From assembly GCA_043818215.1 (NCBI GenBank), contig JBDRGC010000127.1, positions 12,832-76,831 of the forward strand: a DNA stretch of 64,000 nucleotides, written 5' to 3'. Positions within the stretch are counted from its first letter, which is position 1; each line of letters opens with the position of its first letter. The stretch comes from Chloroflexota bacterium (lineage in GTDB: Bacteria > Chloroflexota > Anaerolineae > Anaerolineales > UBA11858). The position numbers were made by a program, and so were the translations under genes. Positions 1-64,000 of the stretch are shown here, in pieces. The notes under the pieces were generated by a model. The model was not told the DNA's origin and ran no database searches. It saw nothing but the letters and a program-made list of their open reading frames with translations.

Positions 1-1014
<1,014 letters not shown>

Positions 1015-1037
1015 AGTAGTTTTTTGGAGGTTGTGGT

Positions 1038-1268
1038 ATGAGTGCATTATTATCAGATATCAAAGAGCATGTAGATAAACTATCTTTCACCGAGCAATTG
1101 TGGCTCATGGAAAAATTGATTCATCGTATGCGAGAGTCAACGGTGGAAGAACGAGACTACGGTTCACAACTGTCGGCTATGGCCTACGATCCGGAAATTC
1201 AAAGAGAGTTGCAAAATATCAACCTGGAATTCTCACTGACAGAAGCAGATGGATTGGAAATATTGTAA
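1038..1268 (+). CDS. putative antitoxin partner of the downstream MazF-like toxin
   Basis: 76-aa acidic ORF whose stop overlaps the toxin start (TAATG at 1266-1270). No family recognised. Confidence 0.45.
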   Translation: MSALLSDIKEHVDKLSFTEQLWLMEKLIHRMRESTVEERDYGSQLSAMAYDPEIQRELQNINLEFSLTEADGLEIL

Positions 1269-1621
1269 TGGCAATTCATCGCGGTGAAATATACTTTGTG
1301 AATTTGAATCCCGTGAAGGGACGAGAGCAGGCTGGCAGCCGCCCGGTATTGGTGCTTTCCATAAACGCGATCAATGAGTTGCCGCTGGTAGTCACAGTTA
1401 TTGTTGGCACGAAAGGAGCGAATCTCAGTCGAGATTATCCAACAAATGTGCGCATCTCTCCGAAAGACAGTGGATTGCCTCTGGAAACGGTGTTTCTATG
1501 CTTTCAGATTCGTTCACTCGACCCAAACCGATTTCCAGATAAGCCCATGGGACAAATTTCAGGAGATATGTTGCGACAAGTGGAAGATACTGTGCGTTAT
1601 TGTCTGAATCTTCAATACTAA
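1268..1621 (+). CDS. mazF: MazF/PemK-family endoribonuclease toxin
   Basis: Internal ATG at 1268. The N-terminus RGEIYFVNLNPVKGREQAGSRPVLVLS is a typical PemK/MazF signature. Confidence 0.8.
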   Translation: MAIHRGEIYFVNLNPVKGREQAGSRPVLVLSINAINELPLVVTVIVGTKGANLSRDYPTNVRISPKDSGLPLETVFLCFQIRSLDPNRFPDKPMGQISGDMLRQVEDTVRYCLNLQY

Positions 1622-1699
1622 CAACAAAGTCTGCTCCAGAGACAATCCTCCTCCGCAAAACGTTTGAACGTTGAACGTTTAAACGTCACGGCGTTTTTT

Positions 1700-2551
1700 A
1701 TGACTGAGACATCGATTACTACAAAACCCGCTCCCGAAACCATCCTCCTCCGCCCCTCGCGCGGCTGGATGGCGCTTAATTTGCGGGATTTGTGGGTGTA
1801 CCGTGAATTGATCTACTTCCTCACCTGGCGCGATTTGAAGGTCCGCTATAAGCAGACTGCCCTGGGTGCGGCTTGGGCAGTTCTCCAGCCCCTCCTTTCG
1901 ATGGTGATATTCACCTTCTTTTTTGGGAATTTGTTGCAAGTAGATTCGGAGGGTTTGCCTTACGCTGTCTTCTCTTACACCGCATTGCTGCCCTGGGGCC
2001 TGTTTGCGAAAGCGCTAGGGGAGTCGGGTCGCTCGTTGGTTGCCAATCGCAATATGCTGACGAAGGTGTACTTCCCCCGTTTGGTGATCCCGATTTCGAC
2101 CATTCTAAGCGGCGTGGTCGATTTTGCGATCCAGTTTGTCGTATTGCTGGGGCTGATGTGGTATTTCAAAATTACCCCCACCTCTGCTGTGTGGATTTTG
2201 CCATTTTTGTTGCTGCTGGCTATGGTGACGGCCCTGGGCGTTGGCCTGTGGCTGGCTGCTTTGAATGTCCTTTACCGGGACGTGGGCTATGTTTTGCCAT
2301 TCTTGACCCAGCTTTGGTTTTACGTGACACCAATCGTTTACTCCTCCACTGAGTTGCCCGAGAATTTGCGGCTGCTCTATGCCCTCAACCCAATGGTTGG
2401 AGTAGTGGACGGCTTCCGGTGGGCCTTGCTAGGCACCGAAACTGCTCCCGGCCCGATGTTGGCGGTCTCGGCTCTCATCTCAGTGCTGATCCTGATCAGT
2501 GGTTTATTCTACTTCCGCCGCATGGAACGGACGTTTGCGGATATGGTTTAA
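1700..2551 (+). CDS. wzm: ABC-2 type polysaccharide export permease (Wzm/TagG-like)
   Basis: Multi-TM protein with the motif WRDLKVRYKQTALGAAWAVLQP typical of ABC-2 permeases, paired with the downstream Wzt-like ATPase. ATG at 1700 chosen over the TTG at 1664. Confidence 0.8.
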   Translation: MTETSITTKPAPETILLRPSRGWMALNLRDLWVYRELIYFLTWRDLKVRYKQTALGAAWAVLQPLLSMVIFTFFFGNLLQVDSEGLPYAVFSYTALLPWGLFAKALGESGRSLVANRNMLTKVYFPRLVIPISTILSGVVDFAIQFVVLLGLMWYFKITPTSAVWILPFLLLLAMVTALGVGLWLAALNVLYRDVGYVLPFLTQLWFYVTPIVYSSTELPENLRLLYALNPMVGVVDGFRWALLGTETAPGPMLAVSALISVLILISGLFYFRRMERTFADMV

Positions 2552-2555
2552 TGAT

Positions 2556-2592
2556 GACGGGAGACGGAGGACGGGAGACGGAGAACGGAGGA
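2556..2592. repeat. heptamer tandem array (GACGGGA/GACGGAG)
   Basis: The tandem 7-nt units can be read directly, between the wzm stop and the next start. Confidence 0.8.
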
Positions 2593-2595
2593 TGG

Positions 2596-2952
2596 ATGAC
2601 TGAGACGTATAAATTTCAAAAGTTGCGTGTTTATCAGTTGGCATTGGATTATGTTGATGCTATTTACTCCCTGAGCAAGCAATTGCCCGAAACAGAAAAG
2701 TACAATCTTCGTTCACAGGTTGAGCGAGCGGCCACATCCATTGTGCTCAATATTGCCGAAGGTTCAGCTGGTCAAAGTGATGCGGAACAGAAACGCTTTC
2801 TTGGTTTCGCTCTGCGTTCTTATCTCGAAACCATCGCTTGCCTGGATTTGATTGAACGCCGAAAGTTTTTGCCAGCAGACGTGTTATCTCACGTTCGGAA
2901 TATAGGACACCAACTATTTATCAAACTGCAAGCATTCCGAAACAGCCTGTGA
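2596..2952 (+). CDS. four-helix-bundle protein (23S rRNA intervening-sequence protein family)
   Basis: YKFQKLRVYQLALDY...NIAEGSAGQS...FLGFALRSYLE matches the conserved pattern of this family. ATG at 2596. Confidence 0.75.
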   Translation: MTETYKFQKLRVYQLALDYVDAIYSLSKQLPETEKYNLRSQVERAATSIVLNIAEGSAGQSDAEQKRFLGFALRSYLETIACLDLIERRKFLPADVLSHVRNIGHQLFIKLQAFRNSL

Positions 2953-3141
2953 AAATGAAATGGGTGCGTTTCATTTGATTTGGAGTAAGACATTTCGCCG
3001 GTTGAGTAGCTGCGTTCTTTGCAGCGTATCGAAACCAGCACTGATTTCGACCAGCTCAATCGACGCTTCCAACCGATTTGAAACACACCCAAATGAAATC
3101 AACATCCCCGTTCTCCGTCCTCTGTCCCCCGTCCAAAAGCC

Positions 3142-4422
3142 ATGTCAAACCTCACCATCCGCGTAACCAACCTCGGTAAACAATACCGCATCGGCGTAGC
3201 CCCGGAAAAATACCGCACGCTGCGTGATTCGCTCGTGGATGCGGTCACCTGGCCGGCACGCCGCCTACGCCAGAGACTGCCCGCTGGCGGTGATGGCGCC
3301 GACACGATATGGGCTTTGCGCAATATATCTTTCGAAGTCGAACATGGACAGGTGCTGGGTGTGATTGGCCGCAATGGGGCCGGGAAGAGCACCCTGCTCA
3401 AGATTCTCTCCCGGGTGACGGAACCCTCCGAGGGGGAGGTGGAAATCCGCGGGCGGGTCGGTGCCCTCCTCGAGGTGGGCACCGGATTCCATCCCGAATT
3501 GACCGGCCGCGAGAATATCTTCCTCAACGGCGCCATCCTGGGCATGAAGCGCACCGAGATCGAGCGCAAATTCGACGAAATTGTAGATTTCTCCGGCGTG
3601 GAGAAATTCATCGACACGCCTGTCAAGCGCTATTCCAGCGGGATGTATTTGCGTCTGGCCTTCGCCGTGGCCGCCCATTTGGAGCCGGAAATTCTGGTAG
3701 TGGATGAAGTCCTGGCGGTGGGTGATGCCGAGTTCCAGCGCAAATGCCTGGGCAAGATGAGTGATGTGGCTCAAGAAGGCCGCACCGTGCTATTCGTCAG
3801 CCACAATATGTCGGCCATCCTGCGGCTCACTCAGGAATCTATTGTGTTGGACAAGGGCCAGATGGTTTACCGTGCCCCCACGGCTGAGGCAGTGGATTAC
3901 TATATGTCATCGGGCTTTTCGGAAACTGGAGAGCGCACCTGGGCCGCTGAGGAGATTCCCGCCAGCGCAGCCCCGTTCAGCCCCATAGCTTTGCGGGTTC
4001 TGGATTCCCGCGGGCAAGTCGTGGACATAGTGCGTTCAACTGAGCCGTTGTCACTGGAAGTCGAATACCAACTCGACCAGCCCATCACAGGGTTGCGCGT
4101 CGGGCTGTACCTGATAAATATGCGCGGCGAGTATGTTTTCACATCCTTCGATACCGATGAGCCAACCCAGTACGAGAGCTATGCCGTGCGCCCGGCCGGA
4201 CATTACATCAGCCGTTGCAGCCTCCCCACGGACATGCTCAACGAGGGGGGCTACGTTGTGGGCCTCAACGCCAGTTCGTACCGCGTCAAAAGCTATTTCC
4301 AGGATGAACACGCCCTGGCCTTCAACGTAGACGGCATGGGCGCGCCCGGCAAGCAGTGGGCCGAAACTCGCTTGGGCCTGGTGCGTCCGCGTTTGGATTG
4401 GGTGATTGAGAATATGAGGTAA
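3142..4422 (+). CDS. wzt: polysaccharide ABC exporter ATP-binding protein (Wzt/TagH-like) with C-terminal extra domain
   Basis: Walker A GRNGAGKST, signature YSSGM, Walker B ILVVDE. An additional C-terminal domain of about 180 aa is present, as in O-antigen Wzt proteins. Confidence 0.85.
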   Translation: MSNLTIRVTNLGKQYRIGVAPEKYRTLRDSLVDAVTWPARRLRQRLPAGGDGADTIWALRNISFEVEHGQVLGVIGRNGAGKSTLLKILSRVTEPSEGEVEIRGRVGALLEVGTGFHPELTGRENIFLNGAILGMKRTEIERKFDEIVDFSGVEKFIDTPVKRYSSGMYLRLAFAVAAHLEPEILVVDEVLAVGDAEFQRKCLGKMSDVAQEGRTVLFVSHNMSAILRLTQESIVLDKGQMVYRAPTAEAVDYYMSSGFSETGERTWAAEEIPASAAPFSPIALRVLDSRGQVVDIVRSTEPLSLEVEYQLDQPITGLRVGLYLINMRGEYVFTSFDTDEPTQYESYAVRPAGHYISRCSLPTDMLNEGGYVVGLNASSYRVKSYFQDEHALAFNVDGMGAPGKQWAETRLGLVRPRLDWVIENMR

Positions 4423-4425
4423 ACC

Positions 4426-4498
4426 GGTATACAGAGTACACAGGGTATACAAAGTATGCAAAATATGCAAGTGGACACGCACAAATCCACTTGTATAC
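4426..4498. repeat. GTATACA-type heptamer words plus hairpin (stems 4468-4475 / 4486-4493)
   Basis: Degenerate 7-nt words are followed by the inverted repeat caagtgga...tccacttg, between convergent genes. This is a plausible bidirectional terminator. Confidence 0.6.
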
Positions 4499-4499
4499 T

Positions 4500-5066
4500 T
4501 TAGACTTGTTCCAGAATAAGCGACGCAAGGAATGGTACACGGATTTCACGGATCAGACGGATTCTTTTTCTTAATTTTATGCTTATATCCGTGTACAAAC
4601 AGTCAGCCGCTGTTATTGAGGAACAACTCTTTTGTTTACTTGTCCCCCCTCGTACAATTTTTAGAAACTCGTGAACCTTGACAATGGGAATCCCCCGGTA
4701 CTCCCCCAGTGAAAGAAGATGTTTGTCGCCGCTGATGATGAAGGACGCTCTCGCGGAGATTGCCGCAAGTATAACGATGTCGTCATCAGGATCAGCCGGT
4801 ACAAGCGTTTCTTCAGGGCTAGATACTGCAGTAAATAAAGAAGACAGTGCAGTTGCTTGACCAACCAGATAAGATATGGATACTCCCATTTCTTTGAGAC
4901 GGTGTTGGAATTTGGGATACGCAAGTACTCTGCTCAGTTCGGCCAGAATCGGTGCTGTCACACAAATTTCCACATCACCATGTTTGGTAAACTTAAGAAA
5001 TTTATAAGGTAGTCCTCGCCAAAGCAAAGCGGAAACCCAGACGTTTGTATCAATTACAACCCGCAC
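4500..5066 (-). CDS. PIN-domain toxin (putative ribonuclease) with unusually long C-terminal tail
   Basis: The N-terminus MRVVIDTNVWVSALL and later SGDKHLL are typical of the PIN_3 family of toxins. The last ~50 aa look like read-through. Confidence 0.7.
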   Translation of the reverse strand: MRVVIDTNVWVSALLWRGLPYKFLKFTKHGDVEICVTAPILAELSRVLAYPKFQHRLKEMGVSISYLVGQATALSSLFTAVSSPEETLVPADPDDDIVILAAISARASFIISGDKHLLSLGEYRGIPIVKVHEFLKIVRGGTSKQKSCSSITAADCLYTDISIKLRKRIRLIREIRVPFLASLILEQV

Positions 5067-5069
5067 GAT

Positions 5070-5315
5070 TTATTCCCCCTGACGCGTCTGGCGGCGCACT
5101 TCGTGAACGATTTCATTGATTTCTTCCATAGTCATCGGCTCACCCGGCGGCGATTTTTCAAGGACATCGAAAATCGAGACGGGTGTAATGCGTTTTAGAA
5201 GCAATGTGTCCCCCTCAAACCAGGTGTAGAACCGATCATCCGGCTGAAAACGTGTCGCGATTTCTTCGGGTAACTCTAGCGTTGTTGGTGAAGTTAGTGT
5301 CGCAAGTTCATTCAT
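5070..5315 (-). CDS. putative antitoxin of the PIN toxin
   Basis: 81-aa ORF from an internal ATG (CAT at 5313-5315), ending 4 nt upstream of the PIN start. Family not recognised. Confidence 0.4.
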   Translation of the reverse strand: MNELATLTSPTTLELPEEIATRFQPDDRFYTWFEGDTLLLKRITPVSIFDVLEKSPPGEPMTMEEINEIVHEVRRQTRQGE

Positions 5316-5493
5316 TGTAACGACCTCCGTCGATAAAATTTCGGATGACAACGTGATTTTTGACAAGTATACTACGCCGTGTGTTGAAACGCACGGCTGA
5401 TATCGGAAACCCGTTGAAAACGGATTGAGATCACCTGCCCGCAACTCGCGCCCAGCTACACTTCGGGTATCAGCCGCTGAATTCATTCATCGG

Positions 5494-5536
5494 CTTGCCT
5501 CTTGCCTCTTGCCTCTTGCCCCTTGCCCCTTGCCCC
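5494..5536. repeat. heptamer array (CTTGCCT/CTTGCCC)
   Basis: Six tandem 7-nt units lie immediately 5' of the ATG at 5537. Confidence 0.85.
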
Positions 5537-7132
5537 ATGGAAAACACGACACTCAAACACATCCTCGGTGACATCCCCCTCACCGCCGAACTTTACTGGC
5601 TTCTGCGGCAAACACATCTTCCCCCTGTGGGCGGCTACGATTTGAAGAGGTTGCAAAAAGCGCTCCCCGAATGGGTCGCGCAGGCTCAGGCCACAAAACG
5701 CGCTCAACCCGGCAAGCGCGTGCTGATATTCAGCATGCTGCGCTACTGGATCGAGCAAACCACAATGCTGGGTCTGGCCCTCAGCGCCCTGGGACATGAC
5801 GTGACCCTGGCTTATCTGCCTCACGGTCACTGGAAAAAGCATCTCAAACGTTTTGACCTGCGCCGCCAGAATCTGTATGTGCGTGATACCCTCGAACAGG
5901 TTGAACCCCTGCTGAAGACCATCTCCGTGCTGGAAATGCCGAAAGCCAGAGCGCTCTCCGCCGAGTTAGCATCGCAAATGGATGCCGCCGCCTACCGCGA
6001 CGTGCAGTACAGCCTCCTCCGCGAAGATGTCGAGCGGGATAGTGACTTGTACCGCCTGCGCACGGAGCGCAATCAGGCTCACGCCCGTTCAATGCTGGCC
6101 CGGATGCAGGAACACCGTCCCGACGTAGTCATTGTGCCCAACGGCAGCATCTTGGAATTCGGCATCACCTTCCGGGTGGCGCAATATTTGGGTATCCCCG
6201 TGATGACCTACGAATTCGGCGAGCAAAGCGAGCGGATGTGGCTGGCCCAAAACGCCGACGTGATGCAGCAGGATACCTCCGATTTGTGGACTGCCCGCGG
6301 CGAGATTCCTTTGACCGATACGGAGTGGGCGCGCGTCCGCGATTTTTTCGCCACCCGACAGGGAGGCGGCCTGTGGGAGAACTTTTCCCGCCATTGGCAG
6401 GGGACTCCCGCCCGTGGAGGCAAGCAAACCCGTGCGGAGTTGGGGCTGGATTCGCGACCTGTAGCATTAGTACCTGCCAACGTCCTCGGCGACAGCCTGA
6501 CCCTGGGGCGGCATCTCTTTAGCGGGAGCATGACCGGGTGGCTGGAGCGCACCATTGATTATTTCTCCGAGCGGACTGATGCTCAACTTGTGATTCGCGT
6601 TCACCCTGGCGAGCAGATCGGTTGGGGACCTTCGGTGTACGATATCTTGCGAGAGAAATTCCCTCAACTGCCTGAGCATATCCACCTGATGCCTGCTGAT
6701 GCGCAGGTCAACACCTACGATCTGGTCAACACCGCCGACTTCGGTTTGGTCTTCACCACCACCGTGGGCCTGGAAATGGCCATGAGCGGATTGCCGGTCA
6801 TCGTCACGGGGCAGACTCACTATCGGGGCAAGGGATTCACCCTCGACCCTGATTCGTGGACCGCCTACTTCGCGACCCTCGACCAATTGCTGGAATCCCC
6901 CACGGATCACTGCCCTTCCCGCCGGCAGGTCGAATCTGCCTGGACCTATGCTTACCGGTTCTTCTTCGATTATCCCCAGTCCTTCCCCTGGCATGTCCAG
7001 CACTTCTGGGAAGACGAGGCCAAATGGTCGCTGGCACGGGCCTTGTCGGATGAAGGTATGGCCTTGTTTGGTAAGACGTTCCAGTATCTGGTTGGTGAGC
7101 CGATAGACTGGGGAGCAGGAATCAGGGACTAG
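5537..7132 (+). CDS. large GT-B-like protein, capsule-polysaccharide-biosynthesis-like (function uncertain)
   Basis: 532 aa. The C-terminal half (LVIRVHPGE...DLVNTADFGLVFTTTVGLEMAMSGLPVIV) resembles the nucleotide-sugar-binding half of GT-B / capsule-synthesis proteins. The assignment is tentative. Confidence 0.4.
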   Translation: MENTTLKHILGDIPLTAELYWLLRQTHLPPVGGYDLKRLQKALPEWVAQAQATKRAQPGKRVLIFSMLRYWIEQTTMLGLALSALGHDVTLAYLPHGHWKKHLKRFDLRRQNLYVRDTLEQVEPLLKTISVLEMPKARALSAELASQMDAAAYRDVQYSLLREDVERDSDLYRLRTERNQAHARSMLARMQEHRPDVVIVPNGSILEFGITFRVAQYLGIPVMTYEFGEQSERMWLAQNADVMQQDTSDLWTARGEIPLTDTEWARVRDFFATRQGGGLWENFSRHWQGTPARGGKQTRAELGLDSRPVALVPANVLGDSLTLGRHLFSGSMTGWLERTIDYFSERTDAQLVIRVHPGEQIGWGPSVYDILREKFPQLPEHIHLMPADAQVNTYDLVNTADFGLVFTTTVGLEMAMSGLPVIVTGQTHYRGKGFTLDPDSWTAYFATLDQLLESPTDHCPSRRQVESAWTYAYRFFFDYPQSFPWHVQHFWEDEAKWSLARALSDEGMALFGKTFQYLVGEPIDWGAGIRD

Positions 7133-7188
7133 GAACCAGGGACTAATCACCTAGTCCCTAGCCCCTAATCCCTGGTCACTAGCCCCTA
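7115..7188. repeat. inverted heptamer arrays (CAGGGAC/TAGGAAC then CTAGTCC/CTAGCCC)
   Basis: The left and right arms are approximate reverse complements. The left arm overlaps the 3' end of the preceding CDS. Confidence 0.8.
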
Positions 7189-7190
7189 TT

Positions 7191-8075
7191 TTGAAAATGA
7201 TGACAGATGTCGAAACCAAAGGACAAGTGCGCGAATTTTATGACCGGGTCGGCTGGCAGGAGGTCGGCGAGGGTGTGTATCAGAACGCTCGTTACGAAGA
7301 CCTGCGCCCGGTGTCGCGCGATTATATCCATCGCTGCCACCTGCGGGTGATGCGCCACTTGAAATCGAATGGCCGCTACATGCTGGATGCCGGCTCCGGC
7401 CCGATCCAGTACCCTGATTATCTGGAATATTCCAAAGGGTATGACTACCGCGTTTGTGCGGATATTTCGATCACCGCTTTGCAGGAAGCCCGTAAACGCA
7501 TCGGTGAAAATGGCTTGTTTGTGGTCGCTGATATTGCAAATTTGCCGTTTGCCCCTTATGTCTTCGATGGAGTGGTATCGCTGCACACCATCCACCATTT
7601 GCCGATGGACGAACACGTGCAAGCCTACGGAGAATTGGAGCGTGTGCTGGCACCCGAGAGCACGGCTGTGGTGGTGAACGGCTGGGGCAGCCCGCCGATT
7701 GCACGCTTCCTGCTGATGCCGATGCGTTGGACCAATCGCTTGCAGGGCATTGTCCGCCGGATCATCGGGCATCCCTCGCCATCTGCAAATACAGGCCAGG
7801 CGGACGCAGCCCCAAAGAAGAAAAAGCCAAAGGGCACTTTTGTGCGCAAGAGCAACGCAGCCTGGCTCAAACAAGAAGTGGGTGCGCTGATTCCGCTCGA
7901 AATACTTGTTTGGCGCAGCGTCAGTGTGAAGCATCTGCGAACCTTCGTTCACGATGGCTGGGGCGGGCGCGGGATTCTGCGCTTGCTGTTTTGGCTGGAA
8001 GAACGTTCCCCGCATTTCTTTGGCGAGAAAGGGCAGTATCCGCTGGTGGTAATCAAGAAACTCAGGAGAGAATGA
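7191..8075 (+). CDS. class I SAM-dependent methyltransferase
   Basis: Motif I LDAGSGPIQ and a post-I acidic residue. There is a Lys-rich insertion (APKKKKPKG). Confidence 0.7.
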   Translation: MKMMTDVETKGQVREFYDRVGWQEVGEGVYQNARYEDLRPVSRDYIHRCHLRVMRHLKSNGRYMLDAGSGPIQYPDYLEYSKGYDYRVCADISITALQEARKRIGENGLFVVADIANLPFAPYVFDGVVSLHTIHHLPMDEHVQAYGELERVLAPESTAVVVNGWGSPPIARFLLMPMRWTNRLQGIVRRIIGHPSPSANTGQADAAPKKKKPKGTFVRKSNAAWLKQEVGALIPLEILVWRSVSVKHLRTFVHDGWGGRGILRLLFWLEERSPHFFGEKGQYPLVVIKKLRRE

Positions 8076-8076
8076 C

Positions 8077-8286
8077 ATGTCTGTTCAAACCTTTACAGCG
8101 ATTATTCATCGCGAAGATGATTTGTACGTTGTCGAATGTCCCGAAGTGGGCACTGTCAGTCAAGGCTATTCGATTGAGGAAGCCGTGGCAAATATAAAAG
8201 AAGCCACTGAACTATACTTAGAGGAATTTCCAACTCCTGAAACTAAACGATCTCTGTTGACCACTTTCGAGGCAGCTTATGCCTAA
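8077..8286 (+). CDS. hicB: HicB-family antitoxin
   Basis: FTAIIHREDDLYVVECPEVGTVSQGYSIEEAVANIKEA is the UPF0150/HicB pattern. It overlaps the downstream hicA by 8 nt. Confidence 0.7.
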   Translation: MSVQTFTAIIHREDDLYVVECPEVGTVSQGYSIEEAVANIKEATELYLEEFPTPETKRSLLTTFEAAYA

Positions 8287-8506
8287 GTTGCGCAGAGTTT
8301 CGGGAAGGCAAGCTATTCGCGCATTAGAACACCTGGGATTTTTTCAAGTCAGGCAGCGCGGGAGTCATGTAATCCTCAAACAAAAAACATTTGAGAGCGA
8401 GCGAGGCTGTGTTGTGCCGCTTCACCGAGAATTGGCGATTGGTACATTGCGGGGCATTCTCAAACAGGCTGGCGTGACTCCAGAAGAATTCATGGACAAT
8501 CTCTAA
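8279..8506 (+). CDS. hicA: HicA-family mRNA interferase toxin
   Basis: The GRQAIRALEHLGF...QRGSHVILK pattern is that of YcfA/HicA. Confidence 0.75.
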   Translation: MPKLRRVSGRQAIRALEHLGFFQVRQRGSHVILKQKTFESERGCVVPLHRELAIGTLRGILKQAGVTPEEFMDNL

Positions 8507-8583
8507 AAGGGATTGCCCGAAAGAATTATCAAGCTGTGGAAGCGATTTCACTCTAAAACGAAATTAGCAGCACGGAGCAATCA

Positions 8584-9591
8584 ATGAACTGGAAAGATCA
8601 AACCATTCTCGTCACCGGCGGTACCGGCTCGTTCGGCAAGAAATTCATCCAAATCATGCTGGCAGAGTACAATCCGGCCAAACTGATCGTCTACAGCCGC
8701 GACGAACTCAAGCAGCATGAGATGCGTGTGGCTGGATTCAATCATCCCAACCTGCGTTACTTCATCGGCGACGTGCGCGACCTGCCCCGCCTGCGGCGCG
8801 CCATGCAGGGCGTGGATATTGTGGTTCACGCCGCGGCTCTCAAGCAGGTCCCCGCCTGTGAATACAATCCAATGGAAGCTGTCAAGACCAATATTCTCGG
8901 CAGCAGCAACGTGGTGGACGCCGCCCTGGATACTGGTGTGAAGAAGGTGCTGGCCCTCAGCACGGACAAAGCCGTCAACCCGGTCAATCTCTACGGGGCC
9001 ACAAAACTAGCGGCTGAAAAATTGATTGTGCAGAGCAACGCCTACGCGGGAGGGCGCGAGACCCGCCTCAGTTGTGTGCGCTATGGAAACGTGGTCGGTA
9101 GCCGTGGTTCAGTAGTACCGGTCTTCCTCCGTCAGCGTGAGAGCGGTCACCTTACCGTCACCGACGAGCGCATGACCCGCTTCTGGCTCTCGTTGGAGCA
9201 GGGTGCGCGTTTCGTTATCAAGTGCATCGAACAGATGCAAGGCGGCGAGGTCTTTGTCCCCAAGATTCCTAGCATGAAGGTGGTTGATTTGGCTCGCACC
9301 ATTGCTCCTGACGCCGTAATACAATTCATCGGCATCCGCCCCGGTGAAAAGCTGCACGAGATGTTGATTTCCCGCGACGAGTCCCGTTCCACCATTGAGT
9401 TACACGATATGTTCGTTGTCCAGCCGGTGGAGGCCTTCTGGTTCGGCGGCGAGTGGCAAAAAATGGGCCAACCCGTCCCCGATGGTTTCCGTTACTCCAG
9501 CGCTGAAAATCATGAATGGCTGAATATCGACGAAATCAAAGCCATAATTGCACCTTTCGAAGAAGCGTACGCACGAGGTAAACTGACTTAG
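8584..9591 (+). CDS. pseB: UDP-N-acetylglucosamine 4,6-dehydratase (inverting), PseB/FlaA1-like
   Basis: Collinear with FlaA1/PseB: ILVTGGTGSFGK, YSRDELKQ, FIGDVRD, STDKAVNPVNLYGATK, VRYGNVVGSRGSVVP, IRPGEKLHE. Confidence 0.85.
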   Translation: MNWKDQTILVTGGTGSFGKKFIQIMLAEYNPAKLIVYSRDELKQHEMRVAGFNHPNLRYFIGDVRDLPRLRRAMQGVDIVVHAAALKQVPACEYNPMEAVKTNILGSSNVVDAALDTGVKKVLALSTDKAVNPVNLYGATKLAAEKLIVQSNAYAGGRETRLSCVRYGNVVGSRGSVVPVFLRQRESGHLTVTDERMTRFWLSLEQGARFVIKCIEQMQGGEVFVPKIPSMKVVDLARTIAPDAVIQFIGIRPGEKLHEMLISRDESRSTIELHDMFVVQPVEAFWFGGEWQKMGQPVPDGFRYSSAENHEWLNIDEIKAIIAPFEEAYARGKLT

Positions 9592-9596
9592 CCTTT

Positions 9597-9657
9597 TTTG
9601 TTTTCCCTGTATACTGTGTATGTAGACAAGGTATACACAGTAAACAAGGTACACACC
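9597..9657. repeat. degenerate GTATACA/GGTACAC heptamer words
   Basis: Tandem degenerate 7-nt words lie 5' of the ATG at 9658. Confidence 0.6.
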
Positions 9658-10575
9658 ATGCGCATTCTTATCACCGGCGCCAGCGGCCTGCTGGGTATCA
9701 ATCTGGCCCTGGAAGCCGCCGGCCAGCACACCGTTTTCGGAGTGGTTAATAGCCGCGGACTGAAAACCGAGGCCTTTACCGTCCTGCAAGCGGACTTGCT
9801 GGAACCTGGCGCGGTGGAACGTGTTCTTGATGAGAGCCAGCCCGATTGGGTGATCCACTGCGCCGCCCTGGCCAACCTGGAAGCCTGCGAAAAGCATCCG
9901 GCGTTGGCCCGGGAATTGAATACCGAAGTCCCCCGAAATCTGGCAGCCCAATGTCGGAATGGCGGAGCGCGCTTGTTGCACGTCTCCACGGACGCGGTAT
10001 TCGATGGTAAGCGCGGCGGCTACACAGAAGATGATTCCCCCAATCCGCTGGGCGTCTACTCCCGAACCAAACTCGAAGCTGAACACGCCGTAGCCGAGGC
10101 TTACCCCGAGGCGATCATCGCCCGCGTCAATCTCTTCGGCTGGAGTCTGACCGGTAAACGCAGTCTGGCCGAGTTTTTCTTTTACAATTTGCAAGCGGGT
10201 AAAAATTTGATGGGCTTCACCGATGTTTATTTCTCCCCCCTGTTGGTGAACGATATTGCTCACATTTTCATCAAAATGCTGAAAAAGGGCTTAGGCGGCT
10301 TGTATCACGTTGTCAGCAGTGAGAGCTTGAGTAAATATGAATTTGGTGTCGCTATTGCCCGGAAGTTCGGACTCGATTCCGAGTTGATTGCCCCCAGGTC
10401 AGTTTCGGATGCCGGCCTCGAGGCTGTCCGCTCCCCCAACTTGACTCTCAAGGTTGATAAACTTATCCACGCTTTGGGCGAATCTCCCCCCGGAATATCC
10501 CCAGCTTTAGAACGCTTTTACACCCTTTATCAACAGGGTTATCCACAGTTTCTTGGTAGGTTGGTAGGTTGGTAG
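9658..10575 (+). CDS. SDR-type sugar reductase, RmlD (dTDP-4-dehydrorhamnose reductase)-like
   Basis: MRILITGASGLLG Rossmann start and YSRTKLEAE (YxxxK). Its size and layout match the RmlD substrate-binding family. The last codons run into the TTGGTAGG array. Confidence 0.65.
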   Translation: MRILITGASGLLGINLALEAAGQHTVFGVVNSRGLKTEAFTVLQADLLEPGAVERVLDESQPDWVIHCAALANLEACEKHPALARELNTEVPRNLAAQCRNGGARLLHVSTDAVFDGKRGGYTEDDSPNPLGVYSRTKLEAEHAVAEAYPEAIIARVNLFGWSLTGKRSLAEFFFYNLQAGKNLMGFTDVYFSPLLVNDIAHIFIKMLKKGLGGLYHVVSSESLSKYEFGVAIARKFGLDSELIAPRSVSDAGLEAVRSPNLTLKVDKLIHALGESPPGISPALERFYTLYQQGYPQFLGRLVGW

Positions 10576-10668
10576 ATTGGTAGGTTGGTAGGTTGGTAGG
10601 TTGGTAAATTGGATCACCAATTTACCAATTTACCAATCTACCAATTCCCAATTTCCCAATCTACCAAT
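10553..10668. repeat. octamer array with inverted arms (TTGGTAGG x~7 / CCAATTTA-CCAATCTA x~6)
   Basis: The arms flank the centre GGATCACC near 10612 and the right arm is the reverse complement of the left. A long imperfect hairpin is predicted. Confidence 0.9.
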
Positions 10669-10685
10669 GCTCTCGTCAGTTTTGT

Positions 10686-10976
10686 TTAGCTTTCAGCGAT
10701 CTGATAAGTTGGCTTTCGCTGTAATTCCTGTAACTTCTCCTGTACCCATAGATTCAACAGGGTTTCGGCTGAAATACCCCGCTTCCTTGCTAAATCTGTG
10801 ATTTTTGATGACAGGGTAGATTCCACGGCAAAGTAAGTTTTACCGGATTGAATATCGATCTCGAATTCGACTTCGGGCATACCATCCAGGTAATCCCCCA
10901 TGTCTGTCTCATCAAAAAATGCTGCCATTTCATCAAGCGATTGGAATTTTGGAAGAGTCTTCCTATTTTCTGGCAT
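10686..10976 (-). CDS. brnA: BrnA-like antitoxin (copy 1)
   Basis: 96 aa, immediately downstream of the BrnT-like gene with a 14-nt overlap. The C-terminal ribbon-helix-helix-like segment is GISAETLLNLWVQEKL. Confidence 0.6.
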   Translation of the reverse strand: MPENRKTLPKFQSLDEMAAFFDETDMGDYLDGMPEVEFEIDIQSGKTYFAVESTLSSKITDLARKRGISAETLLNLWVQEKLQELQRKPTYQIAES

Positions 10977-11247
10977 AGCTTTTTCTCTCTTTGTTCGCCA
11001 TATTTCTGGCGCTCAAGATTAATGCCTGGCGGTTTATTTTATAGATGAACAAAACCGCCAGATACCTTCCTGCGTCCGTTTTCCCCAGCCCAATATATAC
11101 GTCTTCACCCGGACGTTCTCCTTTTTCCATAAAGCGGATTTTTGGTCTGTTTGTGAAGATCTCTTCTACCTCATAAATTTCAACCTGGTGCTTCACGGTC
11201 AGTTTGTTAACAACATCATGCAACCAAAAAAGCCCGGCAATCTTCAT
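10963..11247 (-). CDS. brnT: BrnT-like toxin (DUF497 ribonuclease, copy 1)
   Basis: The W..D..N..KL..KH.V...EVEE pattern, with RYL.V.F, is typical of DUF497. Internal ATG (CAT at 11245-11247). Confidence 0.7.
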   Translation of the reverse strand: MKIAGLFWLHDVVNKLTVKHQVEIYEVEEIFTNRPKIRFMEKGERPGEDVYIGLGKTDAGRYLAVLFIYKINRQALILSARNMANKERKSYARK

Positions 11248-11249
11248 AT

Positions 11250-11540
11250 TTATTCTTCTGCAATCTGATAGACGGGTTTCGGATGCGTTTCTTGCAGTTT
11301 CTCCTGCACCCATAGATTCAACAGGGTTTCGGCTGAAATACCCTGTTCTTTTGCGACCGCGCAAAGCTTTTTGTCAAGGATGGCATCCACAGCAAAGTAG
11401 GTTTTACTGGATTGAATATCGATCTCGAATTCGACAGGATGCGATTGATCCCAAAACTCACCTGCGTCGTGAGAATCCCAAAACTCGCCGATTTCTTCGT
11501 ATGAACTTGCTTTCGAAATTGAACTCTTATTTTTTGCCAT
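11250..11540 (-). CDS. brnA: BrnA-like antitoxin (copy 2)
   Basis: Paralog of 10686..10976, sharing EFEIDIQS.KTYFAV and GISAETLLNLWVQEKLQE. Confidence 0.6.
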   Translation of the reverse strand: MAKNKSSISKASSYEEIGEFWDSHDAGEFWDQSHPVEFEIDIQSSKTYFAVDAILDKKLCAVAKEQGISAETLLNLWVQEKLQETHPKPVYQIAEE

Positions 11541-11604
11541 ATCTTCTCTGTTCTGACCTTGTCATATTTCTCGCTGATACGACTAATGCAAGTTTATCTT
11601 TATT

Positions 11605-11811
11605 CTAGACGAAAAAAATATTCAGATAACGGCCAGCATCCGTTTGCCCAAGCGCTGAGTATACGTTTTCGCCTGGGCGATGGCCTTTTTCCATGAAGCG
11701 GATTTTTGGCCTGTTGGCGAAGACCTCTTCTACCTCATAAATTTCAACCTGGTGCTTCACGGTCAGTTTGTTAACAACATCACGCAACCAAAAAATCCCG
11801 GCAATCTTCAT
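11605..11811 (-). pseudogene. brnT: BrnT-like toxin copy 2, C-terminally truncated
   Basis: Paralog of copy 1. It ends at RYLNIFFV, lacking about 25 C-terminal residues present in copy 1. Confidence 0.5.
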
Positions 11812-11835
11812 ATCCCAATTATACCCCACTTGATT

Positions 11836-11876
11836 CCTAACTTCCTAACTCTCTAACTCCCTAACTCCCTAACCCC
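11836..11876. repeat. heptamer array (CCTAACT)
   Basis: The tandem 7-nt units can be read directly, 5' of the NeuB-family gene. Confidence 0.8.
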
Positions 11877-11895
11877 TCGCCCCCGGAGTCCACCC

Positions 11896-12981
11896 ATGAC
11901 TACAATCCCCGCCCCCGAAATCACCATCGCCGACCGCAAAGTTGGCCTCAATTACCCCACTTACTTCATCGCTGACATCGCCGCTAACCATGACGGCGAC
12001 CTCGACCGCGCTATCGAACTCATCCGTCTGGCGAAACAAGCCGGAGCGGAGGCAGCAAAATTCCAGAATTTCCGCGCCCCAAAGATTGTTTCCGATTATG
12101 GCTTCAAATCCCTGGGCGGGCAGCTCTCCCATCAGGCCGAGTGGGAGAAAAGCGTCTACGAAGTCTACGATGATGCCTCCGTGCCTTTCGAGTGGACGCC
12201 CATCCTCGAAGAAGCCTGTGAAGAATTCGATATCCACTACTTTTCGTCACCCTATGACTACGACGCTATCGAGATGCTCGATGCTTACGTCCCGGCGTAC
12301 AAGGCCGGTTCGGGATTGATGGCCTGGCCCGAAGCGTTGGTGCGAATGGCAAAGATGGGCAAGCCAATTCTGATTGCAACCGGCGCAGCCGACATCAGCG
12401 ACGTGGTGCGCGCCATGCGGGCAGTCAGCGCGGTCAACGATCAGATTGTGCTCATGCAGTGCAACACCAATTACACCGCGGCCGACTCGAATTACGACCA
12501 CCTCAATATCAACGTGCTCAAAACCTACGCGGCTCTCTTCCCCAACGCGGTGCTGGGCCTCTCTGATCACACCCACAACCCGGCTCCGATTGTAGGGGCG
12601 GTAGCCCTCGGTGCCCGTGTCATCGAGCGTCATTTCACCGACGATAACAACCGCGAGGGGCCTGACCACAAATTTGCCATGAACCCCGCAGCCTGGGCTG
12701 AGATGGTGCAGCAGGTGCGCACCCTGGAGCGTGCTCTCGGCTCCACTGATAAATTCGTCACCGGCAGCGAACAGGAGACCTACGTGCTGCAACGCCGCTG
12801 CCTGCGCGCCGCCCGCGATTTCAAAGCTGGCGAAACCCTCACCGCTGAAATGGTCGAACCCTTGCGCCCTGCCGCTCCCGGCGCCCTCATGCCCTGGGAA
12901 TTGGATAACCTCGTGGGAAAGAAGGCTCTGATCGATATGCCCTACGGCATGGATTTGCGGTGGGAGAATATCGGTGCGTGA
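11896..12981 (+). CDS. nonulosonic acid synthase (NeuB/PseI/LegI family) with C-terminal SAF domain
   Basis: PTYFIADIAANHDGDLDRAIELIRLAKQAGAEAAKFQNF is the N-terminus typical of NeuB. The sugar specificity cannot be called from sequence alone. Confidence 0.8.
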   Translation: MTTIPAPEITIADRKVGLNYPTYFIADIAANHDGDLDRAIELIRLAKQAGAEAAKFQNFRAPKIVSDYGFKSLGGQLSHQAEWEKSVYEVYDDASVPFEWTPILEEACEEFDIHYFSSPYDYDAIEMLDAYVPAYKAGSGLMAWPEALVRMAKMGKPILIATGAADISDVVRAMRAVSAVNDQIVLMQCNTNYTAADSNYDHLNINVLKTYAALFPNAVLGLSDHTHNPAPIVGAVALGARVIERHFTDDNNREGPDHKFAMNPAAWAEMVQQVRTLERALGSTDKFVTGSEQETYVLQRRCLRAARDFKAGETLTAEMVEPLRPAAPGALMPWELDNLVGKKALIDMPYGMDLRWENIGA

Positions 12982-13056
12982 AACGTGAAGCGTGAAAACG
13001 TGAAGTTACGTATCACGCTTCACGTTTCCCGTCTCATGCCTCACGCCTCACGCATC
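12982..13056. repeat. inverted heptamer words (ACGTGAA / CACGCTT-CACGCCT)
   Basis: acgtgaagcgtgaaaacgtgaag is followed by cacgcttcacgtt and the CTCACGC units. Confidence 0.75.
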
Positions 13057-14193
13057 ATGCGCATTTTATACTTCTCCCGCGACTACACCACCCACGACCA
13101 CCGCTTCCTCTCGGCCCTGGCGAAGACGGAGCACGCGGTAGGCTCTCTGCGCCTGGAGCGCCGGGGACACCAGGTAGAAGATCGACCTCTGCCCCCGGAG
13201 ATCAAACAAATCCAGTGGGCGGGAGGCCAGTCCACGGCAGAATTCAGCGACGGCCCGCGGCTGGTTGCCGGTTTACGGAGAGTGATCGGCACCTTCGAGC
13301 CTGACCTGATCCAGGCCGGCCCTTTGCAACGATCCGCGTTTTTGGTGGCCCTGACAGGCTTCCACCCCCTGGTGAGCATGTCTTGGGGCTACGACCTGCT
13401 CATAGACGCGGATCGCAACCGCTGGTGGAATTGGGCGACGCGGTATACCCTCCGCCGCAGCGATGCTTTCGTGGGGGATTGTGACACCATCCGCAATCTC
13501 GCCATTCAGCACGGCATGACCCCCGACCGCATTGTTACTTTCCCCTGGGGCGCAAACCTCCAACGCTTTACTCCCCTAACCCCTGGCTCGCTCCCCGCTC
13601 CCCTCTCCCCTCTCTCCGCTCTCCGCACCCGTCTCGGCTGGGGTGACGACACCTTTGTGCTGCTCTCCACGCGCGGCTGGTCAGATATTTACGGCGTGGA
13701 AGATTTGGCGCGTGCCTTCGTGTGTGCTACCCGACAGCGACCGGAATTGCGCTTGCTGATGCTGGGCAACGGCCCGCTGGCCTCCACCATTCGGAGGATT
13801 TTCATTCGGGGCGGTGTGCAAGATCAAGTGCATTTTCCGGGGCAGGTAACCCAAGAGAATTTACCCAACTTCTACCGGGCCGCGGATTTGTACATCAGCA
13901 CTTCGCACAGTGATGGCACTTCTATTTCATTGCTCGAAGCATTGGCCTGCGGAACCCCCGTGCTGCTGGCTGATATTCCTGGCAATCAGGAATGGATTAG
14001 GGGTGAGGGCGTCGGCTGGCTGTTCCGCGATGGGGAGGTGGACTCACTCACGGAGGGGATTCTCCACGCCTGGGGTGCGCGGGAGCAGTTGCCCGCTATG
14101 GGCCGCGCCGCTCGTCATTTGGCAGAATCACGCGCCAACTGGGAAAAGAACTTCCTTAAGTTGTTCGAGGCCTGGGAAATCGCGCTATCGTGA
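13057..14193 (+). CDS. glycosyltransferase family 4 (GT-B, GT1-type C-terminal domain)
   Basis: The [24 protein letters not shown] (E-x7-E region) and [10 protein letters not shown] start are typical of GT4. Confidence 0.75.
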
Positions 14194-15035
14194 TCCCATC
14201 TCTGATCGTTCTATCCCATTATCAGGCTGAGTCTCTGATTCGTGCTAAGGGAAACACTGCGGCTGAAGTCTCCCCAGATTTAGGCTTGACCACGGTAACG
14301 GTCGCTCTGCAAAATGAAAAGATATGCTTCCCCAATGGCGAGTATCTTTCCTGGGGAGCTGTTGATGAAATCGCGGCTAACGAGAACAATTGCTTTGTGG
14401 TGGAAGGCGGGGATGTCACGGTTGTGCAAGCATTTTCCGAAACTTTCGAGCGGGTATACACTTTGTACCCCACAGAATCTGCTCCCACGATGCTGGTTTC
14501 AGGCTTGCCTATGCACCGCATCAAAGACACTGACCCCTGGCGCGATACGCAAAGCAAAATCAGGGCGATGGGGCGCGTGAGCGGGCAGGTGCTAGATACG
14601 GCAACCGGACTGGGCTATACTGCTATTATGGCCGCAAAAACCGCCGGCCAAGTGACAAGTATCGAGCTGGACCCGGCGGCGCAGGATATTGCCCGGCATA
14701 ATCCCTGGTCGCAGCCGCTGTTCGATAACCCCAAGATCACGCAGATCATCGGCGATACTTATGACGAAATCGAGGAATTCGACAGTAGCATGTTCTCTTG
14801 TATCATCCACGACCCACCGATGTTCAGGCTAGCGGGAGACTTGTATTCGTTAGCCTTTTACCGTCAGGCTTTTCGGGTGTTGAAACCGGGCGGGTGCATG
14901 TTTCATTATATCGGCAACCCGCACAGCAAGTCGGGCGGACGCGTCACCCGAGGGGTGATCCGGCGATTGCAAGAGGCCGGCTTTTTACGCATCACGCCCA
15001 GGCCGCAGGCATTTGGGGTGGTGGCGTATAAATGA
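14190..15035 (+). CDS. class I SAM-dependent methyltransferase (COG2521-like)
   Basis: Motif [13 protein letters not shown] and a later IIHDPPMF motif. It overlaps the upstream gene by 4 nt. Confidence 0.6.
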
Positions 15036-15224
15036 GTCCGCGAGTCAGCGAGTCAGCGAGTCGGCGAGTTGGCGAGTTGGCGAGTCAGCGAGTCGGCGAG
15101 TCAGCGAGTCAACGAGTCGGCGAGTCAGCGAGTTGGCGAGTTGGCGAGTTGGCGAGTCGGCGAAGTAGAAGATTGTCGAATCGCTGATTCGTTGATTCGT
15201 TGATTCGCTGACTCGCTGACTCAC
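15036..15224. repeat. octamer array (GCGAGTCA/GCGAGTTG/GCGAGTCG, ~16 units) with short inverted arm (GATTCGYT/GACTCGCT)
   Basis: Read directly. The array is stop-free, which generates the spurious ORF 15045..15239. Confidence 0.9.
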
Positions 15225-15241
15225 CGCACCAGGAGACACTT

Positions 15242-16012
15242 ATGCTTACATTCGACAACCTCACAACTGAATTCCGCGCCATTGGCGTACAAACGGGCGA
15301 TACATTACTCGTCCACTCGTCATACAAATCCTTCGGCGGCGTGGAGGGCGGCCCGCAGACGGTGATCGACGCTTTGCTGCACGTTCTTGGCGACGCAGGC
15401 ACCCTCATTATGCCAACTTTCAATTTCGATTTTTGCAAGGGTAAGCCCTGGGATGTGCGCTCCACGCCCTCACACATGGGAGCCATCACCGATATGGTGC
15501 GCGAACATCCTGACAGCCGCCGCGTTTTTCACCCGATTTATTCTTTCGCAATTCTTGGCAAGCACGCAGAATTTCTAACCAAAGAGCGCTACAAGAGCAG
15601 CTATGAGCGCAACTCGCTGTTTGGCAAGTTGCGTGACTTGGACGGCAAGATAATGGTAGTCGGCCTGAGTTATAACGACAGTATGACCTTTTTTCATCAC
15701 ATCGAGGAGTTAGAGGGGGTGGATTACCGCTATATGAAAGTGTTCACCGGCATGGTCACGGACGAGAACGGCAATACCTACAAAGATACTTTCACTATGC
15801 TGGTGCGTGACATCGAGAAGGGCGTGCAGACCATGGTCGATCCCATGGGCGCTTTGATGGAAGATGAGGGAGTCATCACGGTTAGCAAAATTGGTGAGGC
15901 CAAAGTCAGTTTGATGAAGGCCAATGAGGTCTACGAGTTCACGGCTCGAGAGATGAAGCGCGACCCGATGTTGTTGTATCAGATTGAAGGAAACCAGGGA
16001 CTAGGGAACTAG
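15242..16012 (+). CDS. AAC(3)-family N-acetyltransferase (aminosugar acetyltransferase in this context)
   Basis: LVHSSYKSFGG...GTLIMPTFNFDFC is the pattern of the aminoglycoside 3-N-acetyltransferase fold. The 3' codons (GNQGLGN) are array-encoded. Confidence 0.75.
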   Translation: MLTFDNLTTEFRAIGVQTGDTLLVHSSYKSFGGVEGGPQTVIDALLHVLGDAGTLIMPTFNFDFCKGKPWDVRSTPSHMGAITDMVREHPDSRRVFHPIYSFAILGKHAEFLTKERYKSSYERNSLFGKLRDLDGKIMVVGLSYNDSMTFFHHIEELEGVDYRYMKVFTGMVTDENGNTYKDTFTMLVRDIEKGVQTMVDPMGALMEDEGVITVSKIGEAKVSLMKANEVYEFTAREMKRDPMLLYQIEGNQGLGN

Positions 16013-16087
16013 GGACTAGGAATCGGGAACTAGGAAGCTACTACATTCCCGACCCCTAATCCCTAATCCCTGATCCCTAGTCCCTGC
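15990..16087. repeat. inverted heptamer arrays (CAGGGAC/TAGGGAC then CCCTAAT/CCCTAGT)
   Basis: Read directly. It spans the stop of the acetyltransferase gene. Confidence 0.85.
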
Positions 16088-16092
16088 CTCCC

Positions 16093-17433
16093 ATGCTAAA
16101 AGAAATTCTCACCCAACTCTATCCCCTCCACCGCACGCTGGCTTGCGACGGTACTGACGAAGCCTTGCGCATTGTCGGTGCGCAGATGCCCGCGGCCGCA
16201 GGATATGCTATCGAAACCTACACCCCCGGCGCGCCCGTTTGGACGTGGAAGGTGCCGGAGCGATACATAGTTCACGAGGCTTATCTTGAAACGGAGAACG
16301 GCCAGCGCATCGTAGATTTTGCCGACAACCCTCTGCATATCGTTTCGTATTCCCTGCCCATAGACAAACTTCTTACCTGGGATGAACTCGAATCCCACCT
16401 GTATTTCAGCGAGAAACTGCCCCACGCCATCCCCTGGATTTTCAAATATTATCAGCGCGATTGGGGATTCTGCCTGCCCAAAGACACCTTCGACAAGTTG
16501 CCGCGGGATACCCGTTACCGGGCTGTCATCCGCAGCGAGTTTGTCACCGATCCCGATCATGGATTCCGCATCTCAACGGGAGTCCTAACCCCTAACCTCC
16601 TAACCCCTAACCCCCAAACTCCTAACTCGTATAGTACTAACAACCCCGGCGAATTCTTCATCTCCTCCCACATCTGCCACCCCATGCAGGCCAACGATGA
16701 TGCTGCCGGAGTGGTGACGGCCATCGAAGTGGCCCGCCGCCTGGCAGAGAATCCGCTTCCCCCTGGGTCGATGTCGGTGCGCTTCTGGTTCGGCCCGGAG
16801 ACCATCGGCACCATCGCTTACCTGGCTCACCACGAAGACCTGATTCCCCAACTCAAGGGCGGCATCTTCGTGGAGATGACTGGCAACCGCAGCCCCATTG
16901 CCTGGCATCACAGCCGCCAACACGACCACCTGCTCGACCGCGTCACAGACTACGTTCTACGCAACACGGATCACGTCGAGCGCGATTTCGCCGCCCACCC
17001 CGCCAATGACGAACGCGTCATCAACGGCCCCGGCGTCAACGTGCCCTGCATCTCGATCAACCGCTGGCCCTACGATGAGTACCACACCAGCGATGACAAC
17101 CTTGACATCATCCACGAAGATATGCTCCAGGAAGCCGCCGACGTGATCGAAGAAATCGTGCGAATTTATGCCAGCAACTACATACCCAGGCGTACATTCC
17201 GCGGACCGGTGTTTCTCTCCGGTCACGGGCTGTGGGTCGATTGGCGCGATAATTGGGAACTCAACCGCGCCATCGAAAAAATTATGATGCGCTTCGAGGG
17301 ACAGCACAGCATTTTCGACATCGCCGAAGAGGTGGGCCTGGATTACTGGGTGGTGCGCGAATACGTCGAAAAATTCCGGGCTAAGGGTTTTGTGAAAGCG
17401 CTGCCTATTCCCGGCGAGTCTCCGGGTTCATAG
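16093..17433 (+). CDS. aminopeptidase-like domain protein of polysaccharide loci (DUF4910/COG4310-like) with C-terminal winged-helix
   Basis: 446 aa with the M28-like core HICHPMQANDDAAGV. It contains an in-frame heptamer array at 16584-16628. Confidence 0.6.
   Translation: MLKEILTQLYPLHRTLACDGTDEALRIVGAQMPAAAGYAIETYTPGAPVWTWKVPERYIVHEAYLETENGQRIVDFADNPLHIVSYSLPIDKLLTWDELESHLYFSEKLPHAIPWIFKYYQRDWGFCLPKDTFDKLPRDTRYRAVIRSEFVTDPDHGFRISTGVLTPNLLTPNPQTPNSYSTNNPGEFFISSHICHPMQANDDAAGVVTAIEVARRLAENPLPPGSMSVRFWFGPETIGTIAYLAHHEDLIPQLKGGIFVEMTGNRSPIAWHHSRQHDHLLDRVTDYVLRNTDHVERDFAAHPANDERVINGPGVNVPCISINRWPYDEYHTSDDNLDIIHEDMLQEAADVIEEIVRIYASNYIPRRTFRGPVFLSGHGLWVDWRDNWELNRAIEKIMMRFEGQHSIFDIAEEVGLDYWVVREYVEKFRAKGFVKALPIPGESPGS
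16584..16628. repeat. in-CDS heptamer array (CCTAACC)
   Basis: It encodes LTPNLLTPNPQTPN inside the DUF4910-like protein. Confidence 0.8.
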
Positions 17434-17447
17434 GGTATACTTGAAGC

Positions 17448-17819
17448 ATGAGCGCGACTTCGACACTTAAACCTATCGAAATGGATTTAGATACCTGGAA
17501 GACCAGTTTAGAATTGGAACTGGCGCGCTTTGTGGAGCTGGTCATCAATCGTTTCGATCCCCAGAGGATAATTTTATTTGGCTCATTAGCTCAGGATAAT
17601 CCAAAGGTTTGGTCAGATATTGATGTGATAGTCATTCGAGAAACGGATGCTCGTTTTATAGACCGCGGCCTGGAAATTCGGAGTGCATTTCATCCGCGAG
17701 TGGGCATGGATATTTTAGTTTATACTCCCGAAGAGTTCGAACACTTATGTGTTGAGCGGATATTCTTCCGACAAGAAATTCTTGAAAAAGGGAAGGTACT
17801 ATATGAGCAGCGCTACTAA
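17448..17819 (+). CDS. MNT-type nucleotidyltransferase antitoxin (copy A)
   Basis: The GS-x9-12-D-x-D motif (LFGSLAQDNPKVWSDIDV) is present. It is paired with a HEPN gene. Confidence 0.75.
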   Translation: MSATSTLKPIEMDLDTWKTSLELELARFVELVINRFDPQRIILFGSLAQDNPKVWSDIDVIVIRETDARFIDRGLEIRSAFHPRVGMDILVYTPEEFEHLCVERIFFRQEILEKGKVLYEQRY

Positions 17820-18201
17820 TTGGTTGCAATTTGCTCGTGAGGATCTCCGAGTAGCAGAATGGGCACTTGACGAGACAATTAATAATCAAGCTTGTTTTCA
17901 TTCGCAACAATGTGTGGAGAAATCTCTCAAAGCCTGGTTGGTGAGTCAGGGGAAAGCTCCGCCTCGCGTTCATCAGTTGGCGACACTGCTTTCATTGATC
18001 CCTGGTGAACTTGTAGATGATCTCATAGATGGTATTGAGCTTTTGGACCAATTTTATATCCCTACGCGTTATCCTGATGCGCTTGTAAGCTCGTTGCCTG
18101 ATGGTCCGCCAAGCGATCACCAAGCGAGGCATGCCGTAGTGACTGCTCGCAAAGTTCTCCAACGCGTCGAACAACATATTTCCACCCAACCATCCCGTTG
18201 A
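17803..18201 (+). CDS. HEPN-domain toxin (copy A)
   Basis: The FAREDLRVAE...FHSQQCVEKSLKA and IPTRYPD motifs are typical of HEPN. ATG at 17803. Confidence 0.75.
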   Translation: MSSATNWLQFAREDLRVAEWALDETINNQACFHSQQCVEKSLKAWLVSQGKAPPRVHQLATLLSLIPGELVDDLIDGIELLDQFYIPTRYPDALVSSLPDGPPSDHQARHAVVTARKVLQRVEQHISTQPSR

Positions 18202-18308
18202 TTCATCTCCCCTCACCCCTCACCCCTCTTCCCTCTCCAAATATCATCGCCATCGTCCAGGCCCGAATAGACTCTTCTCGCCTGCCGGGCAAAGTGCTGC
18301 TCGACATC
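18198..18308 (+). pseudogene. 5' fragment (~37 codons) of the SpsF-like cytidylyltransferase gene
   Basis: Near-identical to 20476-20586 (MIHLPSPL.PLPSPNIIAI.QAR.DSSRLPGKVLLDI). Similarity stops abruptly at 18308. Confidence 0.7.
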
Positions 18309-18654
18309 AGGGCGAGATACCCTGGCACCGCCCGCCATACCATCCAGGTACAGGACATCGTCCCGATACCTATGCAGGTACTGCGCACTTGCGCCGCACG
18401 CAGTGTAGGTGTGGAAACCTGTCCTGAGTGTATCGAAAGGTCTCGGCTATAGACCCTAACTTTTGAAGAGGATACAAAATTTTATTGTATTCCTTTACCC
18501 CTTCGGGGCACAGGTATGTGTTACTTCGTGCGCAGTGCCTGCATAGGTATACTTTGTGGTTGGCCCCTTTTTGGTTCCGGCCTGTCCCTGTGTATTTCGG
18601 GGGTATGTCCGGGTTAGAGTAGACTTGAAATAGATGTTTTGATATGCCGCTATT

Positions 18655-18981
18655 GTGCAGGAGGCGTTTATGTTAGTTGACACGCGATACGAACACGTAA
18701 TCATGGATGAAGCCAATGTGCCTATAATAACAGGGACAAATACTAAGGTAGTTGAACTTGTTTTGGATAATATTGCCTACGGTTGGAGTCCTGAAGAACT
18801 TCATTTCCAACATCCTGAGTTAACGTTAGGGCAGATATATTCGGCGCTATCTTACTACTGGGACCACAAAGAAGAGCTTGATCAAGACATCGAGCGTCGT
18901 CTTCAACGCGTCAACCATATTCGGGAAGCAGCGCAGCAACTACCCCTGGAAACCCGGTTGAAGACAGCGATGGCAGCCTGA
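18655..18981 (+). CDS. DUF433-domain protein (antitoxin-like)
   Basis: PIITGTNTKVVELV...GWSPEELHFQHPELTLGQIYSALSYY is the pattern of DUF433. The start could be 18670. Confidence 0.65.
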   Translation: MQEAFMLVDTRYEHVIMDEANVPIITGTNTKVVELVLDNIAYGWSPEELHFQHPELTLGQIYSALSYYWDHKEELDQDIERRLQRVNHIREAAQQLPLETRLKTAMAA

Positions 18982-19328
18982 TGGCGATCAAGTTTTACAT
19001 GGACCATCATGTGCCGCGCGCGATCACGAACGGCCTCCGGCTGCGTGATGTAAATGTGATAACTGCTTACGAAGATGGAACCAGCAGATTTGATGACCCA
19101 GACCTGTTGGATCGAGCGGGCGCATTAGGACGCGTGCTATTCACCCGCGATGATGATCTCCTCGTGGAGGCAGCCCGACGACAGCGAAGTGGCATTTCGT
19201 TTCAAGGTGTGATCTATGCTCATCAACTCCATGTCACCATAGGTGTTTGCATTCGTGATTTGGAAACCATTGCCAAGATTGGGGAATCTGACGATTTGAT
19301 GAGTGGAGTGATATTTTTGCCCCTTTAA
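18981..19328 (+). CDS. DUF5615-family PIN-like protein (toxin-like partner of DUF433)
   Basis: The KFYMDHHVPRAITNGLR...VLFTRDDDL pattern is present, and the start overlaps the DUF433 stop (ATGA-type overlap). Confidence 0.65.
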   Translation: MAIKFYMDHHVPRAITNGLRLRDVNVITAYEDGTSRFDDPDLLDRAGALGRVLFTRDDDLLVEAARRQRSGISFQGVIYAHQLHVTIGVCIRDLETIAKIGESDDLMSGVIFLPL

Positions 19329-19342
19329 AGTCGAATAACCTT

Positions 19343-19711
19343 TGGCCCTACGATGAGTACCACACCAGCGATGATAACCTTGACATAATCCACGAAGATA
19401 TGCTCCAGGGAGCCGCCGACGTGATCGAAGAAATCGTGCGAATTTATGCCAGCAACTACATCCCCAGGCGCACATTCCGCGGGCCGGTGTTTCTCTCCGG
19501 TCACGGGCTGTGGGTCGATTGGCGCGATAATTGGGAACTCAACCGCGCCATCGAAAAAATTATGATGCGCTTCGAGGGCCAGCACAGCATTTTCGACATC
19601 GCCGCAGACGTGGGTCTGGATTACTGGGTGGTGCGTGAATACGTCGAAAAATTTCGGGATAAGGCTCTTGTGAAAGCGCTGCCTATTCCCGGCGAGTCTC
19701 CGGGTTCATAG
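19343..19711 (+). pseudogene. 3' fragment (~122 codons) of the DUF4910-like gene
   Basis: Collinear with 17065-17433. By manual alignment about 6 of ~122 residues differ. It has no 5' part. Confidence 0.75.
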
Positions 19712-19725
19712 GGTATACTTGAACC

Positions 19726-20088
19726 ATGAGTACTTTACAGACCCTTGAACCAATTGAGATGGATTTGAATACATGGAAGGCTCGCCTGGAGTCCGAATTG
19801 GCGCGTTTTGTGGACTTAATTATCGAACATTTCTCGCCGAAGAAGATCATCTTATTTGGCTCATTCGCGGAAGGGAAACCGCGGATCTGGTCTGATATTG
19901 ATTTGGTAGTGATCAAAGAAACAGATGATCGCTTTCTGGATCGTTCGAAAGATTTACTTCCTTTACTGATGCCGCGTGTTGGCTTAGACCTCATTGTTTA
20001 CACGCCAGCAGAATTTGACCAATTATGCCAGGAACGTAAATTCTTCCAAGATGAAATCTTGGAAAAAGGGAAAGTGTTGTATGGGTAG
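19726..20088 (+). CDS. MNT-type nucleotidyltransferase antitoxin (copy B, diverged)
   Basis: LFGSFAEGKPRIWSDIDL motif. Clearly more diverged from copy A than the flanking segments are. Confidence 0.75.
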   Translation: MSTLQTLEPIEMDLNTWKARLESELARFVDLIIEHFSPKKIILFGSFAEGKPRIWSDIDLVVIKETDDRFLDRSKDLLPLLMPRVGLDLIVYTPAEFDQLCQERKFFQDEILEKGKVLYG

Positions 20089-20479
20089 CCCCACTGATTG
20101 GCTTTATTTTGCTCGTGAAGATCTTCGTGTGGCAGAATTGACGCTATCGAATGAGATTTACAACCAGGTATGTTTCCACTCTCAACAATGTTGTGAGAAG
20201 GCTCTCAAAGCCTGGCTTGCTCATCAAGGTATTGAATCGCCGAGAAAACATCAATTGAGTGTGCTATTGGCCCTTTCGACGATTGATATTTTTGCAGAGT
20301 TAGGTGGGGATATCGTTCGTCTTGATCGTTTTTACATTCCCACTCGCTATCCTGACGTGCTGGCAGGTTCACTTCCTGAGGGACTTCCAAATAAAGCAAA
20401 TGCCGAGGAAGCTATTGATACTGCTCGCAAAGTTCTCCACCGCGTCGAACAACATATTTCCACCCAACCCTCCCGTTGA
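20081..20479 (+). CDS. HEPN-domain toxin (copy B, diverged)
   Basis: FAREDLRVAE...FHSQQCCEKALKA and IPTRYPD motifs. The last ~19 residues are nearly identical to copy A. Confidence 0.75.
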   Translation: MGSPTDWLYFAREDLRVAELTLSNEIYNQVCFHSQQCCEKALKAWLAHQGIESPRKHQLSVLLALSTIDIFAELGGDIVRLDRFYIPTRYPDVLAGSLPEGLPNKANAEEAIDTARKVLHRVEQHISTQPSR

Positions 20480-21405
20480 TTCATCTCCCCTCACCTCTCT
20501 CCCCTCTTCCCTCTCCAAATATCATTGCCATCATTCAGGCTCGCATGGACTCATCACGCTTGCCGGGAAAAGTGCTGCTCGATATCGGCGGTCGTCCGAT
20601 GCTCCAGTGGGTCGTCGAGCGCACCCGCCGCGCCAAAACCGTGGACGAAGTCATCGTCGCCACCACCACCGACCCATCCGACGATGCCGTAGCCCAATTT
20701 TGCGAGGCCAAAGGTTACCCCGTCACCCGCGGCAGCATCCACGATGTGCTGGATCGCTACTACCAGACCGCCCGGCAATTCAAAGCCGACGTCATCGTGC
20801 GCATCACTGCCGATTGTCCGCTGATTGACCCCGCGCTGGTGGACGGGACGGTGTTCTCGTTATTTGAGATTGGAGATTGGAGATTGAAAGCCGAATCTCC
20901 AATCTCAAATCTCAAATCCCCGATTTTTGACTTCGTCGCCAACCGCCTCCCGCCTCCCTGGGGACGCACCTACCCCATCGGCCTCGACACCGAAGTTTTT
21001 ACATTCGATGCTCTGGAACGTGCCTGGAAGCGAGCTATCGCCAGACACCACCGCGAACATGTCACCCCCTATTTTTACGAAGACACTCCTGTCGATCATT
21101 TGAAATTCAGTGTGCAGGGATCGGAATTTTCCAGCGCCATGACACTTGATGGACTCCACATCGCCTTGCTCCACCACGACCCCGACTACGGCCGCCTGCG
21201 CTGGACGGTGGACACCCCCGCGGATTTGGAACTGGTGCGCGCTATTGTGGCCCATTTCGATAGCCGCGACGACTTCACCTGGCAGGATGTGCTGGCTATC
21301 TTCGAGCGCGAGCCGGAACTGGCGCAAATCAACGCCAGCGTGCGGCACAAGACACACTTGGATGTGGACGATAGGTCAGTAAATCAGGAAGCAGTAAATC
21401 AGTAA
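20476..21405 (+). CDS. cytidylyltransferase-domain protein (SpsF/PseF-like CMP-sugar synthetase family)
   Basis: IIQARMDSSRLPGKVLLDIGGRPML is the N-terminus typical of the SpsF/COG1861 family. The start codon is uncertain (TTG at 20476). It contains an in-frame array at 20866-20919, and its tail (NQEAVNQ) is array-encoded. Confidence 0.7.
   Translation: MIHLPSPLSPLPSPNIIAIIQARMDSSRLPGKVLLDIGGRPMLQWVVERTRRAKTVDEVIVATTTDPSDDAVAQFCEAKGYPVTRGSIHDVLDRYYQTARQFKADVIVRITADCPLIDPALVDGTVFSLFEIGDWRLKAESPISNLKSPIFDFVANRLPPPWGRTYPIGLDTEVFTFDALERAWKRAIARHHREHVTPYFYEDTPVDHLKFSVQGSEFSSAMTLDGLHIALLHHDPDYGRLRWTVDTPADLELVRAIVAHFDSRDDFTWQDVLAIFEREPELAQINASVRHKTHLDVDDRSVNQEAVNQ
20866..20919. repeat. in-CDS inverted heptamer array (GAGATTG x3 / AATCTCC-AATCTCA)
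   Basis: It encodes EIGDWRLKAESPISNLKS inside the cytidylyltransferase. Confidence 0.8.
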
Positions 21406-21588
21406 ATCAGGAAACCAGGAAACCAGGAATCAGTAGATCAGGATGCCAGGGAAGACTGATTTACTGATCTACTGATCTACTGATCTACTGATCTACTGAT
21501 TTACTGATCTACTGATTTACTGATCTACTGATCTACTGATTTACTGATTTACTGATCTACTGATCTACTGATCTACTGATCTACTAAC
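21376..21588. repeat. octamer arrays with inverted arms (CAGTAAAT/CAGGAAAC then CTACTGAT/TTACTGAT x~18)
   Basis: Read directly. It spans the stop of the upstream CDS and ends 3 nt before the next ATG. Confidence 0.9.
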
Positions 21589-21591
21589 CTC

Positions 21592-22551
21592 ATGCCCTCC
21601 CTCACCATCTTCACCGCCCCCAAACCATTCACCGACCCGCATATCAACATCATCCAGCGCAATGCCATCCAATCGTTGCTGCATTTGAATGATAGTGTTG
21701 CTCCAGGCGAGTCCGTGACTCGCCGGCCTGGGCACGCCCCCGATCACGGATCGGCTGGGAGCAACCCGGTGCAAGTTATTCTGGTTGGCGATGAAGACGG
21801 TCTGGCTGAGACCGCGGCGGAATTTGCCGTGTTGCATCTGCCAGATGTGGCGCGCAACGAATGGGGCACGCCGTTGGTCAGCTCGATTTTTGCCCTGGCG
21901 CGTGAGGCCAGTGAGGGACCGCTGCTGGCTTATGTCAACGCCGATATTTTGCTGAGGCCCGATTTTGTGGAGACAGCCCGCACAGTAGCCTCTCAGGTCG
22001 AGAAATTTCTGGTGGTGGGGCAGCGCTGGGATCTGGCTGTCACGCAGGACTTGGCCTTCACCCCAAACTGGGATCAGCGGCTCCGGGTGGAGGTTCAGTC
22101 CCGAGGGGAATTGCACGCCCCTGCGGGCAGCGATTATTTCATCTTCCCCCGGTCAATTTTCACAGATATACCCGATTTCGCCATCGGCCGCGCTGGCTGG
22201 GATAATTGGATGATCTATTGCGCTCTGCAAAACCGCTGGCCGGTGGTGGATGCCACCGCAGCGTTGATGATCGTGCATCAAAACCACGATTACAGTCATC
22301 TGCCCGGCGGCGTGGCTCACTACGATCTCGAAGAGACGCAGATCAATGCTTCCCTGGGGGGCGGGATGCGCAATATGTACATGACTCTGGACGCCAGCCA
22401 TGAATTTGTGGGGGGACGGGTGCGGCGGGCGCGCCCCAGCCGGGCACGTATCCTGCGGAGGTTAGAGCGGTGGATGTACCCAGTTTTGCGCACAGGCATA
22501 CGCTGGACTTTCACCCGTTACCTGCGGCGTTGGCGTCGCAAAGTGATGTGA
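21592..22551 (+). CDS. hypothetical protein, possibly GT-A-like glycosyltransferase
   Basis: A 319-aa ORF with good coding character. Only weak resemblance (SDYFIFPRS...GRAGWDNW) to glycosyltransferase-like proteins. Confidence 0.3.
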   Translation: MPSLTIFTAPKPFTDPHINIIQRNAIQSLLHLNDSVAPGESVTRRPGHAPDHGSAGSNPVQVILVGDEDGLAETAAEFAVLHLPDVARNEWGTPLVSSIFALAREASEGPLLAYVNADILLRPDFVETARTVASQVEKFLVVGQRWDLAVTQDLAFTPNWDQRLRVEVQSRGELHAPAGSDYFIFPRSIFTDIPDFAIGRAGWDNWMIYCALQNRWPVVDATAALMIVHQNHDYSHLPGGVAHYDLEETQINASLGGGMRNMYMTLDASHEFVGGRVRRARPSRARILRRLERWMYPVLRTGIRWTFTRYLRRWRRKVM

Positions 22552-22555
22552 ACTG

Positions 22556-23455
22556 ATGCCTGAAATTGTGAAGTGTTGCCCCCTGTGTGGCAGCCAACTG
22601 AGCCGCTTCTTCGACCGGCGGGAATTCCGCGGTCACGAAGTGGTCAACCGGATTTGCGGAAACTGTGGGCTGGTGTACCAATCCCCGCGCATGATAGCCG
22701 CGGAACTGGATGATTTCTACGCCCGCGAGTACCGACAGGTTTATCAGGGGGAGGCTGGCCCGACCCCCAAGGACTTATTCGTCCAAAGTGGGCGTGCGGA
22801 TGCGTTGCTGAGGTTGGTGGGTGATTCCATTAATGAGGTGAATCGCCACCTTGACATTGGCTGCTCCGCCGGAGTGCTGCTGGCTCGCTTCCGAGAGCGC
22901 TACCACTGCGATGTGGCCGGCGTGGAACCCGGGGCGGCATACCGCTCCTATGCCCAGGCGCAGGGACTGTCGGTTTACCCCGATCTCGCCGACATGCAGG
23001 CTGCCGGCGGAGCTTGTTTCGACCTCGTCAGTATGGCGCATGTTTTAGAGCATATCCCGGCCCCGGTTGAATATCTGGCGGATTTGCGCGCAGATATTTT
23101 GACCCCCGATGGCTGGCTGCTGATCGAGGTGCCTAACCTGTACTGTCATGACAGCTTTGAGATCGCCCACACAACATCTTTCAGCGGGCATACGCTGCGC
23201 CAGACTATCGAAAAGGCTGGTCTCGAGGTTGTCAAACTGAAAAAACACGGTCTGCCGCGCTCGGAGTTACTGCCCTTGTATTTGACGGTGCTGGCGCGGC
23301 CCCGTAGAGTGGCTTTCGAAGTTGATCTACAGCGTGAGCACAGCGTGGCTCTCAAACGACGCATTGGCATGTTCTGGCGGCGCGTGGTGCAGAAACTATT
23401 TCCCCGCCGGGCGTGGATACCGCTGAAGAAAATGGAGAACAGAGACACACGATGA
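22556..23455 (+). CDS. class I SAM-dependent methyltransferase with N-terminal Cys4 zinc ribbon
   Basis: CPLCGS...CGNCG ribbon and motif I LDIGCSAGVLL. Confidence 0.7.
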   Translation: MPEIVKCCPLCGSQLSRFFDRREFRGHEVVNRICGNCGLVYQSPRMIAAELDDFYAREYRQVYQGEAGPTPKDLFVQSGRADALLRLVGDSINEVNRHLDIGCSAGVLLARFRERYHCDVAGVEPGAAYRSYAQAQGLSVYPDLADMQAAGGACFDLVSMAHVLEHIPAPVEYLADLRADILTPDGWLLIEVPNLYCHDSFEIAHTTSFSGHTLRQTIEKAGLEVVKLKKHGLPRSELLPLYLTVLARPRRVAFEVDLQREHSVALKRRIGMFWRRVVQKLFPRRAWIPLKKMENRDTR

Positions 23456-24369
23456 ACAAAACGATAAAATTGTATTGGCTCTTGGGTTTACTGGCGTTTA
23501 TAACTGGCTGTGTTCCCCAATCGACCGCTACTCCGGTGCCTGTCGCCGAAGCTGCTACGGCAACGCAGAAAACTCCCACGCAGACGAATACCCCGCCGCC
23601 GCCGACTTCCACACCAACTTTGCCGCCCTCTGCCACCCCCACCCCGCCGCCGACGAAAACTCCCACCAGCACACCGTCTCCCACAGCGACAGAAGAACCC
23701 GCCGCCCTGACAATGGATCAAAACGCGATCTGCCGGTCTGGGCCGGGGACAGTGTATGATGTGGTGACTTATTTGGTCGAGGGTGCGCAGGCTGATGTGG
23801 AAGGCCGGATAGAAGACGATTCCTGGTGGCTGATCCAACCACCGGAAGCCGAAGCGGCCTGTTGGGTGTCCGCAGAGATTGTTTCTGTGCGGGGGGATCT
23901 CGAAGGCTTACCTGTTTTGACTCCCCCGCCGCTGCCGACTCTGTCACCTACGCCTACGCTCACGTCGGCGGGCGTATACTATATTTTGATCGCTGAGAAT
24001 ACCGGAGGCCCATTGGGATGTGGCGACGGCTTAATCAAGTTTTACCCAGGGATACTAAGTCATGGGGGGTTTGAGGATGATATCAAAACTGCCCTGAATG
24101 CGTTGTTTTCCAATCACAGCGAATACTACAACGGATTGTATAATCCGCTTTATAAATCGGATTTGCGTGCCAAAAGTGTTGAATTGGATGCTTCGAATAC
24201 CCCTGTGATCCAACTGGGTGGTACCTTTGTAAAACCGAAAGATGAATGCGAAAGCAAACGTATGCATGCCCAAGTTTGGTATACGGTGGCTCAATTTTCG
24301 TCTAAGCGAGCCATAATTTTTCTTAATAATGCCCTGCTTGGCGATTTGATGGTAGTGTCAAATAAATAA
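23452..24369 (+). CDS. lipoprotein with Pro/Thr-rich linker and SH3b-like domain
   Basis: Lipobox LAFITGC, a long PT linker and an SH3-like segment (AICRSGPGTVYDVV...DDSWWLI). ATGA overlap with the upstream gene. Confidence 0.55.
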   Translation: MNKTIKLYWLLGLLAFITGCVPQSTATPVPVAEAATATQKTPTQTNTPPPPTSTPTLPPSATPTPPPTKTPTSTPSPTATEEPAALTMDQNAICRSGPGTVYDVVTYLVEGAQADVEGRIEDDSWWLIQPPEAEAACWVSAEIVSVRGDLEGLPVLTPPPLPTLSPTPTLTSAGVYYILIAENTGGPLGCGDGLIKFYPGILSHGGFEDDIKTALNALFSNHSEYYNGLYNPLYKSDLRAKSVELDASNTPVIQLGGTFVKPKDECESKRMHAQVWYTVAQFSSKRAIIFLNNALLGDLMVVSNK

Positions 24370-24373
24370 GGTG

Positions 24374-24413
24374 CAAGGTGCGACGCACTTAGCAGAAAGT
24401 GCGTCGCACCTTG
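24374..24413. other. perfect 16-bp stem hairpin containing the palindromic core GTGCGACGCAC
   Basis: caaggtgcgacgcact (24374-24389), an 8-nt loop, then agtgcgtcgcaccttg (24398-24413). It lies between the lipoprotein stop and the GT2 start. Confidence 0.85.
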
Positions 24414-24424
24414 ATAAATCTGAT

Positions 24425-25384
24425 ATGCGCATCGGTCAAAATCCTGCCAAGTCTATAAAACACGTTGTCCAGCCGCAGCAAGTGACGGTGGCGGTGGTCA
24501 CGTATATTCCGTTCCTGAGTGGGTATTATGCCCAAAGTCTGGATGTGCTCAAGGTATGTCTGAACAGCATCTGGGAGCACACCGACCTGCCTTACGATTT
24601 GATGGTCTTCGACAACGGCAGTTGCCCCGAAGTGCGGGATTATCTCTGCGAGGCCCGCGACCGGGGCCGGATCCAATACCTGGTGCTCTCTGAGAAAAAT
24701 ATTGGCAAAGGCGGGGCCTGGAATTTCATCTTTGGGGCTGCTCCGGGCGAGTACATTGCCTACGCTGATAGCGACGTGTATTTCTATCCCGGCTGGCTGG
24801 CTCCGCAACTCGAAGTCTTGGAGACCTTCCCCGAGACCGGGATGGTGACTGGCATGCCAATGTGGACGCCCTCGGAATTTTCGACTGCTACCGTCCGGTG
24901 GGCGGAGGCGAATCCTGAGGTGCAGTTGGAGCGGGGCAAATTCCTGGCCTGGGAAGATTACTGGCGTCATGCTCGCAGCCTGGGTGCTGACGAAACCAAA
25001 GCCCGCACCCACTTTGACACCTGTGAGGATATTGTTGTCATCCGCGATGGGAAGCGTTATTTCGTCGGGGCGGCGCATTTTCAGTTTGTGGCCCGCAAAA
25101 GCGCGCTGCAGAGCGTGCTGCCCATCCCCTCGCAGCGACCTATGGGTCAGGTGCGCTTGCTGGATATTGCCCTCAACGAAGCTGGATATTTGCGCTTCGC
25201 AACGCCCAAATGGTGGGTTCGACATATCGGCAACACCTTGGGGGCTGAGTTCGCTTCCTCGGGAACGGAACCCGTCATCAGGTCAGCGCGACGCGGTTCC
25301 CGCGGGATATGGGGAATCAAATTCGTTCGCGGCCTCGTCAATTGGTTGTACCACCGCACGTTTGAAATCCTGTATCGAGATTGA
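24425..25384 (+). CDS. glycosyltransferase family 2
   Basis: VAVVTYIPF start, FDNGSC and ADSDVYF (DxD-like) motifs. ATG at 24425. Confidence 0.7.
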   Translation: MRIGQNPAKSIKHVVQPQQVTVAVVTYIPFLSGYYAQSLDVLKVCLNSIWEHTDLPYDLMVFDNGSCPEVRDYLCEARDRGRIQYLVLSEKNIGKGGAWNFIFGAAPGEYIAYADSDVYFYPGWLAPQLEVLETFPETGMVTGMPMWTPSEFSTATVRWAEANPEVQLERGKFLAWEDYWRHARSLGADETKARTHFDTCEDIVVIRDGKRYFVGAAHFQFVARKSALQSVLPIPSQRPMGQVRLLDIALNEAGYLRFATPKWWVRHIGNTLGAEFASSGTEPVIRSARRGSRGIWGIKFVRGLVNWLYHRTFEILYRD

Positions 25385-25434
25385 AATTCCTGCCCCTGAT
25401 GCCTCCCCCCGATAATTCCCGGAGAGCCAAAAAC

Positions 25435-26937
25435 ATGAAACGAATTTTTATTTGCGCCGATCACGGTCTGGCGACGGTTTATTTTTTGCAGAGTGATATA
25501 GTTTCCACTTTGTTAGCTGCAGGAGTCGAAGTTATTCTGCTCACAGATGAGGCTTTGCAGGCCCAAATTCAGGCGCGATTCGGCCAACCGGGTTTAACTG
25601 TCGAAGGGCTGCGTCTGGATCAGGCGCGCGACTACGAGCGCACGGTCAACCCATCTTTGCAATGGTGGCTGCATTTCCTGCGCCGCGCTGGGGCATCTAA
25701 TCGTATTAACCTGGAAGCCGTGAACGGTTTTATCAGTCAGGTGGAAGACGAAGCTGAGAGAAAAAGAAAACTCTTATTTCCTGTGATGAAATTGGTGGTC
25801 GGTTTCCTACGTACCTCCCGGCTGGCTCGCCGGGCGCTCGGACGCTATCAAAACCGCTTCACTCCCCAAATATATACGGATCTGTTCGAAAAGTACCAGC
25901 CAGATTTGGTCGTAGCCAGCACACCGGGTTGGCGCTTGGATCGATATCTTCTGCGGGAGGCAGCCGCCCGCGGTGTGACCACTGCCGCCGTGATCGTGGG
26001 GTGGGATAATTCCAGCAGTTACAGCTTGCCAGGGGCCAGCGTGGACTGGATTTCGTGTTGGTCTGAACTCCAGAAGGACGAACTCACTCGCGGCGCTGAC
26101 TGGTCTCCCGCGCGGGTCAATATTGGGGGCGTCCCGGCTTACGATAGATATTTTCGCCGGGAGTGGCTCATGCCGCGCCATGAATATTTCCAGTTGCATG
26201 GCCTGGATCCAAATCGCAGGTTGATTTCTTATGCCAGCAGTTTCGTGACCTTCTCGCCCAATATCCAAAACGTGGAAGCTATAGCACATTTAGTTTCGTC
26301 GAATCAGTTATCCAGGCCTGCGCAATTGTTGATTCGCTTGCATCCTACGCATTTCATGGACACCCCACGCTTCGCCGCCGAGAGAGAGGCTATTCGGGCA
26401 CTGGCGAAAGAGCTGCCCCATGTTCATGTCGTCGAGCCGGTGCCCCTGGGCGAGGGGGGCATGAGTTACTATTCGGGGGAAGATATGCCCGAGAAATCAT
26501 CGATGATGGCGTATTCGGATGTGATGGTGACAGTCTACTCGACGATGGTGGTGGAAGCATCCATCCACGGGACGCCTGTTGTGAGCTTGTGTATTGACTC
26601 ACCGGAGGGCTGGCCGGGGAAATTCACTTTGCCGTTGACTCAAATAAGTGGATGGCCTACTCATTTGCGCTTCAGGGAATCGGGCGCTGGATGCGAGGCC
26701 CTGAACGAGGTTGACCTGCGAGCAGCGCTAAACCGCTATTTGGAGAATCCCTCCGCAAACCAGCAAGCCAGAAATGATTTCATTGCCCGCGAATGCACTT
26801 ACGCGGATGGCAGCGCAGGCAAGCACACCGCAGCTTATTTGCTTTCTCTTTTGGATAGGAAAGGGCGCATCTACGACTTGGGGGAGGAGACAGAAACAAC
26901 CACTGATTTCACAGATTGCACGGATAAAAGGCATTAA
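25435..26937 (+). CDS. large GT-B-like protein of unknown specificity
   Basis: 500 aa. The C-terminal half (LIRLHPTH...DVMVTVYSTMVVEASIHGTPVV) has a GT-B / TagF-like flavour. Tentative. Confidence 0.35.
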   Translation: MKRIFICADHGLATVYFLQSDIVSTLLAAGVEVILLTDEALQAQIQARFGQPGLTVEGLRLDQARDYERTVNPSLQWWLHFLRRAGASNRINLEAVNGFISQVEDEAERKRKLLFPVMKLVVGFLRTSRLARRALGRYQNRFTPQIYTDLFEKYQPDLVVASTPGWRLDRYLLREAAARGVTTAAVIVGWDNSSSYSLPGASVDWISCWSELQKDELTRGADWSPARVNIGGVPAYDRYFRREWLMPRHEYFQLHGLDPNRRLISYASSFVTFSPNIQNVEAIAHLVSSNQLSRPAQLLIRLHPTHFMDTPRFAAEREAIRALAKELPHVHVVEPVPLGEGGMSYYSGEDMPEKSSMMAYSDVMVTVYSTMVVEASIHGTPVVSLCIDSPEGWPGKFTLPLTQISGWPTHLRFRESGAGCEALNEVDLRAALNRYLENPSANQQARNDFIARECTYADGSAGKHTAAYLLSLLDRKGRIYDLGEETETTTDFTDCTDKRH

Positions 26938-27004
26938 AAATCAGTGAAATCGGTGAAATCCGTGGTTAAATAGGTCTGGAAAGTAGCTCTCCCCCAACTT
27001 GTAA

Positions 27005-28051
27005 ATGCGCCCGATAGGAAACATGATAAACAAAATCACTAGCCGATTGAAGCTGACCGCCCGAGTGTTTCTTACCGGGCAAATTCTCTCGAATCCGAGA
27101 GGGGAAATTCCCTCCATCACCCCCGAAGAGGTTGCCGAGGCCCGCGAATTCTTCCCCCTCGACAAATTCTTCATCTTCGGCCACGCCCGCTCCGGCACCA
27201 CTCTGCTCACTCGCCTGATCCGCCTGCATCCCGACGTGCATTGCAACTACCAGGGGCATTTCTTCACCCGCCAGCCCACGCTGGAGGGGTTGGTACACAG
27301 CGCCGAGATCGAAGCCTGGCTCACCCGCCGCAGCAATCGCTGGAACCGCGGGCGTGATCTGTCACCCGTGGTGCTGCGTGCCGCGGTGGACTTCATCATG
27401 GAGCGCGAAGCCCGTCCGCTGGGGGCGCGAGTGGTGGGCGATAAAAGCCCCAACAGCCTGCTGAACGGCGAGGCCGTGCGGCTGATGCACAAAGTCTACC
27501 CCGATGGTAAGCTCATCTTTATCGTGCGCGACGGGCGTGACGCAGCCGTTTCGCATCGTTTCCAGACATTTATCGACGCCACCCAACACCTGACAAAAGA
27601 AGACTGGACTATCCGGGAGGCCTTCGAGCGTGACCCGGAGCCGTTCCTGCGTGGCGAACGCTCGATTTTCACCGGGTCGGGCATTCGCACAGCCGCCGAG
27701 GGCTGGGTGCGCAACGTCACCGAGACCGACGAACTTGGCAGGCAGATTTTCGGCCAGCAATACATCTCCCTGCGCTACGAAGACCTGCTCTCCCAACCCT
27801 GGGAGCAGATGGCGCGCTTGTGGCATTTCCTCGACGTGGATACCGAGTTACCCGATTTGCCCGAAACCCTGCGATCCGAACTCACCAGCAACCCCGATAG
27901 GGACTGGCAGCGGCAGAAAGCCGGCGAGTTGGTCGAACCGCTGCAAAAGGGCAAATCCGGCTCCTGGCGGAATTTGTTTGCCAGACGGGATAAGGCGGTG
28001 TTCAATGAGATTGCGGGAGATGTGCTCACTCATTGGGGTTATGGTGACTAG
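27005..28051 (+). CDS. sulfotransferase-family protein
   Basis: 5'-PSB loop GHARSGTTLL and 3'-PB motif IVRDGRDAAVS, characteristic of PAPS-dependent sulfotransferases. Confidence 0.8.
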   Translation: MRPIGNMINKITSRLKLTARVFLTGQILSNPRGEIPSITPEEVAEAREFFPLDKFFIFGHARSGTTLLTRLIRLHPDVHCNYQGHFFTRQPTLEGLVHSAEIEAWLTRRSNRWNRGRDLSPVVLRAAVDFIMEREARPLGARVVGDKSPNSLLNGEAVRLMHKVYPDGKLIFIVRDGRDAAVSHRFQTFIDATQHLTKEDWTIREAFERDPEPFLRGERSIFTGSGIRTAAEGWVRNVTETDELGRQIFGQQYISLRYEDLLSQPWEQMARLWHFLDVDTELPDLPETLRSELTSNPDRDWQRQKAGELVEPLQKGKSGSWRNLFARRDKAVFNEIAGDVLTHWGYGD

Positions 28052-28172
28052 GGATTAGGAACCAGGAAACCAGGAAACCAGGAAATCAGGAAACCAGGAA
28101 ACCAGGAAATACCGCCCCCTGGTCTACTGATTCCTGATTTACTGATCTACTGATCTACTGTTCTACTGATAC
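28049..28172. repeat. octamer arrays with inverted arms (CAGGAAAC then CTACTGAT)
   Basis: Read directly, between the sulfotransferase and oxidoreductase genes. Confidence 0.9.
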
Positions 28173-28179
28173 CTATACT

Positions 28180-29385
28180 ATGAAATTTCTCATCGCCGGC
28201 TTCGGCTCCATCGGACGCCGCCACTTTCGTAATTTGCTTGCTTTGGGTGAGCGTGACATTGTGTTCCTGCGCAGCAAGCGGAGCACTCTGCCCGATGCCG
28301 AGATAGCCGCTTTCCCCGTGGAGACTGATATTCAAGCTGCGCTGGCACACAAGCCGGATGCGGTGATTGTCTCGAATCCCACGTCGCTGCATTTGGATGT
28401 GGCCCTCCCGGCGGCGGAAGCGGGCTGCCACATTTTTTTGGAGAAGCCCATCTCCCATTCGATGGAGCGCGTGGACGAATTGCAGGCCGCAGTCCAGCGC
28501 GGGGGCGGGCAGGTGCTCGTCGGCTTCCAATTTCGCTTTCACCCCAGCCTGGGCCTCATCAAACAATGGTTGTCGGGCAACCACGCCCCACGCTCCACGC
28601 CTCACGCTCCACCCCCCACGCCCCATGCTCTACGCTCCACGCCACACCCCCCACGCCCCATGCTCCACGCCTCACGCTCCACGCCCCACGCTCCACGCTC
28701 CACGCCCCACCACACCCCACGCCCCACGCACCACTCCCCACTCCCCGCGCCCCCAATCTCCAATCTCCAATCTCTAATCTCCAATCCCCACTCCCCCATC
28801 GGCCGGCCCCTTTCCGCCCGCGCCCACTGGGGCGAATATCTCCCCGGCTGGCATCCCTGGGAAGATTATCGGCAGGGGTACAGCGCGCGGGCAGATTTGG
28901 GAGGCGGCGTGATTCTGACACTTTGCCATCCTTTGGATTATCTGCGCTGGTTGTTGGGTGATGTGACAGGATTGTGGGCGTTTACGGGAAAGGCCGGCGA
29001 TTTGGAGTTGGCAGTCGAAGATACTGCTGAAATCGGGCTTCATTTCGCCAGCGGAGTGATTGGCAGTGTGCATCTGGATTATAATCAACGCCCCCCGTCC
29101 CATCACTTGGAAATTGTGGGAACTCATGGAACCATCCGCTGGGACAATGCCGACGGCGCGGTGCATATCTATCGTGCCTCTTCTGATGAATGGGGCATTT
29201 ACCCGCTTCCGCAGGGGTTCGAGCGCAACCAATTGTTCCGGGATCAGATGAAGCATTTCTTAGCGGTCGTGGGTGAGGGCGAGCAGCCTGTCTGTACTCT
29301 CGAAGATGGTGTGTGGGCATTAAGGCTGGCATTGGCCGCGCACGAGTCGGCTCGAAAAGGGGAAGTTATTACTTGGGCAGCGTGA
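28180..29385 (+). CDS. Gfo/Idh/MocA-family oxidoreductase carrying a ~70-aa array-encoded insertion
   Basis: The N-terminal Rossmann domain (MKFLIAGFGSIGRRH, EKP motif) and the C-terminal Gfo-type domain are separated by the low-complexity stretch HAPRSTPHAP...PISNLQS. Confidence 0.75.
   Translation: MKFLIAGFGSIGRRHFRNLLALGERDIVFLRSKRSTLPDAEIAAFPVETDIQAALAHKPDAVIVSNPTSLHLDVALPAAEAGCHIFLEKPISHSMERVDELQAAVQRGGGQVLVGFQFRFHPSLGLIKQWLSGNHAPRSTPHAPPPTPHALRSTPHPPRPMLHASRSTPHAPRSTPHHTPRPTHHSPLPAPPISNLQSLISNPHSPIGRPLSARAHWGEYLPGWHPWEDYRQGYSARADLGGGVILTLCHPLDYLRWLLGDVTGLWAFTGKAGDLELAVEDTAEIGLHFASGVIGSVHLDYNQRPPSHHLEIVGTHGTIRWDNADGAVHIYRASSDEWGIYPLPQGFERNQLFRDQMKHFLAVVGEGEQPVCTLEDGVWALRLALAAHESARKGEVITWAA
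28580..28796. repeat. in-CDS heptamer arrays (CACGCCC/CACGCTC ~24 units, then CCAATCT ~5 units)
   Basis: Read directly. It is open in all three forward frames and two reverse frames (ORF track 28180.., 28367.., 28566.., 28559..28921, 28602..28799). Confidence 0.9.
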
Positions 29386-29391
29386 ACGGCA

Positions 29392-30981
29392 TCAAGGCTG
29401 AATTTGGACACGATCCCATAAAATGTTTGCAGAATCGCTGAGAATTGAGAAAAGCATTCCATCAACTTCAACAACTGTATAATACTGTTCGATGTATTTC
29501 TCGGCGGGTTGGCTGTCACCCCAAAGCTGAACGATTATATCGGGTTTTAGTTGACCGATAGAGTAATCGTAATCCCATTTCATGTGGCCGGGGCGGATAT
29601 CAGCTAAAGCGGGCGGAATGTGGCTGGGGCGGTGGGCAATGATGGGATCGTTTTTCCCGAGCAGATCAATTGCCGGCCGGGTACTAAAGTAAGGAATAAC
29701 GCCCGCAGTGACCACGGCAAGATGGGCCTCGGGAGTGGTGATCTGTTTTAGGGCTAAGGCAATGCGCAGGTCCTCTTTGTTGCCTTCTACAAAAATGGGT
29801 TGGCGCTTCAATATCCAGGTTTCGATAGTGCGGCGAGCAGTTCTGAGCGTGAAATTGAAATTATACATGCTGGCAAGTACGAAAAGAGCAATACCCAAAT
29901 TTATGAGTATTTGCTTCGAGGGGGCCAATGCGTTTGTGTGGGATGCTATTGCTCGGAATATTTGTTCTGTGCTGTGAGTGAAGAGAATAAAAAATATGGG
30001 AATGCCGATGGAAATGTAACGGTTGCTGCCTCCCTGGTGCTCCCATGCGTCTCCCCCGACGTATATGCTATAGGCGATTTGCCCTAAAATGATCAGCGCC
30101 AAAAGCAGGGTGACTCGATTGCGCCGGAAAGCGAGCAGCGAGAAGGGCAGCAGGAATAGTACCCAATTCATTTGGACGGCAAATTCAGAAAAGACATACA
30201 GTCCTCGTTTGATCCGCAAAAGCAGCGGGAAACCCTCCATTTTTAGATAGTAGGTATTGGGTAGCACATCGCCGTAATACCAGAAACGGAATAGTGTTTG
30301 GCTAAGAATGAAAGCTGCTAAAAGCCCCAGCCCCCAGACGAAATTATTTTTACGGTTCTTTGAATCTGCGATGAACAGGTAGCCGAATATGACCAGGTAA
30401 GGGACAGCCATATCAATTCGCACTAATGTGCCCACACCGAGCAAAACGTAGATCCAGGGGGAGAAACGGTTATTGCGTAAGCATTGTATGGTCATCCATA
30501 GCGCCACACTTGTGATCAACGTGAGGATACTGACCTCCATGCCTTGCAAGCCCCAATTGTTCAACGGCATATAGAAAGCGGTCAATATCATAGCGAGCAC
30601 AGGAACTATGATGTTGGTGGAGAGAGACGCCGCGATTTTCTTGACATAAACCAGGTTAGCGGTGAGGAATATCGCCCCACTGATTTGGATCGGAAGGCTC
30701 ATCTTCGCTATTGGGATGGGCAATAAATGGAAGATCGCCATGAAAACCACCCATAATGGGTTTGTGTAACCTTCGACGGGAAGTTCACCCGGATTCCAAA
30801 CCAAACCGTACCCCTCAGCCAGGTTTTTGGCGTAGCGCATGGAGATCATAGCGTCATCGAAGAGAACGAAATAGCGTTCGCCGTCTGCTACAAAACTGGT
30901 TTTATAGATATATATCCCTGCATAGAGTACATAAACGAGAATGATGAGAACAAAAGGCCAGTTTTTTTTGATAGTATTCAT
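29392..30981 (-). CDS. polytopic membrane protein, GT-C-like (ArnT/PMT-type) glycosyltransferase candidate
   Basis: 529 aa with more than 10 predicted TM segments. The first-loop acidic motif (FDDAMISMRYAKN) is as in GT-C enzymes. It is visibly more AT-rich than its neighbours. Confidence 0.5.
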   Translation of the reverse strand: MNTIKKNWPFVLIILVYVLYAGIYIYKTSFVADGERYFVLFDDAMISMRYAKNLAEGYGLVWNPGELPVEGYTNPLWVVFMAIFHLLPIPIAKMSLPIQISGAIFLTANLVYVKKIAASLSTNIIVPVLAMILTAFYMPLNNWGLQGMEVSILTLITSVALWMTIQCLRNNRFSPWIYVLLGVGTLVRIDMAVPYLVIFGYLFIADSKNRKNNFVWGLGLLAAFILSQTLFRFWYYGDVLPNTYYLKMEGFPLLLRIKRGLYVFSEFAVQMNWVLFLLPFSLLAFRRNRVTLLLALIILGQIAYSIYVGGDAWEHQGGSNRYISIGIPIFFILFTHSTEQIFRAIASHTNALAPSKQILINLGIALFVLASMYNFNFTLRTARRTIETWILKRQPIFVEGNKEDLRIALALKQITTPEAHLAVVTAGVIPYFSTRPAIDLLGKNDPIIAHRPSHIPPALADIRPGHMKWDYDYSIGQLKPDIIVQLWGDSQPAEKYIEQYYTVVEVDGMLFSILSDSANILWDRVQIQP

Positions 30982-31375
30982 GGTATCCTTTTCCGGTGAG
31001 ATTTTGAGTAGAATGTCTCACATTATATAGCATTGAAGGATACCTGTCATCTGGTATTGCGTTGGCTATACGGGAAAGATTTGTAGCGCGATTTTGGAAA
31101 ATCGCTCAGGCAGCGAAAACTGCTATAATTGCACCTTCGTCGGCAGCTTTTACACCACTGTCATAACCGCATCTAGCGCCTCATCGCTATTTGTAAACCA
31201 ACAAGAAAACTACTCAGCCTGCTCAGGTTCGGCAGTTGGAAACTGCACCAACGAAGATCACAAAGCTGACCGGAGCCTGCACAGAGCTTGTCGAAGTGTC
31301 GGCTAGGAGTCCACGAAGGTGGACTTCGTGCATTTCGTTGCTGCGACTTAAGTCGCCCCGACATGGGCCAAGTAG

Positions 31376-33127
<1,752 letters not shown>

Positions 33128-33198
33128 GTTTTGGAGCGATTCCCAGGTTTCAAAGGACGTTTTGCCAACTCAGAAAGTGCGTCGCACCTGAACTAACC

Positions 33199-34251
33199 AT
33201 GCCCGATTTACCTCGACTTTTCGATCTGACAGACCGCGTTGCCATCGTCACCGGCGCCGCCGGCCTGTTGGGAACTGAATTCTGCCGCACACTGGCCGAG
33301 GCTGGGGCGGCGGTTACGATTGCGGATATGGATGGGGACTCTGCCGCTGATGTGGCGGATACCCTCACCCGAGGCGGATTCCGCGCCCTGGGGCTTAAAA
33401 CCGACGTGACCGCGCCGGATTCCGTTACCCGAATGGTGGCTGCTACCCTGGGGGCATTTGGGCGTCTCGACATCCTGGTTAACTCCGCCGCTCTCGATCC
33501 CAAGGTCAGGGAGCAGGAAGCAGGAAACCAGGAATCAGGAAACCAGGGATTAGGGACTAGGGATCAGGGACTAGGGACTAGGGATCAGGGATCAGGAAAC
33601 CAGGGATCAGGAAACCAGGGATCAGGAAACCAGGGATCAGGAAACCAGGGATCAGGAAACCAGGGATCAGGAAACCAGGGATCAGGAAATCAGGGATCAG
33701 GGACTAGGAATCAGGAACCGGGAGAATCCCTAACCCCTAACCCCCTAACCCCTAACCCCTTGTCCCTCACCTTCGAAGACTACCCCCTCGAACTCTGGCA
33801 GCAAGCTCTGGACGTCAACCTGACGGGGGCTATGCTATGCTGTCAAGCCGCCGTGCGGCCCATGTTGGAACAGGGCCGCGGGGTCATCATCAACATCGCT
33901 TCCATCTACGGCCTCGCCGCCCCCGACCAGCGACTCTATCAGCGTGAAGGGCAGTTCCCGCAGTACAAGCCCGCCTATTACACCGTCACCAAAGCCGGCG
34001 TGCTCGGTCTCACCAAATATCTGGCGGCCTATTATGCTGGCAAGAATATCCGCGTCAATGCCCTGACTCCCGGCGGCGTCTACAACGGCCACGATGACGA
34101 GTTCGTCAAAGCCTACTCCGCCCGCGCCGTCATGGGCCGCATGGCCGAAAAAGACGAGATGAACGGCGCCCTCCTCTTCCTGGCCTCCGAGGCCTCCAAA
34201 TACATGACCGGCGCTAATCTCATCGTCGATGGGGGCTGGACAGCGTGGTGA
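33199..34251 (+). CDS. SDR-family oxidoreductase carrying an ~85-aa array-encoded insertion
   Basis: TGAAGLLG, NSAA and YxxxK (YTVTK) motifs. The insertion (GSGNQ)n lies right after the NSAA strand. ATG at 33199. Confidence 0.75.
   Translation: MPDLPRLFDLTDRVAIVTGAAGLLGTEFCRTLAEAGAAVTIADMDGDSAADVADTLTRGGFRALGLKTDVTAPDSVTRMVAATLGAFGRLDILVNSAALDPKVREQEAGNQESGNQGLGTRDQGLGTRDQGSGNQGSGNQGSGNQGSGNQGSGNQGSGNQGSGNQGSGTRNQEPGESLTPNPLTPNPLSLTFEDYPLELWQQALDVNLTGAMLCCQAAVRPMLEQGRGVIINIASIYGLAAPDQRLYQREGQFPQYKPAYYTVTKAGVLGLTKYLAAYYAGKNIRVNALTPGGVYNGHDDEFVKAYSARAVMGRMAEKDEMNGALLFLASEASKYMTGANLIVDGGWTAW
33506..33762. repeat. in-CDS arrays: CAGGAAAC/TAGGGAC words, a 15-nt (7+8) unit CAGGGATCAGGAAAC x~8, then CCTAACC
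   Basis: Read directly. The 15-nt composite period keeps the frame and gives (GSGNQ)n. Confidence 0.9.
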
Positions 34252-34352
34252 TTCCAGTGTTCAGTATTCAGTTTTCAGTAAAACCGAACACCGAATGCCG
34301 ATCACTGAACACTGAACACTGGACACTGAACACTGAATACTGATGACTGAAA
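34252..34352. repeat. inverted heptamer arrays (TTCAGTG/TTCAGTA then CACTGAA)
   Basis: Read directly, immediately after the SDR stop. Confidence 0.85.
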
Positions 34353-34396
34353 CCCCCGCCCTCACCCCCGCCCGCGGCGGTTGGACGGCTTGGTAA
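34343..34396 (+). pseudogene. orphan 5' end (13 codons + junction) of the NeuA-like cytidylyltransferase gene
   Basis: ATG ACT GAA ... GCC CGC GGC GG encodes MTETPALTPARGG, matching LIPARGG of the intact gene at 37205-37225. It diverges after GCGGCGG. Confidence 0.6.
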
Positions 34397-34529
34397 AAAG
34401 AGCGTTCAGTGCCGGGGGGGGGGTATAATCAAGTATCCGATTCAAGAGGAAAGACACGGATGCGAGGGTGGAAAATGAATTGGCGCAATACAATGTAGTA
34501 TTGGCTTTGCAGCTTGGAGGTTTGGCGTT

Positions 34530-34889
34530 ATGAGTACACTTGATTTGCCAACAACTCTGACGAAGGAGATTCGATGGGAAGCAGAGACCGCTGGAATGTC
34601 AGTGGCGGATTTGCTAGGAGATGCAATTTACCATTACAAGTTAGTATTACAACGCCGCAAGATCAACGCGGAAGCCACTTGGTGGAATAGCGCATCTTCC
34701 GAGATACGTGACATCTACCAGGGGGAATACGTCGCGATTCACTGCCAACAAATTGTGGACCACGACGTTGATCGAGCAGCGCTCTATGACAGAGTGAGAA
34801 AGAAGTACGAAGACGCGGCTGTGCTCATTACCCCGGCCCGTGGAATTCCAACGCTTCGCATCTTAAGCCCTCGCCTGGAACGTTTATGA
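34530..34889 (+). CDS. DUF5678-like small protein (antitoxin-like partner of the aspartic protease)
   Basis: The YQGEYVAIHCQQIVDHD pattern is present, with a 4-nt overlap with the downstream gene. Confidence 0.45.
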   Translation: MSTLDLPTTLTKEIRWEAETAGMSVADLLGDAIYHYKLVLQRRKINAEATWWNSASSEIRDIYQGEYVAIHCQQIVDHDVDRAALYDRVRKKYEDAAVLITPARGIPTLRILSPRLERL

Positions 34890-35293
34890 ACATACCTTAT
34901 GATCCCTCGTACTGGCCGCCCTTTCCGGTTTTAGAAATTTCCCTGGCTCTGCGAGAGCAGCGACCTCAGGTTGGGCCTCTGCTTGCCCTGGTCGATACAG
35001 GCGCAGATGGGACTTTTATTCCCATCACGCATATCAAAACTTTGAGAGCGCCTGTGAGCGGACAGATGATCGTTCATCCGCAGTTTGGCAGCCCATACGT
35101 AGCACATACGCATACATTGGATGTTTTAGCCGGATCAATTCGGCTTTCCGCAATAGAGATTGTAGGAGATGACACGGGAAACGAGATTATTCTGGGTCGT
35201 AATCTGCTCAATAAGTTGGTGATGCTGCTAGATGGGCCGCAGGCTCAAACCGGCGTTTGGGAAAGCCGCCCGGATATTCACTGGCGGAAATAA
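34886..35293 (+). CDS. retropepsin-like (clan AA) aspartic protease
   Basis: ALVDTGADGTFIP contains the D-T/S-G catalytic triad, and the later IILGRNLL flap/closing motif is present. Confidence 0.6.
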   Translation: MNIPYDPSYWPPFPVLEISLALREQRPQVGPLLALVDTGADGTFIPITHIKTLRAPVSGQMIVHPQFGSPYVAHTHTLDVLAGSIRLSAIEIVGDDTGNEIILGRNLLNKLVMLLDGPQAQTGVWESRPDIHWRK

Positions 35294-35377
35294 GATAAAG
35301 GACACGGATGCGAGGGTGGAAAATGAATTGGCGCAATACAATGAACGCATCCCAGGAGTAATTGTTGGAGGTGTAGG

Positions 35378-35650
35378 ATGAAAAGAGTATTGATGTTTCC
35401 GATGTTTCGGTATGTAAAAGCTGCTTTGAGTCAGGCGGAATATGAGCGCAATGAGGATGGCGTCATCATTGCCCAGATAACGAACGCATCTGGTTTTTAC
35501 GCCCAAGGGGACACTTTCGAGGAAGCCCGCGAGAACTTGCGAGACGTAATCGAAGGCAATGTAGTATTGGCTTTGCAGCTTGGGTTGGAGATTCCGGCTA
35601 TCGAGGGGATAATCATTGAGGAACAAAATGTCGAGGCTGTCGCCGCTTAA
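35378..35650 (+). CDS. hicB: HicB-family antitoxin (second locus)
   Basis: GVIIAQITNASGFYAQGDTFEEARENLRDVIE is the pattern of HicB/UPF0150. Confidence 0.65.
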   Translation: MKRVLMFPMFRYVKAALSQAEYERNEDGVIIAQITNASGFYAQGDTFEEARENLRDVIEGNVVLALQLGLEIPAIEGIIIEEQNVEAVAA

Positions 35651-35852
35651 GCCCCATCAGGTCATTCACAAATTACAGAAGCTGGGCTATGAGGGGCCGT
35701 ATCCAGGAGGCCGTCACGTTCGCATGGTTCACGAGGAAACAGGGCAAATCGTTCCTATACCTATGCACAAGGGCAAGGATGTTAGCGTTGGGCTGATTCG
35801 GGCTATCATCCGTCAGGTTGGCATTACGCCCGAAGAGTGGAAGGAGTTGTAA
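35628..35852 (+). CDS. hicA: HicA-family toxin (second locus)
   Basis: The KPHQVIHKLQKLGY...GGRHVRMVH pattern is present. ATG at 35628 preferred over 35616. Confidence 0.7.
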   Translation: MSRLSPLKPHQVIHKLQKLGYEGPYPGGRHVRMVHEETGQIVPIPMHKGKDVSVGLIRAIIRQVGITPEEWKEL

Positions 35853-35982
35853 GGTTGAGAAAATCACAATATTAACATCCAATCTCCAATCTCCAGTCCC
35901 CAATCTCCAATTACCAGGTTCTGGTCCTCATCCCTGCCCGCGGCGGCTGGACGATGTAGTGAGGCAGAATGCATCGGGGAAC

Positions 35983-36327
35983 ATGAATATGAAGCTTCGC
36001 GATCTCGTCAATCGAGTTAGTATCGACCCTCGCAAACTAACAGAATACGCGTTACACCCCGATCACCCAAGAGGTGGTCACAAAGCGCGTGTATTTGAGG
36101 CGGCACTGGGATATAATCAAAGCAACTATCAATCCCTGCTTGACCAAATCGCGGATGAAGCCCTGGAATCTGAAGTGATACCAGGACAGGTTGATCAATT
36201 TGGGCAACGGGTCTGTGTTGGTTTGGAAGTTACAGGTGTGGAAGGCCAACGAGTGATTGTGCTAAGTGTTTGGATGATAGTGTCGCATGGTAGCGAAGCT
36301 CGTCTGGCCACATTGTATCCAAAGTGA
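35983..36327 (+). CDS. DUF6883-like protein
   Basis: 114 aa from the ATG at 35983. The KLTEYALHPDHPRGGHKARVFEAALG pattern is recalled for DUF6883. Confidence 0.5.
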   Translation: MNMKLRDLVNRVSIDPRKLTEYALHPDHPRGGHKARVFEAALGYNQSNYQSLLDQIADEALESEVIPGQVDQFGQRVCVGLEVTGVEGQRVIVLSVWMIVSHGSEARLATLYPK

Positions 36328-36336
36328 GAAGAGCTT

Positions 36337-36690
36337 ATGTCCGATCCAGAACTTTTTGATGTAATAGAATTACTCACAGATGTGCCTGAACAAAACCTGC
36401 GCGCAGGTACTCAGGGTACCATTGTGCATCAATATTCCGATGAAATTTTTGAAATCGAGTTCACCAACACTGAGGGAGAGACGTTGGCCTTGTGTGCGCT
36501 TCCATTTCGGCAGTTTATTGTCGTCTGGCAATCGGAGTATCAACGATGGGTACCAGTCGTTGAGCAACTTGTCCAAATAGTTGCTCGCTTGCCAGAAAAA
36601 GCTGGGACAGAAGTGCTCGACTTTGCACGATTTATCAGCGTTCGCACTGAACACCGTCACCCCACCCGCGTAGAACGTGTAGCTGCATAG
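36337..36690 (+). CDS. DUF4926-like protein
   Basis: FDVIELLTDVPEQNLRAGTQGTIVHQY..EIFEIEF is the pattern recalled for DUF4926. It is paired with the upstream gene. Confidence 0.5.
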   Translation: MSDPELFDVIELLTDVPEQNLRAGTQGTIVHQYSDEIFEIEFTNTEGETLALCALPFRQFIVVWQSEYQRWVPVVEQLVQIVARLPEKAGTEVLDFARFISVRTEHRHPTRVERVAA

Positions 36691-37065
36691 ATCCCTTATC
36701 CCTGGTAGTCCCCAAGATTGGCGGAGCATCCGGTACCAATCACGCGTACAGATAGCCAACGTGATAATATTATCCAATTGGCAGATTTTGTAGCCGGGGC
36801 AACCTACCAAAAACACATCCGAGGCAATTGTGTGTACACAGACCTTTTCGCCGAACGAGTGGTAGTGGAACGCACCATCCAATGGCACCCAAAATAAAAA
36901 AGGACAGGGATCCCGAGGGGCGTTTTAACCTGATCTTGTGTCAGGTGGGCCACGGTAATCGCGACCCCGCCGCACTCAGCCTTACTCCCTGTCATTGCTT
37001 ATAGTCTACTACAAAATAAGACAGAGGCAAACAGCAAAAGGGGTGAGAAAATCACAACATTAACA

Positions 37066-37190
37066 TCCAATCTCCAATCTCTAATCTCTAATCTCCAATC
37101 TCCAATCCCCAACCTCCCATGTACAATCCCCAATCCCCAATCTCCAATCTCCATTCTCCAATCTCCATTCTCCATTCTCCAATCTCCAAT
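37066..37190. repeat. heptamer array (CCAATCT and variants, ~17 units)
   Basis: Read directly. It contains the only in-frame ATG (37119) of the NeuA-like ORF. Confidence 0.9.
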
Positions 37191-37931
37191 TACCAGGTTC
37201 TGGCCCTCATCCCCGCCCGCGGCGGATCGAAATCCATCCCCCGCAAGAATATCATCGACTTTGCCGGCCACCCGCTGATCGCTTACAGTATCGCCGCAGG
37301 ACTGGCCGCCGAGACTGTGACGCGGGTGATCGTCTCCACCGATGACGATGAGATCGCCGCCATCTCCCGCCGCTGCGGGGCCGAGACTCCCTTTCTGCGT
37401 CCTGCGGAACACTCTCTCGACAACACCCCCGACCTGCCCGTCTTCCGGCAGGCCCTGGAATGGCTGGCCGACAACGAAGGCTACTGCCCGGACATCGTCG
37501 TCCAACTGCGGCCCACTTCCCCTTTCCGTCGCGTTTGGCATATCGACCAGGCTGTCTTGCGGCTCATCGAGCACCCCGAAGCCGACGCGGTGCGCACCGT
37601 CTGTGTGCCCTTCCAGAACCCCTTCAAAATGTGGCGCATCGCCCCCGACGGGTTAATGCAGCCCCTCGGAACCGAGCTGGGCATCCCCCGCGAGCCATAC
37701 AACCAGCCCCGGCAAGCCCTCCCCGAAGTCTACTGGCAGACCGGCTACGTCGATGCTGCCTGGGCCGACACCATTCTCTCGAAGAATTCCATGACCGGGG
37801 ACGCAATCCTACCCCTGGTCATCGACCCCTCCGAATGGGTGGACATCGACTCTCCCAATGATTGGCGCAGGGCGGAGAGACTGTTGGAGAGCGGGGAGGT
37901 TACTTTGGATGATCTAGGTTTTTCTATTTAG
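37119..37931 (+). CDS. acylneuraminate cytidylyltransferase family (NeuA/LegF/PseF-like CMP-nonulosonate synthetase)
   Basis: LIPARGGSKSIPRKNI N-terminal motif and the CTP_transf_3 layout. The first ~25 codons are array-encoded, so the true start is uncertain. Confidence 0.8.
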   Translation: MYNPQSPISNLHSPISILHSPISNYQVLALIPARGGSKSIPRKNIIDFAGHPLIAYSIAAGLAAETVTRVIVSTDDDEIAAISRRCGAETPFLRPAEHSLDNTPDLPVFRQALEWLADNEGYCPDIVVQLRPTSPFRRVWHIDQAVLRLIEHPEADAVRTVCVPFQNPFKMWRIAPDGLMQPLGTELGIPREPYNQPRQALPEVYWQTGYVDAAWADTILSKNSMTGDAILPLVIDPSEWVDIDSPNDWRRAERLLESGEVTLDDLGFSI

Positions 37932-38322
37932 GAATCAGTAGGTCAGTAGATCAGTAGATCAGTAAATCAGGGATCAGTAGATCAGTAAATTAGTAAATCA
38001 GTAGATCAGTAAATCAGGAATCAGTGGATCAGGGAGCAGTAGATCAGGAATATAATCAGGGTTTCCTGATTTCCTGATTTCCTGGTTTCCGGATTTCCTG
38101 ATTTACTGATTTCCTGATTTACTGATTTACTGATTTCCTGATTTCCTGATTTCCTGGTTTCCTGATTTCCTGATTTCCTGGTTTCCTGATTTCCTGGTTT
38201 CCTGGTTTCCTGGTTTCCTGATTTCCTGGTTTCCTGGTTTCCTGATTTCCTGGTTTCCTGGTTTCCTGGTTTCCTGATTTCCTGGTTTCCTGGTTTCCTG
38301 GTTTCCTAGTTTCCTAGTTTCT
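37931..38322. repeat. largest array in the window (~390 bp): CAGTAGAT/CAGTAAAT arm then TTTCCTGA/TTTCCTGG arm
   Basis: About 48 octamer units can be read directly, with an orientation switch near 38055. It generates the spurious ORF 38127..38411. Confidence 0.9.
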
Positions 38323-38375
38323 TGTCGTGGTAGAATGTATCTACATTTGTGGGCACATTCTACCGGGAGGTCGAA

Positions 38376-38627
38376 ATGATTGCTGTTGGAATACGTGAAT
38401 TGAAACAGCAAACCAGCGAGTTGATCCGTCTGGTGCGCGAAGAAGGAAGAGAACTCCAGGTTACTTATCGCGGCGATGTTGTGGCCCTCGTGGTTCCCGT
38501 GACTCGCGCCACATCACCGGATGCTGAAGCTGCCTGGTCCAGTCTGGATGTGCTGGCTGCGGAGATTGGGGCGTGCTGGCCTGCTGACGTTACCAGTGTG
38601 GAAGCCGTAGCTGAGGGCCGCGCGTGA
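38376..38627 (+). CDS. Phd/YefM-family antitoxin
   Basis: The MIAVGIRELKQQTSELIRLV...VTYRGDVVALVVP pattern, with GGGAGG upstream of the ATG at 38376. Confidence 0.7.
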   Translation: MIAVGIRELKQQTSELIRLVREEGRELQVTYRGDVVALVVPVTRATSPDAEAAWSSLDVLAAEIGACWPADVTSVEAVAEGRA

Positions 38628-39043
38628 GTGGCTACGTGGTAGTAGATGCCAGTGTATGGGTCGCGCGTATGATCGATCAAGACGTTTTTCATGCCATCAG
38701 CCGTCAATGGCTGGACGAGCAACGCACCAACGGGATGCGTTTTATTGCCCCCACGCTATTACTCGTCGAAGTGGTCGCCGCTATTTCCCGCCGCACGGGG
38801 GACAGAGGATTAGCACAACGCGCCGTGGATATATTGGAAAACCTGCCCGATTTGCGGCTGGTGGATATGGACCGCAGCCTCGTGCAAATTGCCATTCGCG
38901 TAGGGGTTGACCTGGGGGTGCGCGGTGCAGACGCGTTTTACATCGCCATTGCGCAACAGCTACACCTCCCCCTTACCACCCTGGATGTGGATCAGCGTAC
39001 CCGCGCCGGCCAGATAATAGAGACATGGAAGATAACGGGTTGA
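38624..39043 (+). CDS. vapC: VapC-type PIN-domain toxin
   Basis: VVVDASVWV start and the later conserved acidic residues (LLLVEV, GADAFYIA). 4-nt overlap with the antitoxin. Confidence 0.75.
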   Translation: MSGYVVVDASVWVARMIDQDVFHAISRQWLDEQRTNGMRFIAPTLLLVEVVAAISRRTGDRGLAQRAVDILENLPDLRLVDMDRSLVQIAIRVGVDLGVRGADAFYIAIAQQLHLPLTTLDVDQRTRAGQIIETWKITG

Positions 39044-39076
39044 ATAATCAATATGGGTGAGTTGGGGTTTTCTATT

Positions 39077-39262
39077 GGGGACTGGTAAATTGGGGAGTGG
39101 TAAATTGGTAAATTGGGGATTGGTAAATTGGTAAACTGGGGACTGGTGATTGGTTCCCAGCTTACCAACCTACCAATCTACCAATCTACCAACCTACCAA
39201 CCTACCAATCTACCAATCTACCAATCTACCAATCTACCAACCTACCACTCCCCAATTCCCAA
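39077..39262. repeat. octamer arrays with inverted arms (TGGTAAAT/TGGGGACT then CCAATCTA/CCAACCTA)
   Basis: Read directly, ending 5 nt before the kinase ATG. Confidence 0.9.
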
Positions 39263-39267
39263 AAACC

Positions 39268-40674
39268 ATGTTCACTTCCCTCCGCTCCCGCCTGTTGTTG
39301 ACTTATGCCCTTGTCATCGGGGTGGTGCTGTGCGTGGCAGGGACTGCGCTGATCTGGTACATTTTGCAGAATCCCGCCATCGAACGGCTATTGTACGTGC
39401 GTCTCGATCAGGCTGCGGAAAATGTTCTCCAGCAAGAGATGCCCGCTTTATCTTCGTCGCAGACATTACAAGCAACCGCCCGGCGTATCGACCAGCAATA
39501 TAATGTGCGTGTTTTGGTGCTGTCGGTTGATGGGGAAGTGTTGACCGACTCTCGGAGCGGGGACGAGCCAGAGTTGGCTCCCAAAACACGTCGCATCACA
39601 CAAGGAACGCATGGACTGGCCTGGGACGCCAACAACCGGGCCTGGTTATTCGTGTGGCAGCCACTCGATGATGACACTTTTCTGGTTTTGGCTGTGCCGC
39701 GTGTCAGAAAAGTATCTCTCCTTTTCTCCCAGCGTTTACGAGAAGTATTGCGGGATGATCTATTTCCGCCCCTGCTTCAAGCTGGCTGTGCGGCCTTGAT
39801 TTTAGCGCTGATCCTGGCTTTGTGGATGTCGCGCTGGGTGGCGGCCCCTTTGCGGCGCATGGCTGCAGCAACGCGGGACATGTCAGCGGGGGAATATGGT
39901 CACATTTCGGTAGAAGGGCCAGAAGAAGTACAGTCCCTGGCGCACGCCTTCAACGAGATGACAGCCCGGGTGCAAGCCAGCCAGCAATCCCAGAGAGACT
40001 TTGTGTCCAATGTCTCCCACGAGTTGAAAACGCCACTTACATCCATTCAGGGCTTCTCACAAGCCATGTTAGACGGCACTGCGGATACCCCGGAGAAATT
40101 GCAGCAATCTGCTGAGGTGATTTTTAGCGAGGCCGGGCGGATGCACCGCATGGTTTTAGACCTTTTGGATTTAGCCCGCCTGGATGCCGGGACGGTGGAA
40201 TTGGAGCGTGTTAGCGTGGACCTGGCAGCTTTGCTGCACAATGTGACCACCAGGCTCTCCCCGCAGGCCGCACAGGCTCAGGTGGATTTGCAGTTCGAGA
40301 GCTTTGCACTTCCGATTGTGATCGGCGATGGGGACCGCCTGACCCAGGTTTTTACAAATCTGGTGGAAAACGCCCTCAAGTATACGCCTCCGGGCGGGCA
40401 GGTGCGGCTCCGAGCGGCAGCGGCGGCAGACTGCGTGGAAATCTCGGTGGAGGACACGGGGCCGGGCATCCCCCCGGAACACTTGGGACGCATTTTCGAG
40501 CGATTCTATCAAGTGGACAAATCCCGCCCCGGTGGGGGCCGCCGCGGAGTTGGATTGGGGTTGCCCATTGCGCGGGAGATTATCCAAGCCCACGGAGGCA
40601 CAATCACAGCCCACAGCCAGACGGGACAGGGAAGTGTTTTTGTGGTAAAAATACCCCTTGCACGCCCCGAATGA
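39268..40674 (+). CDS. sensor histidine kinase (2 TM, HAMP, HisKA, HATPase_c)
   Basis: H-box SHELKTPLTSI, N-box NLVENALKYTP, G1 DTGPGI, G2 GVGLGL. No response regulator is adjacent. Confidence 0.85.
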   Translation: MFTSLRSRLLLTYALVIGVVLCVAGTALIWYILQNPAIERLLYVRLDQAAENVLQQEMPALSSSQTLQATARRIDQQYNVRVLVLSVDGEVLTDSRSGDEPELAPKTRRITQGTHGLAWDANNRAWLFVWQPLDDDTFLVLAVPRVRKVSLLFSQRLREVLRDDLFPPLLQAGCAALILALILALWMSRWVAAPLRRMAAATRDMSAGEYGHISVEGPEEVQSLAHAFNEMTARVQASQQSQRDFVSNVSHELKTPLTSIQGFSQAMLDGTADTPEKLQQSAEVIFSEAGRMHRMVLDLLDLARLDAGTVELERVSVDLAALLHNVTTRLSPQAAQAQVDLQFESFALPIVIGDGDRLTQVFTNLVENALKYTPPGGQVRLRAAAAADCVEISVEDTGPGIPPEHLGRIFERFYQVDKSRPGGGRRGVGLGLPIAREIIQAHGGTITAHSQTGQGSVFVVKIPLARPE

Positions 40675-40683
40675 ATTCGGTGT

Positions 40684-40790
40684 CTCGCCATTCGCCATTC
40701 GCCACTCGCCACTCGCCATTCGCCATTCGCCACTCGCCATTCGCCATTCGCCCCTCGCTATTCGCTATTCGCCACTCGCCACTCGCCCCC
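40684..40790. repeat. heptamer array (CATTCGC/CACTCGC, ~15 units)
   Basis: Read directly. It extends the ORF-track ORF 40658..41809 upstream of the real start. Confidence 0.9.
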
Positions 40791-40813
40791 ACGCTTCACT
40801 CCTCACGTACATA

Positions 40814-41809
40814 ATGAAAAGACCACTCAGCATCATAATTCCATGCTTCAATGAACAAGCCACTATTCGTTTGCTGCTGGACGCCATCTACGCGCAAACG
40901 TATCCCCGCGAACAGATAGAAGTGATTATTGCCGACGGCATTTCCACGGATGATACCCGCGCAGAGATTCGCGCTTTCCAGCAAACCCATCCAGACCTGA
41001 ACATCGAAGTGGTAGATAACCTGAAGCGCAATATTCCTGCGGGGCTTAACCGAGCCATCGAGGCTGCTGGCGGAGAGTTCATCGTGCGGCTGGATGCTCA
41101 CTCTGTGCCCCACAATGATTACGTTTCCCGGTGCTTGGCTGCTTTAGATGCCGGCCTGGGCGACAACGTCGGAGGGGTGTGGGAAATCCAGCCCTCGGAG
41201 CCGGGATGGGTGGCACGTTCCATTGCGGCTGCGGCAGCCCACCCACTTGGCGTGGGCGATGCCAGTTACCGGGTCGGCGGCCAGCCACAAGCCGTAGATA
41301 CGGTTCCCTTTGGGGCCTTCCGCCGCGCATTGACTGATCGCATAGGCCTTTTTGATGAGACTTTGCTTTCCAATGAAGATTATGAGTTCAACGTTCGGGT
41401 GCGCCAATCGGGGGGCACTGTTTGGATGGACCCTGCAATCCGCTCGCAATACTTTGCGCGTCCTAACCTGCGGGCGCTTGCCAAACAGTATTGGCGCTAC
41501 GGGTATTGGAAATTGTGTATGCTGAGACGTTTCCCGGAGACGTTTCGTTGGCGGCAGCTTTCGGGGGCCTTCGTGCTTACCTGGTTGGTTTTAGGTATAC
41601 TTGCAATTTGGTTCCCTGTGGCTCAGTGGCTCCTGTCGGCGGAGGCTATCATTTACAGTCTAGCCCTGGCAATGGCCGGAGCGCAGACTGCTGTGAAAAA
41701 CCGTGATCTGGCGATGTTGGTTGGCGTGCCTCTGGCAATTGCAACCATGCACTTCGCCTGGGGAACAGCGTTTTTGTGGAGTTTGTTGAAATCGGTGATT
41801 GGAGATTAG
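40814..41809 (+). CDS. glycosyltransferase family 2 with C-terminal TM helices (ExoA-like layout)
   Basis: LSIIIPCFNE, ADGISTDDT and RLDAHS motifs. ATG at 40814. Confidence 0.75.
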   Translation: MKRPLSIIIPCFNEQATIRLLLDAIYAQTYPREQIEVIIADGISTDDTRAEIRAFQQTHPDLNIEVVDNLKRNIPAGLNRAIEAAGGEFIVRLDAHSVPHNDYVSRCLAALDAGLGDNVGGVWEIQPSEPGWVARSIAAAAAHPLGVGDASYRVGGQPQAVDTVPFGAFRRALTDRIGLFDETLLSNEDYEFNVRVRQSGGTVWMDPAIRSQYFARPNLRALAKQYWRYGYWKLCMLRRFPETFRWRQLSGAFVLTWLVLGILAIWFPVAQWLLSAEAIIYSLALAMAGAQTAVKNRDLAMLVGVPLAIATMHFAWGTAFLWSLLKSVIGD

Positions 41810-41909
41810 AGATTGGAGATTGGATACTGGAGATTGGAGATTAGAGACTGGAGACCGTAGACGGAAATTGAGACTGGAAATCTCTAATCCCTAATCTCCA
41901 ATCTCCAAT
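41795..41909. repeat. inverted heptamer arrays (GAGATTG/GAGACTG then AATCTCY)
   Basis: Read directly. It overlaps the GT2 stop. Confidence 0.85.
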
Positions 41910-41917
41910 GAATATTT

Positions 41918-43330
41918 ATGACAAATCAAAAAACTAGCCGCTGGCGTCTAAGCCCCGTAGAGCGCCGAACACTGTTGGTAATCGGTGACTTTGTTGTGGG
42001 GCTGATCTCTTTGGCGGCCGCACTTGTATTTTGGGCTAATAATGCGGAATGGCTGGGCTTGTCTGTGGCTTTTTTGCAGGAGCGCGTCGCCACATGGTTT
42101 TATCTTCTCCCTTTTATCTGGCTGGCGCTATTAGTTGACACGTATGATATACACCGGGCTGCTGATTGGCGTAAGACCGTGCAAGGGGTTGCCTCCGCTA
42201 CGTCTATGGGATTGGGTTTATACCTAGTGGTTTACTTCGCATCAGATAACCCATTGCCTCGTAGTGGCGTGGCCGCTTTTCTAATTGCCGCTTCGGGGTT
42301 GACTCTAATCTGGCGGCTAATGTACATCCGCGTTTTCACCGCTTCTCAATTCATGCGCCGGGTTTTGGTGGTTGGCGCCGGCAAGGCCGGGCAGACGATT
42401 CTAGGCGCAATCAACAGCCTGCAACCCAAACCTTTCGATTTGATTGGTATTATCGACGATGACCCGGAGAAGATTGGCACTAAGGTCGAAGGTTATGATG
42501 TCATTGGCAGCAGCTATGAATTGCCAAACCTTCTGCAGGAAGAAAACATATCAGATATCATCGTGGCAATTTCGGGGGAAATGCAAGGATACACTTTCCA
42601 AACTTTGTTGGATGTCCAGCAGCAGGGGGTAGAGATCACCCGGATGCCGGTGGCCTACGAGGAATTGTTGAACCGGGTGCCCATCCAAATTCTCGAAGCG
42701 GATTGGATTCTGCGTTCCTTTGTAGATCAATTCCGCACGAATAATTTTTACAGAATCGGCAAACGTCTGCTAGATATTCTGGGCGGGCTGGTCGGTATGC
42801 TAATTCTGATGGTGATTGTGCCATTTGTGGGATTAGCAACCATATTGGATAGTGGCCGCCCCGTGTTCTACTCTCAAGTGCGGTTGGGCCGAGGCGGAAA
42901 ACTCCATAATATCTTCAAATTCCGCACTATGCGCCTGGATGCGGAGGCGGATGGTAAAGCGGTAACTGCCAAAGAAGACGATGAGCGCGCCACGCGGGTG
43001 GGGCGATTCTTGCGGAAGACGCATATCGACGAGATTCCTCAATTTATCAATGTCTTGCGCGGCGAAATGAGTCTGGTGGGGCCTCGGTCGGAACGTCCAG
43101 GTCTCATAGAGCATTACCACCGTCATATTCCTTTCTACCGCGCTCGTTTACTGGTCAAGCCGGGGCTTACTGGCTGGGCACAGGTTAATTATGGTTACGC
43201 AGGAAATATAGACGATACGATAATAAAGATAGAGTACGACTTATACTACGTTAAGCATCGGAATATGGTGTTAGACATAATCACTCTATTGCGTACTCCT
43301 GGGACAATGTTCGGGATGCGAGGCCAGTAG
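41918..43330 (+). CDS. polyprenyl-phosphate sugar phosphotransferase (WbaP/EPS initiating enzyme family)
   Basis: N-terminal TM block, central Rossmann-like region and the C-terminal bacterial sugar transferase domain (PVFYSQVRLGRGGK..FKFRTM, SLVGPRSERP). Confidence 0.85.
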   Translation: MTNQKTSRWRLSPVERRTLLVIGDFVVGLISLAAALVFWANNAEWLGLSVAFLQERVATWFYLLPFIWLALLVDTYDIHRAADWRKTVQGVASATSMGLGLYLVVYFASDNPLPRSGVAAFLIAASGLTLIWRLMYIRVFTASQFMRRVLVVGAGKAGQTILGAINSLQPKPFDLIGIIDDDPEKIGTKVEGYDVIGSSYELPNLLQEENISDIIVAISGEMQGYTFQTLLDVQQQGVEITRMPVAYEELLNRVPIQILEADWILRSFVDQFRTNNFYRIGKRLLDILGGLVGMLILMVIVPFVGLATILDSGRPVFYSQVRLGRGGKLHNIFKFRTMRLDAEADGKAVTAKEDDERATRVGRFLRKTHIDEIPQFINVLRGEMSLVGPRSERPGLIEHYHRHIPFYRARLLVKPGLTGWAQVNYGYAGNIDDTIIKIEYDLYYVKHRNMVLDIITLLRTPGTMFGMRGQ

Positions 43331-43525
43331 TGGAGGGTGGAGCGTGGGGCGTGGGGCGTGAAACGTGACGAAGTCCCCGAAGCGCAGCGGAGTGGGAAGA
43401 CGTGAAACGTGATGCGTAGGCAACTTGCCTCTTGTACCTTGCCTCCTGCACCTTGCCCCCTGCCTCTTGCACCTTGCCTCTTGCCTCTTGCCCCCTTGCA
43501 TCCCGCCACCCGCCACTCGCCTCAC
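43331..43525. repeat. composite array: GGGGCGT/ACGTGAA words, a 45-bp conserved element, then CTTGCCT/CTTGCAC and CACTCGC words
   Basis: Read directly. It extends ORF 43409..45472 upstream of the real ATG at 43535. Confidence 0.85.
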
Positions 43526-43534
43526 CGGAACTTC

Positions 43535-45472
43535 ATGAATATAAAAAATCTGCTGACAAAACTTACGCTGCCACATGCACCTGTGCGCAATCGCATGTTA
43601 TTGCTGGGCGATCTGTTCTTGATCGCTGCGGCGGTATTAGGTAGTTTTGCTCTGCGCTTCGAATTAGGGAACCTGTTTGCATTTTATCTGCCTCAAGCAT
43701 TGAAGATGATAATCCTGGCCCTTTTGATCAAGCCGGTAGTTTATTACTTCTTCGGTTTGTACCGCCGTCTGTGGGCTTATGCCAGCATTCGCGAACTGCT
43801 TTTGATTGTCGCGGCAGTTACAGCAGCTTCGATTTTGCTCTCGGTGAGCGTCACCCTGATGACATACAGCCAGGCAAGGTCGCCAAACTATATTGGCTTT
43901 CCCCGCGCCACGCTGGTGATCGATTGGCTGCTTTCTATATTTCTGGCCGGCGGGTTGCGCTTTTCCACCCGCCTGATTGCAGAGAGCAAATCCACGGCTG
44001 CCGATGGGAATGCCCGTACAAAGATGGTTCAAAACGTGTTGATTGTCGGGGCGGGAGACGCGGGAGCATTGGTCCTCCGCGAAATTCAGAAAAATCCTCA
44101 GCTCAATCTATCGCCGGTATGCTTTTTGGATGACGATAAAACCAAACAGGAGCAGCAAATCCATGGCGTCCCAATTGTCGGGACATTGGATGATTTAGCG
44201 CGGGTGGTACACGCCAAACGGATTCAGGAAGTGATCATTGCCATCCCCACCGCTCCGGGGCAAATCATCCGTAAAGTGGCTGATGTGTGCCGGGCAAAGC
44301 GCATCCCTTTCCGCACCATGCCTGGAGTTTACGATCTTATCGGCGGCAAAGTAAGCGTCAATCGCCTGCGAAATGTCAATATCTCCGACTTGCTGCGCCG
44401 CGCCCCCATCGCTATCGATAACCGGCGCATCGGCTCGATTTTGAGCGGACGCCGGGTGCTGGTCACAGGTGCGGGCGGCTCGATAGGCCGTGAACTCTGC
44501 CGCCAGATAGCCCGTTGGGGGCCATCTGCCCTGATATTGCTCGGACATGGCGAGAACAGCATTTTCGAGACCTTGATAGAACTCAAAGATGACTACCCCT
44601 CGCTGCTTTTGCACTCTGTCATCGCCGATATACGCGATCGAGACCGGCTGGAATCAGTATTCGAAAATCTCAGCCCTCAAATGGTCTTTCATGCCGCCGC
44701 GCATAAACACGTCCCCCTGATGGAAATCAACGTCGAAGAAGCCATCACCAACAATATTTTGGGCACTCGCAATGTGGTCGAAGTCTCGCTGACTTATGGC
44801 ATTGATCGGCTGGTAATGATTTCAACGGATAAAGCCATTCGCCCCACCAGTGTTATGGGGGCCACCAAACGCATGGCAGAGTTGTTGGTTTTGGATGCCG
44901 CTCATCGTTCTGATCAGGCCTATTCCGTGGTGCGATTTGGAAACGTATTGGGCAGCCGGGGCAGCGTTGTGCCGAAATTCCAGCGGCAAATTGCCCGCGG
45001 TGGCCCTATCACCATCACCCATCCAGACATGGAGCGCTACTTTATGACCATCCCCGAGGCCGTACATCTGGTTTTGCAGGCCGGCGCCATGGGACAGTGC
45101 GGCGAGGTCTTTGTGCTCAAGATGGGCGAACAAGTGCGAATTTTGGATCTGGCCGAAGACCTGATCCGCCTCTCCGGGTTGGAACCGGGAAAAGACATCG
45201 AGATCACTTTTACCGGCATCCGCCCTGGCGAAAAGTTGAAAGAAGAACTCTGGGATAAATGGGCGCAATATGAACCCACCTCTCACCCGGACATTGTCCT
45301 GCTGACCGAAGAAGACATCATCAGTGAAGGCGCCCTGCATCAGGCCGTGGATGAGCTGATCTATCTGGCGCGTGAAAGCAACGCTTCTGCCATTATCAAG
45401 CGATTGGATGCCCTCATTCCCGGCGCCACCGTGCGCAGCACCCCTCCCCCGGAGATCACAGCCGTAATCTAA
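43535..45472 (+). CDS. membrane-anchored nucleotide-sugar 4,6-dehydratase (CapD/WbpM/PglF family)
   Basis: N-terminal TM helices with two Rossmann regions. Motifs VLVTGAGGSIGREL, FHAAAHKHVPLME and STDKAIRPTSVMGATKR. Confidence 0.85.
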   Translation: MNIKNLLTKLTLPHAPVRNRMLLLGDLFLIAAAVLGSFALRFELGNLFAFYLPQALKMIILALLIKPVVYYFFGLYRRLWAYASIRELLLIVAAVTAASILLSVSVTLMTYSQARSPNYIGFPRATLVIDWLLSIFLAGGLRFSTRLIAESKSTAADGNARTKMVQNVLIVGAGDAGALVLREIQKNPQLNLSPVCFLDDDKTKQEQQIHGVPIVGTLDDLARVVHAKRIQEVIIAIPTAPGQIIRKVADVCRAKRIPFRTMPGVYDLIGGKVSVNRLRNVNISDLLRRAPIAIDNRRIGSILSGRRVLVTGAGGSIGRELCRQIARWGPSALILLGHGENSIFETLIELKDDYPSLLLHSVIADIRDRDRLESVFENLSPQMVFHAAAHKHVPLMEINVEEAITNNILGTRNVVEVSLTYGIDRLVMISTDKAIRPTSVMGATKRMAELLVLDAAHRSDQAYSVVRFGNVLGSRGSVVPKFQRQIARGGPITITHPDMERYFMTIPEAVHLVLQAGAMGQCGEVFVLKMGEQVRILDLAEDLIRLSGLEPGKDIEITFTGIRPGEKLKEELWDKWAQYEPTSHPDIVLLTEEDIISEGALHQAVDELIYLARESNASAIIKRLDALIPGATVRSTPPPEITAVI

Positions 45473-45504
45473 CCGGTATCGTCTCGACAAATGCGTGGAG
45501 GATG

Positions 45505-45585
45505 AATCGTGAAGACGTGAAACGTTCTCTGTTGTCACGCCATTCGCCACTCGCCACTCGCCACTCGCCCCACGCTCCACGGAGT
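45505..45585. repeat. heptamer words (ACGTGAA then CACTCGC)
   Basis: Read directly, upstream of the FemAB-like gene. Confidence 0.75.
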
Positions 45586-45599
45586 CCCCTGCCAATCTC

Positions 45600-46586
45600 A
45601 TGCCTGAAACCACTCTCGAAGAATGGGACGCTTTCCTATCCCGCTATCCCAACGCTCACCTGCTTCAAACCCAGTCGTGGGGTGAACTCAAGTCCACCTT
45701 TGGTTGGAACGTGGTCAGGATTGTGACCCGTGACGCCGGCGCCCAGATTCTCTTCAAAAAACTCCCCCTGGGACTGACGTGGGCCTACCTCCCCAAGGGG
45801 CCGGTGGGAGAGAATTGGGGCGATCTCTGGCCCGCGGTGAACGCGGCCTGCCGCAGGCGGCGGGCTGTATTCCTGAAAGTGGAACCCGACCTATGGGAGC
45901 AGGAGGCGGGTTCCCCCCGGGATGCCGCTACGCCCACAGGATTCCGCCTCAGCCCCCACCACATCCAGCCCCCGCGCACCCTGTTAGTAAACCTCGCCGG
46001 GGCAGAGGATCAAATCCTATCGCGCATGAAACAAAAAACTCGCTACAATATCGGTCTGGCAATCAGAAAAGGCGTGGTTGTGCGCTCATCGAATGATATT
46101 GATGGCTTTCACAAATTAATGCAAACGACTGGCGAAAGGGACGCGTTCGGGGTTCATAGTCTGGAATACTATCGCCGGGTATACGGTCTGTTTGCGCCGC
46201 GGGGCGAGTGCGAGTTGTTGTGGGCCGAGTATCAAGAAGAGCCGTTGGCAGCTTTGATGATTTTGGTGCATGGGAACCGGGCCTGGTATTTTTACGGCGC
46301 GTCATCGAACCTGCACCGCAACCGCATGGCTCCTTATATTTTGCAGTGGGAGGCCATGCGGTGGGCACGTGCGCAGGGCTGTATCGAATATGATCTGTGG
46401 GGTGTCCCGGATGCCGATATAGAAACCCTTGAGGCCGAGTTCATGCAACGCAGAGATGGTTTGTGGGGCCTGTACCGTTTCAAGCGCGGCTTCGGCGGCA
46501 AACTGCACCGCGTGGCCGCCCCCTGGGACCGCGTTTATCGCCCGGGTTTATATGCTTTTTATCGTTGGTGGGTGTCGTCTCGATAA
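45600..46586 (+). CDS. FemAB-family aminoacyl/peptidyl transferase
   Basis: LLQTQSWGELK...AWYFYGASSN.HRNRMAPYILQWEAMRWA is the pattern of FemAB (PF02388-like). Confidence 0.75.
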   Translation: MPETTLEEWDAFLSRYPNAHLLQTQSWGELKSTFGWNVVRIVTRDAGAQILFKKLPLGLTWAYLPKGPVGENWGDLWPAVNAACRRRRAVFLKVEPDLWEQEAGSPRDAATPTGFRLSPHHIQPPRTLLVNLAGAEDQILSRMKQKTRYNIGLAIRKGVVVRSSNDIDGFHKLMQTTGERDAFGVHSLEYYRRVYGLFAPRGECELLWAEYQEEPLAALMILVHGNRAWYFYGASSNLHRNRMAPYILQWEAMRWARAQGCIEYDLWGVPDADIETLEAEFMQRRDGLWGLYRFKRGFGGKLHRVAAPWDRVYRPGLYAFYRWWVSSR

Positions 46587-46593
46587 TAAGGTA

Positions 46594-46845
46594 GTTGCTC
46601 AAAATGTTAGTGGTGGATTGCATCCCAAAGGAAGCGTACCCACCAACAAAACCGAATTGTAAATGGTAAATGGTGAATTATAAATGGTAAATGATTGTGG
46701 CGCTGTCTGCACTTCATTTACAATTTACCATTCACCAGTTACCATTTATAATTTCATTCCCCCCTGCATAATTCAAATGACGCACTTTGGGGGGCAAAAA
46801 AGCATTTATGGGGATAACTTGAATAGACCGAACTGCAATATCATG
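46594..46845 (+). repeat. 252-bp dispersed repeat, copy A (contains a TAAATGG inverted heptamer hairpin)
   Basis: Near-identical to 48222-48473 in direct orientation. Confidence 0.9.
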
Positions 46846-47025
46846 CCCTTTGGGTACGCACCAAACGTTAGTATAAGTAGGGCAGGTATCCTTACCTGCC
46901 ACTCGTCAATCTCGCAACGTAATCGTCATCGGTGGGAATGGAATCCCGCCCTACGAGTACGTATAACAACAGGGATTTTGAGCAATTACAACTATTTCTA
47001 GTTAGCGCTTTGAAGGCTGCCGTAA

Positions 47026-48195
47026 ATGAATAAAAAACGTCCATTCGTACTCCATCTAACCTGGGTGGTATTAGCTGTGATCATCATTGCTGCCATTGTA
47101 TTGGCATCTTTGGTTCTGAAAAATATCGCCAACGAGAATTCACAAATCATACCCATTTACAGTCCAGGATCATATAATTTCGAGGGCCAAGCTGTGCGCC
47201 TGGCCTGGTTTTACAAGCCGCCTGTAGATGGCAATCTGGCTTCAGTGGCCGAGAACTTCGACACTATCATTTTGACATCCAACGATGAAAACGAGCGCGA
47301 TGAGCTTCAACAACGCGGCCTTGACACCCCCATTTTGCAATATCTAAGTTTCGACGCCATCCAAGATCCTGGCTCATGCGATGCCCAGCCCTACCAAAAC
47401 CAGGTCGCCAACCAGATCGGCGATTTCTGCCGTATCAGCGAACAGCACCCCGATTGGTTTCTGCTAGATATGCACGGCGAACGCATGAGTAACGGGAGCG
47501 GAAGCGTGATGATGGACCCCGGCAACCAGGAGTGGCGCGCCTTTTGGCTGGAGCGGGCCATCCAAAGCCAGGAACACCTCGGTTGGGATGGCGTTTTCCT
47601 TGACAATGTGGAGGCCAGCCTAAGCAAGCGCGCCCGCCGGGGACAGCTCCCCGCGGCTTACCTCACCAATGCCAGCTACCAAACTGCTGTTTTGAGATTT
47701 TTGCAATACATCTACATTAACTACTTTCAACCACAACAACGCCCCCTGATGGCCAATATTATCGCACTGGAAAATGAGGGCATCTGGTTCGATTATCTGC
47801 AATTTCTTGATGGCGTCATGGATGAAGGATGGGCAGTCGATTGGGAAGATGGTTACCGCAGCTCTGGCAGTTGGGAAGCAGACCTCGTCCGGGCCGAGGA
47901 GACTCAAGGGCTTGGCAAAACGATCCTGCTCGTCTCACAAGGGAATTACAGCGATATCCAACGCCAGGAATTTACCTTTGCCTCATACCTGCTCATCACC
48001 TATGGACGGGCCGCATTCCGCTACACCCACGCCGATCATTATAATGAAATTTGGCTTTATCCAGCCTACGACCTCGATCTGGGGGAACCTCTGGGCGGGC
48101 GTTATATCGACGGCAATCTGTGGCGCCGCGATTTCACCAACGGAACCGTGACCGTTGATCCCCTGAATCATACTGCGACGATTAGTGGGCCGTGA
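47026..48195 (+). CDS. exported/anchored putative glycoside-hydrolase-like protein (GHL15 / TIM-barrel-like)
   Basis: N-terminal TM/signal anchor, with WFLLDMHGERM...MMDPGNQEWRAFW...WDGVFLDN reminiscent of the GHL15/GH114-like families. Tentative. Confidence 0.4.
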   Translation: MNKKRPFVLHLTWVVLAVIIIAAIVLASLVLKNIANENSQIIPIYSPGSYNFEGQAVRLAWFYKPPVDGNLASVAENFDTIILTSNDENERDELQQRGLDTPILQYLSFDAIQDPGSCDAQPYQNQVANQIGDFCRISEQHPDWFLLDMHGERMSNGSGSVMMDPGNQEWRAFWLERAIQSQEHLGWDGVFLDNVEASLSKRARRGQLPAAYLTNASYQTAVLRFLQYIYINYFQPQQRPLMANIIALENEGIWFDYLQFLDGVMDEGWAVDWEDGYRSSGSWEADLVRAEETQGLGKTILLVSQGNYSDIQRQEFTFASYLLITYGRAAFRYTHADHYNEIWLYPAYDLDLGEPLGGRYIDGNLWRRDFTNGTVTVDPLNHTATISGP

Positions 48196-48221
48196 AACGT
48201 GGTGCTACACATTTTCACGTT

Positions 48222-48473
48222 GTTGCTCAAAATGTTAGTGATGCATTGCATCCCAAAGGATGCGTACCCACCAACAAAACCGAATGGTAAATGGTAAATG
48301 GTGAATTATAAATGGTAAATGATTGTGGCGCTGTCCGCACTTCATTTACAATTTTCCATTCACCATTTTCCATTTATAATTTCATTCCCCCTTCATAATT
48401 CAAATGACGCCCTTTGGGGGGTAAAAAAGGCATTTATGGGAATAACTTGAATAACCCGAACTGCAATATTATG
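48222..48473 (+). repeat. 252-bp dispersed repeat, copy B
   Basis: Near-identical to 46594-46845. It abuts a truncated trmO-like fragment. Confidence 0.9.
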
Positions 48474-48608
48474 GTGCTCGATGTAGACGAGGAACACGGC
48501 ATCGTTATGCTGCCCTGGATAGATGCTCTCGATGGCACACCCGTTCTCGATCTGAAGCCTTACATACCAATCTCAGATCGCATTCATGATTACAAGGTTG
48601 CAGCATGA
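48474..48608 (+). pseudogene. 3' fragment of a TrmO/YaeB (TsaA-like) methyltransferase gene
   Basis: LDALDGTPVLDLKPYIP is the conserved C-terminal motif of TsaA/TrmO. The N-terminal ~100 residues are missing, and the apparent N-terminus of ORF 48414.. is repeat-derived. Confidence 0.5.
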
Positions 48609-48734
48609 CTTGAAGAGTGGCCCGAATGGATGGAAGATGCCGCTGAACATTTTACCAAGCACGAAGTTGATTTTGGGGAGTGAGTCTATAAAGCGGTATT
48701 GCGATAAAAACAATCTTGCAAAAGGGAGCCCGCG

Positions 48735-50534
48735 ATGAGCAAATCATCTTCTCTGCACATTTTTGGGCGGACAATTCCGATGTGGGTTGTGGCGTTGGCG
48801 TTTGTCATATTGGGGCTGATGGCTTACTCGCCTTATCTGGGTTCTGGCTTCTCCGGTGATGATTTCATCTTCGTCAATATGCTGGAAGGTGCCATTCCTT
48901 ACGACCCGGTGATGGGTTTCTGGTTCGGCGACATAGACTCCTACCCAGGTTTTACGATGCAGTGGTGGTTCGAACCAGGCGTGGCAGGGTCTTTCCTGCG
49001 CCCGTTGGCAAGCTGGACGCTGACCCTGCTGTACCAAACCTTTGGCCGCAACGCGGTTCCCTTTCATATCACACTGGTGATGGTACATGCGCTGGGAGCT
49101 TTTACCGCCTGCCTCGTGCTGCGGCGATTATCGGGCCGTGACGCGCCCGCGCTGCTGGCTGCGCTGCTGTTTCTCATCTGCGAAGACCACGCCATGACTG
49201 TGGCCTGGATCGCCACCATCACCGACCTGCTATGCGCGCTGTTCCTGAATTTGGCCTTTCTGTGTCACATCACTGCCCGGCAGGAGCGCAAACCCTGGCT
49301 GATTGCCCTGAGCCTGGTTTTCTTCCTGGGGGCGATCACTTCCAAAGAGACGGCTGCCATCTACCCCTTGATTATCGCCGCTTACGAGTTCTTCTTCGCC
49401 GAGCACTTGAGCAGCGACCGCGAACAAGTCAGTTTGATCGCCCGCGTCAGGCTGTTTTTCCGGCATTGGTGGGCCTGGGCGATTCCCCTGACCGCTGTCG
49501 CCGCTTATATGACCTTCTACCTCAACCTCGTCCCGCCAATGCGCAGCCTGATGTACGTGGATCCCTTCAGCCAGCCGGGCCGTTACCTGATTATGATGCT
49601 GACCAACCTGCCGGTGATGTTCGTAGCTCTGTTGACGCAATTCCTGCCTTCGATTGTGGTCATGCTCCCCAAGACGCTGCCCTTCGTGGCGGGGCCCGGA
49701 GTGATCTTGACCGGCCTGCTGCTTTGGGCGTTGCTTCCCTACCGGCGGGAACGCGCCGTCTGGTTTGCACTGCTCGTCTTCGTGTTGGGCCTGCTCCCGG
49801 GCCTGGCGACCGAACCCGGCGAGCGGCTGCTCTACTTCCCCAGCATGTACGGGCTTTTCCTCGTGATCTGGCTCATCGTGCAGATTCCCATCTTGCGGCC
49901 GCGATTCGCGCCCGATGCCCCGCCCGGCGTGCGGCGGCTTGGCGCGGCGTGGGGCTGGTACCTGGCGGCTTCTGCGCTGATCCTGCCGGTCATCCTGCTG
50001 TTCGTCTCCCCCTCGATGTGGATTCCTGGCCTGCAATGGCCTGAACAGACAATGCTCGACAGCCTGCCGATTATCGACGCCGGCGAGTACGAGCATATCG
50101 TCTACCTGAACACCGACTCATCCTACAATTCCTTCTATCTGCCCGATATCTACCGCTACCACCGCGGCGAGTACATCGACCTGCGGCTGCTTTCGAGCTT
50201 CAACGGGCACGTGTGGGCCAGGCAGGCATCGGATCATGCCATCGTACTCAAGAGCGAGGATACCGGCTGGTTGAGCAATATGTTCGCCCGGCTCACGCGC
50301 CTCACGCCGGAGTTCGCTGTGGGCGACGAGTACACCACGTCGCTGTTCACGGCCACCATTTTAGCTGTAACGCCAGACAGGCAGGATGTGCAAGAAGTGC
50401 GCTTCGAGTTTACACTCCCCCTGGACGATCCGTCGATTGTGCTGCTGTTCTACGATGGGGAAAACTATCTCCGCTGGGAGCTATCGACGGAGTGGGAGCT
50501 GCTCAACCCGAGGTTGGATCCGTTTGCGTTCTAA
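48735..50534 (+). CDS. polytopic membrane protein, GT-C-like glycosyltransferase/polymerase candidate with soluble C-terminal domain
   Basis: 599 aa with about 12 TM segments. The early loop motif is SGDDFIFVNMLEG. No precise family recognised. Confidence 0.45.
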   Translation: MSKSSSLHIFGRTIPMWVVALAFVILGLMAYSPYLGSGFSGDDFIFVNMLEGAIPYDPVMGFWFGDIDSYPGFTMQWWFEPGVAGSFLRPLASWTLTLLYQTFGRNAVPFHITLVMVHALGAFTACLVLRRLSGRDAPALLAALLFLICEDHAMTVAWIATITDLLCALFLNLAFLCHITARQERKPWLIALSLVFFLGAITSKETAAIYPLIIAAYEFFFAEHLSSDREQVSLIARVRLFFRHWWAWAIPLTAVAAYMTFYLNLVPPMRSLMYVDPFSQPGRYLIMMLTNLPVMFVALLTQFLPSIVVMLPKTLPFVAGPGVILTGLLLWALLPYRRERAVWFALLVFVLGLLPGLATEPGERLLYFPSMYGLFLVIWLIVQIPILRPRFAPDAPPGVRRLGAAWGWYLAASALILPVILLFVSPSMWIPGLQWPEQTMLDSLPIIDAGEYEHIVYLNTDSSYNSFYLPDIYRYHRGEYIDLRLLSSFNGHVWARQASDHAIVLKSEDTGWLSNMFARLTRLTPEFAVGDEYTTSLFTATILAVTPDRQDVQEVRFEFTLPLDDPSIVLLFYDGENYLRWELSTEWELLNPRLDPFAF

Positions 50535-50560
50535 CCTTATTTCTACCGTACATCTGTGAA

Positions 50561-50613
50561 AATAGAACGCGGACACTTGCGCCTGCGGTAGGTACAAGTG
50601 TCCGCGTTCTATT
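50561..50613. terminator. perfect 19-bp stem / 15-nt loop hairpin just after the membrane-protein stop
   Basis: aatagaacgcggacacttg ... caagtgtccgcgttctatt. No T-tract follows, so terminator function is inferred only. Confidence 0.45.
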
Positions 50614-50792
50614 GAAAGGGGAAGCAAATATCGGGAAGGCGGAGGGGGAGATGAAAAGTTTGAAGTTCATTATGAATCGCAACGATTGGCTTCCGTCATC
50701 AAGCAAACCTTAAATTATTGTTTCTGCCTTGACTTAGAACATGTGTGCGTGTATTATTGAGAACAGAACGGGCGTTCTAATTATGGCTCTAT

Positions 50793-51269
50793 TTGAAGGT
50801 AAATTATATGAACAGATTATTCTCTGGCTCAACGCATGTAGATATTCAAGGAAAACAGGTATTAATATTCCACAGCCTTAATGCAGAGGTTGCAGAATAC
50901 GCAGTAATTGGCTTCGAAAACTATCCTGTGCAAATCCTTGACTACCGGGACTTTGGGTTAGCTGCAATCAACTCCCTTTTGGCGACCAACAGATTTCACG
51001 ATTTCGCTCCAAAGTTCAATCATCCTGCACATACGACCATTGTTAAATCAGAGCAGGGAAAGATACAAATTGAGCTTAGGAATACAGATGAACAGAACCC
51101 ATCTCACATGCTTAGGATTGCAATTGGTATTAAGGAAGCAACTATCCCCGAATATACTTTTTTGCTAAAAGAACTTCAACCATTTAAGAACAAAGTTGCT
51201 TTACTTTCTATATATGAACGTCCTTTTCCAAACGAATTTCCTGCTTACTACCCTTCTTGTGATACGTAA
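50793..51269 (+). CDS. hypothetical protein (within insertion)
   Basis: A 158-aa AT-rich ORF with no recognisable motifs. Confidence 0.3.
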   Translation: MKVNYMNRLFSGSTHVDIQGKQVLIFHSLNAEVAEYAVIGFENYPVQILDYRDFGLAAINSLLATNRFHDFAPKFNHPAHTTIVKSEQGKIQIELRNTDEQNPSHMLRIAIGIKEATIPEYTFLLKELQPFKNKVALLSIYERPFPNEFPAYYPSCDT

Positions 51270-51340
51270 TTTTCCACTTCTGTACACTCAATGTCATTGA
51301 GCGAAGAAAAAGGGTACGGTGCGACAAAAAGAGAGCATCC

Positions 51341-52282
51341 ATGAGCAACAACCATCGAGTCTATCGCAGCATCCGAAATGCCACCAAGCAATTCTATCCA
51401 AATAAACCCGAATGGAATTTGGCTCGCCAATCGAACCCGTTGGCGGAGTTGGCAACAGTGATCGCTCAAAGCAATCGCAGACAATTGCCTGCGATTGCCT
51501 GGAAGTTTCCTGTTAGCACCAAGCCGGAGAGCCAGGTGACGAAATATTGCTGCCGTATACAGAACGAGCTGACTGATTTGGAAATCCACTATTTGCCCTT
51601 TGTCAGAGAATTTCTGGCTGCGCTGGCCGATATTCGCACGTTGGTCTTGGTGATGGATGATCGTGAAGTGGGGCACAATTGTCCGGCTCTGATGCTCAGC
51701 GTGGTTTACAAAGGTCGAACTTTGCCTATTGCGTGGATCGTTGCCAAAGGCAGCCACGGTAATTATCCTGCCGCAAATCATGCCGCCTTAGTCCATAAAG
51801 CCCACCAACTTATCCCCGCAGGAGCAGATGTCATTTTCTTAGATGATATGGACTTGGACAGCACTCCCCTGCAAACCACGATCAAGGCGTATGGATGGGC
51901 TTATGTCTGCCGCGCGGCAGAGGACGTCATCCTTCAAGAAGATGGGGTAGAGTTCTCGTTCAAAGACCTTATGGTCACTCCCGGAGATTGCCTCAGTCTG
52001 CCGCAAGTATTGCTCGCTCAACAAGGTTATAGGCCAGTCCATGCGATTGCCCGGTGGCAAAAAGGCTGCCAAGAACCACTCTATTTGATCACCAATTTAG
52101 AATTGGCAGAAGAAGCTTGTTACTGGTATGCCAGGCGGCTCCGAATCGAAACCTTTTTTTCTGATGAAAAAAGCCGTGGATTTCACATTCACAAGAGCCA
52201 TCTTTCTGACCCAGATCGATTAGCCCACCTAATGATAGCCGCTTGTTTAACCTACATTTGGATCATTTACCTGGGCGTTTAG
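51341..52282 (+). CDS. IS4/IS5-superfamily DDE transposase (possibly truncated)
   Basis: Acidic residues occur in LVMDDRE and IFLDDMD contexts, and the Y-x2-R-x3-E-x6-K signature (YARRLRIETFFSDEK) is typical of DDE_Tnp_1. The ORF ends soon after it. No terminal inverted repeats were found. Confidence 0.6.
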   Translation: MSNNHRVYRSIRNATKQFYPNKPEWNLARQSNPLAELATVIAQSNRRQLPAIAWKFPVSTKPESQVTKYCCRIQNELTDLEIHYLPFVREFLAALADIRTLVLVMDDREVGHNCPALMLSVVYKGRTLPIAWIVAKGSHGNYPAANHAALVHKAHQLIPAGADVIFLDDMDLDSTPLQTTIKAYGWAYVCRAAEDVILQEDGVEFSFKDLMVTPGDCLSLPQVLLAQQGYRPVHAIARWQKGCQEPLYLITNLELAEEACYWYARRLRIETFFSDEKSRGFHIHKSHLSDPDRLAHLMIAACLTYIWIIYLGV

Positions 52283-52641
52283 GAATGAGAATTAAATAAC
52301 TTACCCATTCAAGCAATCACGGTAGCGCCGGTTGAGTAGCGCAGGCACATGCTTTTCGTGCCGTAGCGTATACCTATGCAGGTATACCGTCCCGGTATCT
52401 AGGGACTGCGCACCTGCACTGCATGTGGCGCAAGTGTCGAAACCCAGCGGATTACAGGAAACTAGCCCATTTTCAAGCCCCGTTTGGTTTCTGGACGATC
52501 CATCGATTGTGTTGCTGTTCTACGATGGGGAAAACTATCTCCGTTGGGAGCCATCGACGGAGTGGGAACTGCTCAACCCGAGGCTGTATCCATTTGCGGT
52601 CTAAACCCCGGTGCATGCAAGGATGAAGTGATATTCATTTC

Positions 52642-55600
52642 TCAAGCTATGGGCCATTCGGTTATCACTGCATCTATCTCGGCCATCAGGCGGATGGTTT
52701 CGCGCAAAGCTTTGACAATACACCCATAATGGCGCACGTCGTCGAAGGTGAGGGCGCGCTGGGCTTTTTTGCGATCTTTGAGCCATTTATCGAGTACCTG
52801 GTAGCCGCCGATCTGGAATTCCCACACTTGTGGCTCGATGCCAGCGAAGTACTGCTGGTTGTTGATGTAGACGCGGCCTTGCTCCAAGTGAGTATCGCTG
52901 CCGGGAGCGGGTTCACCTGGAGCGTAGTAACGCGGGTAACGGCTGACCGTCAAATCTGAGCCGGAGACTGGGTAGCTGACGCCAGTTTTACGTAGGGACT
53001 CGGATTCCATCAGGTGCAGAGCGACCAATTGCCCGCCTTTTTCGGCCAGGGTGCGGAAGAGGGCCACATCACTTGTCAGGGGCAGACGGGGGAAATCAAT
53101 CTTTAGAAATTCAGCGTAGCGTTCGCGGAAGGTGGGCGAGTGGAAGACGGCGTAGGCGTAGTCGAAGATGTCTTCAGGGCCGAAGTTTTCTTGCAGGTCG
53201 CCGCGGCCGTTAGGGGTGAAGGCTAAACTCAGTTTATCTTTCGTATAGGCCAGGAACTTTCGTGAGAGATTAGGACAGCGGGTTTTGTATGGTTCCTGTT
53301 CTTCAAACAGACTCAAAATGAACGGCATGCTGCCCCCGCTGCTGAGAGTTTCTATCTTTTTTCTCGTGTTGTTATAGAGATAGAGGGGAAATAGAACAGG
53401 AGTTCCTCGATTACTAAAAAACGTTCTGTTATCAGCAATTACATTCGTAGCAATAAAGTGATTATGTGGAGGACCAACTACTTGTCGTATGGTTAATAAT
53501 GCCATGTTATTGTGCAACATGTGCTGAGATACATCCATTCTTGGGCGGTCGACAAAACCAACAGAATAAAAAATTGATCTAATGTCAAAAGGACGATAGA
53601 GATATTGACTGAAATGTTCGTCCCAGCCAGTTTGATTTTGAAAACTATCCCGTGCCTCGGATAACTTCCAATCTCGAGTGTCATTCAGTTCAAAGCGATC
53701 TTTAATTATCTCATCAGAAAATTTCTCATCGCGAAATATTTTGATTCTTTCTCGTAATGCGTCTTCGTCAAAATCAATCACAAAATGATCCCTGTGAGTT
53801 TTGACACCGCTGGAATGCACAGGGAAAATATCGGTCACGCTCCAGCCGCGCTGGTATTCATCGTACAAGTTAAAATCTTTGGGCACGAAGAAGTAGTGCG
53901 GGGCTTGGGGGGTTAGTTCTTCCCAGTCGGTAGTGCTGAGGTCGTGGGTGTTGAGGGCGTTGTATTTATCAGCGCGGCGGCCCCACAGGTCAGCGTAGTA
54001 GACATCTGCCAAGACCTCCGAGGTTTCCGAGACCTCGGAGGTCTTACCTTGGGGCAACTTCACCGCCAAAATAATCCCCACGCCCTGACGAATGTCGAAT
54101 ACGTTTTCGTCTTTGCTGCCGTCGGAAGCGGTTTCTCCCATCAGGGCATTGCCGTGCAGGTTGAGCAGGTAAATCTCATCGAAGGTTTTCATCAATTCCT
54201 GGCGCATGCCGCGGTGAATCAGCCCGGAGAGATAGGAGTGATTGGTGATCATCCCCACCAGCCCGTAGCCAGTCTGTTCGATGCGCTCGTGAGCAAAACG
54301 TAAAAACTTGATGTAATCATCCGAAAGGGGCTGGATATTGCGCTCATCGCGCACGGCCTTTTTGTAACGCTTCATCAACTGCTCGATGTATTCTCCCTTG
54401 TTGGCCGAACTGACCGAGTAAGGCGGGTTGCCCAGTACAACCATAATGGGCTTATCTCCCTTGATTTCAGCGGCTGCGTTGGCTTCCTCGGTAATATAAC
54501 GCGCAAAGGGGGCAACCTCCTCTTGAAAAATAGGTTTGCCCAAAGTGTTGGTCAGGTAAACACCCAACCGCTGTTTTCCAGCAAATTGATAGCCTAATTT
54601 TTGAAGCTGAATCCCCAACTTCATATGCGCCACCGCGTAGGGAGCCATGAGCAACTCGAAACCAAAGATGCGCGGCAAAAGCTGGTTTTTAGCGTAATCG
54701 TCCCACATCCCGGCCAGCCCCATAACTTCCAGCGACTCGTAAACGCGCTGGATCACGAAATACAAAAAGGTAGCCGTACCCACCGCTGGGTCGAGGATTA
54801 GGGTGTCCCGGTCGGCCAGTCCATCGGGTCGGCCAAAGCGTGTTTTAAGCAAATAATCCAGCGAGCGCACGATATACGAAACCACTGGCTCCGGAGTGTA
54901 ATACACACCGCGTGCCTGACGCATTCGCGGGTCGTAGGCAGCCAAAAAAGTCTCGTAGAAATGCACCACCGGGTCTTCCTGGCGGGTGCTTTTGCCGAAA
55001 TCACGCAGAACTGCGTCCATATCGGCGTTAGCCAGCAGATGGGCAATATCATCTACCAACCAGGCGATGCTGTCATCCAAGTCTGGCCCGGCAATTTCGT
55101 TGAATAGCTTACGCAAGAAAGGATTGGTTTTGGGGAGATTCCAGGCCGCTTCGCGACGGGTGAATTCCTGAGGAGCGGGTACTCGCACCCGCGCGGCGAA
55201 CAACCCATAGGTGATGGTTTGGGCGTACATATCGGCGAACTGGGCCACATCTAGGTCAGGTATCAGCGTTTCACGGAAGACGTTCATTTGAGCGTGAAGC
55301 GCACCCGATGCGCTCTCCTGCTCGAAGGCTTCGGAGAGCAGTTCGCGTAACATACGCGCCAGACCAGCCATCCGCCGCGCCAGTTCCTGCGGGTCGCCAA
55401 TGACCGGGGTCTGTTGGGTCAAAAACCGGTTGAGTAGGTTGGCGGTTTGCTGTATGCCCCCTGGTTCGGTACGAATTTGATGGTCTCTGGTCAACCTGCC
55501 CAGCTGGACTGTCTCCCGCAGATCGCCGTTTACATACCAATGGAATTCCAAGTAATCAGTCAGTATGAGATTGTTGAGCGAAGTCCGATAACGGGTTATT

Positions 55601-55863
55601 TGCTCATCATTTTCCAGCGCGTGCAGATTCGCCCCAATATCTTTGGCCTCCACGTAACCAATCGGTGTTTGCCCGCGCAATATGCAATAATCAGGCGCGC
55701 CACAAGCCACACGTTTGGGTTCGTTTATAGCCTGGATATCATCGGCGAAGCTTTCCAGCAAAACCGACAAAGCTGGGCGGTGGGTGTGCTCAGTAGCATC
55801 GCCGGTATCGAGTTTCTGGCGCAATGATTTTAGATATTCCTTGAGCATAGTATTATCAGTCAT
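52642..55863 (-). CDS. single-polypeptide type IIG (type IIL-like) restriction-modification enzyme: N-terminal PD-ExK nuclease, gamma-class N6-adenine methyltransferase, C-terminal specificity domain
   Basis: GAPDY-x12-VEAKD near the N-terminus, motif I LDPAVGTATFL, motif IV GNPPY and a long C-terminal region conserved in type ISP/IIG enzymes (FDYAYAVFHSP..., GGYQVLDKWLKDR). Confidence 0.7.
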   Translation of the reverse strand: MTDNTMLKEYLKSLRQKLDTGDATEHTHRPALSVLLESFADDIQAINEPKRVACGAPDYCILRGQTPIGYVEAKDIGANLHALENDEQITRYRTSLNNLILTDYLEFHWYVNGDLRETVQLGRLTRDHQIRTEPGGIQQTANLLNRFLTQQTPVIGDPQELARRMAGLARMLRELLSEAFEQESASGALHAQMNVFRETLIPDLDVAQFADMYAQTITYGLFAARVRVPAPQEFTRREAAWNLPKTNPFLRKLFNEIAGPDLDDSIAWLVDDIAHLLANADMDAVLRDFGKSTRQEDPVVHFYETFLAAYDPRMRQARGVYYTPEPVVSYIVRSLDYLLKTRFGRPDGLADRDTLILDPAVGTATFLYFVIQRVYESLEVMGLAGMWDDYAKNQLLPRIFGFELLMAPYAVAHMKLGIQLQKLGYQFAGKQRLGVYLTNTLGKPIFQEEVAPFARYITEEANAAAEIKGDKPIMVVLGNPPYSVSSANKGEYIEQLMKRYKKAVRDERNIQPLSDDYIKFLRFAHERIEQTGYGLVGMITNHSYLSGLIHRGMRQELMKTFDEIYLLNLHGNALMGETASDGSKDENVFDIRQGVGIILAVKLPQGKTSEVSETSEVLADVYYADLWGRRADKYNALNTHDLSTTDWEELTPQAPHYFFVPKDFNLYDEYQRGWSVTDIFPVHSSGVKTHRDHFVIDFDEDALRERIKIFRDEKFSDEIIKDRFELNDTRDWKLSEARDSFQNQTGWDEHFSQYLYRPFDIRSIFYSVGFVDRPRMDVSQHMLHNNMALLTIRQVVGPPHNHFIATNVIADNRTFFSNRGTPVLFPLYLYNNTRKKIETLSSGGSMPFILSLFEEQEPYKTRCPNLSRKFLAYTKDKLSLAFTPNGRGDLQENFGPEDIFDYAYAVFHSPTFRERYAEFLKIDFPRLPLTSDVALFRTLAEKGGQLVALHLMESESLRKTGVSYPVSGSDLTVSRYPRYYAPGEPAPGSDTHLEQGRVYINNQQYFAGIEPQVWEFQIGGYQVLDKWLKDRKKAQRALTFDDVRHYGCIVKALRETIRLMAEIDAVITEWPIA

Positions 55864-56057
55864 TCGAATCTTTCTTTGTTGCTGCCTAAAACCGCATTAC
55901 GGTAAAAGTGGCGCAATCAATTCTGGCCTGACCGCCGACCACCAACCGCAGGCCATACTTTCGGCTGCCTGGTTTTGGCCGTCTGCCTTCTCTTAACTCC
56001 CCCTCTCCCCAGGTTGGGAGAGGGGGAGAGGGGGACAGGGGGTGAGGGTTGCCCTCA

Positions 56058-56825
56058 TTAAATATAAAACTTATCCCGATCCACCTCATCCCTCAGCACC
56101 CGCAGCTCCTCATCACTAGGCGGCGGATTCTGCGTCACTTCATCGGCAACCAATAATTCGAAACCAGTATTTTCGATTACCTCGTCCACCGTGATGCCCG
56201 GCTGAGTGGACAGCAGCATCATGCGCTTCGATTCGGGATGATAGCCCATCACCGCCAGGGTAGTGACTACGCGGTACGGCCCGGTTCCTGGCGGCAGACC
56301 GGCGGCTTCGCGCGCTCCGGGGCCGGTCAGGTAGCCGGGCGTTGTGATGAAATCAACTTTTTCGATGAAGCGGCGTTTGTCGTGGGGCATGATTGCAATC
56401 GTCCGCCAGCAGTGCGAGCCGACATCGTTGCCGCCGCCGCTGCCGGGCAGGCGCACCTTGGGTTTAAAGTAATCGCCGATCACGGTCGAGTTCAGGTTGC
56501 CGTAGGAGTCGATCTGCGCGCCGCCCAGGAATCCGTAATCGACAAAGCCGCGCTGGACCGTCTCCACGACATCGAGGATGCCGGAGGCCGCCAGCGCTCT
56601 GTGGAAGGTTCGCCGCTCCCCCACGGCCAGGGGCAAATCATCCAAAATGGCGCCCGTGCCCCCAAACTCGAAGATGCTCACCAAATTGGGGGCATGCATC
56701 TTTTGGGCCAGCGCACCCGCCAACATGGGAATACCTGTGCCAATAAAAGCAGTGGTATTGTCGCTCATCAACCGCGAGGCAGTACAAATCAATAATTCGT
56801 TGGGATTGTAAGTTAATTCGGACAT
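56058..56825 (-). CDS. CoA-transferase subunit B (3-oxoacid / glutaconate CoA-transferase family)
   Basis: The GAAQ-type region FLGGAQIDSYGNLN and SGGGNDV are typical of family I CoA-transferase beta subunits. ATG at 56825. Confidence 0.8.
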   Translation of the reverse strand: MSELTYNPNELLICTASRLMSDNTTAFIGTGIPMLAGALAQKMHAPNLVSIFEFGGTGAILDDLPLAVGERRTFHRALAASGILDVVETVQRGFVDYGFLGGAQIDSYGNLNSTVIGDYFKPKVRLPGSGGGNDVGSHCWRTIAIMPHDKRRFIEKVDFITTPGYLTGPGAREAAGLPPGTGPYRVVTTLAVMGYHPESKRMMLLSTQPGITVDEVIENTGFELLVADEVTQNPPPSDEELRVLRDEVDRDKFYI

Positions 56826-56844
56826 ATCATTCCTCTCAAAAAAG

Positions 56845-56950
56845 TGAGACGTGACGCAGTCCCCGAAGCTTAGCGGAGTGGGAAACGTGATGGGTGAGTT
56901 CACTCTCCACGTTTCACGTTTTACGCATCACGTTTCACGCTTCACGCCTC
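56845..56950. repeat. 45-bp conserved element followed by inverted ACGTGAA/CACGTTT heptamer words
   Basis: 56845-56898 resembles 43358-43420. The words can be read directly between the two CoA-transferase genes. Confidence 0.75.
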
Positions 56951-57910
56951 AGGCACCATATCTCTAAGTTCTTGTAGCCGTTCCTTGCCGATCAAATCCA
57001 GATATTCCTGGTGGTCAGCGACCTTGTGGATATACTTGTCAAGATAGGCTTGCGTATCCTCCACGGTTTTAGAGGCCTCCACCCAGGCTTTGATTTGGGC
57101 CTCGTCCCGCTCGTAGATATAACACATCTCGCCGGGGTGCGACCCGAAGGGGGCATGTATTACCGCGTCCACCAGGTAATAGGGAATCACGGTGCGATCG
57201 GGCTGCGAGCGGATAAAATCGGTGTCCACGATTTCCTCGGCGCTGATGATCAGCCGCTTGGAAGCCCGCGACATCTCGAATGCGAATCCGCTGATGCCGT
57301 CGATTTGGGCGTTGCCGTATTTATCGGCCCGGTGGACGTGGATCAATCCCACGTCGAGGATCAAGGCCGGCAGCAGTGCAATCGGGTCGCCAGTGAAAGG
57401 ACACTCGACTACCTTGGCGGCGCTGTATTTGAGGGTGTCGGTGCCCAGCATGGAGCGGACGGGGATGAAGGGCACGCCCATTGCGGCGGCCTTGAATCGC
57501 CAGGCAATCCCGGCGTTGCTCCAATCGACGCATTTGACGCGCCCGCTTTCCACCTCCCGCCGCAGGCAGTTGGAGATGCCGTAAACCTCCAATCCAATAT
57601 AGGTGTGGTCGAGTGCCTTGACCAGCCCGGCCCCCAGCAGGATGTCCAACTCGTAGACTCCCTGCCCGGCCACGCGCAGGTCTTTTTTCCCCTGGCGGAC
57701 GATCTCGTTGACCAGCGATTGCGGGCAGCGCACCGTGCCGTACAGTTCCGTGCCGATATAATCGCCATCGTGGACGAAGCGGCTGACGGCCTCGGCTTCG
57801 GTCATCATTTTGTCCACCAACCCCCTGGGCTTGTTGCGATTATGCTCGCGGAAGGCATTGACATCGGGCGGTTGAAGCATTTCGCCGATGCCGGATTGGA
57901 GTACTTTCAT
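56942..57910 (-). CDS. CoA-transferase subunit A
   Basis: EAVSRFVHDGDYIG...AGQGVYELD...VHVHRADKYGN is the pattern of family I CoA-transferase alpha subunits. ATG at 57910. Confidence 0.8.
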   Translation of the reverse strand: MKVLQSGIGEMLQPPDVNAFREHNRNKPRGLVDKMMTEAEAVSRFVHDGDYIGTELYGTVRCPQSLVNEIVRQGKKDLRVAGQGVYELDILLGAGLVKALDHTYIGLEVYGISNCLRREVESGRVKCVDWSNAGIAWRFKAAAMGVPFIPVRSMLGTDTLKYSAAKVVECPFTGDPIALLPALILDVGLIHVHRADKYGNAQIDGISGFAFEMSRASKRLIISAEEIVDTDFIRSQPDRTVIPYYLVDAVIHAPFGSHPGEMCYIYERDEAQIKAWVEASKTVEDTQAYLDKYIHKVADHQEYLDLIGKERLQELRDMVPEA

Positions 57911-57924
57911 GATCACGTCTCCTT

Positions 57925-57998
57925 GTTGGTAATTGGTAAATTGGTGATTGGTAGATTGGTAAATTGGTAATTGGTAAACTGGTGCTTGGTGGATTGGT
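57925..57998. repeat. octamer/heptamer array (TGGTAAAT/TGGTAATT/TGGTAGAT)
   Basis: Read directly, upstream (minus sense) of CoA-transferase A. Confidence 0.85.
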
Positions 57999-58183
57999 AT
58001 GCTCAGTATACTCCGCACGGTCAGTGTAAAGTCAATGTCATTAATTTTATCCATCGGCGGATTATAGCGCAGTATCCCCTTGCGGGATGAAACCGCCTGG
58101 AACATGTCAGAAAACCTTATTTTGCTCCTGTCGGATCCGTCCCTCAAGGGGATGCTGCGCGATGATCCGACAGACACCAACCC

Positions 58184-60661
58184 CTAACTTAATAACCTTG
58201 AGCATAAAGTGATCTCCAACTCACCAATCCGCTCGAACTCCACGGGGATACGATACCGGCCCTGACCGGCAGATTGGCAAGCAACCGGTTTCTGGTTTAA
58301 TACGACCTTGTCAGGGGGGCGCGGTAGAGCGACCTCTATCTCGCCCCGCGCTTTTCCCGGCCTCTCGAGGCGAACCCGGAGATTTGAGGGTGATTCTACC
58401 CATTGAGTGACTTCCAGCCCCTGAGAGATATGCAGGTCGCTCCCCAGGTACACCGCCCCCATCCGCCGCAGGGAAAGCAGCCGCACCCCGTGGGCCGGGA
58501 TTCCCCTCAGGGTCAGCACCCCTCCCCCAATCCGGGCAGTGGTTCCGTCCCAAAAGGAACGGGCAAAGTAATCCCCGTCGGGGTCGAGGTCGAATTTCTC
58601 CAAAGGCAGCCTCGCACCCGCAGGTTTATCATCCCAATTGAAAATTGCCAGCAAATGCCACACCCCGGTGACGTTTTCCAAATCCAATCGCAGCAGGCGC
58701 GGGGTGGCGGAGTCGAACCAATCGAGGACACGGGGTGACTCGCCAATCAGCGGTAGCAACTGCCCGGCGATGCGCAGACGATCCGGGGGCAGCTTGGGCA
58801 GGTCGTCGGAGAGCAGCACAGGGCCGCCGGTGAGGGCAATGGCCGTGGCAAGAGATCGAACTTCGTCCAGGGTGAGGTCTGAATCGGGGCGCAGCAACAG
58901 GCAGTCGGGGTCGTTGATCCACCAGCGGCGGTGGAATGGGGCGCGTGTGAGTATATTTTGGATGGCGTTGCGCACTGCGGGCATAGCCGGTTCATCTCGG
59001 AAACTGCCTTTGTGACCATGAAAGGCGGGCATCCAGTCGGGGGCCACATCGGCGCCGATACGCATGACGTCCACCAATCCGATGGCCGACCCCATCGGGC
59101 AGCCGCAGCCCAGCAGGGTGGTATCCGGCCCCGCGGCCTCCCGCAGTGCTTCCAGGCCGGTGCGCAAAACCTGGGCGCGGGTCTTGGTGCGGTCACGGTA
59201 GCGGCCGGGGAGCGCGGCGGCGTAGAGAAAATCGAGCTTGAGGTAGGAGTAGCCCCACTCGTGGGCTGCGGTGCGCACGACTTCGCGGGCATAATCGAGG
59301 GCCGGGGGGTGGGTCAGGTCGAGGGCGCGGTCGAATGCATTCCACACAAAACCGGCGTTGACTGGCAGCCGCCAGCGGTTGCGCAACAGCCAATCGGGAT
59401 GCTGGCGGGCCAGTTTCGATTTTGGGTGTACGATGAAAGGCGCCAGCCACAGGCCGGGCGTGAATCCCGCCGCTCGGATTTCGCCGGCCAGAGGAGCTAC
59501 CCCATCGGGGAAGCCGGGGGCGAAATCGAACCAATCGCCGATTTGAGCCTCGAAGCCATCGTCGATTTGGAAAAGCTGGAGGGGGATGGCCGGCCGCATC
59601 TCCGCAGCAGCCTGTAGGTTAGCGCGCATTTTGTCGGCGGTGATGTCTTGGAAGAAGTGATACCAGGAGCACCACCCTGCTGAAGACTGAAGATTGAAGA
59701 TTGAAGACTGAAGACCGAAGACTGAAGACTGAAGACTGAAGACTGAAGACTGGAGCCTATGTTCACGCGCTACAGCATTTAAATATGGGCCGAGGGGATC
59801 GGGGGCGTCGATGTTCACAAACTGGACAACGGCCCAGTCGGTACTCATTTGCGCGCCGGGGTCGAGGCGGGCATGATCGCCGTTGGCCCACAAACTCAGG
59901 GCCGGGTACACAGAGTCGCAGCGGGATTCGAGGGAGCCGAAGTGCTGCTTTTGGGAGAGGAAGCCCGCTAAGATACCGGTGCGGTGTTGGCGGTCTCCCA
60001 GCACGCCGAACATATCGCTGGCGAAGTGGCCGGCTTTTTTAGGGCGCGGCGTCCCGGCGTTGTACCACATCGGCGCGGCGATGAATCCCAGGCGTGTATT
60101 CCGGTAACTATCACCGGGGCCGAAAGCTCCCGTGTGAGACCAGGATTGCCAGCCGTTGGAGAAGAAAGCTATTTCCCCCAAGTCGGGGTGGGGGCGAATA
60201 GCCCCGTATCCGCTGGGAGGTGTATTTTTACGCAGGGAGACATATCCCGGTTCGGGCAGCAAAGTCTTCTTCGGGAAGAAGCCGGCTCGCAGAAGCACCA
60301 GGCGGTCGATTTCTACGGCGTGTTCCCCCTGATTTTCGATGCTCAGTTTCCACAGGAAAAGGGGGTGGTCTTCGGGTAAAGAAAATGTGAATGTATACCG
60401 CAATCCGTTTTTATCAGGGCCGATGGTGACGTGAAGCTGTGTCAGTGTTCCGTGGAGTGAGGGCATATTTTCGGGGCCGCGTATTTGGGGATTATGCCAT
60501 TGCTCCAAAGCCTGAAAGCGCTGCCGCCCGCGGCGATAGTGGACGCGCATCCACACATCTTCGAGAAAAGGGGACTCGCGGTTTGTCCCGTGCAAGCTCC
60601 AAGTAGCTTTGTCAGGGTTGATAATGAATTGGAGGTGGGGGGAAGTAAGTATAAAGGTCAT
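58184..60661 (-). CDS. GH36-family alpha-galactosidase (melibiase-like) with in-frame array insertion
   Basis: GWCSWYHF, QIDDGFE, YLKLDF, GCGCP and WINDPDC motifs. ATG at 60661 chosen, which removes the overlap with the next gene. Confidence 0.8.
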   Translation of the reverse strand: MTFILTSPHLQFIINPDKATWSLHGTNRESPFLEDVWMRVHYRRGRQRFQALEQWHNPQIRGPENMPSLHGTLTQLHVTIGPDKNGLRYTFTFSLPEDHPLFLWKLSIENQGEHAVEIDRLVLLRAGFFPKKTLLPEPGYVSLRKNTPPSGYGAIRPHPDLGEIAFFSNGWQSWSHTGAFGPGDSYRNTRLGFIAAPMWYNAGTPRPKKAGHFASDMFGVLGDRQHRTGILAGFLSQKQHFGSLESRCDSVYPALSLWANGDHARLDPGAQMSTDWAVVQFVNIDAPDPLGPYLNAVAREHRLQSSVFSLQSSVFGLQSSIFNLQSSAGWCSWYHFFQDITADKMRANLQAAAEMRPAIPLQLFQIDDGFEAQIGDWFDFAPGFPDGVAPLAGEIRAAGFTPGLWLAPFIVHPKSKLARQHPDWLLRNRWRLPVNAGFVWNAFDRALDLTHPPALDYAREVVRTAAHEWGYSYLKLDFLYAAALPGRYRDRTKTRAQVLRTGLEALREAAGPDTTLLGCGCPMGSAIGLVDVMRIGADVAPDWMPAFHGHKGSFRDEPAMPAVRNAIQNILTRAPFHRRWWINDPDCLLLRPDSDLTLDEVRSLATAIALTGGPVLLSDDLPKLPPDRLRIAGQLLPLIGESPRVLDWFDSATPRLLRLDLENVTGVWHLLAIFNWDDKPAGARLPLEKFDLDPDGDYFARSFWDGTTARIGGGVLTLRGIPAHGVRLLSLRRMGAVYLGSDLHISQGLEVTQWVESPSNLRVRLERPGKARGEIEVALPRPPDKVVLNQKPVACQSAGQGRYRIPVEFERIGELEITLCSRLLS
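59681..59754. repeat. in-CDS heptamer array (TGAAGAC on + strand, ~10 units)
   Basis: It encodes LQSSVFSLQSSVFGLQSSIFNLQSS directly before the catalytic-barrel motif GWCSWY. Confidence 0.9.
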
Positions 60662-60710
60662 GGGTTGGGGATGATCGCCGACGGACGACGGGTGACGGGC
60701 GACCGACGAC

Positions 60711-60811
60711 AAAGGTGCGACGCACTTACAATCAGTGCTCAAAAGTTGCGATTTGGCTTGATTTGACGCTGGTTGAGTGCATTGAAATGGTATAAAGTGC
60801 GTCGCACCTTC
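60711..60811. other. pair of inverted copies of the AGGTGCGACGCACTT motif separated by about 64 nt
   Basis: aaaggtgcgacgcactta (60711-60728) and taaagtgcgtcgcaccttc (60793-60811). This is the same core as at 24374-24413 and 33171-33190. Confidence 0.8.
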
Positions 60812-60857
60812 TGCCGATTGATATTGGCGGTCAGCGGTCAGCGGTCGGCAGTCGCTA

Positions 60858-61898
60858 TCAGCGGAGAACTTCACCCGTTTGTGCCAGCACCTCGAGTACT
60901 TTGTCGGCGATGGCGACGGTGGTGGAGCCGAGACCGCAGGCAGGGGTGATCAGGCTGCGAGACTCGAATTCAACGGGGTTGATGGACACTCCTCGGGCGG
61001 CAGCCTTATCGCAAATCAACGCCAACCCCGCGCGCAGTTGGTCGGCCAATCCCTGAGGGGTGACGGAGTGGATGTCTTCGTTGTTGGGCACGATGCCCCA
61101 GGCAACGATGCCGCCGCGGTCGAGGAATTTTCGCAGTTCCTCGGGATAGAGGGCCAGGTTGTCCAGGTATCCGTAGGCATCCAGGTTGAGAATGTCCAAC
61201 TGAGTAGCCAGCAGCACCGACCAATCGGTGTTGGCGCAGCAGTGTACACCGGTCAGAGCGTCCTCGGCGTGGATGGCTTCGAAGACTTCGTCCATCATGG
61301 CGATAGCTTGCTCGCGGCTCAGGCTGATAAAGGCCGAACCGAAGGATGCCATGTAGGGTTCGTCAACGAACATGATGATATTGGGGCGCACACTGCGGAG
61401 CTGCTGGATTTGCCAGCGAGCGTTCAGGGCCATATTTTTGACGATGGTGTCGGCCAGAAGTTCGTTGTAGAGCACGGAGCGCAGGTCTTGATCGACGACA
61501 GTGAGGCCAAAGCTGATGGGGCCGGTGACCTGTCCTTTGACCCATTCGCCGGGGGTGGCACGCAACGTGTCCAGCATGGCGTAGAATCCGGCGGCGTACT
61601 CCGGGGTGAGACCAAAAGCATCGAAGTCTTCGTCCAGGTATTTCATGTAGAAAGTTTCTAATTCGGGGGTGAAGTCGCCGGTGGTATCGAAGGTGATCTT
61701 CTGGTTGACTTCATCCAGCACGGTGCGGGGCAGCGCGGCGCTATACTGCGTGTACATATTCTCGCGGAAACCGAGGCGCACCATCTGCGGCCAGGTAGGG
61801 ATGTCGATGGCAGCGGCGATGCGCTGGCAGACTTCGACGGCGTCGGTATGCGGAAAGCTGCCGATGAGGGTTGTCAGGAAATTGGGTCGGAAGGTCAT
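60858..61898 (-). CDS. cobalamin-independent methionine-synthase-like (MetE C-terminal / URO-D superfamily) protein
   Basis: N-terminal TTLIGSFPHT and later HCCANTDW (metal ligands) resemble MetE-like methyltransferases. The substrate is unknown. Confidence 0.55.
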   Translation of the reverse strand: MTFRPNFLTTLIGSFPHTDAVEVCQRIAAAIDIPTWPQMVRLGFRENMYTQYSAALPRTVLDEVNQKITFDTTGDFTPELETFYMKYLDEDFDAFGLTPEYAAGFYAMLDTLRATPGEWVKGQVTGPISFGLTVVDQDLRSVLYNELLADTIVKNMALNARWQIQQLRSVRPNIIMFVDEPYMASFGSAFISLSREQAIAMMDEVFEAIHAEDALTGVHCCANTDWSVLLATQLDILNLDAYGYLDNLALYPEELRKFLDRGGIVAWGIVPNNEDIHSVTPQGLADQLRAGLALICDKAAARGVSINPVEFESRSLITPACGLGSTTVAIADKVLEVLAQTGEVLR

Positions 61899-62020
61899 AA
61901 AACTGCTCTCTCGTGGTATAATATTTCGGCGGGTGGCCAGTGGCGCAGCTATCCTTGACCGGACGCTCTCTCCCTGGCAGCAAGGCCCAACGCCGGCACA
62001 AAAGGGCCTCCCCGCTGGAA

Positions 62021-62503
62021 TTATTGGCCCGTGATCGGTATCAGCAGATCACGGGCTGTTATTATTCTATCAGCCCTGGCTATGCCTCTATATATTGCCA
62101 GGGCTTTTTTATATGCCGGCGATTTCTTTCCAACATATCCAAACGTGATATTTTCGGCGTCGTAATCAGGGTTGTCTCGCCATAGCAATGCCAACAGCAT
62201 GTTTTTGATGCTTTTCTCATGTCCAGTGTATTCTTTATCTATGACAACCCGTTCCCCTGGGGGTAATTCCCTGACCAGGTAATATAACGCCACAGCAAAG
62301 AGGCGCAGATGAACTCGTACACGCCGGCGTCCCCTGGGATGCGGGCGTAAAGCACGAATTGCCTCTCTCTTTTCCCTGGCAGGGATGCGGATCGTGTATT
62401 CTCTGCTGTTGCTCAAAGCCAGGGCGGTGTCGCCTGTGCTCTCGATCTTGTTACTTTGGTCTATTTGATAGGACAAACGGTCTGCCTCCCATCCTGTGCG
62501 CAT
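62021..62503 (-). CDS. hypothetical protein
   Basis: A 160-aa ORF, relatively AT-rich and basic, with no recognisable motifs. Confidence 0.3.
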   Translation of the reverse strand: MRTGWEADRLSYQIDQSNKIESTGDTALALSNSREYTIRIPAREKREAIRALRPHPRGRRRVRVHLRLFAVALYYLVRELPPGERVVIDKEYTGHEKSIKNMLLALLWRDNPDYDAENITFGYVGKKSPAYKKALAIYRGIARADRIITARDLLIPITGQ

Positions 62504-62512
62504 CCGACCTTT

Positions 62513-63775
62513 CTAGCAATGCAGCCTTCGCGCGGCCACAAACGACAACCCCCTCTCCGTCAACGCCCAGGCGGTCTTGTTGAGGGCATCGAATTTATCG
62601 AGGAAGTTTAGCTGTAAGGCGTCCCAATGGCCGGTTTCGATGATCTCATCTTTGGCCCGGAAATAGTCGAGGATGTCGGAGGGATGCTCGCGGGTCTGGT
62701 CGATCTCGGGGTCGCCGCCTTCGTGCTTGGCAGAGATATTGGCAACATGGCCGGCGATTTCGAGCAATTCGTCGCGGCGGTTGTAGGGCTGGATGACGAT
62801 GCTCTTGTACGTTTCGACAATATGGTGTTCGAAGCGCACAACATCTTCAAAGCCCCAGTCTTTGCGGAATTGGGCGGTGATCTCCATGGTTTCGTTGTTG
62901 ATCGAGTTGGCCCAGTTGAAGCCAATCAGCGGGGAGGTGCCGTCATCGCGGGCAAAGAGCTTGGCCCCAAGCAGAGTCCACAAAGCAGCGTAGGGATTGT
63001 CGTTACCCATATAGACCGAAATCTTGAATTCGATGTCCACACCAATGCGGTGAAGCATATAACTCAGCAGCACGGTGCCGGGGTTGATATTGAGCACCTG
63101 ATTGACGCCGTATTCGGTGTAATAATACAGGAATTCGTCGAGCCATTGAATGGCATGCCCATTGGGTTGACCCACACCGCCGAAGTAGCCAGTGATAGTT
63201 TCCGGGCCGCCGAGGTGGATATTGGAACCATCGGTGCCCTTGGTATCGAGGGTTTCCACGTAACTGGCTCCAACGATCTGCATGGCGGCAGCAAAAGCTG
63301 CCAGGTCGCCGTCGGCCTCCTGCTCTTTCATATTGCGGACGCGAATGAAGCGGCCTGGCATGAGCAAGCCTTCTGCAATGGCACGTTTGGCAATTTCGAT
63401 AAGATAAGGGAAGAATTGGCAGGCGCTGATCTCCAATGTGACTGCAAAATCGTCGGCAAAGGTCATCGTATCGGCTTTATCGCCGAGGACTTTGCGGCGA
63501 TACTCGTCCACGCTGATGAAGGCTCCCTTGTCGCGCTGCTCGGCCAGCCAGTCAAGGTCAGCGAGGTATTCGGGCTTGATGGCCTTCACACAGGCGAGCA
63601 GGGCAGACATTTCACGAGCTGCTTTGGCTTTAGCGTTGATCTCCTCGGGAGTGCCGTATTTGGCGACCACATCGAGAAAATCATTGATCACACGCGTATC
63701 GGGGTTTAGCAAGACGGCGTTGATGTCGTCGAGGCGGGAGGGGGGAATTTGTAGTAGTTTACGTAGGTCTGTCAT
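62513..63775 (-). CDS. conserved-looking hypothetical protein (420 aa), family not recognised
   Basis: A long ORF with a good coding pattern. The opposite-strand ORF 62627..63709 is judged a shadow. Confidence 0.4.
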   Translation of the reverse strand: MTDLRKLLQIPPSRLDDINAVLLNPDTRVINDFLDVVAKYGTPEEINAKAKAAREMSALLACVKAIKPEYLADLDWLAEQRDKGAFISVDEYRRKVLGDKADTMTFADDFAVTLEISACQFFPYLIEIAKRAIAEGLLMPGRFIRVRNMKEQEADGDLAAFAAAMQIVGASYVETLDTKGTDGSNIHLGGPETITGYFGGVGQPNGHAIQWLDEFLYYYTEYGVNQVLNINPGTVLLSYMLHRIGVDIEFKISVYMGNDNPYAALWTLLGAKLFARDDGTSPLIGFNWANSINNETMEITAQFRKDWGFEDVVRFEHHIVETYKSIVIQPYNRRDELLEIAGHVANISAKHEGGDPEIDQTREHPSDILDYFRAKDEIIETGHWDALQLNFLDKFDALNKTAWALTERGLSFVAARRLHC

Positions 63776-63796
63776 GGGTGGTCTCCTTTAGGTCAA

Positions 63797-63897
63797 GTGG
63801 CTAGGGACTAGGGGCTAGGGATCAGGTACTAGCCCTTATCCCTGGTTTCCTATTTTCCTAGTCCCTAGTTCCTAGTTCCTAGTTTCCTAATCACTAG
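63797..63897. repeat. inverted heptamer arrays (CTAGGGA/CTAGGGG then TTCCTAG)
   Basis: Read directly, between two minus-strand genes. Confidence 0.85.
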
Positions 63898-64000
63898 TCA
63901 ATCAAGTCCAACAAATCTTCGTACTCTTCATCCTTCATAGTGAACCAATTCTCGCGCTGCGGGAAAGTTTTGTCTTTCACTTCTGAAACGTATTCCTGCA
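63896..64000 (-). CDS. 3' end of an unidentified gene running off the window
   Basis: The open frame on the minus strand ends ...EEYEDLLDLID then TAG (CTA at 63896-63898). It is too short to classify. Confidence 0.25.

Follow-up and report, generated by a model that had tools for sequence, protein, structure and literature searches.

A heptanucleotide repeat array encoding a predicted disordered linker between the two domains of a Gfo/Idh/MocA-family oxidoreductase from an uncultured Chloroflexota bacterium

Non-triplet repeats within genes are rare, and the cases that have been studied, such as neuO and the contingency loci of pathogens, act as stochastic expression switches. The glycan contingency loci of Haemophilus, Neisseria and Campylobacter carry non-triplet repeats inside open reading frames and are concentrated in surface-polysaccharide clusters. 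The tracts of these host-adapted pathogens are homopolymers or consist of 2-5-nt units, are highly homogeneous and usually lie near the 5' end. The neuO gene of E. coli K1, which encodes the polysialate O-acetyltransferase of the CUS-3 prophage, carries a heptanucleotide tract that allows the ON state only if its number of units is a multiple of three, and the heptads that it encodes are disordered (PMC3046976; PMC9659370). The tract comprises 2-93 perfect copies of AAGACTC and begins two nucleotides after the start codon; its high-frequency switching was shown experimentally, and the activity of the enzyme scales with the number of heptads (PMC3046976; PMC9659370).

Heptamer arrays are also known as genome-wide repeats, namely the cyanobacterial STRR/GGGGAYT, the GGGAATC of Xanthomonas, the TAACTGA of Beggiatoaceae and the (GATAGRA)n of Chloroflexus aurantiacus (PMC4692102; PMC4679880; PMC6749651). 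The repeats found inside open reading frames of Beggiatoa are mostly located at the ends of proteins (PMC4679880). A literature search for heptanucleotide repeats in Chloroflexi under that phrase returned nothing, and the (GATAGRA)n satellites of Chloroflexus aurantiacus were found otherwise (PMC6749651). The locus described here lies in a window of 64,000 nt, which is the whole stretch of DNA analysed. Here a heptamer tract lies in the middle of an enzyme, between its two domains, in an environmental member of the Chloroflexota.

The gene carrying the array (28180..29385, + strand) encodes a Gfo/Idh/MocA-family oxidoreductase of 401 aa in an uninterrupted frame, as given in the ORF list. The protein is identical to GenBank MFH1633640.1, from a Chloroflexota MAG, and to the cluster member P0122; neither the window protein nor P0122 gave a record in exact-protein look-ups. 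The gene is part of a cluster for the biosynthesis of sulfated glycans, and its uncultured Chloroflexota host apparently belongs to the Anaerolineales. The N-terminal NAD-binding Rossmann domain (28180..28578, + strand; residues 1-133, with a closing helix at 122-132 ending in PSLGLIKQWLSG) matched Pfam PF01408 over residues 2-116 with 61.2 bits against a cut-off of 24. The C-terminal alpha/beta domain (28795..29382, + strand; residues 206-401, beginning with PIGRPLSARAHWGEYLPGW) matched PF02894 (58.0 bits, cut-off 22.9) and PF22725 (67.5 bits, cut-off 27) within residues 207-397, and no Pfam match was found between residues 116 and 207. All 68 invariant columns of a 68-sequence family alignment are present in the window protein, including the E-K-P motif (E88-K89-P90) and H250, P251, D253 and Y254.

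The AlphaFold model of the 401-aa protein, one of the checks proposed in an earlier note on this DNA, reached a pTM of 0.81 and showed two confident domains, mostly with pLDDT >90, and a disordered insert. Block means of pLDDT were mostly 93-98 in the Rossmann domain as far as residue 130, apart from two blocks at 76 and 83, and likewise mostly 93-98 in the C-terminal domain (residues 211-400), apart from two at 86 and 89. Foldseek matched the model to 2glx with a TM of 0.87 (target-normalised, rmsd 2.6) and to 4koa with a TM of 0.85. The two-domain fold, the EKP motif and matches over both domains are shared with the solved Gfo/Idh/MocA enzymes (1,5-anhydro-D-fructose reductase 2glx and 4koa, WlbA 3q2k, GenD2 6nor), from which the window protein differs in having just 16-22% sequence identity. 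In the best sequence alignment with a solved chain, that of 2glx, the query is matched again from residue 205 onwards, and the 72-residue insert is left unmatched. All NCBIfam equivalog models scored below their cut-offs for the window oxidoreductase, among them inositol 2-dehydrogenase IolG (119 vs 355 bits) and archaeal UDP-GlcNAc 3-dehydrogenase (87 vs 450), and the enzyme probably acts on a sugar or sugar nucleotide. Because Pfam domains lie on both sides of the insert, the invariant residues are kept, the two-domain model is confident and the fold is that of solved Gfo/Idh/MocA enzymes, the gene is read as functional.

The insert itself occupies 28579..28794 (+ strand) and comprises 216 nt or 72 codons, residues 134-205 (NHAPRSTPHAPPPTPH...PISNLQSLISNPHS), as delimited by an alignment of 120 homologues; its junction peptides are ..QWLSGNHAPR.. 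and ..SNPHSPIGRPLSAR... The earlier note had placed an array of about 217 nt in frame between two domains, which agrees with the continuous ORF, the length of the insert and the Pfam matches on both sides. Two arrays make up the insert. The first is a degenerate CCACGCY array of ~24 units with a 35-nt higher-order period (28581..28753, + strand; Tandem Repeats Finder and register listing), which Tandem Repeats Finder described either as CCACGCC x24.3 with a score of 172 and 75% matches at period 7 or as period 35, x4.7, with a score of 203 and 81% matches. The second is a CCAATCT array of ~5 units (x5.4; 28753..28790, + strand; Tandem Repeats Finder) that adjoins the I-G-R-P codons. The lag-7 self-identity of the insert is 0.77, compared with ~0.35 at other lags, and the longest perfect tracts in the window are 20 nt (2.9 units, in the CCACGCY array) and 22 nt (3.1 units). 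Translation gives a linker rich in Pro, His, Thr, Ser and Ala with a PRPTPHA/HAPRSTP repeat and a block-mean pLDDT of 37-49 over ~residues 140-200 in the AlphaFold model, so that the insert is predicted to be a disordered, low-complexity linker of 72 residues. An intein, intron or mobile insertion was ruled out because the insert is a pure tandem repeat with no ORF, terminal repeats or conserved ends. An RNA element within the array was likewise rejected, as Rfam gave no family match there and the predicted RNA structure was no better than that of shuffled sequences (z = +0.9).

The homologue alignment, also proposed as a check in the earlier note, gave the exact insertion point, which lies between G133 and P206-I-G and corresponds to the usual '..L.EG-AIGRP..' of homologues; the insertion does split the G-x-I-G linker, as had been suggested. 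The insert is absent from ~100 of the 120 homologues (~85%), including the closest at ~75% identity, and '..EGAIGRP..' runs on uninterrupted in nearly all representative genomes of GTDB, so that on these alignments the insert is derived relative to the family. A genome-contig scan recovered 80 orthologous loci, none of them from the window's own species and almost all without an insert. Inserts of 3-70 residues nevertheless recur at exactly this inter-domain site in several sub-lineages, where they remain in frame after decay of the DNA repeat. Their lengths vary freely among lineages (70, 35, 38, 23, 16, 9 ... residues) and their sequences are unrelated except for repeat remnants. The same-site inserts of distant orthologues have significant lag-7 periodicity, reached by 0/5000 and 5/5000 shuffles. 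Units related to CCCCAAT/CCAATCT, as at 28753..28790, are also found at this site in the relative L086 and, decayed, in L002, which has an ATCCTTA x3.4 mini-array there. Decayed 7-periodic inserts kept in frame in distant orthologues are, at the level of sequence, a sign of long-term tolerance.

Over 28580-28796, three of the six frames are free of stops (two on the + strand and one on the - strand), and not five as counted in the earlier note. The third + frame contains one TAA, which comes from the variant unit CTCTAAT and ends the ORF there at 28777, and the two other - frames contain one and three stops. Whichever of the three frames is used, a heptamer array encodes one and the same 7-residue peptide repeat, and therefore only the total array length modulo 3 matters; it decides whether the C-terminal domain is read. 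When the number of units was changed in silico by +/-1 or +/-2, the product was truncated to 196-262 aa, whereas a loss of three units or of 105 nt kept the frame, in line with the earlier expectation that a change of one unit throws the C-terminal domain out of frame. Loss of one unit or gain of two leads to the TAA at 28775..28777 (+ strand; product of 196-203 aa, alternative-frame ORF 28367..28777), and gain of one or loss of two to a stop at 28959..28961 (+ strand; product of 255-262 aa, alternative-frame ORF 28566..28961). The array thus has one feature of a contingency locus, a non-triplet (7-nt) tandem repeat within an ORF in which a change in unit number shifts the frame.

Three alleles were informative (the window, L001 and L086), all from metagenome-assembled genomes. 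The assembly L001 (GCA_018812425.1) is ~99.9% identical to the window and lacks a block of 105 nt (28603..28707, + strand; pairwise alignment), which equals 15 units or 3 x 35 nt. Its shorter array is in frame, with a product (P0001) of 366 aa, and the chance of this by accident is 1/3. Within the first 8 kb of the 8.4-kb alignment no other indel occurs, the gene has no substitutions, and the missing 105 nt may reflect a collapse of the 35-nt higher-order repeat during assembly. The second relative, L086 (GCA_030592935.1), is syntenic with ~91% DNA identity and has intact neighbouring genes. Its array consists of nine exact 7-nt units plus the shared 5-nt end 'CCCCC', 68 nt in total (68 mod 3 = 2), and the intact N- and C-terminal domains lie in different frames; one more unit would restore the frame. 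It is made up of CCCCAAT only and includes a 37-nt perfect tract of 5.3 units, and its edges are backed by other assemblies, the left by L087 and the right by the window. Measured as the linker interval, the three alleles come to 219 nt (window), 114 nt (L001) and 68 nt (L086).

No stop interrupts the 195 codons of the C-terminal domain in L086, and dN/dS between L086 and the window is 0.10 for the N-terminal and 0.17 for the C-terminal domain at a dS of ~0.36. By these ratios the C-terminal domain of L086 is under purifying selection, and the open frame, the ratio of 0.17 and the dS of ~0.36 together indicate that the frameshift is recent or reversible. Repeat number is polymorphic among close relatives, as in contingency loci, although the L001 value could stem from assembly collapse. 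In-frame and out-of-frame alleles with otherwise intact coding also occur, the OFF allele of L086 belonging to a lineage diverged by ~9% and not to the same strain. A long homogeneous tract, as needed for high slippage, was not found in the window (2.9-3.1 units) or in L086 (5.3).

A search with the N-terminal domain only gave many truncated ORFs, and L085, L088 and L090 were left out of the allele count. In L085 the right half of the array is joined to a ligA fragment via GCGTGGA/TCCACGC arrays, and this contig was rejected as a truncated allele, being chimeric or rearranged; it matches the right 120 nt of the long array form of the window at 99.97% identity. L088 was discarded as an OFF allele as most of its neighbouring genes are fragmented, which points to long-read sequencing errors, and L090 as its 1-nt shift lies in an A run among intact neighbouring genes and is probably a sequencing error. 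Scans of metagenome contigs with the left flank and with the right flank conserved in both lineages gave no matches. Contigs often break or join wrongly at the arrays: the L001 contig stops within the array carried by the short-chain dehydrogenase gene, and that of L087 at the left edge of the oxidoreductase array.

The earlier note had treated the array as specific to this gene. It belongs, however, to a genome-wide repeat population, with 59 short tandem arrays in the window that make up 5.5% of its bases and occupy nearly every spacer. These dispersed 7-8-nt arrays are mainly intergenic and have recurring unit types, which makes them STRR-like by dispersal pattern. Units of the CCAATCT type recur at 35878, 37066 and 41797, and of the CCACGCT type at 43330 (reverse complement). 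Five other genes of the glycan cluster carry internal arrays (13571-13635, 16583-16626, 20862-20958, 33506-33760 and 59680-59752), all in frame, and the six array-bearing genes comprise a GT4 glycosyltransferase, a DUF4910/M28-like gene, a cytidylyltransferase, the oxidoreductase, a short-chain dehydrogenase and a melibiase-like gene. If exit frames were random, the probability of six out of six being in frame would be ~0.0014, a value based on part of the window's ORFs. No gene split by an array was seen in the part of the window's ORFs that was scanned, a result that depends on split genes being recognised as such. The in-gene arrays are as degenerate as the intergenic ones, or more so.

Upstream of the gene lies an intergenic pair of octamer arrays (28060..28170, + strand; Tandem Repeats Finder), AACCAGGA x6 followed by CTGATCTA x6.6. 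It forms a long imperfect hairpin (RNA fold of 28045-28185, -42.9 kcal/mol, z = -5.1) and has no indel relative to L001 in the alignment. This pair shows how members of the same repeat population typically look between genes, and it is not part of the insert.

We consider it likely that the insert is a tolerated, translated microsatellite linker whose changes in length can switch the gene ON or OFF. A heptanucleotide microsatellite of the genome-wide 7-/8-nt population would have come to sit in the surface loop between the Rossmann and C-terminal domains, where replication slippage, or unequal recombination between 7-nt or 35-nt units, may alter its length. On an evolutionary time scale the gene would then alternate between ON and OFF like a contingency locus, the window allele being an ON form presumably stabilised by many unit interruptions, and the linker itself would probably be near neutral. 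Given these interruptions, switching at the window array is probably slow. The earlier note had offered an ON/OFF switch or a tolerated disordered loop, and the evidence favours a mixture of the two: disorder, invariant residues and the in-frame L001 allele speak for the loop and the out-of-frame L086 allele for switching, whereas a fast switch is contradicted by a longest perfectly periodic tract of 2.9 units, for which the window array is too degenerate. Against the ON/OFF part stands the origin of the OFF allele, which comes from a lineage diverged by ~9% with another array make-up (CCCCAAT only).

A dedicated and selected high-frequency switch of the neuO type, used for example in phage evasion and shared by the other array-bearing genes of the cluster, is conceivable but doubtful. 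In its favour, the ORF that houses this non-triplet repeat encodes an enzyme of the glycan cluster, contingency genes are classically found in surface-glycan loci, and neuO offers a direct precedent with heptanucleotide units. The OFF allele of L086 is exactly one unit from ON with its C-terminal domain under purifying selection, its perfect tract is longer (37 nt, 5.3 units), and allelic diversity is concentrated at the array and, in L087, at its left flank. However, the window array is heavily interrupted, with 75% matches and at most 2.9 perfect units, which falls far short of the homogeneity of the tracts in classical phase-variable genes, and both near-identical strains (the window and L001) are ON. 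The same kinds of arrays fill almost every intergenic spacer, so arrays in genes need no gene-specific selection, and those in genes are no less degenerate than the others. On a wider scale, the array-bearing genes, at least six in number, might form a battery seeded from the genome-wide repeats, a combinatorial contingency system that varies the sulfated surface glycan, e.g., against phage, with switches in inter-domain loops and not at gene starts; this we regard as unlikely. That the linker peptide is itself functional, as a spacer, a tether or a means of tuning activity like the RLKTQDS heptads of NeuO, with frame-shifting as a side effect, seems very unlikely: most homologues, even the closest, do without it, its length varies freely, lineages share nothing of its sequence beyond repeat remnants, and the prediction is of a disordered stretch that has no conserved motif. 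Its recurrence at the exact site in several sub-lineages, in frame after repeat decay, would fit such a role, as would the rise of NeuO activity with heptad number (PMC3046976).

Had the insertion destroyed the enzyme and the frame stayed open by chance, the gene would be a pseudogene or a nascent one. An array of this composition contains few stops, so that an open frame through it does not testify to selection; by chance alone the exit frame would be right in one case out of three, and L086 is frame-shifted. Yet neither domain shows a stop, a frameshift or a lost invariant residue, the dN/dS values against L086 (0.10 and 0.17) are low, the frame is also kept in a second strain (L001) whose array has another length, the insert enters at a surface loop flanked by domains that were modelled with confidence, and five other array-bearing genes are in frame as well, which makes this explanation extremely improbable. 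The chance that the array or its length was produced by repeat mis-assembly in MAGs appears close to negligible. The array occurs at the same site in four independent assemblies, the 120 nt at the right end of the long form recur in L085 with 99.97% identity, and the L086 array of just 68 nt, in exact 7-nt units, fits well within a short read, even if contigs do break or mis-join at arrays (L001, L087 and L085-ligA) and the 105-nt difference equals three higher-order units.

If the switching of the tolerated linker is real, surface-glycan phase variation would extend to a free-living, uncultured lineage, and inter-domain loops would prove able to host such switches. Even without switching, the locus indicates that genome-wide microsatellites create new disordered linkers that persist past the decay of the DNA repeat. 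A practical warning is that such arrays break or mis-join metagenome assemblies and split gene calls.

Like the genome-wide heptamer repeats, the arrays of the window are numerous, scattered and mostly intergenic, often form inverted pairs and in a minority of cases overlap ORFs (PMC4692102; PMC4679880; PMC6749651). They differ in having many other units (CCACGCY, CCAATCT, AACCAGGA, ACTGATCT, CCCTAAC and others) and in their host, here an Anaerolineales-like Chloroflexota MAG. Unlike in Beggiatoa, at least five arrays lie in the middle of genes, inside or between known domains, and in frame. With the loci of Haemophilus, Neisseria and Campylobacter the oxidoreductase array shares the shift of frame upon gain or loss of a unit in the ORF, but it consists of 7-nt units, spans 216 nt, is degenerate and mid-protein, and occurs in an environmental Chloroflexota. 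With neuO it shares the following: a 7-nt tandem unit lies within the coding region of a glycan-modifying enzyme, which is full length only if the frame is kept, and three units encode a 7-residue peptide repeat that is disordered (predicted here) and in neuO not needed for the fold (PMC3046976; PMC9659370). An out-of-frame allele one unit from ON is also shared, here in the relative L086 and known from assemblies. The window tract departs from neuO in lying mid-protein (residues 134-205) between two domains of unrelated fold, in combining two kinds of unit (CCACGCY + CCAATCT) in a degenerate array whose perfect runs do not exceed 2.9 units, and in forming part of a genome-wide repeat population in a different phylum. 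It falls outside the neuO poly-psi tracts, as unit, position and fold (a left-handed beta-helix O-acetyltransferase in neuO) all differ. The window array would work like neuO while not being a member of its class.

The ORF at 28180..29385 (+) is uninterrupted in the ORF listing and encodes a Gfo/Idh/MocA oxidoreductase of 401 aa, the same protein as GenBank MFH1633640.1 from a Chloroflexota MAG. Pfam placed the Rossmann domain (GFO_IDH_MocA) at residues 2-116 and both C-terminal family models at residues 207-397, all above the cut-offs, with no Pfam match between residues 116 and 207; none of the NCBIfam equivalog models reached its cut-off. The family is a well-populated Anaerolineales/Chloroflexota group whose most common length is 328 aa, and the window protein keeps all invariant columns of the 68-sequence family alignment, among them E88-K89-P90 and H250/P251/D253/Y254.

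The region between the two domains is encoded by a heptamer array, whose register can be read by eye in the sequence and whose lag-7 self-identity is 0.77 vs about 0.35 at other lags. Tandem Repeats Finder reported CCACGCC x24.3 at 28581-28753 (75% matches), with a 35-nt period x4.7 as an alternative reading of the same stretch (81% matches), followed directly by CCAATCT x5.4 at 28753-28790. The array has a single orientation, is unstructured as RNA (z = +0.9) and matched no Rfam family. The ORF list, Pfam and Tandem Repeats Finder agree with the earlier note that the array lies in frame inside a continuous ORF, between its two domains. Aligned with 120 homologues, of which about 100 show '...RFHPGL..(7)..L.EGAIGRPLS...', the window protein reads '...QWLSG-[72 residues]-PIGRPLS...', so the insert comprises residues 134-205 (nt 28579-28794, 216 nt) and, as had been proposed, splits the G-x-I-G stretch. 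The observation is real except for the frame count: over 28580-28796 just three of the six frames lack stop codons, whereas the earlier note gave five.

The AlphaFold model of the window protein, with the 68-sequence alignment as input, reached a pTM of 0.81, with block-mean pLDDT mostly 93-98 in the domains (a few blocks at 76-89) and 37-49 over approximately residues 140-200. The insert is modelled as a loop joining helix 122-132 to strand 210-220. Solved Gfo/Idh/MocA enzymes match the model, e.g., 2glx (TM 0.87 normalised to target), and the best solved-chain sequence alignment skips the insert and picks up again at query residue 205. The window enzyme is intact, and its 7-nt array is translated in frame within a permissive loop between the two domains.

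The oxidoreductase is surrounded by genes for a sulfotransferase, ATP-sulfurylase/APS-kinase, glycosyltransferases, cytidylyltransferases, a Polysacc_synt_2 dehydratase and an initiating sugar transferase. This neighbourhood is a surface-polysaccharide cluster, the product of which is probably sulfated. Two HEPN-domain genes, of a kind known from toxin-antitoxin or defence systems, are also located within the cluster (17749-18201 and 19994-20479, +), and three nearby regions of about 1.2-1.75 kb (10669-11835, 18239-19993 and 34352-35817) have no long ORFs.

The window contains 59 tandem arrays with units mostly of 7 or 8 nt, which make up 5.5% of its bases. They are present in nearly every intergenic spacer (e.g., 10553-10668, 20862-20918, 28060-28170, 41797-41909, 46654-46748 and 48283-48382), often as inverted pairs of an array, a short spacer and the reverse-complement array, which would be expected to form long hairpins. 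The pair just upstream of the oxidoreductase (28060-28170, folded as 28045-28185) gave a long hairpin with a folding energy of -42.9 kcal/mol (z = -5.1). Tandem Repeats Finder also lists CCAATCT-type units at 35878, 37066 and 41797, and CCACGCT-type units at 43330 as the reverse complement. Telomere-like units (CCCTAAT, CCTAACC, CCCTAAC) were noted in the arrays at 16054-16085, 16584-16626 and 33728-33760.

Besides the oxidoreductase, five genes of the window have internal arrays, all read in frame. In the GT4 glycosyltransferase (ORF 12985-14193), the heptamer array at 13571-13635 lies exactly between the N- and C-terminal Pfam domains, while heptamer arrays fall within the domain match in the DUF4910/M28-like protein (ORF 16093-17433, array 16583-16626) and the cytidylyltransferase CTP_transf_3 (ORF 20476-21405, array 20862-20958). 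All three genes belong to the glycan cluster, and their arrays are short. The array at 33506-33760 in the short-chain dehydrogenase (ORF 32821-34251, +) adds about 85 residues and splits adh_short near profile position 90; it consists of a 15-nt (7+8) period x13 followed by CCCTAAC x4.6. Since 15 is a multiple of three, slippage in its 15-nt part would leave the frame unchanged. The purest in-gene array, CTGAAGA x10.4 (59680-59752; 93% matches, 36-nt perfect tract), lies just upstream of the Melibiase-domain match in a Melibiase-like ORF (58184-60874, -; 896 aa) and is the window's best candidate for active slippage. For all six in-gene arrays to be in frame has P of about 0.0014 under random exit frames, the count coming from part of the window's ORFs; among the ORFs scanned, no gene split by an array was seen, and those flanking other arrays had complete domains.

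With the insert excluded, the window protein shares 100% identity with P0001, the 366-aa product of the related locus L001, and at most 75-76% with all others, which makes the insert a derived feature of a narrow lineage. Most parsable orthologous loci in GTDB representative genomes have the canonical 26-residue stretch, and a few have 2-11 extra residues. At least three extra residues at the exact insertion position were found in 17 of the 121 aligned sequences, including the window protein and P0001; these are spread over several separate sub-lineages, with lengths varying within them. The DNA of two such inserts has retained a significant 7-nt periodicity, with lag-7 values of 0.45 for L002/P0117 (reached by 0 of 5000 shuffles) and 0.41 for L089/P0018 (5 of 5000), and the L002 insert keeps an ATCCTTA x3.4 mini-array and CCAATCT-like units adjoining the IGRP codons. 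Inserts at the same site together with this surviving periodicity indicate that heptamer arrays entered or persisted at the linker loop repeatedly, and their continued translation after repeat decay shows long-term tolerance. In the orthologue L052 (UBA11857, DOTA01000519.1, about 1876-1986), the same linker site is occupied by a palindrome, CCCTCTCCCCTGGGGAGAGGG (translation ..ALTPALSPGERGS..), an insertion of the hairpin type, unlike the one-orientation array.

Array length differs among relatives, and one allele is out of frame by its whole unit number. Over 8.4 kb, L001 (GCA_018812425.1) hardly differs from the window: the first 8 kb contain fewer than ten substitutions and a single indel, a 105-nt deletion within the array (28603-28707) that corresponds to 15 units (3 x 35 nt) and preserves the frame. 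The short-chain dehydrogenase array also differs by 51 nt in L001, the contig of which ends there. The syntenic locus L086 (GCA_030592935.1) is about 91% identical to the window and has intact neighbour genes. Its linker interval of 68 nt consists of nine exact 7-nt units (GAAGAAT, CTCCAAT, CCCTACT, CCCCAAT, CTCCAAT and CCCCAAT x4) and the window's 'CCCCC' end. As 68 mod 3 is 2, the two domains are in different frames: the gene call P0124 (193 aa) covers the N-terminal one, and the C-terminal one is complete and stop-free. The dN/dS values against the window are 0.10 and 0.17, respectively, at dS of about 0.4. Adding one unit (75 nt) or removing two (54 nt) restores the frame. The shift comes from the number of units rather than from homopolymer error, since no unit deviates from 7 nt in length and other assemblies show the same array edge on either side. 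Other truncated ORFs from the N-terminal-domain search were not counted as out-of-frame alleles, sequencing error being likelier: in the long ENA contigs ERZ25039603 / ERZ25039514, two orthologues are split at or near the linker, one (L088) among many fragmented neighbours and the other (L090) showing a shift of 1 nt within an A run beside a CTGATCA GTGATCA remnant, with intact neighbours. Scans of metagenome contigs yielded no further copies of the locus.

Two contigs of one MAG (GCA_018822265.1) end or break at the array. L087 (JAHJKI010000693.1) matches the window over 4.3 kb with 99.6% identity and stops at the array; the final 90 nt or so before it (4200-4302; window about 28480-28580) are about 18% diverged and followed by an L086-type array start (GGCGAAGAATCTCC), which suggests an allele patch at the array edge that was recombined or imported. 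L085 (JAHJKI010000500.1) matches the right 120 nt of the window array with 99.97% identity, and at 7560-7700 this right half runs into a truncated NAD-dependent DNA ligase (ligA) ORF of 296 aa. The junction runs through an inverted GCGTGGA/TCCACGC array pair upstream of the right half, so that L085 is either a contig made chimeric by shared arrays or a real rearrangement; it also suggests that ligA may hold such an array.

Whichever of the three frames is used, a heptamer array encodes one and the same 7-residue repeat, and synthesis of the C-terminal domain therefore depends only on the array's total length modulo 3. Simulated changes of +/-1 or +/-2 units cut the product to 196-262 aa, confirming that a single-unit change throws this domain out of frame, and a loss of 21 or 105 nt kept the frame. 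The window allele is ON. Length may change through slippage or unequal recombination between 7- or 35-nt units, and the gene would then toggle ON/OFF over evolutionary time scales. The earlier note had offered a slipped-strand switch or a tolerated disordered loop, and each is partly right: the loop is permissive and predicted to be disordered, and a relative is out of frame, but fast switching at the window array is unlikely, as its perfect tracts extend to 2.9 units at most (5.3 in L086).

The background repeat population resembles the heptamer repeats of Nostoc and Xanthomonas (PMC4692102), of Beggiatoaceae (PMC4679880) and of Chloroflexus aurantiacus (PMC6749651). In such genome-wide populations, a minority of copies lie in ORFs (PMC4692102, PMC4679880, PMC6749651), and those of Beggiatoa are mostly at protein ends (PMC4679880). 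The closest functional precedent for the oxidoreductase array is neuO of E. coli K1, where (AAGACTC)n in the 5' coding region of the capsule O-acetyltransferase is ON only at copy numbers that are multiples of three, three units encode one disordered RLKTQDS heptad and more heptads give higher activity (PMC3046976; PMC9659370). The oxidoreductase array would work in a similar way, but it is not a neuO member, because the unit, mid-protein position, enzyme fold, degeneracy and phylum all differ.

Follow-up and report, generated by a model that had tools for sequence, protein, structure and literature searches.

A gene for an SDR-family oxidoreductase, located at positions 33199–34251 (plus strand) of the window, the 64,000-nucleotide stretch of Chloroflexota DNA analyzed here, contains an 89-codon segment composed of 7- and 8-base words. 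We propose, with a probability of roughly 0.8, that this segment is an in-frame 7/8-base SSR array that lies in the β4–α4 loop of a functional SDR, derives from an intergenic repeat system, has been filtered for reading frame, and has recently expanded. The proposal builds on the anatomy of the segment, the words it shares with other arrays, the disorder and loop position of its product, its variability in multiples of three, the selection acting on its flanks, and its co-occurrence with arrays elsewhere; from these, we infer that slippage is the mechanism, that the loop is neutral, and when the expansion took place. The SDR array is a hypervariable in-frame SSR array of a known kind, the prokaryotic heptamer repeats, and we found no description of heptamer arrays in Chloroflexota, Chloroflexi, or Anaerolineae in the literature searched.

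The SDR enzyme and its repeat-built loop

The open reading frame encodes 350 amino acids plus a stop codon and is translated without internal stops. Pfam profile searches matched adh_short_C2 (1.2e-48, 166.3 bits; cut-off 27) and adh_short (3.3e-38, 131.6 bits; cut-off 26.6), both SDR superfamily profiles exceeding their curated thresholds and each aligning in two stretches around the insert. The translation contains the glycine-rich cofactor motif (T18-G19-x-x-G22-x-x-G25), the NNAG-type β4 motif (N95-S-A-A98), and the catalytic Ser and Tyr-x-x-x-Lys (S235 and Y261-T-V-T-K265), and these motif columns are invariant or near-invariant in an alignment of 47 homologs. The AlphaFold2 model shows the alternating β/α pattern of a Rossmann fold, with a pLDDT of at least 90 over most of the core; the fold assignment also draws on sequence matches to 539 solved SDR chains, and solved SDR structures align to residues 6–98 and 193–348.

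The N-terminal Rossmann part (residues 1–102; 33199–33504, plus strand) holds the cofactor motif and strand β4, with block-mean pLDDT values of 85–98 over residues 11–100 and the strand at residues 92–95. The C-terminal catalytic part (residues 192–350; 33772–34248, plus strand) holds N232, S235, and Y261-x-x-x-K265, all in invariant or near-invariant columns, with modeled helix at residues 197–225 and onward. The SDR flanks gave dN/dS values of 0.11–0.16, and the domain flanking the insert is under purifying selection (dN/dS about 0.11).

Between these two parts lies the repeat-built loop (residues 103–191; 33505–33771, plus strand), whose first codon follows ...NSAALDPK and whose last precedes FEDYPLELWQQALDVNL, and which separates strand β4 (NSAA) from helix α4 (FEDYPLELW). 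Its 267 nt, or 89 codons, divide into a left arm rich in purines and a right arm rich in pyrimidines. The left arm opens with degenerate words of the CAGGRAR(C) type (33505–33543, plus strand), (G)TCAGGGA GCAGGAA GCAGGAAAC CAGGAAT CAGGAAAC, which are near-identical in the relative L081, and continues with two 21-nt units (33544–33585, plus strand), each made of three heptamers (CAGGGAY TAGGGAC TAGGGAT), which encode QGLGTRD twice and are absent from L081. When the units are parsed into words, the phase-0 words begin with CAG and the phase-1 and phase-2 words with TAG; together with the next word (33544–33592), they place seven consecutive GGG tracts at 4-nt spacing on the sense strand.

The core array of CAGGGATCAGGAAAC follows (33586–33690, plus strand), with six exact copies at 33586–33675, where none was expected in 100 shuffles, and a seventh at 33676–33690 that differs by one synonymous C>T change. 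It encodes (GSGNQ)×7 in register, or QGSGN ×7 from 33586, and is absent from L081, L082, and L086. The sequence-only reading had recognized an SDR insert with (GSGNQ)n, and this insert is real, but its count of about eight exact 15-nt copies was too high, and its estimate of ~85 added residues must be replaced by a net gain of about 77 aa, as array-free orthologs have a 12-aa loop, FDPQSKKSHSGA, at the insert site (~7 residues in solved SDR structures).

Degenerate words (33691–33726, plus strand), CAGGGAT CAGGGAC TAGGAAT CAGGAAC CGGGAGAA, bridge the core to the right arm and are kept in L081 and L082 as ...CAGGAACCAGGAGAG and ...GGGAACTGGGAGAA. The right arm (33727–33771, plus strand) reads TCCCTAAC CCCTAAC CCCCTAAC CCCTAAC CCCTTGT CCCTCACC, encodes SLTPNPLTPNPLSLT, and has a period of 15 with 100% matches in Tandem Repeats Finder (TRF); a homologous arm is present in L081, L082, and L086. 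Over 33521–33717, TRF reports a period of 15 (13.4 copies, 87% matches, score 268), and over 33506–33760, it reports periods of 7, 8, and 15, that is, head-to-tail units of the long-SSR size (5–11 nt) far beyond chance. Across the latter interval, the frame in use is the only open one of the six, the others carrying 4–13 stops each. Words that contain a stop triplet (TAGGGAC, CCCTAAC) occur only in phases where TAG or TAA is out of frame; in the right arm, it is the 7+8 alternation that has this effect on TAA. Since 3.6–10% of word-order shuffles are also stop-free, this avoidance is only modestly improbable.

In the AlphaFold2 model, residues 104–187 have a pLDDT below 50 and no secondary structure, between strand 92–95 and helix 197–225. 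The insert is predicted to be a disordered surface loop between β4 and α4, the location anticipated from the letters alone. We rejected a protein-domain reading of the insert: its sole Pfam match, Pentapeptide_2 (PF01469), covers only residues 131–167 and falls below the threshold (25.1 bits versus a 26.4 cut-off), which places the insert outside the pentapeptide repeats, and the resemblance is compositional. Rfam gave no structured RNA match at gathering thresholds over the whole window. A hairpin in the window's own insert is no better than in shuffled sequence (z = 0.02); it is the relatives, where the SDR loop arrays of L083 (z = −4.9) and L048 (z = −3.4) fold as hairpins, that point to a possible hairpin ancestry of the insert.

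Related arrays across the window

The 7/8-nt arrays account for 50.7 bases per kb of the window (5%). TRF returned 113 rows, forming 38 array clusters in the 64 kb, most of them at gene boundaries; within the window, arrays are far commoner between genes than within genes, as expected of a mainly intergenic SSR population. The words of the insert do recur in noncoding gaps, as the sequence-only reading had stated: CAGGAAAC is found at 21408/21416, at 28063–28095, and 13 times on the minus strand at 38061–38293, and 75% of the loop's 7-mers recur in the other window arrays, which hold 1810 distinct 7-mers (about 11% of the 16384 possible). This shared word stock, the layout of a purine arm and a pyrimidine arm, and the lack of a domain match bear out the further claim that the insert comes from the intergenic repeat system and not from a protein domain.

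Sibling arrays use CAGGAAAC, CAGGGAC, and TAGGGAC. One lies between mapped ORFs (15988–16085; AGGAAAC CAGGGAC TAGGGAAC TAGGGAC ..., then CCCTAAT / CCCTGAT / CCCTAGT) and another at ORF boundaries (7117–7188; CAGGAAT CAGGGAC TAGGAAC CAGGGAC, then CCTAGTC words). An array between mapped ORFs at 21376–21585 has CAGGAAAC and CAGGAAT among ATCAGTAA words, followed by (ACTGATCT)×16, and an intergenic array at 28049–28170 has TAGGGAT TAGGAAC (CAGGAAAC)n followed by CTACTGAT words. The largest, of about 390 nt (37930–38321), consists of (ATCAGTAG)×15 and then (GGTTTCCT)×33, the latter being the reverse complement of AGGAAACC, and is 302 nt longer than in L082. A hairpin array 3′ of the last mapped ORF (63801–63899) has CTAGGGA words and then TTCCTAG / TCCCTAG words.

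Right after the SDR stop codon, TRF marks an intergenic hairpin array (34255–34351, plus strand) of (CAGTRTT)n, a loop, and (CACTGAA)n, whose RNA fold has an energy of −32.1 kcal/mol (z = −5.4) and whose length is the same in L081 and L084. All three intergenic arrays tested form strong hairpins (z = −5.4, −7.8, and −12). In a comparison aimed at RNA-level selection on hairpins, the two strands of 22 array clusters showed no consistent asymmetry in folding energy or in the number of G-U pairs. Dispersed copies sharing one sequence, as in MITE or REP-like elements, were not found, since the words differ by locus; the exception is the hairpin pair 46640–46760 / 48268–48388, which lies on either side of a gene and is 96% identical, flanks included. 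In at least three other window genes, an array inside the CDS has Pfam domain matches on both sides, and a further two probably carry in-CDS arrays, which speaks for a general process. In a second gene, the length difference to a relative is a multiple of 3, from 15- and 21-nt steps.

Variation among orthologs and the origin of the array

The best 80 loci listed from the genome collection do not include the window genome itself. In syntenic orthologs, the corresponding loop measures 11–64 aa and consists of related words; the arrays that orthologs from other Anaerolineales have at this codon are shorter than that of the window. The loop at that codon spans 42–267 nt in ten loci, which is the variation in copy number between genomes typical of an SSR, and 40 to 89 aa among near relatives. 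The closest relatives, with 84–91% nucleotide identity in the flanks, have 0–1 GSGNQ-type unit.

The window loop exceeds those of L081, L082, L086, and L083 by 147, 132, 126, and 75 nt. As expected from the letters, indels between relatives respect the frame: all four differences are multiples of 3, from 15- and 21-nt steps (147 nt = 7×15 + 2×21). None of the 79 sequences (78 loci and the window) has a frameshift across the loop. The idea that coding selection maintains the 7+8 pairing fits these differences but does not account for the pairing itself; composites of 7+8, with periods of 15 and 23, are found outside mapped ORFs as well, at 15988–16022, 21377–21433, and 39074–39154, which indicates that the pairing is inherent in the repeat system and is filtered, not created, by selection.

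Arrays elsewhere on the contig were found for 12 of the 19 long-loop contigs and 12 of the 54 short-loop contigs (Mann–Whitney p = 2.5e-5, kinship ignored). Had orthologs lacking the intergenic words shared a conserved (GSGNQ)n segment, this would have counted against derivation from the repeat system, but no such case turned up: where the loop is of the array type, the contig bears 7/8-nt arrays elsewhere, and most contigs with a 12-aa loop bear none. Independent support for the 3′ part of the array comes from the MAG contig L084 (GCA_018812425.1), which matches at 99.9% identity and agrees exactly over the overlapping part, four core copies included; this contig begins inside the array, and only one assembly gives the full number of copies. 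In scans of metagenomes for strain-level alleles, the exact right-boundary 29-mer gave no match, and a degenerate DPK-VRxQ pattern occurred in 33 places, none encoding the SDR loop.

How could such an array come to reside in a conserved enzyme? We suggest that the Anaerolineales repeat system generates runs of a 7/8-base word, usually followed by complement runs, so that hairpins would form in the gaps, and that the array at the SDR codon would predate the split from several related species. After this ancestral array, units may have been gained and lost by replication slippage, with survival only of alleles that keep the frame and avoid stops; the visible steps would consequently be 15 nt (7+8) and 21 nt (3×7). 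In the window genome, the left arm would have grown recently by about 147 nt. The product would be a Gly/Ser/Asn/Gln-rich disordered loop of 89 residues, tolerated by the enzyme and presumably without the function of a folded unit. The SDR array is not a fresh insertion; many orthologs also have an array at this codon, and what appears recent is only the core expansion of 147 nt.

Array-type ("V-type") loops were monophyletic in none of 200 replicates of a bootstrapped NJ tree of the flanks (240 residues only), and a single origin is therefore not established. Array-type loops beginning GTC AGG ... are spread over four or more well-supported clades, and three of these clades join sequences with non-array loops at 72–99% bootstrap. 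Different clades also use different words at this one loop, such as GGGGATA in L085 and AACAGGRG / GATTCCCT in L083. Simple slippage by itself leaves three features unaccounted for: the patchy phylogenetic distribution, the use of different words at one site, and the duplicated hairpin pair. They would be accommodated if the (word)n–(complement)n hairpin arrays were an undescribed self-propagating Anaerolineales element that colonizes gaps and permissive loops and has entered, or re-entered, the SDR loop in several lineages, its in-gene copies possibly acting as mutational switches; we consider this unlikely.

We find it quite unlikely that a mobile hairpin cassette repeatedly targeted the SDR site, in place of growth from one ancestral seed. 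The spread of GTC AGG ... loops over these clades, the clade-specific words, and the two copies of one hairpin array bracketing a gene would suit such a cassette. However, every array locus has its own word and no common element sequence, and no transposase or integrase adjoins the arrays among the ORFs scanned for domains. Recent transfer of the loop between lineages was rejected as well, because the loop-adjacent flanks are no more similar among array-bearing loci than are the distal gene parts. Moreover, an array-type loop is present in each of the five genome representatives that are nearest in nucleotide identity, as simple inheritance predicts.

Could the loop be a selected protein feature, namely, a flexible Gly/Ser/Asn/Gln tether or an interaction module? 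Some expansion of the loop persists in many orthologs from well-separated lineages, and the reading frame is kept throughout. On the other hand, the DNA of the core copies is identical even at synonymous positions, which points to recent slippage and not to selection on amino acids. Loop length and sequence also vary freely among near relatives, the composition tracks nucleotide words common to the noncoding arrays, no domain is matched, and the model is disordered. We regard selection for such a feature as highly unlikely.

A contingency (phase-variation) switch, in which a single 7- or 8-base slip would throw the SDR out of frame and switch it off, with other array-bearing genes of a surface-polysaccharide locus behaving likewise, appears very improbable. 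The gene sits among sugar-modifying genes: the window encodes a sulfotransferase, glycosyltransferases, cytidylyltransferases, and Polysacc_synt_2, syntenic relatives have NeuB and Capsule_synth, and the conserved order in orthologs is sat/cysC, then the SDR, then CMP-sugar and NeuB genes. Several locus genes have in-CDS arrays, including a GFO/IDH/MocA gene with a run of about 24 degenerate heptamers. As in the contingency loci of Haemophilus, Neisseria, and Campylobacter surface-structure genes, an SSR word whose length is not a multiple of 3 lies inside a CDS of such a locus. Unlike in those loci, the exact SDR unit is a frame-neutral 15 nt, so that the favored slip keeps the frame; the exact units are 15 and 21 nt, and the single words of 7 or 8 nt differ from their neighbors. 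No OFF allele appears in the 79 sequences, which are consensus assemblies that cannot show minority OFF alleles, and the arrays are mostly intergenic.

An assembly artefact or a decaying pseudogene is scarcely credible as an explanation. Such arrays are hard to assemble, and in a MAG of 99.9% identity, contigs built from short reads end within the SDR array and within the next large array, but the independent contig overlap is identical, homologous arrays occur in many independent assemblies, and the intact ORF retains S235/Y261/K265 with a flank dN/dS of 0.11.

Comparison with known repeat systems

In Xanthomonas and Nostoc, GGGNATC-type heptamers form G-rich SSRs that vary widely in copy number and are in excess in noncoding DNA between co-oriented genes; an array and its nearby complement yield potential stem-loops, with 70–75 cases per Xanthomonas genome, and coding-strand arrays inside genes are reported as under-represented (Rehm et al. 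2015, PMC4692102). The arrays of our window resemble these in their tandem 7-nt GGG words, variable copy number, noncoding excess, and array–complement pairing. They differ in their words (CAGGGAT, TAGGGAC, CAGGAAAC, and many others, with each locus having its own), in the mixing of 8-mers with 7-mers, in the phylum (Chloroflexota), and in the position of the SDR array on the coding strand in a catalytic domain. Read cyclically, the units are GGGATCA, GGGACTA, and GGGATTA, which are only similar to GGGNATC or GGGGA(C/T)T. The GGGNATC type is also defined by G-quadruplex formation from at least four G3 tracts with short loops; the seven GGG tracts on the sense strand at 33544–33592 would be a candidate stretch for such a structure.

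The TAACTGA heptanucleotide direct repeats of marine Beggiatoaceae form abundant intergenic arrays, with a minority in ORFs in the stop-free orientation, where they encode a 7-residue peptide repeat, mostly at protein termini; insertions were argued to survive only at tolerant positions (MacGregor 2015, PMC4679880). The division into intergenic heptamer arrays and a minority inside ORFs is shared with our window. In contrast to the single word that dominates genome-wide in Beggiatoaceae, however, the window has many words, and the SDR array, which can be followed across many species, occupies a conserved enzyme's internal loop. In the cyanobacterial STRR or long-SSR class (5–11 nt unit, Mrazek and colleagues), as far as the accounts in PMC4692102 and PMC4679880 describe it, heptamers dominate, slippage is proposed, and 3n units are tolerated in coding DNA. 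The frame-neutral unit of the SDR array, unlike those 3n units, is a composite (7+8 or 3×7). STRR words also differ from the window words.

The SDR array offers a clean natural case of non-triplet microsatellites surviving within an essential fold. Only frame-neutral composites (7+8, 3×7) and stop-avoiding phases persist, leaving a disordered, hypervariable loop within an enzyme that is strongly constrained elsewhere. In practice, such arrays break short-read MAG contigs, inflate protein lengths, and split domain matches. How selection sifts the products of slippage in coding and in noncoding DNA could be gauged by counting such arrays throughout a complete Anaerolineales genome.

A eukaryotic parallel is provided by the Asn-rich inserts of AT-rich Plasmodium falciparum, which are made by slippage from codon-level (3n) repeats, are disordered, lie in loops of conserved enzymes, and vary between close relatives. 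The SDR insert is likewise a compositionally biased disordered loop that is tolerated, but its source is a bacterial 7/8-nt hairpin-array system.

A repeat-built loop in the dehydrogenase

The open reading frame at 33199–34251 (+) of the window encodes a 350-aa short-chain dehydrogenase/reductase (SDR). It matched the Pfam families adh_short_C2 and adh_short strongly, each match being split into two stretches, and solved SDR structures aligned with residues 6–98 and 193–348, with only ~7 residues between the two blocks. The intervening segment, 33505–33771 (+; 267 nt, 89 codons), lies directly after ...NSAALDPK and directly before FEDYPLELWQQALDVNL, and consists entirely of short words. From left to right, all on the + strand, these are degenerate CAGGRAR(C) words (33505–33543), two 21-nt units of CAGGGAY TAGGGAC TAGGGAT (33544–33585), six exact copies of CAGGGATCAGGAAAC (33586–33675; 0 in 100 shuffles), a seventh that differs by a synonymous C>T (33676–33690), further degenerate words (33691–33726), and a pyrimidine-rich right arm of CCCTAAC and CCCCTAAC (33727–33771). 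The core peptide is (GSGNQ)x7. The sequence-only reading had described an in-frame repeat insertion here, which we confirmed, and its interpretation is correct in the main point; its copy number (about 8 exact copies) and length (~85 aa) were slightly off, since the tandem copies are six exact and one near-exact and the segment has 89 codons.

An AlphaFold2 model built on 47 homologs showed a confident Rossmann core and placed residues 104–187 between strand 92–95 (beta4) and helix 197–225, with a pLDDT below 50 and without secondary structure. The model thus supports the loop-type placement proposed for the insertion, which is predicted to be disordered. The catalytic residues (S235 and Y261-x-x-x-K265) and the cofactor motif are all intact, and the flanking SDR domain has a dN/dS of 0.11–0.16 relative to four array-bearing relatives.

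That the loop is a selected protein tether has a low probability. Several features indicate that the array is translated as part of the enzyme, the intact residues and the flank dN/dS among them. Across the array cluster (33506–33760), the used frame alone is open of the six, each of the others holding 4–13 stops. In the heptamer run, the phase-0 words all start with CAG and the phase-1 and phase-2 words with TAG, and in the right arm the 8-mer that follows each 7-mer leaves TAA out of frame. When the word order was shuffled, the array remained stop-free in just 3.6–10% of trials. Stop avoidance is a modest signal, as simple survivorship would predict.

Orthologous loops and the origin of the array

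The window comes from an Anaerolineales bacterium (Chloroflexota) that has not been cultured. The gene neighborhood of the SDR is conserved among orthologs: on its upstream side lies a gene for a bifunctional sulfate adenylyltransferase/APS kinase, and on its downstream side are genes for CMP-sugar synthetase, NeuB, and capsule. The commonest single form of the loop is array-free and 12 residues long (FDPQSKKSHSGA); loops of ≤13 residues occur in about half of the best 120 protein matches and in 54 of the 82 loci scored. A large minority of orthologs carry expanded loops of 14–64 residues at the same codon, with a purine-rich arm and then a pyrimidine-rich arm, and the 89 residues of the window form the longest loop among those compared. 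Conservation of (GSGNQ)n in orthologs lacking the intergenic words, the result opposed to the proposed derivation from those repeats, was absent: (GSGNQ)n is not conserved. Furthermore, 7/8-nt arrays were present elsewhere on the contig for 12 of 19 loops of ≥18 residues versus 12 of 54 loops of ≤13 residues (loop length against arrays elsewhere, Mann–Whitney p = 2.5e-5, without phylogenetic correction).

The three closest relatives (loci L081, L082, and L086; flanking CDS 84–91% identical to the window in nucleotides) share both ends of the array with the window and lack the core. The length differences from the window SDR are 147 nt (7x15 + 2x21) for L081, 132 nt for L082, and 126 nt for L086, and 75 nt for the related locus L083. 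The intergenic array at 37930–38321 (at 37934 in this comparison) is 302 nt longer than in L082, a difference not divisible by 3. That the SDR array serves as a phase-variation switch has little probability. Other words occupy the same loop in other clades, namely GGGGATA with its complement in L085 and AACAGGRG followed by GATTCCCT in L083. Hairpin formation is retained in the loops of L083 and L048 (z = -4.9 and -3.4) and is absent from the lopsided SDR array of the window (z = 0.02). Among the SDR orthologs P0001–P0120 and L001–L086, expanded loops are of several kinds in different clades: the array-type V loop (VRxQ...PLSLT) and the F-type loop (FDPEHQG..GDKGEGE..PIPSPLSPNSLA) were observed, L022 has a repeat rich in Ala, Pro, and Gly, and L037 repeats the 15-nt unit GGGCAGACCCTGCCT.

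In a bootstrapped neighbor-joining tree of the flanks, array loops were spread over four or more well-supported groups, and three of these cluster with sequences without an array loop (72–99% bootstrap), and array-type loops were monophyletic in 0 of 200 replicates. The nearest five genome representatives by nucleotide identity all carry the array loop (5/5). The array loop may have been gained once, anciently, and then replaced by recombination, or gained several times at a permissive or targeted site. The flanks adjacent to the loop showed no excess similarity as a sign of recent transfer, and the mobile-cassette reading is improbable.

An assembly artefact is likewise unlikely. The 4416-nt short-read MAG contig of L084 (GCA_018812425.1, JAHJDT010000463.1) is 99.9% identical to window 33632–38047; both of its ends fall within arrays, the first within that of the SDR and the second within the next large one (37934–38047). 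Arrays of this kind seem to break up short-read assemblies and to leave partial gene calls.

In the window, ~2.8 kb of small genes separate the SDR from the cytidylyltransferase downstream of it (~34380–37200; DUF5678-like, aspartic-protease-like, a HicA/UPF0150 pair, DUF6883, and DUF4926). This interval looks like a variable slot, because the two genes are adjacent in L081 and different toxin–antitoxin-type modules stand there in L082 and L083.

Comparison with known heptamer arrays

According to the work of Mrazek and colleagues as relayed in PMC4679880, the long simple-sequence repeats of many bacteria are dominated by heptamers, slippage is the proposed cause, and units in multiples of 3 are those usually tolerated in genes. 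In Xanthomonas and Nostoc, arrays of GGGNATC-type heptamers number in the hundreds; most lie between genes, many stand beside their complement and could form stem-loops, and the coding strand is depleted of them (PMC4692102). In Beggiatoaceae, some TAACTGA arrays lie within ORFs in a stop-free orientation (PMC4679880). The SDR array works like these known arrays and fits their class, and is not a new kind of system, although its words differ from both families and its host belongs to another phylum. The literature searches returned nothing on arrays of this sort in Chloroflexi or Anaerolineae. As a representative of an already known kind of element, the SDR array is instructive and well documented. 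Within the SDR CDS, seven consecutive GGG tracts at 4-nt spacing (33544–33592, + strand) are carried by the sense (mRNA) strand, a position in which the G-rich heptamer repeats of published systems are under-represented; judged by sequence, they make up a putative G-quadruplex of canonical motif.

The repeat system of the window

Tandem Repeats Finder gave 113 rows for the window, and merging them left 38 clusters of 7/8-nt arrays, which amount to 50.7 bases per kb (~5%); related Anaerolineales loci have 0 to 36. In this polysaccharide gene cluster, the majority of arrays are found at the borders of genes (e.g., 10553–10668, 15034–15219, and 39083–39247); typically, one word is repeated in tandem and its complement is repeated after it. 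All three arrays tested formed strong hairpins (z = -5.4, -7.8, and -12), among them 34255–34351, which starts four bases past the SDR stop codon. Mostly, each locus has one word of its own. SDR words nevertheless recur at 7117–7188, 15988–16085, 21376–21585, 28049–28170, 37930–38321, and 63801–63899, in agreement with the earlier claim of shared words in non-coding gaps, and 75% of the SDR-loop 7-mers are present in other window arrays, which themselves hold 1810 distinct 7-mers, ~11% of those possible.

Arrays outside mapped ORFs also show 7+8 composites, with periods of 15 and 23 nt; therefore, the pairing is not a product of coding constraint, which merely decides which composites persist. 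Selection for frame, as invoked by the sequence-only reading, thus accounts for the persistence of the composites and not for their origin.

Other genes of the window contain arrays as well. A GFO/IDH/MocA oxidoreductase (28180–29385, +) has an in-frame array at 28560–28790, with ~24 degenerate CCACGCC heptamers and ~5 CCAATCT, at about residues 127–204 (...HAPRSTPHAPPPTPH...), between its Rossmann (2–116) and C-terminal (207–397) domains; the L082 ortholog has 345 aa, its array gap being 168 nt (24 heptamers) shorter. Short 7-nt arrays lie in a GT4 ORF (12985–14193; array 13571–13635) and a DUF4910/M28 ORF (16093–17433; array 16583–16626), with Pfam domain matches flanking or spanning them, inside a lengthened CTP_transf_3 match (ORF 20476–21405; array 20862–20918), and just upstream of the sole matched domain of a melibiase-like ORF (58184–60874, minus; array 59680–59752). 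The DUF4910 array encodes LTPNLLTPNPQTPN with CCTAACC words as in the SDR right arm, and the cytidylyltransferase (CTP_transf_3) array is an inverted pair, ATTGGAG/AATCTCA.

Across 22 window array clusters, neither hairpin stability nor G-U pair counts showed a consistent strand bias relative to flanking genes; 15034–15219 had -121 kcal/mol on the plus versus -73 kcal/mol on the minus strand, and other arrays favored minus. The arrays 28049–28170 and 37930–38321 are built from two shared word families, arranged as each other's reverse complement: AGGAAACC precedes CTACTGAT in one of them, and ATCAGTAG precedes GGTTTCCT in the other. Finally, one hairpin array exists in two direct-repeat copies (46640–46760 and 48268–48388) that bracket a GHL15-family gene (47026–48195); their 96% identity takes in the loop and extends past the repeats into the flanks. 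The pair could reflect a local duplication or a cassette-like arrangement.

Follow-up and report, generated by a model that had tools for sequence, protein, structure and literature searches.

A probable tandem stack of three alternative spacer alleles between an SDR gene and a NeuA-like gene in an uncultured Anaerolineales bacterium

Integrase-driven genomic islands, such as those at tRNA and tmRNA genes or the phage e14 in icd, restore the end of the gene that they target and build up tandem arrays. Integron gene cassettes, including the toxin-antitoxin cassettes of chromosomal integrons, are reorderable modules of one or two genes arranged head to tail. Polysaccharide clusters in the Alteromonas pangenome are said to contain flexible genomic islands of both a replacement and an additive kind (PMC4898812). 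Homology-facilitated illegitimate recombination (HFIR), the joins of which typically use 3-10 bp of microhomology, has been described in the transformation of Streptococcus pneumoniae, Acinetobacter baylyi and Pseudomonas stutzeri (reviewed in PMC3240628). The array presented here has features in common with all four, and its joins point to ordinary short-homology recombination, not to a new site-specific cassette system.

The array lies between two sugar-pathway genes, those of the SDR and of the NeuA-like cytidylyltransferase, in a 64-kb stretch of DNA from an uncultured Anaerolineales bacterium, the whole of which is referred to as the window. The SDR-NeuA intergenic spacer is present in three alternative versions placed head to tail, two of them with toxin-antitoxin genes (Table 1). 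In agreement with the original prediction, which had been made from the DNA of the window, the core of the NeuA head, GCCCGCGGCGG, occurs three times (34370-34380, 35936-35946 and 37215-37225), with no further exact copy in the 64 kb and with 13 matches against 3.1 expected when up to one mismatch is allowed; only the third copy continues into the cytidylyltransferase (GGSKSIPRKN; CTP_transf_3). The two cargo-bearing segments were also rightly said to share a right end: it comprises 74 nt, the CCAATCT array followed by CCAGGTTCTGGyCCTCATCCCyGCCCGCGGCGG, with 91% identity between 35878-35951 and 37157-37230, and the preceding GAGAAAATCACAAYATTAACAT is found only at 35857 and 37045 (0 expected in the window). 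The DNA after head copies 1 and 2, previously read as yTGGACG and then unrelated sequence, is a copy of the last codons and stop of the SDR gene (GGWTAW-stop and GGWTM-stop), so that each stacked segment is a complete unit of SDR tail, spacer and NeuA head. As a whole, the region 34252-37225 is probably best explained as a tandem stack of three alternative SDR-NeuA spacer alleles.

Table 1. Features of the array and its flanking genes (window coordinates; a slash within a join marks the junction).
Feature	Position	Strand	Description
SDR (short-chain dehydrogenase) gene	33199..34251	+	Pfam adh_short_C2, 1e-48
Unit 0, empty spacer allele	34252..34380	+	inverted ACTGAAC/GTTCAGT heptamer arrays and ancestral NeuA head relic
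Tail 1, SDR 3' end relic	34382..34396	+	TGG ACG GCT TGG TAA (WTAW-stop), joined to head 0 at GGCGG/T; exact match to the pattern GWTAW-stop
TATAAT box (putative)	34424-34429	+	same GGTATAATCA after the SDR stop in L011 and L130
hicB 5' leader copy A and hicB piece	34444-34495, 34491-34517	+	within 34424..34517; repeat families D4, D5
Cargo 1a	34530..35293	+	DUF5678 gene 34530-34889; retropepsin-like aspartyl protease gene 34886-35293 (Pfam)
Cargo 1b	35292..35852	+	hicB leader copy B 35292-35343; hicB 35378-35650; hicA 35628-35852
Right end, copy 1	35853..35946	+	unique 22-mer GAGAAAATCACAATATTAACAT, CCAATCT array, relic NeuA head (QVL V LIPARGG)
Tail 2, decayed SDR 3' end relic	35948..35962	+	TGG ACG ATG TAG TGA, joined at GGCGG/C; aligned with the true SDR end of L093
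Cargo 2	35983..36690	+	DUF6883 gene 35983-36327 (Pfam, 6e-31); DUF4926 gene 36337-36690 (Pfam, 6e-23)
Unannotated DNA of unit 2	36691..37040	+	ORF 36718-36897 without Pfam match
Right end, copy 2	37041..37225	+	22-mer, CCAATCT array of ~18 units (37066-37190), live NeuA head
NeuA-like cytidylyltransferase gene	37119..37931	+	Pfam CTP_transf_3

The origin of the left borders follows from comparison with the SDR gene, which ends in DGGWTAW-stop (W codon at 34237), an ending kept in relatives as DGGWT[ATV]W-stop. The corresponding GGNTGGACNGCNTGGTRA is found exactly only at this true end (34234-34251, where the tail pattern was also matched) and at 34379-34396, and with three mismatches at 35945-35962. 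In the alignment with true SDR ends, homology of tail 1 to the SDR 3' flank runs on to GTTCAGT at about 34411, while that of tail 2 extends into the arrangement of the related locus L093, in which DUF6883 directly follows the true SDR stop. Since tail 2 reads TTG ACG ACG TGG TGA in another relative, L163, its ancestor may have encoded WTTW-stop. The left ends are thus flanking-gene (SDR) DNA and not the ends of an element.

The right borders are NeuA coding sequence; the cores did not prove to be ordinary members of the CCAATCT repeat, a genome-wide repeat type. The head relic of unit 0 has an in-frame ATG at 34343 and reads MTET(L>P)AL(I>T)PARGG, and the usual start in relatives is ATGACYGAA...CTCGCCCTCATCCC, which agrees with the earlier view of copy 1 as the ancestral NeuA start. 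This head is a fossil, since its copy in L163 carries other decay mutations (ATG>ATA and CGC>TGC). The only canonical start of the live gene, ATG 37119, falls within the heptamer array, so that 24 repeat-encoded residues precede VLALIPARGGSKS; the identical 270-aa protein is called in two other assemblies. The relic heads differ from the live one mostly by synonymous changes, or as MTETL against YQVL, and seem to be allelic to it, not copied from it. Nonsense and missense decay is seen in heads and tails, whereas dN/dS values of 0.28-0.39 against L163 indicate purifying selection on the cargo genes. The SDR gene itself contains an in-frame 7/15-nt repeat expansion at 33506-33760.

The cargo annotations proposed earlier (DUF5678, retropepsin-like, HicB/UPF0150, HicA, DUF6883 and DUF4926) hold in Pfam. 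HicB (UPF0150, 5e-18) and HicA (HicA, 6e-16), with dN/dS of 0.32-0.35 against L163, clearly match type II toxin-antitoxin families, and the adjacent pairs DUF6883/DUF4926 (0.28-0.39) and DUF5678/retropepsin (0.38 for DUF5678) look toxin-antitoxin-like in their organisation. A search of 5.8 billion proteins gave only three homologues of DUF5678 at E<=1e-15, the query's own cluster among them. Upstream of these genes, hicB leader copy A is fused to a 27-nt internal piece of hicB via the 5-nt overlap CAATG. A TATAAT box seems to come with unit 1 and may serve as a promoter; the box was not called by the promoter computation. From the distal part of unit 2, 36777-37092 is kept in L163 next to a truncated retropepsin gene, to which it is joined, and right-end copy 1 is present there as well (at 1954-2040).

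The SDR-NeuA spacer belongs to a surface-polysaccharide cluster and varies in content among relatives. Empty sites and alternative cargoes had both been anticipated and both exist: in 134 of 152 related loci the SDR gene is followed directly by NeuA (MTE.LALIPARGGSKS), and some spacers contain a single cargo, which is a toxin-antitoxin-like pair in certain loci and a membrane or modifying enzyme in others. The few single cargoes include a DUF6883+DUF4926 pair in L093 (50% and 55% amino acid identity to cargo 2), a HicB homologue in L130 (72%) and a TumE pair in L011/L083. Such a slot between conserved glycosylation-cluster genes, with cargo that differs by lineage and exchange via flanking core genes, resembles the flexible islands of Alteromonas; the array differs in that alleles which normally replace one another sit side by side and the fossils of their joins are preserved.

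Stacking is also seen in relatives. The closest one, L174/L175 (NeuA 91%), has two unrelated membrane-protein cargoes (about 20% amino acid identity), and between them the relic of a NeuA head runs at CCGCCCGC into an SDR tail relic of 132 nt; this second, independent join uses another microhomology, and its crossover lies 8 nt (NeuA side) and 117 nt (SDR side) away from those of the window. The L163 array, at 88-92% nucleotide identity, contains the same cassettes re-assorted: it combines head 0 with tail 2 and the right-end head with tail 1, against head 0 with tail 1 and the right-end head with tail 2 in the window, and the base after GGCGG goes with the tail. The window itself has another stacked locus, at 16093-21405, with the same topology.

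These comparisons also show that the array is no accident of assembly. Tandem alleles with repeated flanks are a possible outcome of a mis-traversed strain bubble, by which an assembler would concatenate strain variants of one spacer, and all sources are metagenome assemblies with contigs that break in the flanking repeat arrays. However, the same array recurs in two other assemblies (L081 and L082) with 99.75-99.9% identity, the overlaps at the joins are just 5-9 nt, far below any assembler k-mer size, the relic heads and tails bear stop and missense mutations unexpected in live alleles, and L163 keeps the joins in a different order. An artefact is therefore exceedingly improbable.

The joins coincide with words that the two flanking genes share. 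In 155 SDR/NeuA pairs, the commonest words of at least 7 nt common to the SDR 3' end and the NeuA 5' end were CCGCCCGCG (29 loci) and GGCGGCT (27 loci), and each lies precisely at one of the two observed joins, CCGCCCGC in L174/L175 and GGCGG(C/T) in the window and L163; the crossover is thus not fixed. The words are shared because both gene ends encode Gly-Gly (GGCGGC) and Ala-Arg (CCGCCCGCG) motifs. Today the live genes of the window have GGGGGC (SDR tail) and GGCGGA (NeuA head), and the 7-nt word is absent from both; that they once shared it is suggested by the relatives and the joins. Other breakpoints within the arrays lie at other microhomologies (CAATG, AGTATTG and ATTGG..TAGCCGG).

The original prediction took the pattern for one left by site-specific integrative elements or by an integron-like system. 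Of this, tandem accretion with the NeuA 5' end regenerated each time has stood, and the site-specific footprint has not. In such a scheme a recombinase encoded elsewhere would insert small non-autonomous mobile cassettes at the core (NeuA codons 9-13), much as with integron cassettes or with islands by which the ends of tRNA genes or of icd are restored. The units are indeed discrete modules with toxin-antitoxin cargo, the two joins of the window and the two of L163 fall at the same nucleotide, exactly where the units are re-assorted, and even the L174 join lies within the same 14-nt GC-rich NeuA core. On the other hand, the left ends are SDR tails, excision of a unit would, in a single-cargo allele, leave SDR and NeuA fused, the L174 crossover is displaced, and microhomology alone predicts both join positions. 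Neither join has an inverted repeat or hairpin, and DNA folds of both joins on both strands were no better than those of shuffled sequences (z from +0.29 to -1.50). As had been noted for integrases, no tyrosine or serine recombinase was found by Pfam among the about 50 ORFs of the 64 kb (nine large ORFs have no Pfam match), and the units hold only small toxin-antitoxin-like genes. Further copies of the ends, which the earlier reading led one to expect, were found neither elsewhere in the window, where the 22-mer of the right end has just two copies, nor in ~170 related loci, apart from the sister array L163; the 22-mer was absent from 80 genome and 80 metagenome loci. A site-specific system is consequently very unlikely.

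The likeness to the described site-specific systems is accordingly partial. As in integrase-driven islands, insertion is repeated at one gene end, a replacement end is supplied, and direct repeats of the target core flank each unit, here as three NeuA heads of which the last alone is live; unlike such islands, which carry an integrase and private att arms, the array has as its other border the 3' end of the neighbouring gene, and its crossover point varies between lineages. With integron cassettes it shares small head-to-tail modules, reordering and toxin-antitoxin cargo, but no intI, attI or attC hairpin was found in the window or at the joins, the borders are flanking-gene sequence, and unit 1 at least would have its own promoter box.

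In-place tandem duplication, by unequal sister-strand exchange at the SDR/NeuA microhomology with later divergence and independent gain or loss of cargo, follows the same microhomology logic. The right ends of units 1 and 2 do look like sister copies, and toxin-antitoxin duplicates in tandem occur elsewhere in the window (BrnTA twice, at 78%). Yet the cargoes of the two units are unrelated, the tails, with five differences in 15 positions, correspond to two distinct single-cargo arrangements of other lineages, relic and live heads differ as alleles do, and the L174 tail relic is closer to the SDR of another lineage (86% identical to that of the window) than to its own (about 80%). A swap of cargo by homologous exchange in a duplicated copy would, moreover, have a left arm of 15 nt only. 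Duplication in place is for these reasons unlikely.

The best account of the stack is probably additive capture of allelic spacers, each by one homologous crossover and one microhomology join as in HFIR, followed by reshuffling between the head repeats. In the pathway that we infer, together with its donor and direction of growth, DNA of a related strain with a different spacer allele would enter by two events: an ordinary homologous crossover within one of the flanking genes, and an illegitimate join at some short GC-rich word common to the SDR 3' end and the NeuA 5' end. Through HFIR or an equivalent unequal exchange, the incoming allele, with the last SDR codons on its left and the first 13 NeuA codons on its right, would be added beside the resident one instead of replacing it, leaving a fusion of two dead gene ends, NeuA head and SDR tail, and a fresh gene end. 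Within a stack, the head copies, 23-33 nt long (91 nt if the shared right end is included), would act as direct repeats, between which ordinary recombination could delete, duplicate or reorder units. Toxin-antitoxin addiction might, speculatively, favour addition over replacement.

The array shares with HFIR an illegitimate join at 3-10 bp of GC-rich microhomology, and it would also have in common the single homologous flank and the addition of foreign or allelic DNA beside an anchor, with no dedicated recombinase or element ends. The described cases of HFIR come from laboratory selections and usually involve a similarly sized deletion, whereas the array is reconstructed from natural genomes, is net-additive and appears serial (two or three rounds). 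Its microhomology stems from conserved codons of both flanking genes, so each round would leave a fused gene-head/gene-tail fossil.

Besides the absence of the 7-nt word from today's live genes, three observations count against an HFIR-like origin. Both joins of the window, and all four with L163, lie at the same nucleotide, which calls for later copying or for one 5-7-nt word having been hit twice independently. The units match single-cargo arrangements of other lineages and their relic ends look allelic, but no donor genome with a single-cargo allele bearing this exact right end was found among the related loci. The joint of the stacked locus at 16-21 kb contains roughly 1 kb of additional DNA and is no simple microhomology join. 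Quite improbably, a unit with NeuA heads on both sides could itself be a portable cassette that moves between genomes and positions, via very short homology arms or a trans-acting recombinase on the core CCCGCCCGCGGCGG, with toxin-antitoxin addiction driving one-way accretion; if so, it would represent an integrase-less, integron-like cassette system built from two housekeeping gene ends. Elsewhere in the window, a single IS4-type DDE transposase is encoded at 51341-52282.

The DNA between the SDR gene and the NeuA-like cytidylyltransferase gene is built of repeated pieces of these two genes. The 11-nt core GCCCGCGGCGG of the NeuA 5' end is present in three exact copies in the 64 kb, ending at 34380, 35946 and 37225 (copies 1–3), and the 22-mer GAGAAAATCACAAYATTAACAT was found in a window search only at 35857 and 37045, with a chance expectation of none. 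The two right ends, each composed of this 22-mer, a CCAATCT array and a NeuA head, are 91% identical over 74 nt (CCAATCT repeats plus CCAGGTTCTGGyCCTCATCCCyGCCCGCGGCGG), and no further copies of the end sequences occur in the window. The identical 270-aa cytidylyltransferase is encoded in two further public assemblies, whose contigs match positions 33588–38047 at 99.75–99.9% and both stop within flanking repeat arrays. That the stack was created during assembly is ranked low, and the array structure is real, since sequence, Pfam cargo and the two other assemblies agree; the three cores, the common right end and the cargo of the original prediction are confirmed on the same grounds. The 114-aa DUF6883 product read from ATG 35983 is absent from exact-protein records, gene callers taking a 112-aa start. 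A search for DUF5678 homologues returned only three proteins at E ≤ 1e-15, the query's own cluster included, and no additional arrays.

Features of the SDR–NeuA stack, the second stack and other elements of the window
Feature	Position	Remark
MazF	1100–1621	
PIN	4500–5066	
HicA	8279–8506	
Two BrnT/BrnA(CopG)-like modules	10686–11829 (−)	78% identical over 289 nt, spacing 564 nt
Second stack	16093–21405	
geneA, DUF4910/M28-like	16093–17433	
First MNT/HEPN	after geneA	
Relic 5' head of geneB (next cytidylyltransferase)	18198 to ~18310	
DUF433/DUF5615	18655–19328	
Relic 3' tail of geneA	from ~19331	repeat 19331–19630, 95% nt to 17053–17352
Second MNT/HEPN	after relic tail	~71% identical to first
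Live geneB, cytidylyltransferase	20476–21405	
Tandem repeat arrays (examples)	21455–21585, 28581–28790, 37066–37190, 38060–38321, 39163–39247, 40685–40787	7-/8-nt units
SDR, flanking gene	ends 34251	Pfam
In-frame repeat array in SDR gene	33506–33760	~255 nt, 7/15-nt units
Unit 0	34237–34380	without cargo
Unit 1	34381–35946	SDR tail, spacer, NeuA head
DUF5678	34530–34889	Pfam
Retropepsin-like protease	34886–35293	Pfam
HicB/UPF0150	35378–35650	Pfam
HicA	35628–35852	Pfam
Unit 2	35947–37225	SDR tail, spacer, NeuA head
DUF6883	35983–36327	Pfam
DUF4926	36337–36690	Pfam
CTP_transf_3 cytidylyltransferase, flanking gene	37119–37931	Pfam
Phd/YefM-like and PIN pair	38349–39043	
Mobile/defence DNA	50793–55863	
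Low-GC3 ORF	50793–51269	without Pfam match
IS4-type DDE transposase	51341–52282	14 kb from array
Type ISP restriction-modification enzyme	52642–55863 (−)	

The left borders of the segments are the tails of SDR genes. Copy 1, read in the NeuA frame, runs on as GGT TGG ACG GCT TGG TAA (G-W-T-A-W-stop), giving the same peptide and stop as the 3' end of the upstream SDR gene, GGC TGG ACA GCG TGG TGA. A window-wide pattern search placed GGNTGGACNGCNTGGTRA exactly at the true SDR end and after copy 1 only, and after copy 2 it was matched with three mismatches (GGC TGG ACG ATG TAG TGA). The relic after copy 1 (tail 1) aligns with the SDR end of the window and onward into its 3' flank (GTTCAGT), and that after copy 2 (tail 2) with the arrangement in the related locus L093, where a DUF6883 gene directly follows the true SDR stop. 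The DNA following copies 1 and 2 had been taken for unrelated sequence, the private left end of an element; pattern and alignments identify it as SDR tail, and each segment therefore comprises an entire unit (SDR tail, spacer, NeuA head), three of which stand in tandem.

NeuA-based scans returned only Anaerolineales-like loci, 80 of them from species-representative genomes and the other 80 from metagenomes. NeuA (usually MTEVLALIPARGGSKS) directly follows the SDR gene (ending DGGWT[ATV]W-stop) in 134 of the 152 loci holding both genes; the spacer is 131–350 nt long in 6 and longer in 12. Empty-site alleles, expected among relatives, are thus the rule, and copy 1 is the ancestral NeuA start. 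The alternative-cargo alleles also expected are represented by the longer spacers, holding single cargoes that start right after the SDR stop. L093 has a DUF6883 and DUF4926 pair (aa identities to cargo 2 of 50% and 55%), L130 has HicB (72% identity to the HicB of the window), L011 and L083 have a TumE-type pair, L007 and L180 have membrane proteins, and others have a GNAT acetyltransferase-like protein, a ~210-aa protein and a large transmembrane protein judged by eye to be PMT_2-like. The SDR–NeuA spacer is a variable, repeatedly occupied slot within a surface-polysaccharide cluster, the window encoding NeuB, two cytidylyltransferases, glycosyl-, sulfo- and methyltransferases and a Wzm/Wzt-type exporter. 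Homologues of the window cargo were absent from the 80 genome loci and present among the metagenome loci only in L093 and L130. Two further candidates were rejected, P0003 (DUF4926, 66%) as an unrelated MNT/HepT locus and P0132 as an ordinary empty-site allele.

Different cargoes carry the motif GGTATAATCA at or close to their start: in L011 (5013–5023) and L130 (427–437) it comes directly after the SDR stop, ahead of the TumE pair and HicB, respectively. In the window (34421–34431) and in L163, a further related locus in which the counterpart GTTATAATCA occupies ~2078–2090, it lies ~25 nt past the tail-1 stop of the HicBA unit. It may be a promoter box common to these cargoes, placed where the slot begins on the left; the TATAAT at 34424, a presumed promoter, went uncalled in a sigma-70 promoter scan.

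Chimeric PARGG-W joins and full head duplicates were found in none of the 160 related genome and metagenome loci outside the lineage of the window, and the partial head in L174, the closest NeuA relative (91% aa), was detected only through its SDR-tail copy. L174, with L175 of the same structure, has the synteny of the window (sulfurylase, SDR, ..., NeuA, Phd/PIN) and a spacer of 2.9 kb, in which a 375-aa membrane protein gene is followed by a relic NeuA head (AAAATTCTTGCCCTTATCTCCGCCCGC), to which a 132-nt SDR 3'-end relic (...DGGWTA and two stops) is fused, then by a 346-aa membrane protein gene and last by the live NeuA. The two cargo proteins are ~20% identical to each other, and the L007 spacer protein shares 57% identity with the second. 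The tail relic is ~80% identical to the SDR tail of L174 itself versus 86% to that of the window, and most differences between the relic and live heads fall at synonymous positions. In-place duplication with later divergence is a less likely origin of the stacks, since the units differ in the ancestry of their cargoes and tails, and their relic ends resemble alleles.

The topology of L174 is that of the window, with a second, independent join located at CCGCCCGC instead of between GG and W, where Pro-Ala-Arg codons of NeuA meet Ser-Ala-Arg codons of SDR, 44 codons before the stop. For 155 gene pairs, the 150 nt at the 3' end of SDR and the opening ~70 nt of NeuA were compared, and all common words of at least 7 nt were listed. 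The top position pair (SDR −126/NeuA −6, word CCGCCCGCG, 29 loci) is the L174 join and the second (SDR −15/NeuA 0, word GGCGGCT, 27 loci) is the window join; the two most frequent position pairs are the joins seen, and join positions are thus predicted by sequence that the two genes have in common through the accident of their conserved codons. Joins made by homology-facilitated illegitimate recombination typically have a microhomology of 3–10 bp (PMC3240628).

The original prediction had likened the stack to the pattern left by site-specific integrative elements or by integron cassettes. The position of the joins at the same nucleotide is the single remaining point for this explanation, which is not supported: inverted repeats are absent from both joins, attC-like single-strand folding of both is no better than that of shuffles, the ~50 ORFs scanned in the window yielded no tyrosine or serine recombinase, and the ends were found at no other place in the window or the related loci searched. 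Furthermore, if such a unit were excised from an allele with one cargo, SDR and NeuA would be fused and both genes ruined. With the SDR-tail ends, the second join and the microhomology, a better-supported and more ordinary mechanism takes its place. Apart from the region with the IS4-type transposase, no classical mobile or defence DNA was seen in the window.

The locus L163 (GCA_030592935.1), found via the closest DUF4926 homologue (84% aa), contains the cassettes of the window at 88–92% nt identity in a different order: head-0 relic (copy 1), tail 2, DUF6883, DUF4926, a hicB remnant, DUF5678, a truncated retropepsin gene, DNA like that of the window from 36777 onward, right end, head, tail 1, TATAAT, hicB, hicA and an additional TumE-like pair. 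Head 0 is followed by tail 1 and the right-end head by tail 2 in the window, the reverse being found in L163, and the base 3' of GGCGG moves with the tail (T with tail 1, C with tail 2). Exchange between the repeated heads explains this permutation without new illegitimate events. The head-0 relics have decayed differently (L>P and I>T in the window; ATG>ATA and R>C in L163), and dN/dS of the cargo genes is 0.28–0.39. Other array breakpoints likewise coincide with brief overlaps, ATTGG..TAGCCGG where the retropepsin gene is truncated and CAATG or AGTATTG in the two hicB remnants. Short-homology recombination of a general kind is evidently at work in these arrays. The hicB internal deletions ahead of DUF5678 differ, at 34444–34517 in the window (overlap CAATG) and at 1047–1100 in L163 (AGTATTG). 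A third gene in L163, paired with a TumE-like gene, has its first ~25 codons in common with DUF5678 and is otherwise unrelated, which suggests swapping of antitoxin N-terminal modules.

We infer the pathway, direction and donor of stacking as follows. A spacer allele of a related strain would come into the cell, recombine homologously at one end within a flanking gene and be joined illegitimately at the other, at a GC-rich word common to the donor SDR tail and the resident NeuA head; alternatively, the arrangement is mirrored and the anchor lies in SDR. The newly arrived allele would be added and the resident one retained, a dead head/tail fusion being left as the mark of the join, and repeated rounds would produce a stack, which later head–head exchange could reorder. 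One may speculate that toxin-antitoxin addiction selects addition over replacement; stacking occurs with non-toxin-antitoxin cargo too, as in L174. On the better-supported reading, alleles have here been stacked in nature by additive, microhomology-assisted recombination, as a variant of known processes and not a new kind of system. Literature searches gave no description of this arrangement, only background on illegitimate recombination and a paper on heptamer repeats.

Additive microhomology-assisted recombination is otherwise known mainly from laboratory transformation assays; if our reading is right, the arrays are natural, datable footprints of it in an uncultured Chloroflexota lineage. 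Small toxin-antitoxin modules would then accumulate between conserved genes without mobile-element machinery, the conserved codons of neighbouring genes serving as accidental recombination sites. Where cassettes are stacked at one site, gene ends regenerated and an integrase missing, a new recombinase system need not be invoked, which removes a tempting false lead, and gene-head/gene-tail fossils offer a simple signature for further cases (the degenerate join ATCCCNGCNCGNGGNGGNTGGAC and the CCGCCCGC-type join).

A second stack of the same topology, between geneA and geneB, has near-identical flanks and diverged centres; the pattern is that of two stacked alleles, and the joint holds ~1 kb of extra DNA. 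The toxin-antitoxin load of the polysaccharide cluster is very high throughout the window, comprising MazF, PIN, HicA, two BrnTA, two MNT/HEPN and DUF433/DUF5615 in addition to the SDR–NeuA stack and Phd/PIN modules. The BrnT/BrnA modules stand in tandem, and no flanking gene-end copies were seen there. GC3 is ~0.39–0.52 in the cargo genes (~0.62 in hicA and the PIN gene at 38624–39043) versus ~0.65–0.77 in the biosynthetic genes. The Phd/YefM-like and PIN pair comes immediately after NeuA, with 8-nt repeat arrays on both sides, and is older than the SDR–NeuA stacks because it is conserved in L174 (87% nt).

Arrays of 7-/8-nt tandem repeats (units CCAATCT, ACTGATYT, GGTTTCCT, TACCAATC, TCGCCAT...) occupy nearly every intergenic region of the window, often as inverted pairs, and metagenome contigs break at them. 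Comparable heptamer arrays between genes (TAACTGA) have been reported from Beggiatoaceae, cyanobacteria and Bacteroidetes, Chloroflexi being unmentioned there (PMC4679880). The in-frame array of the SDR gene encodes a GNQGSG... loop, and the SDR protein measures 351 aa in the window region scanned, 306 aa in L174 (shorter expansion) and 273 aa in L179 and L180. The live NeuA has lost the usual start beside VLALIPARGG; its sole canonical start, ATG 37119, lies within the CCAATCT array and gives 24 repeat-encoded residues. With units of 7 nt, the frame would shift whenever a single one is gained or lost, and an on/off switch of NeuA is therefore possible; the CCAATCT copy number at the NeuA start is the same in the three assemblies.
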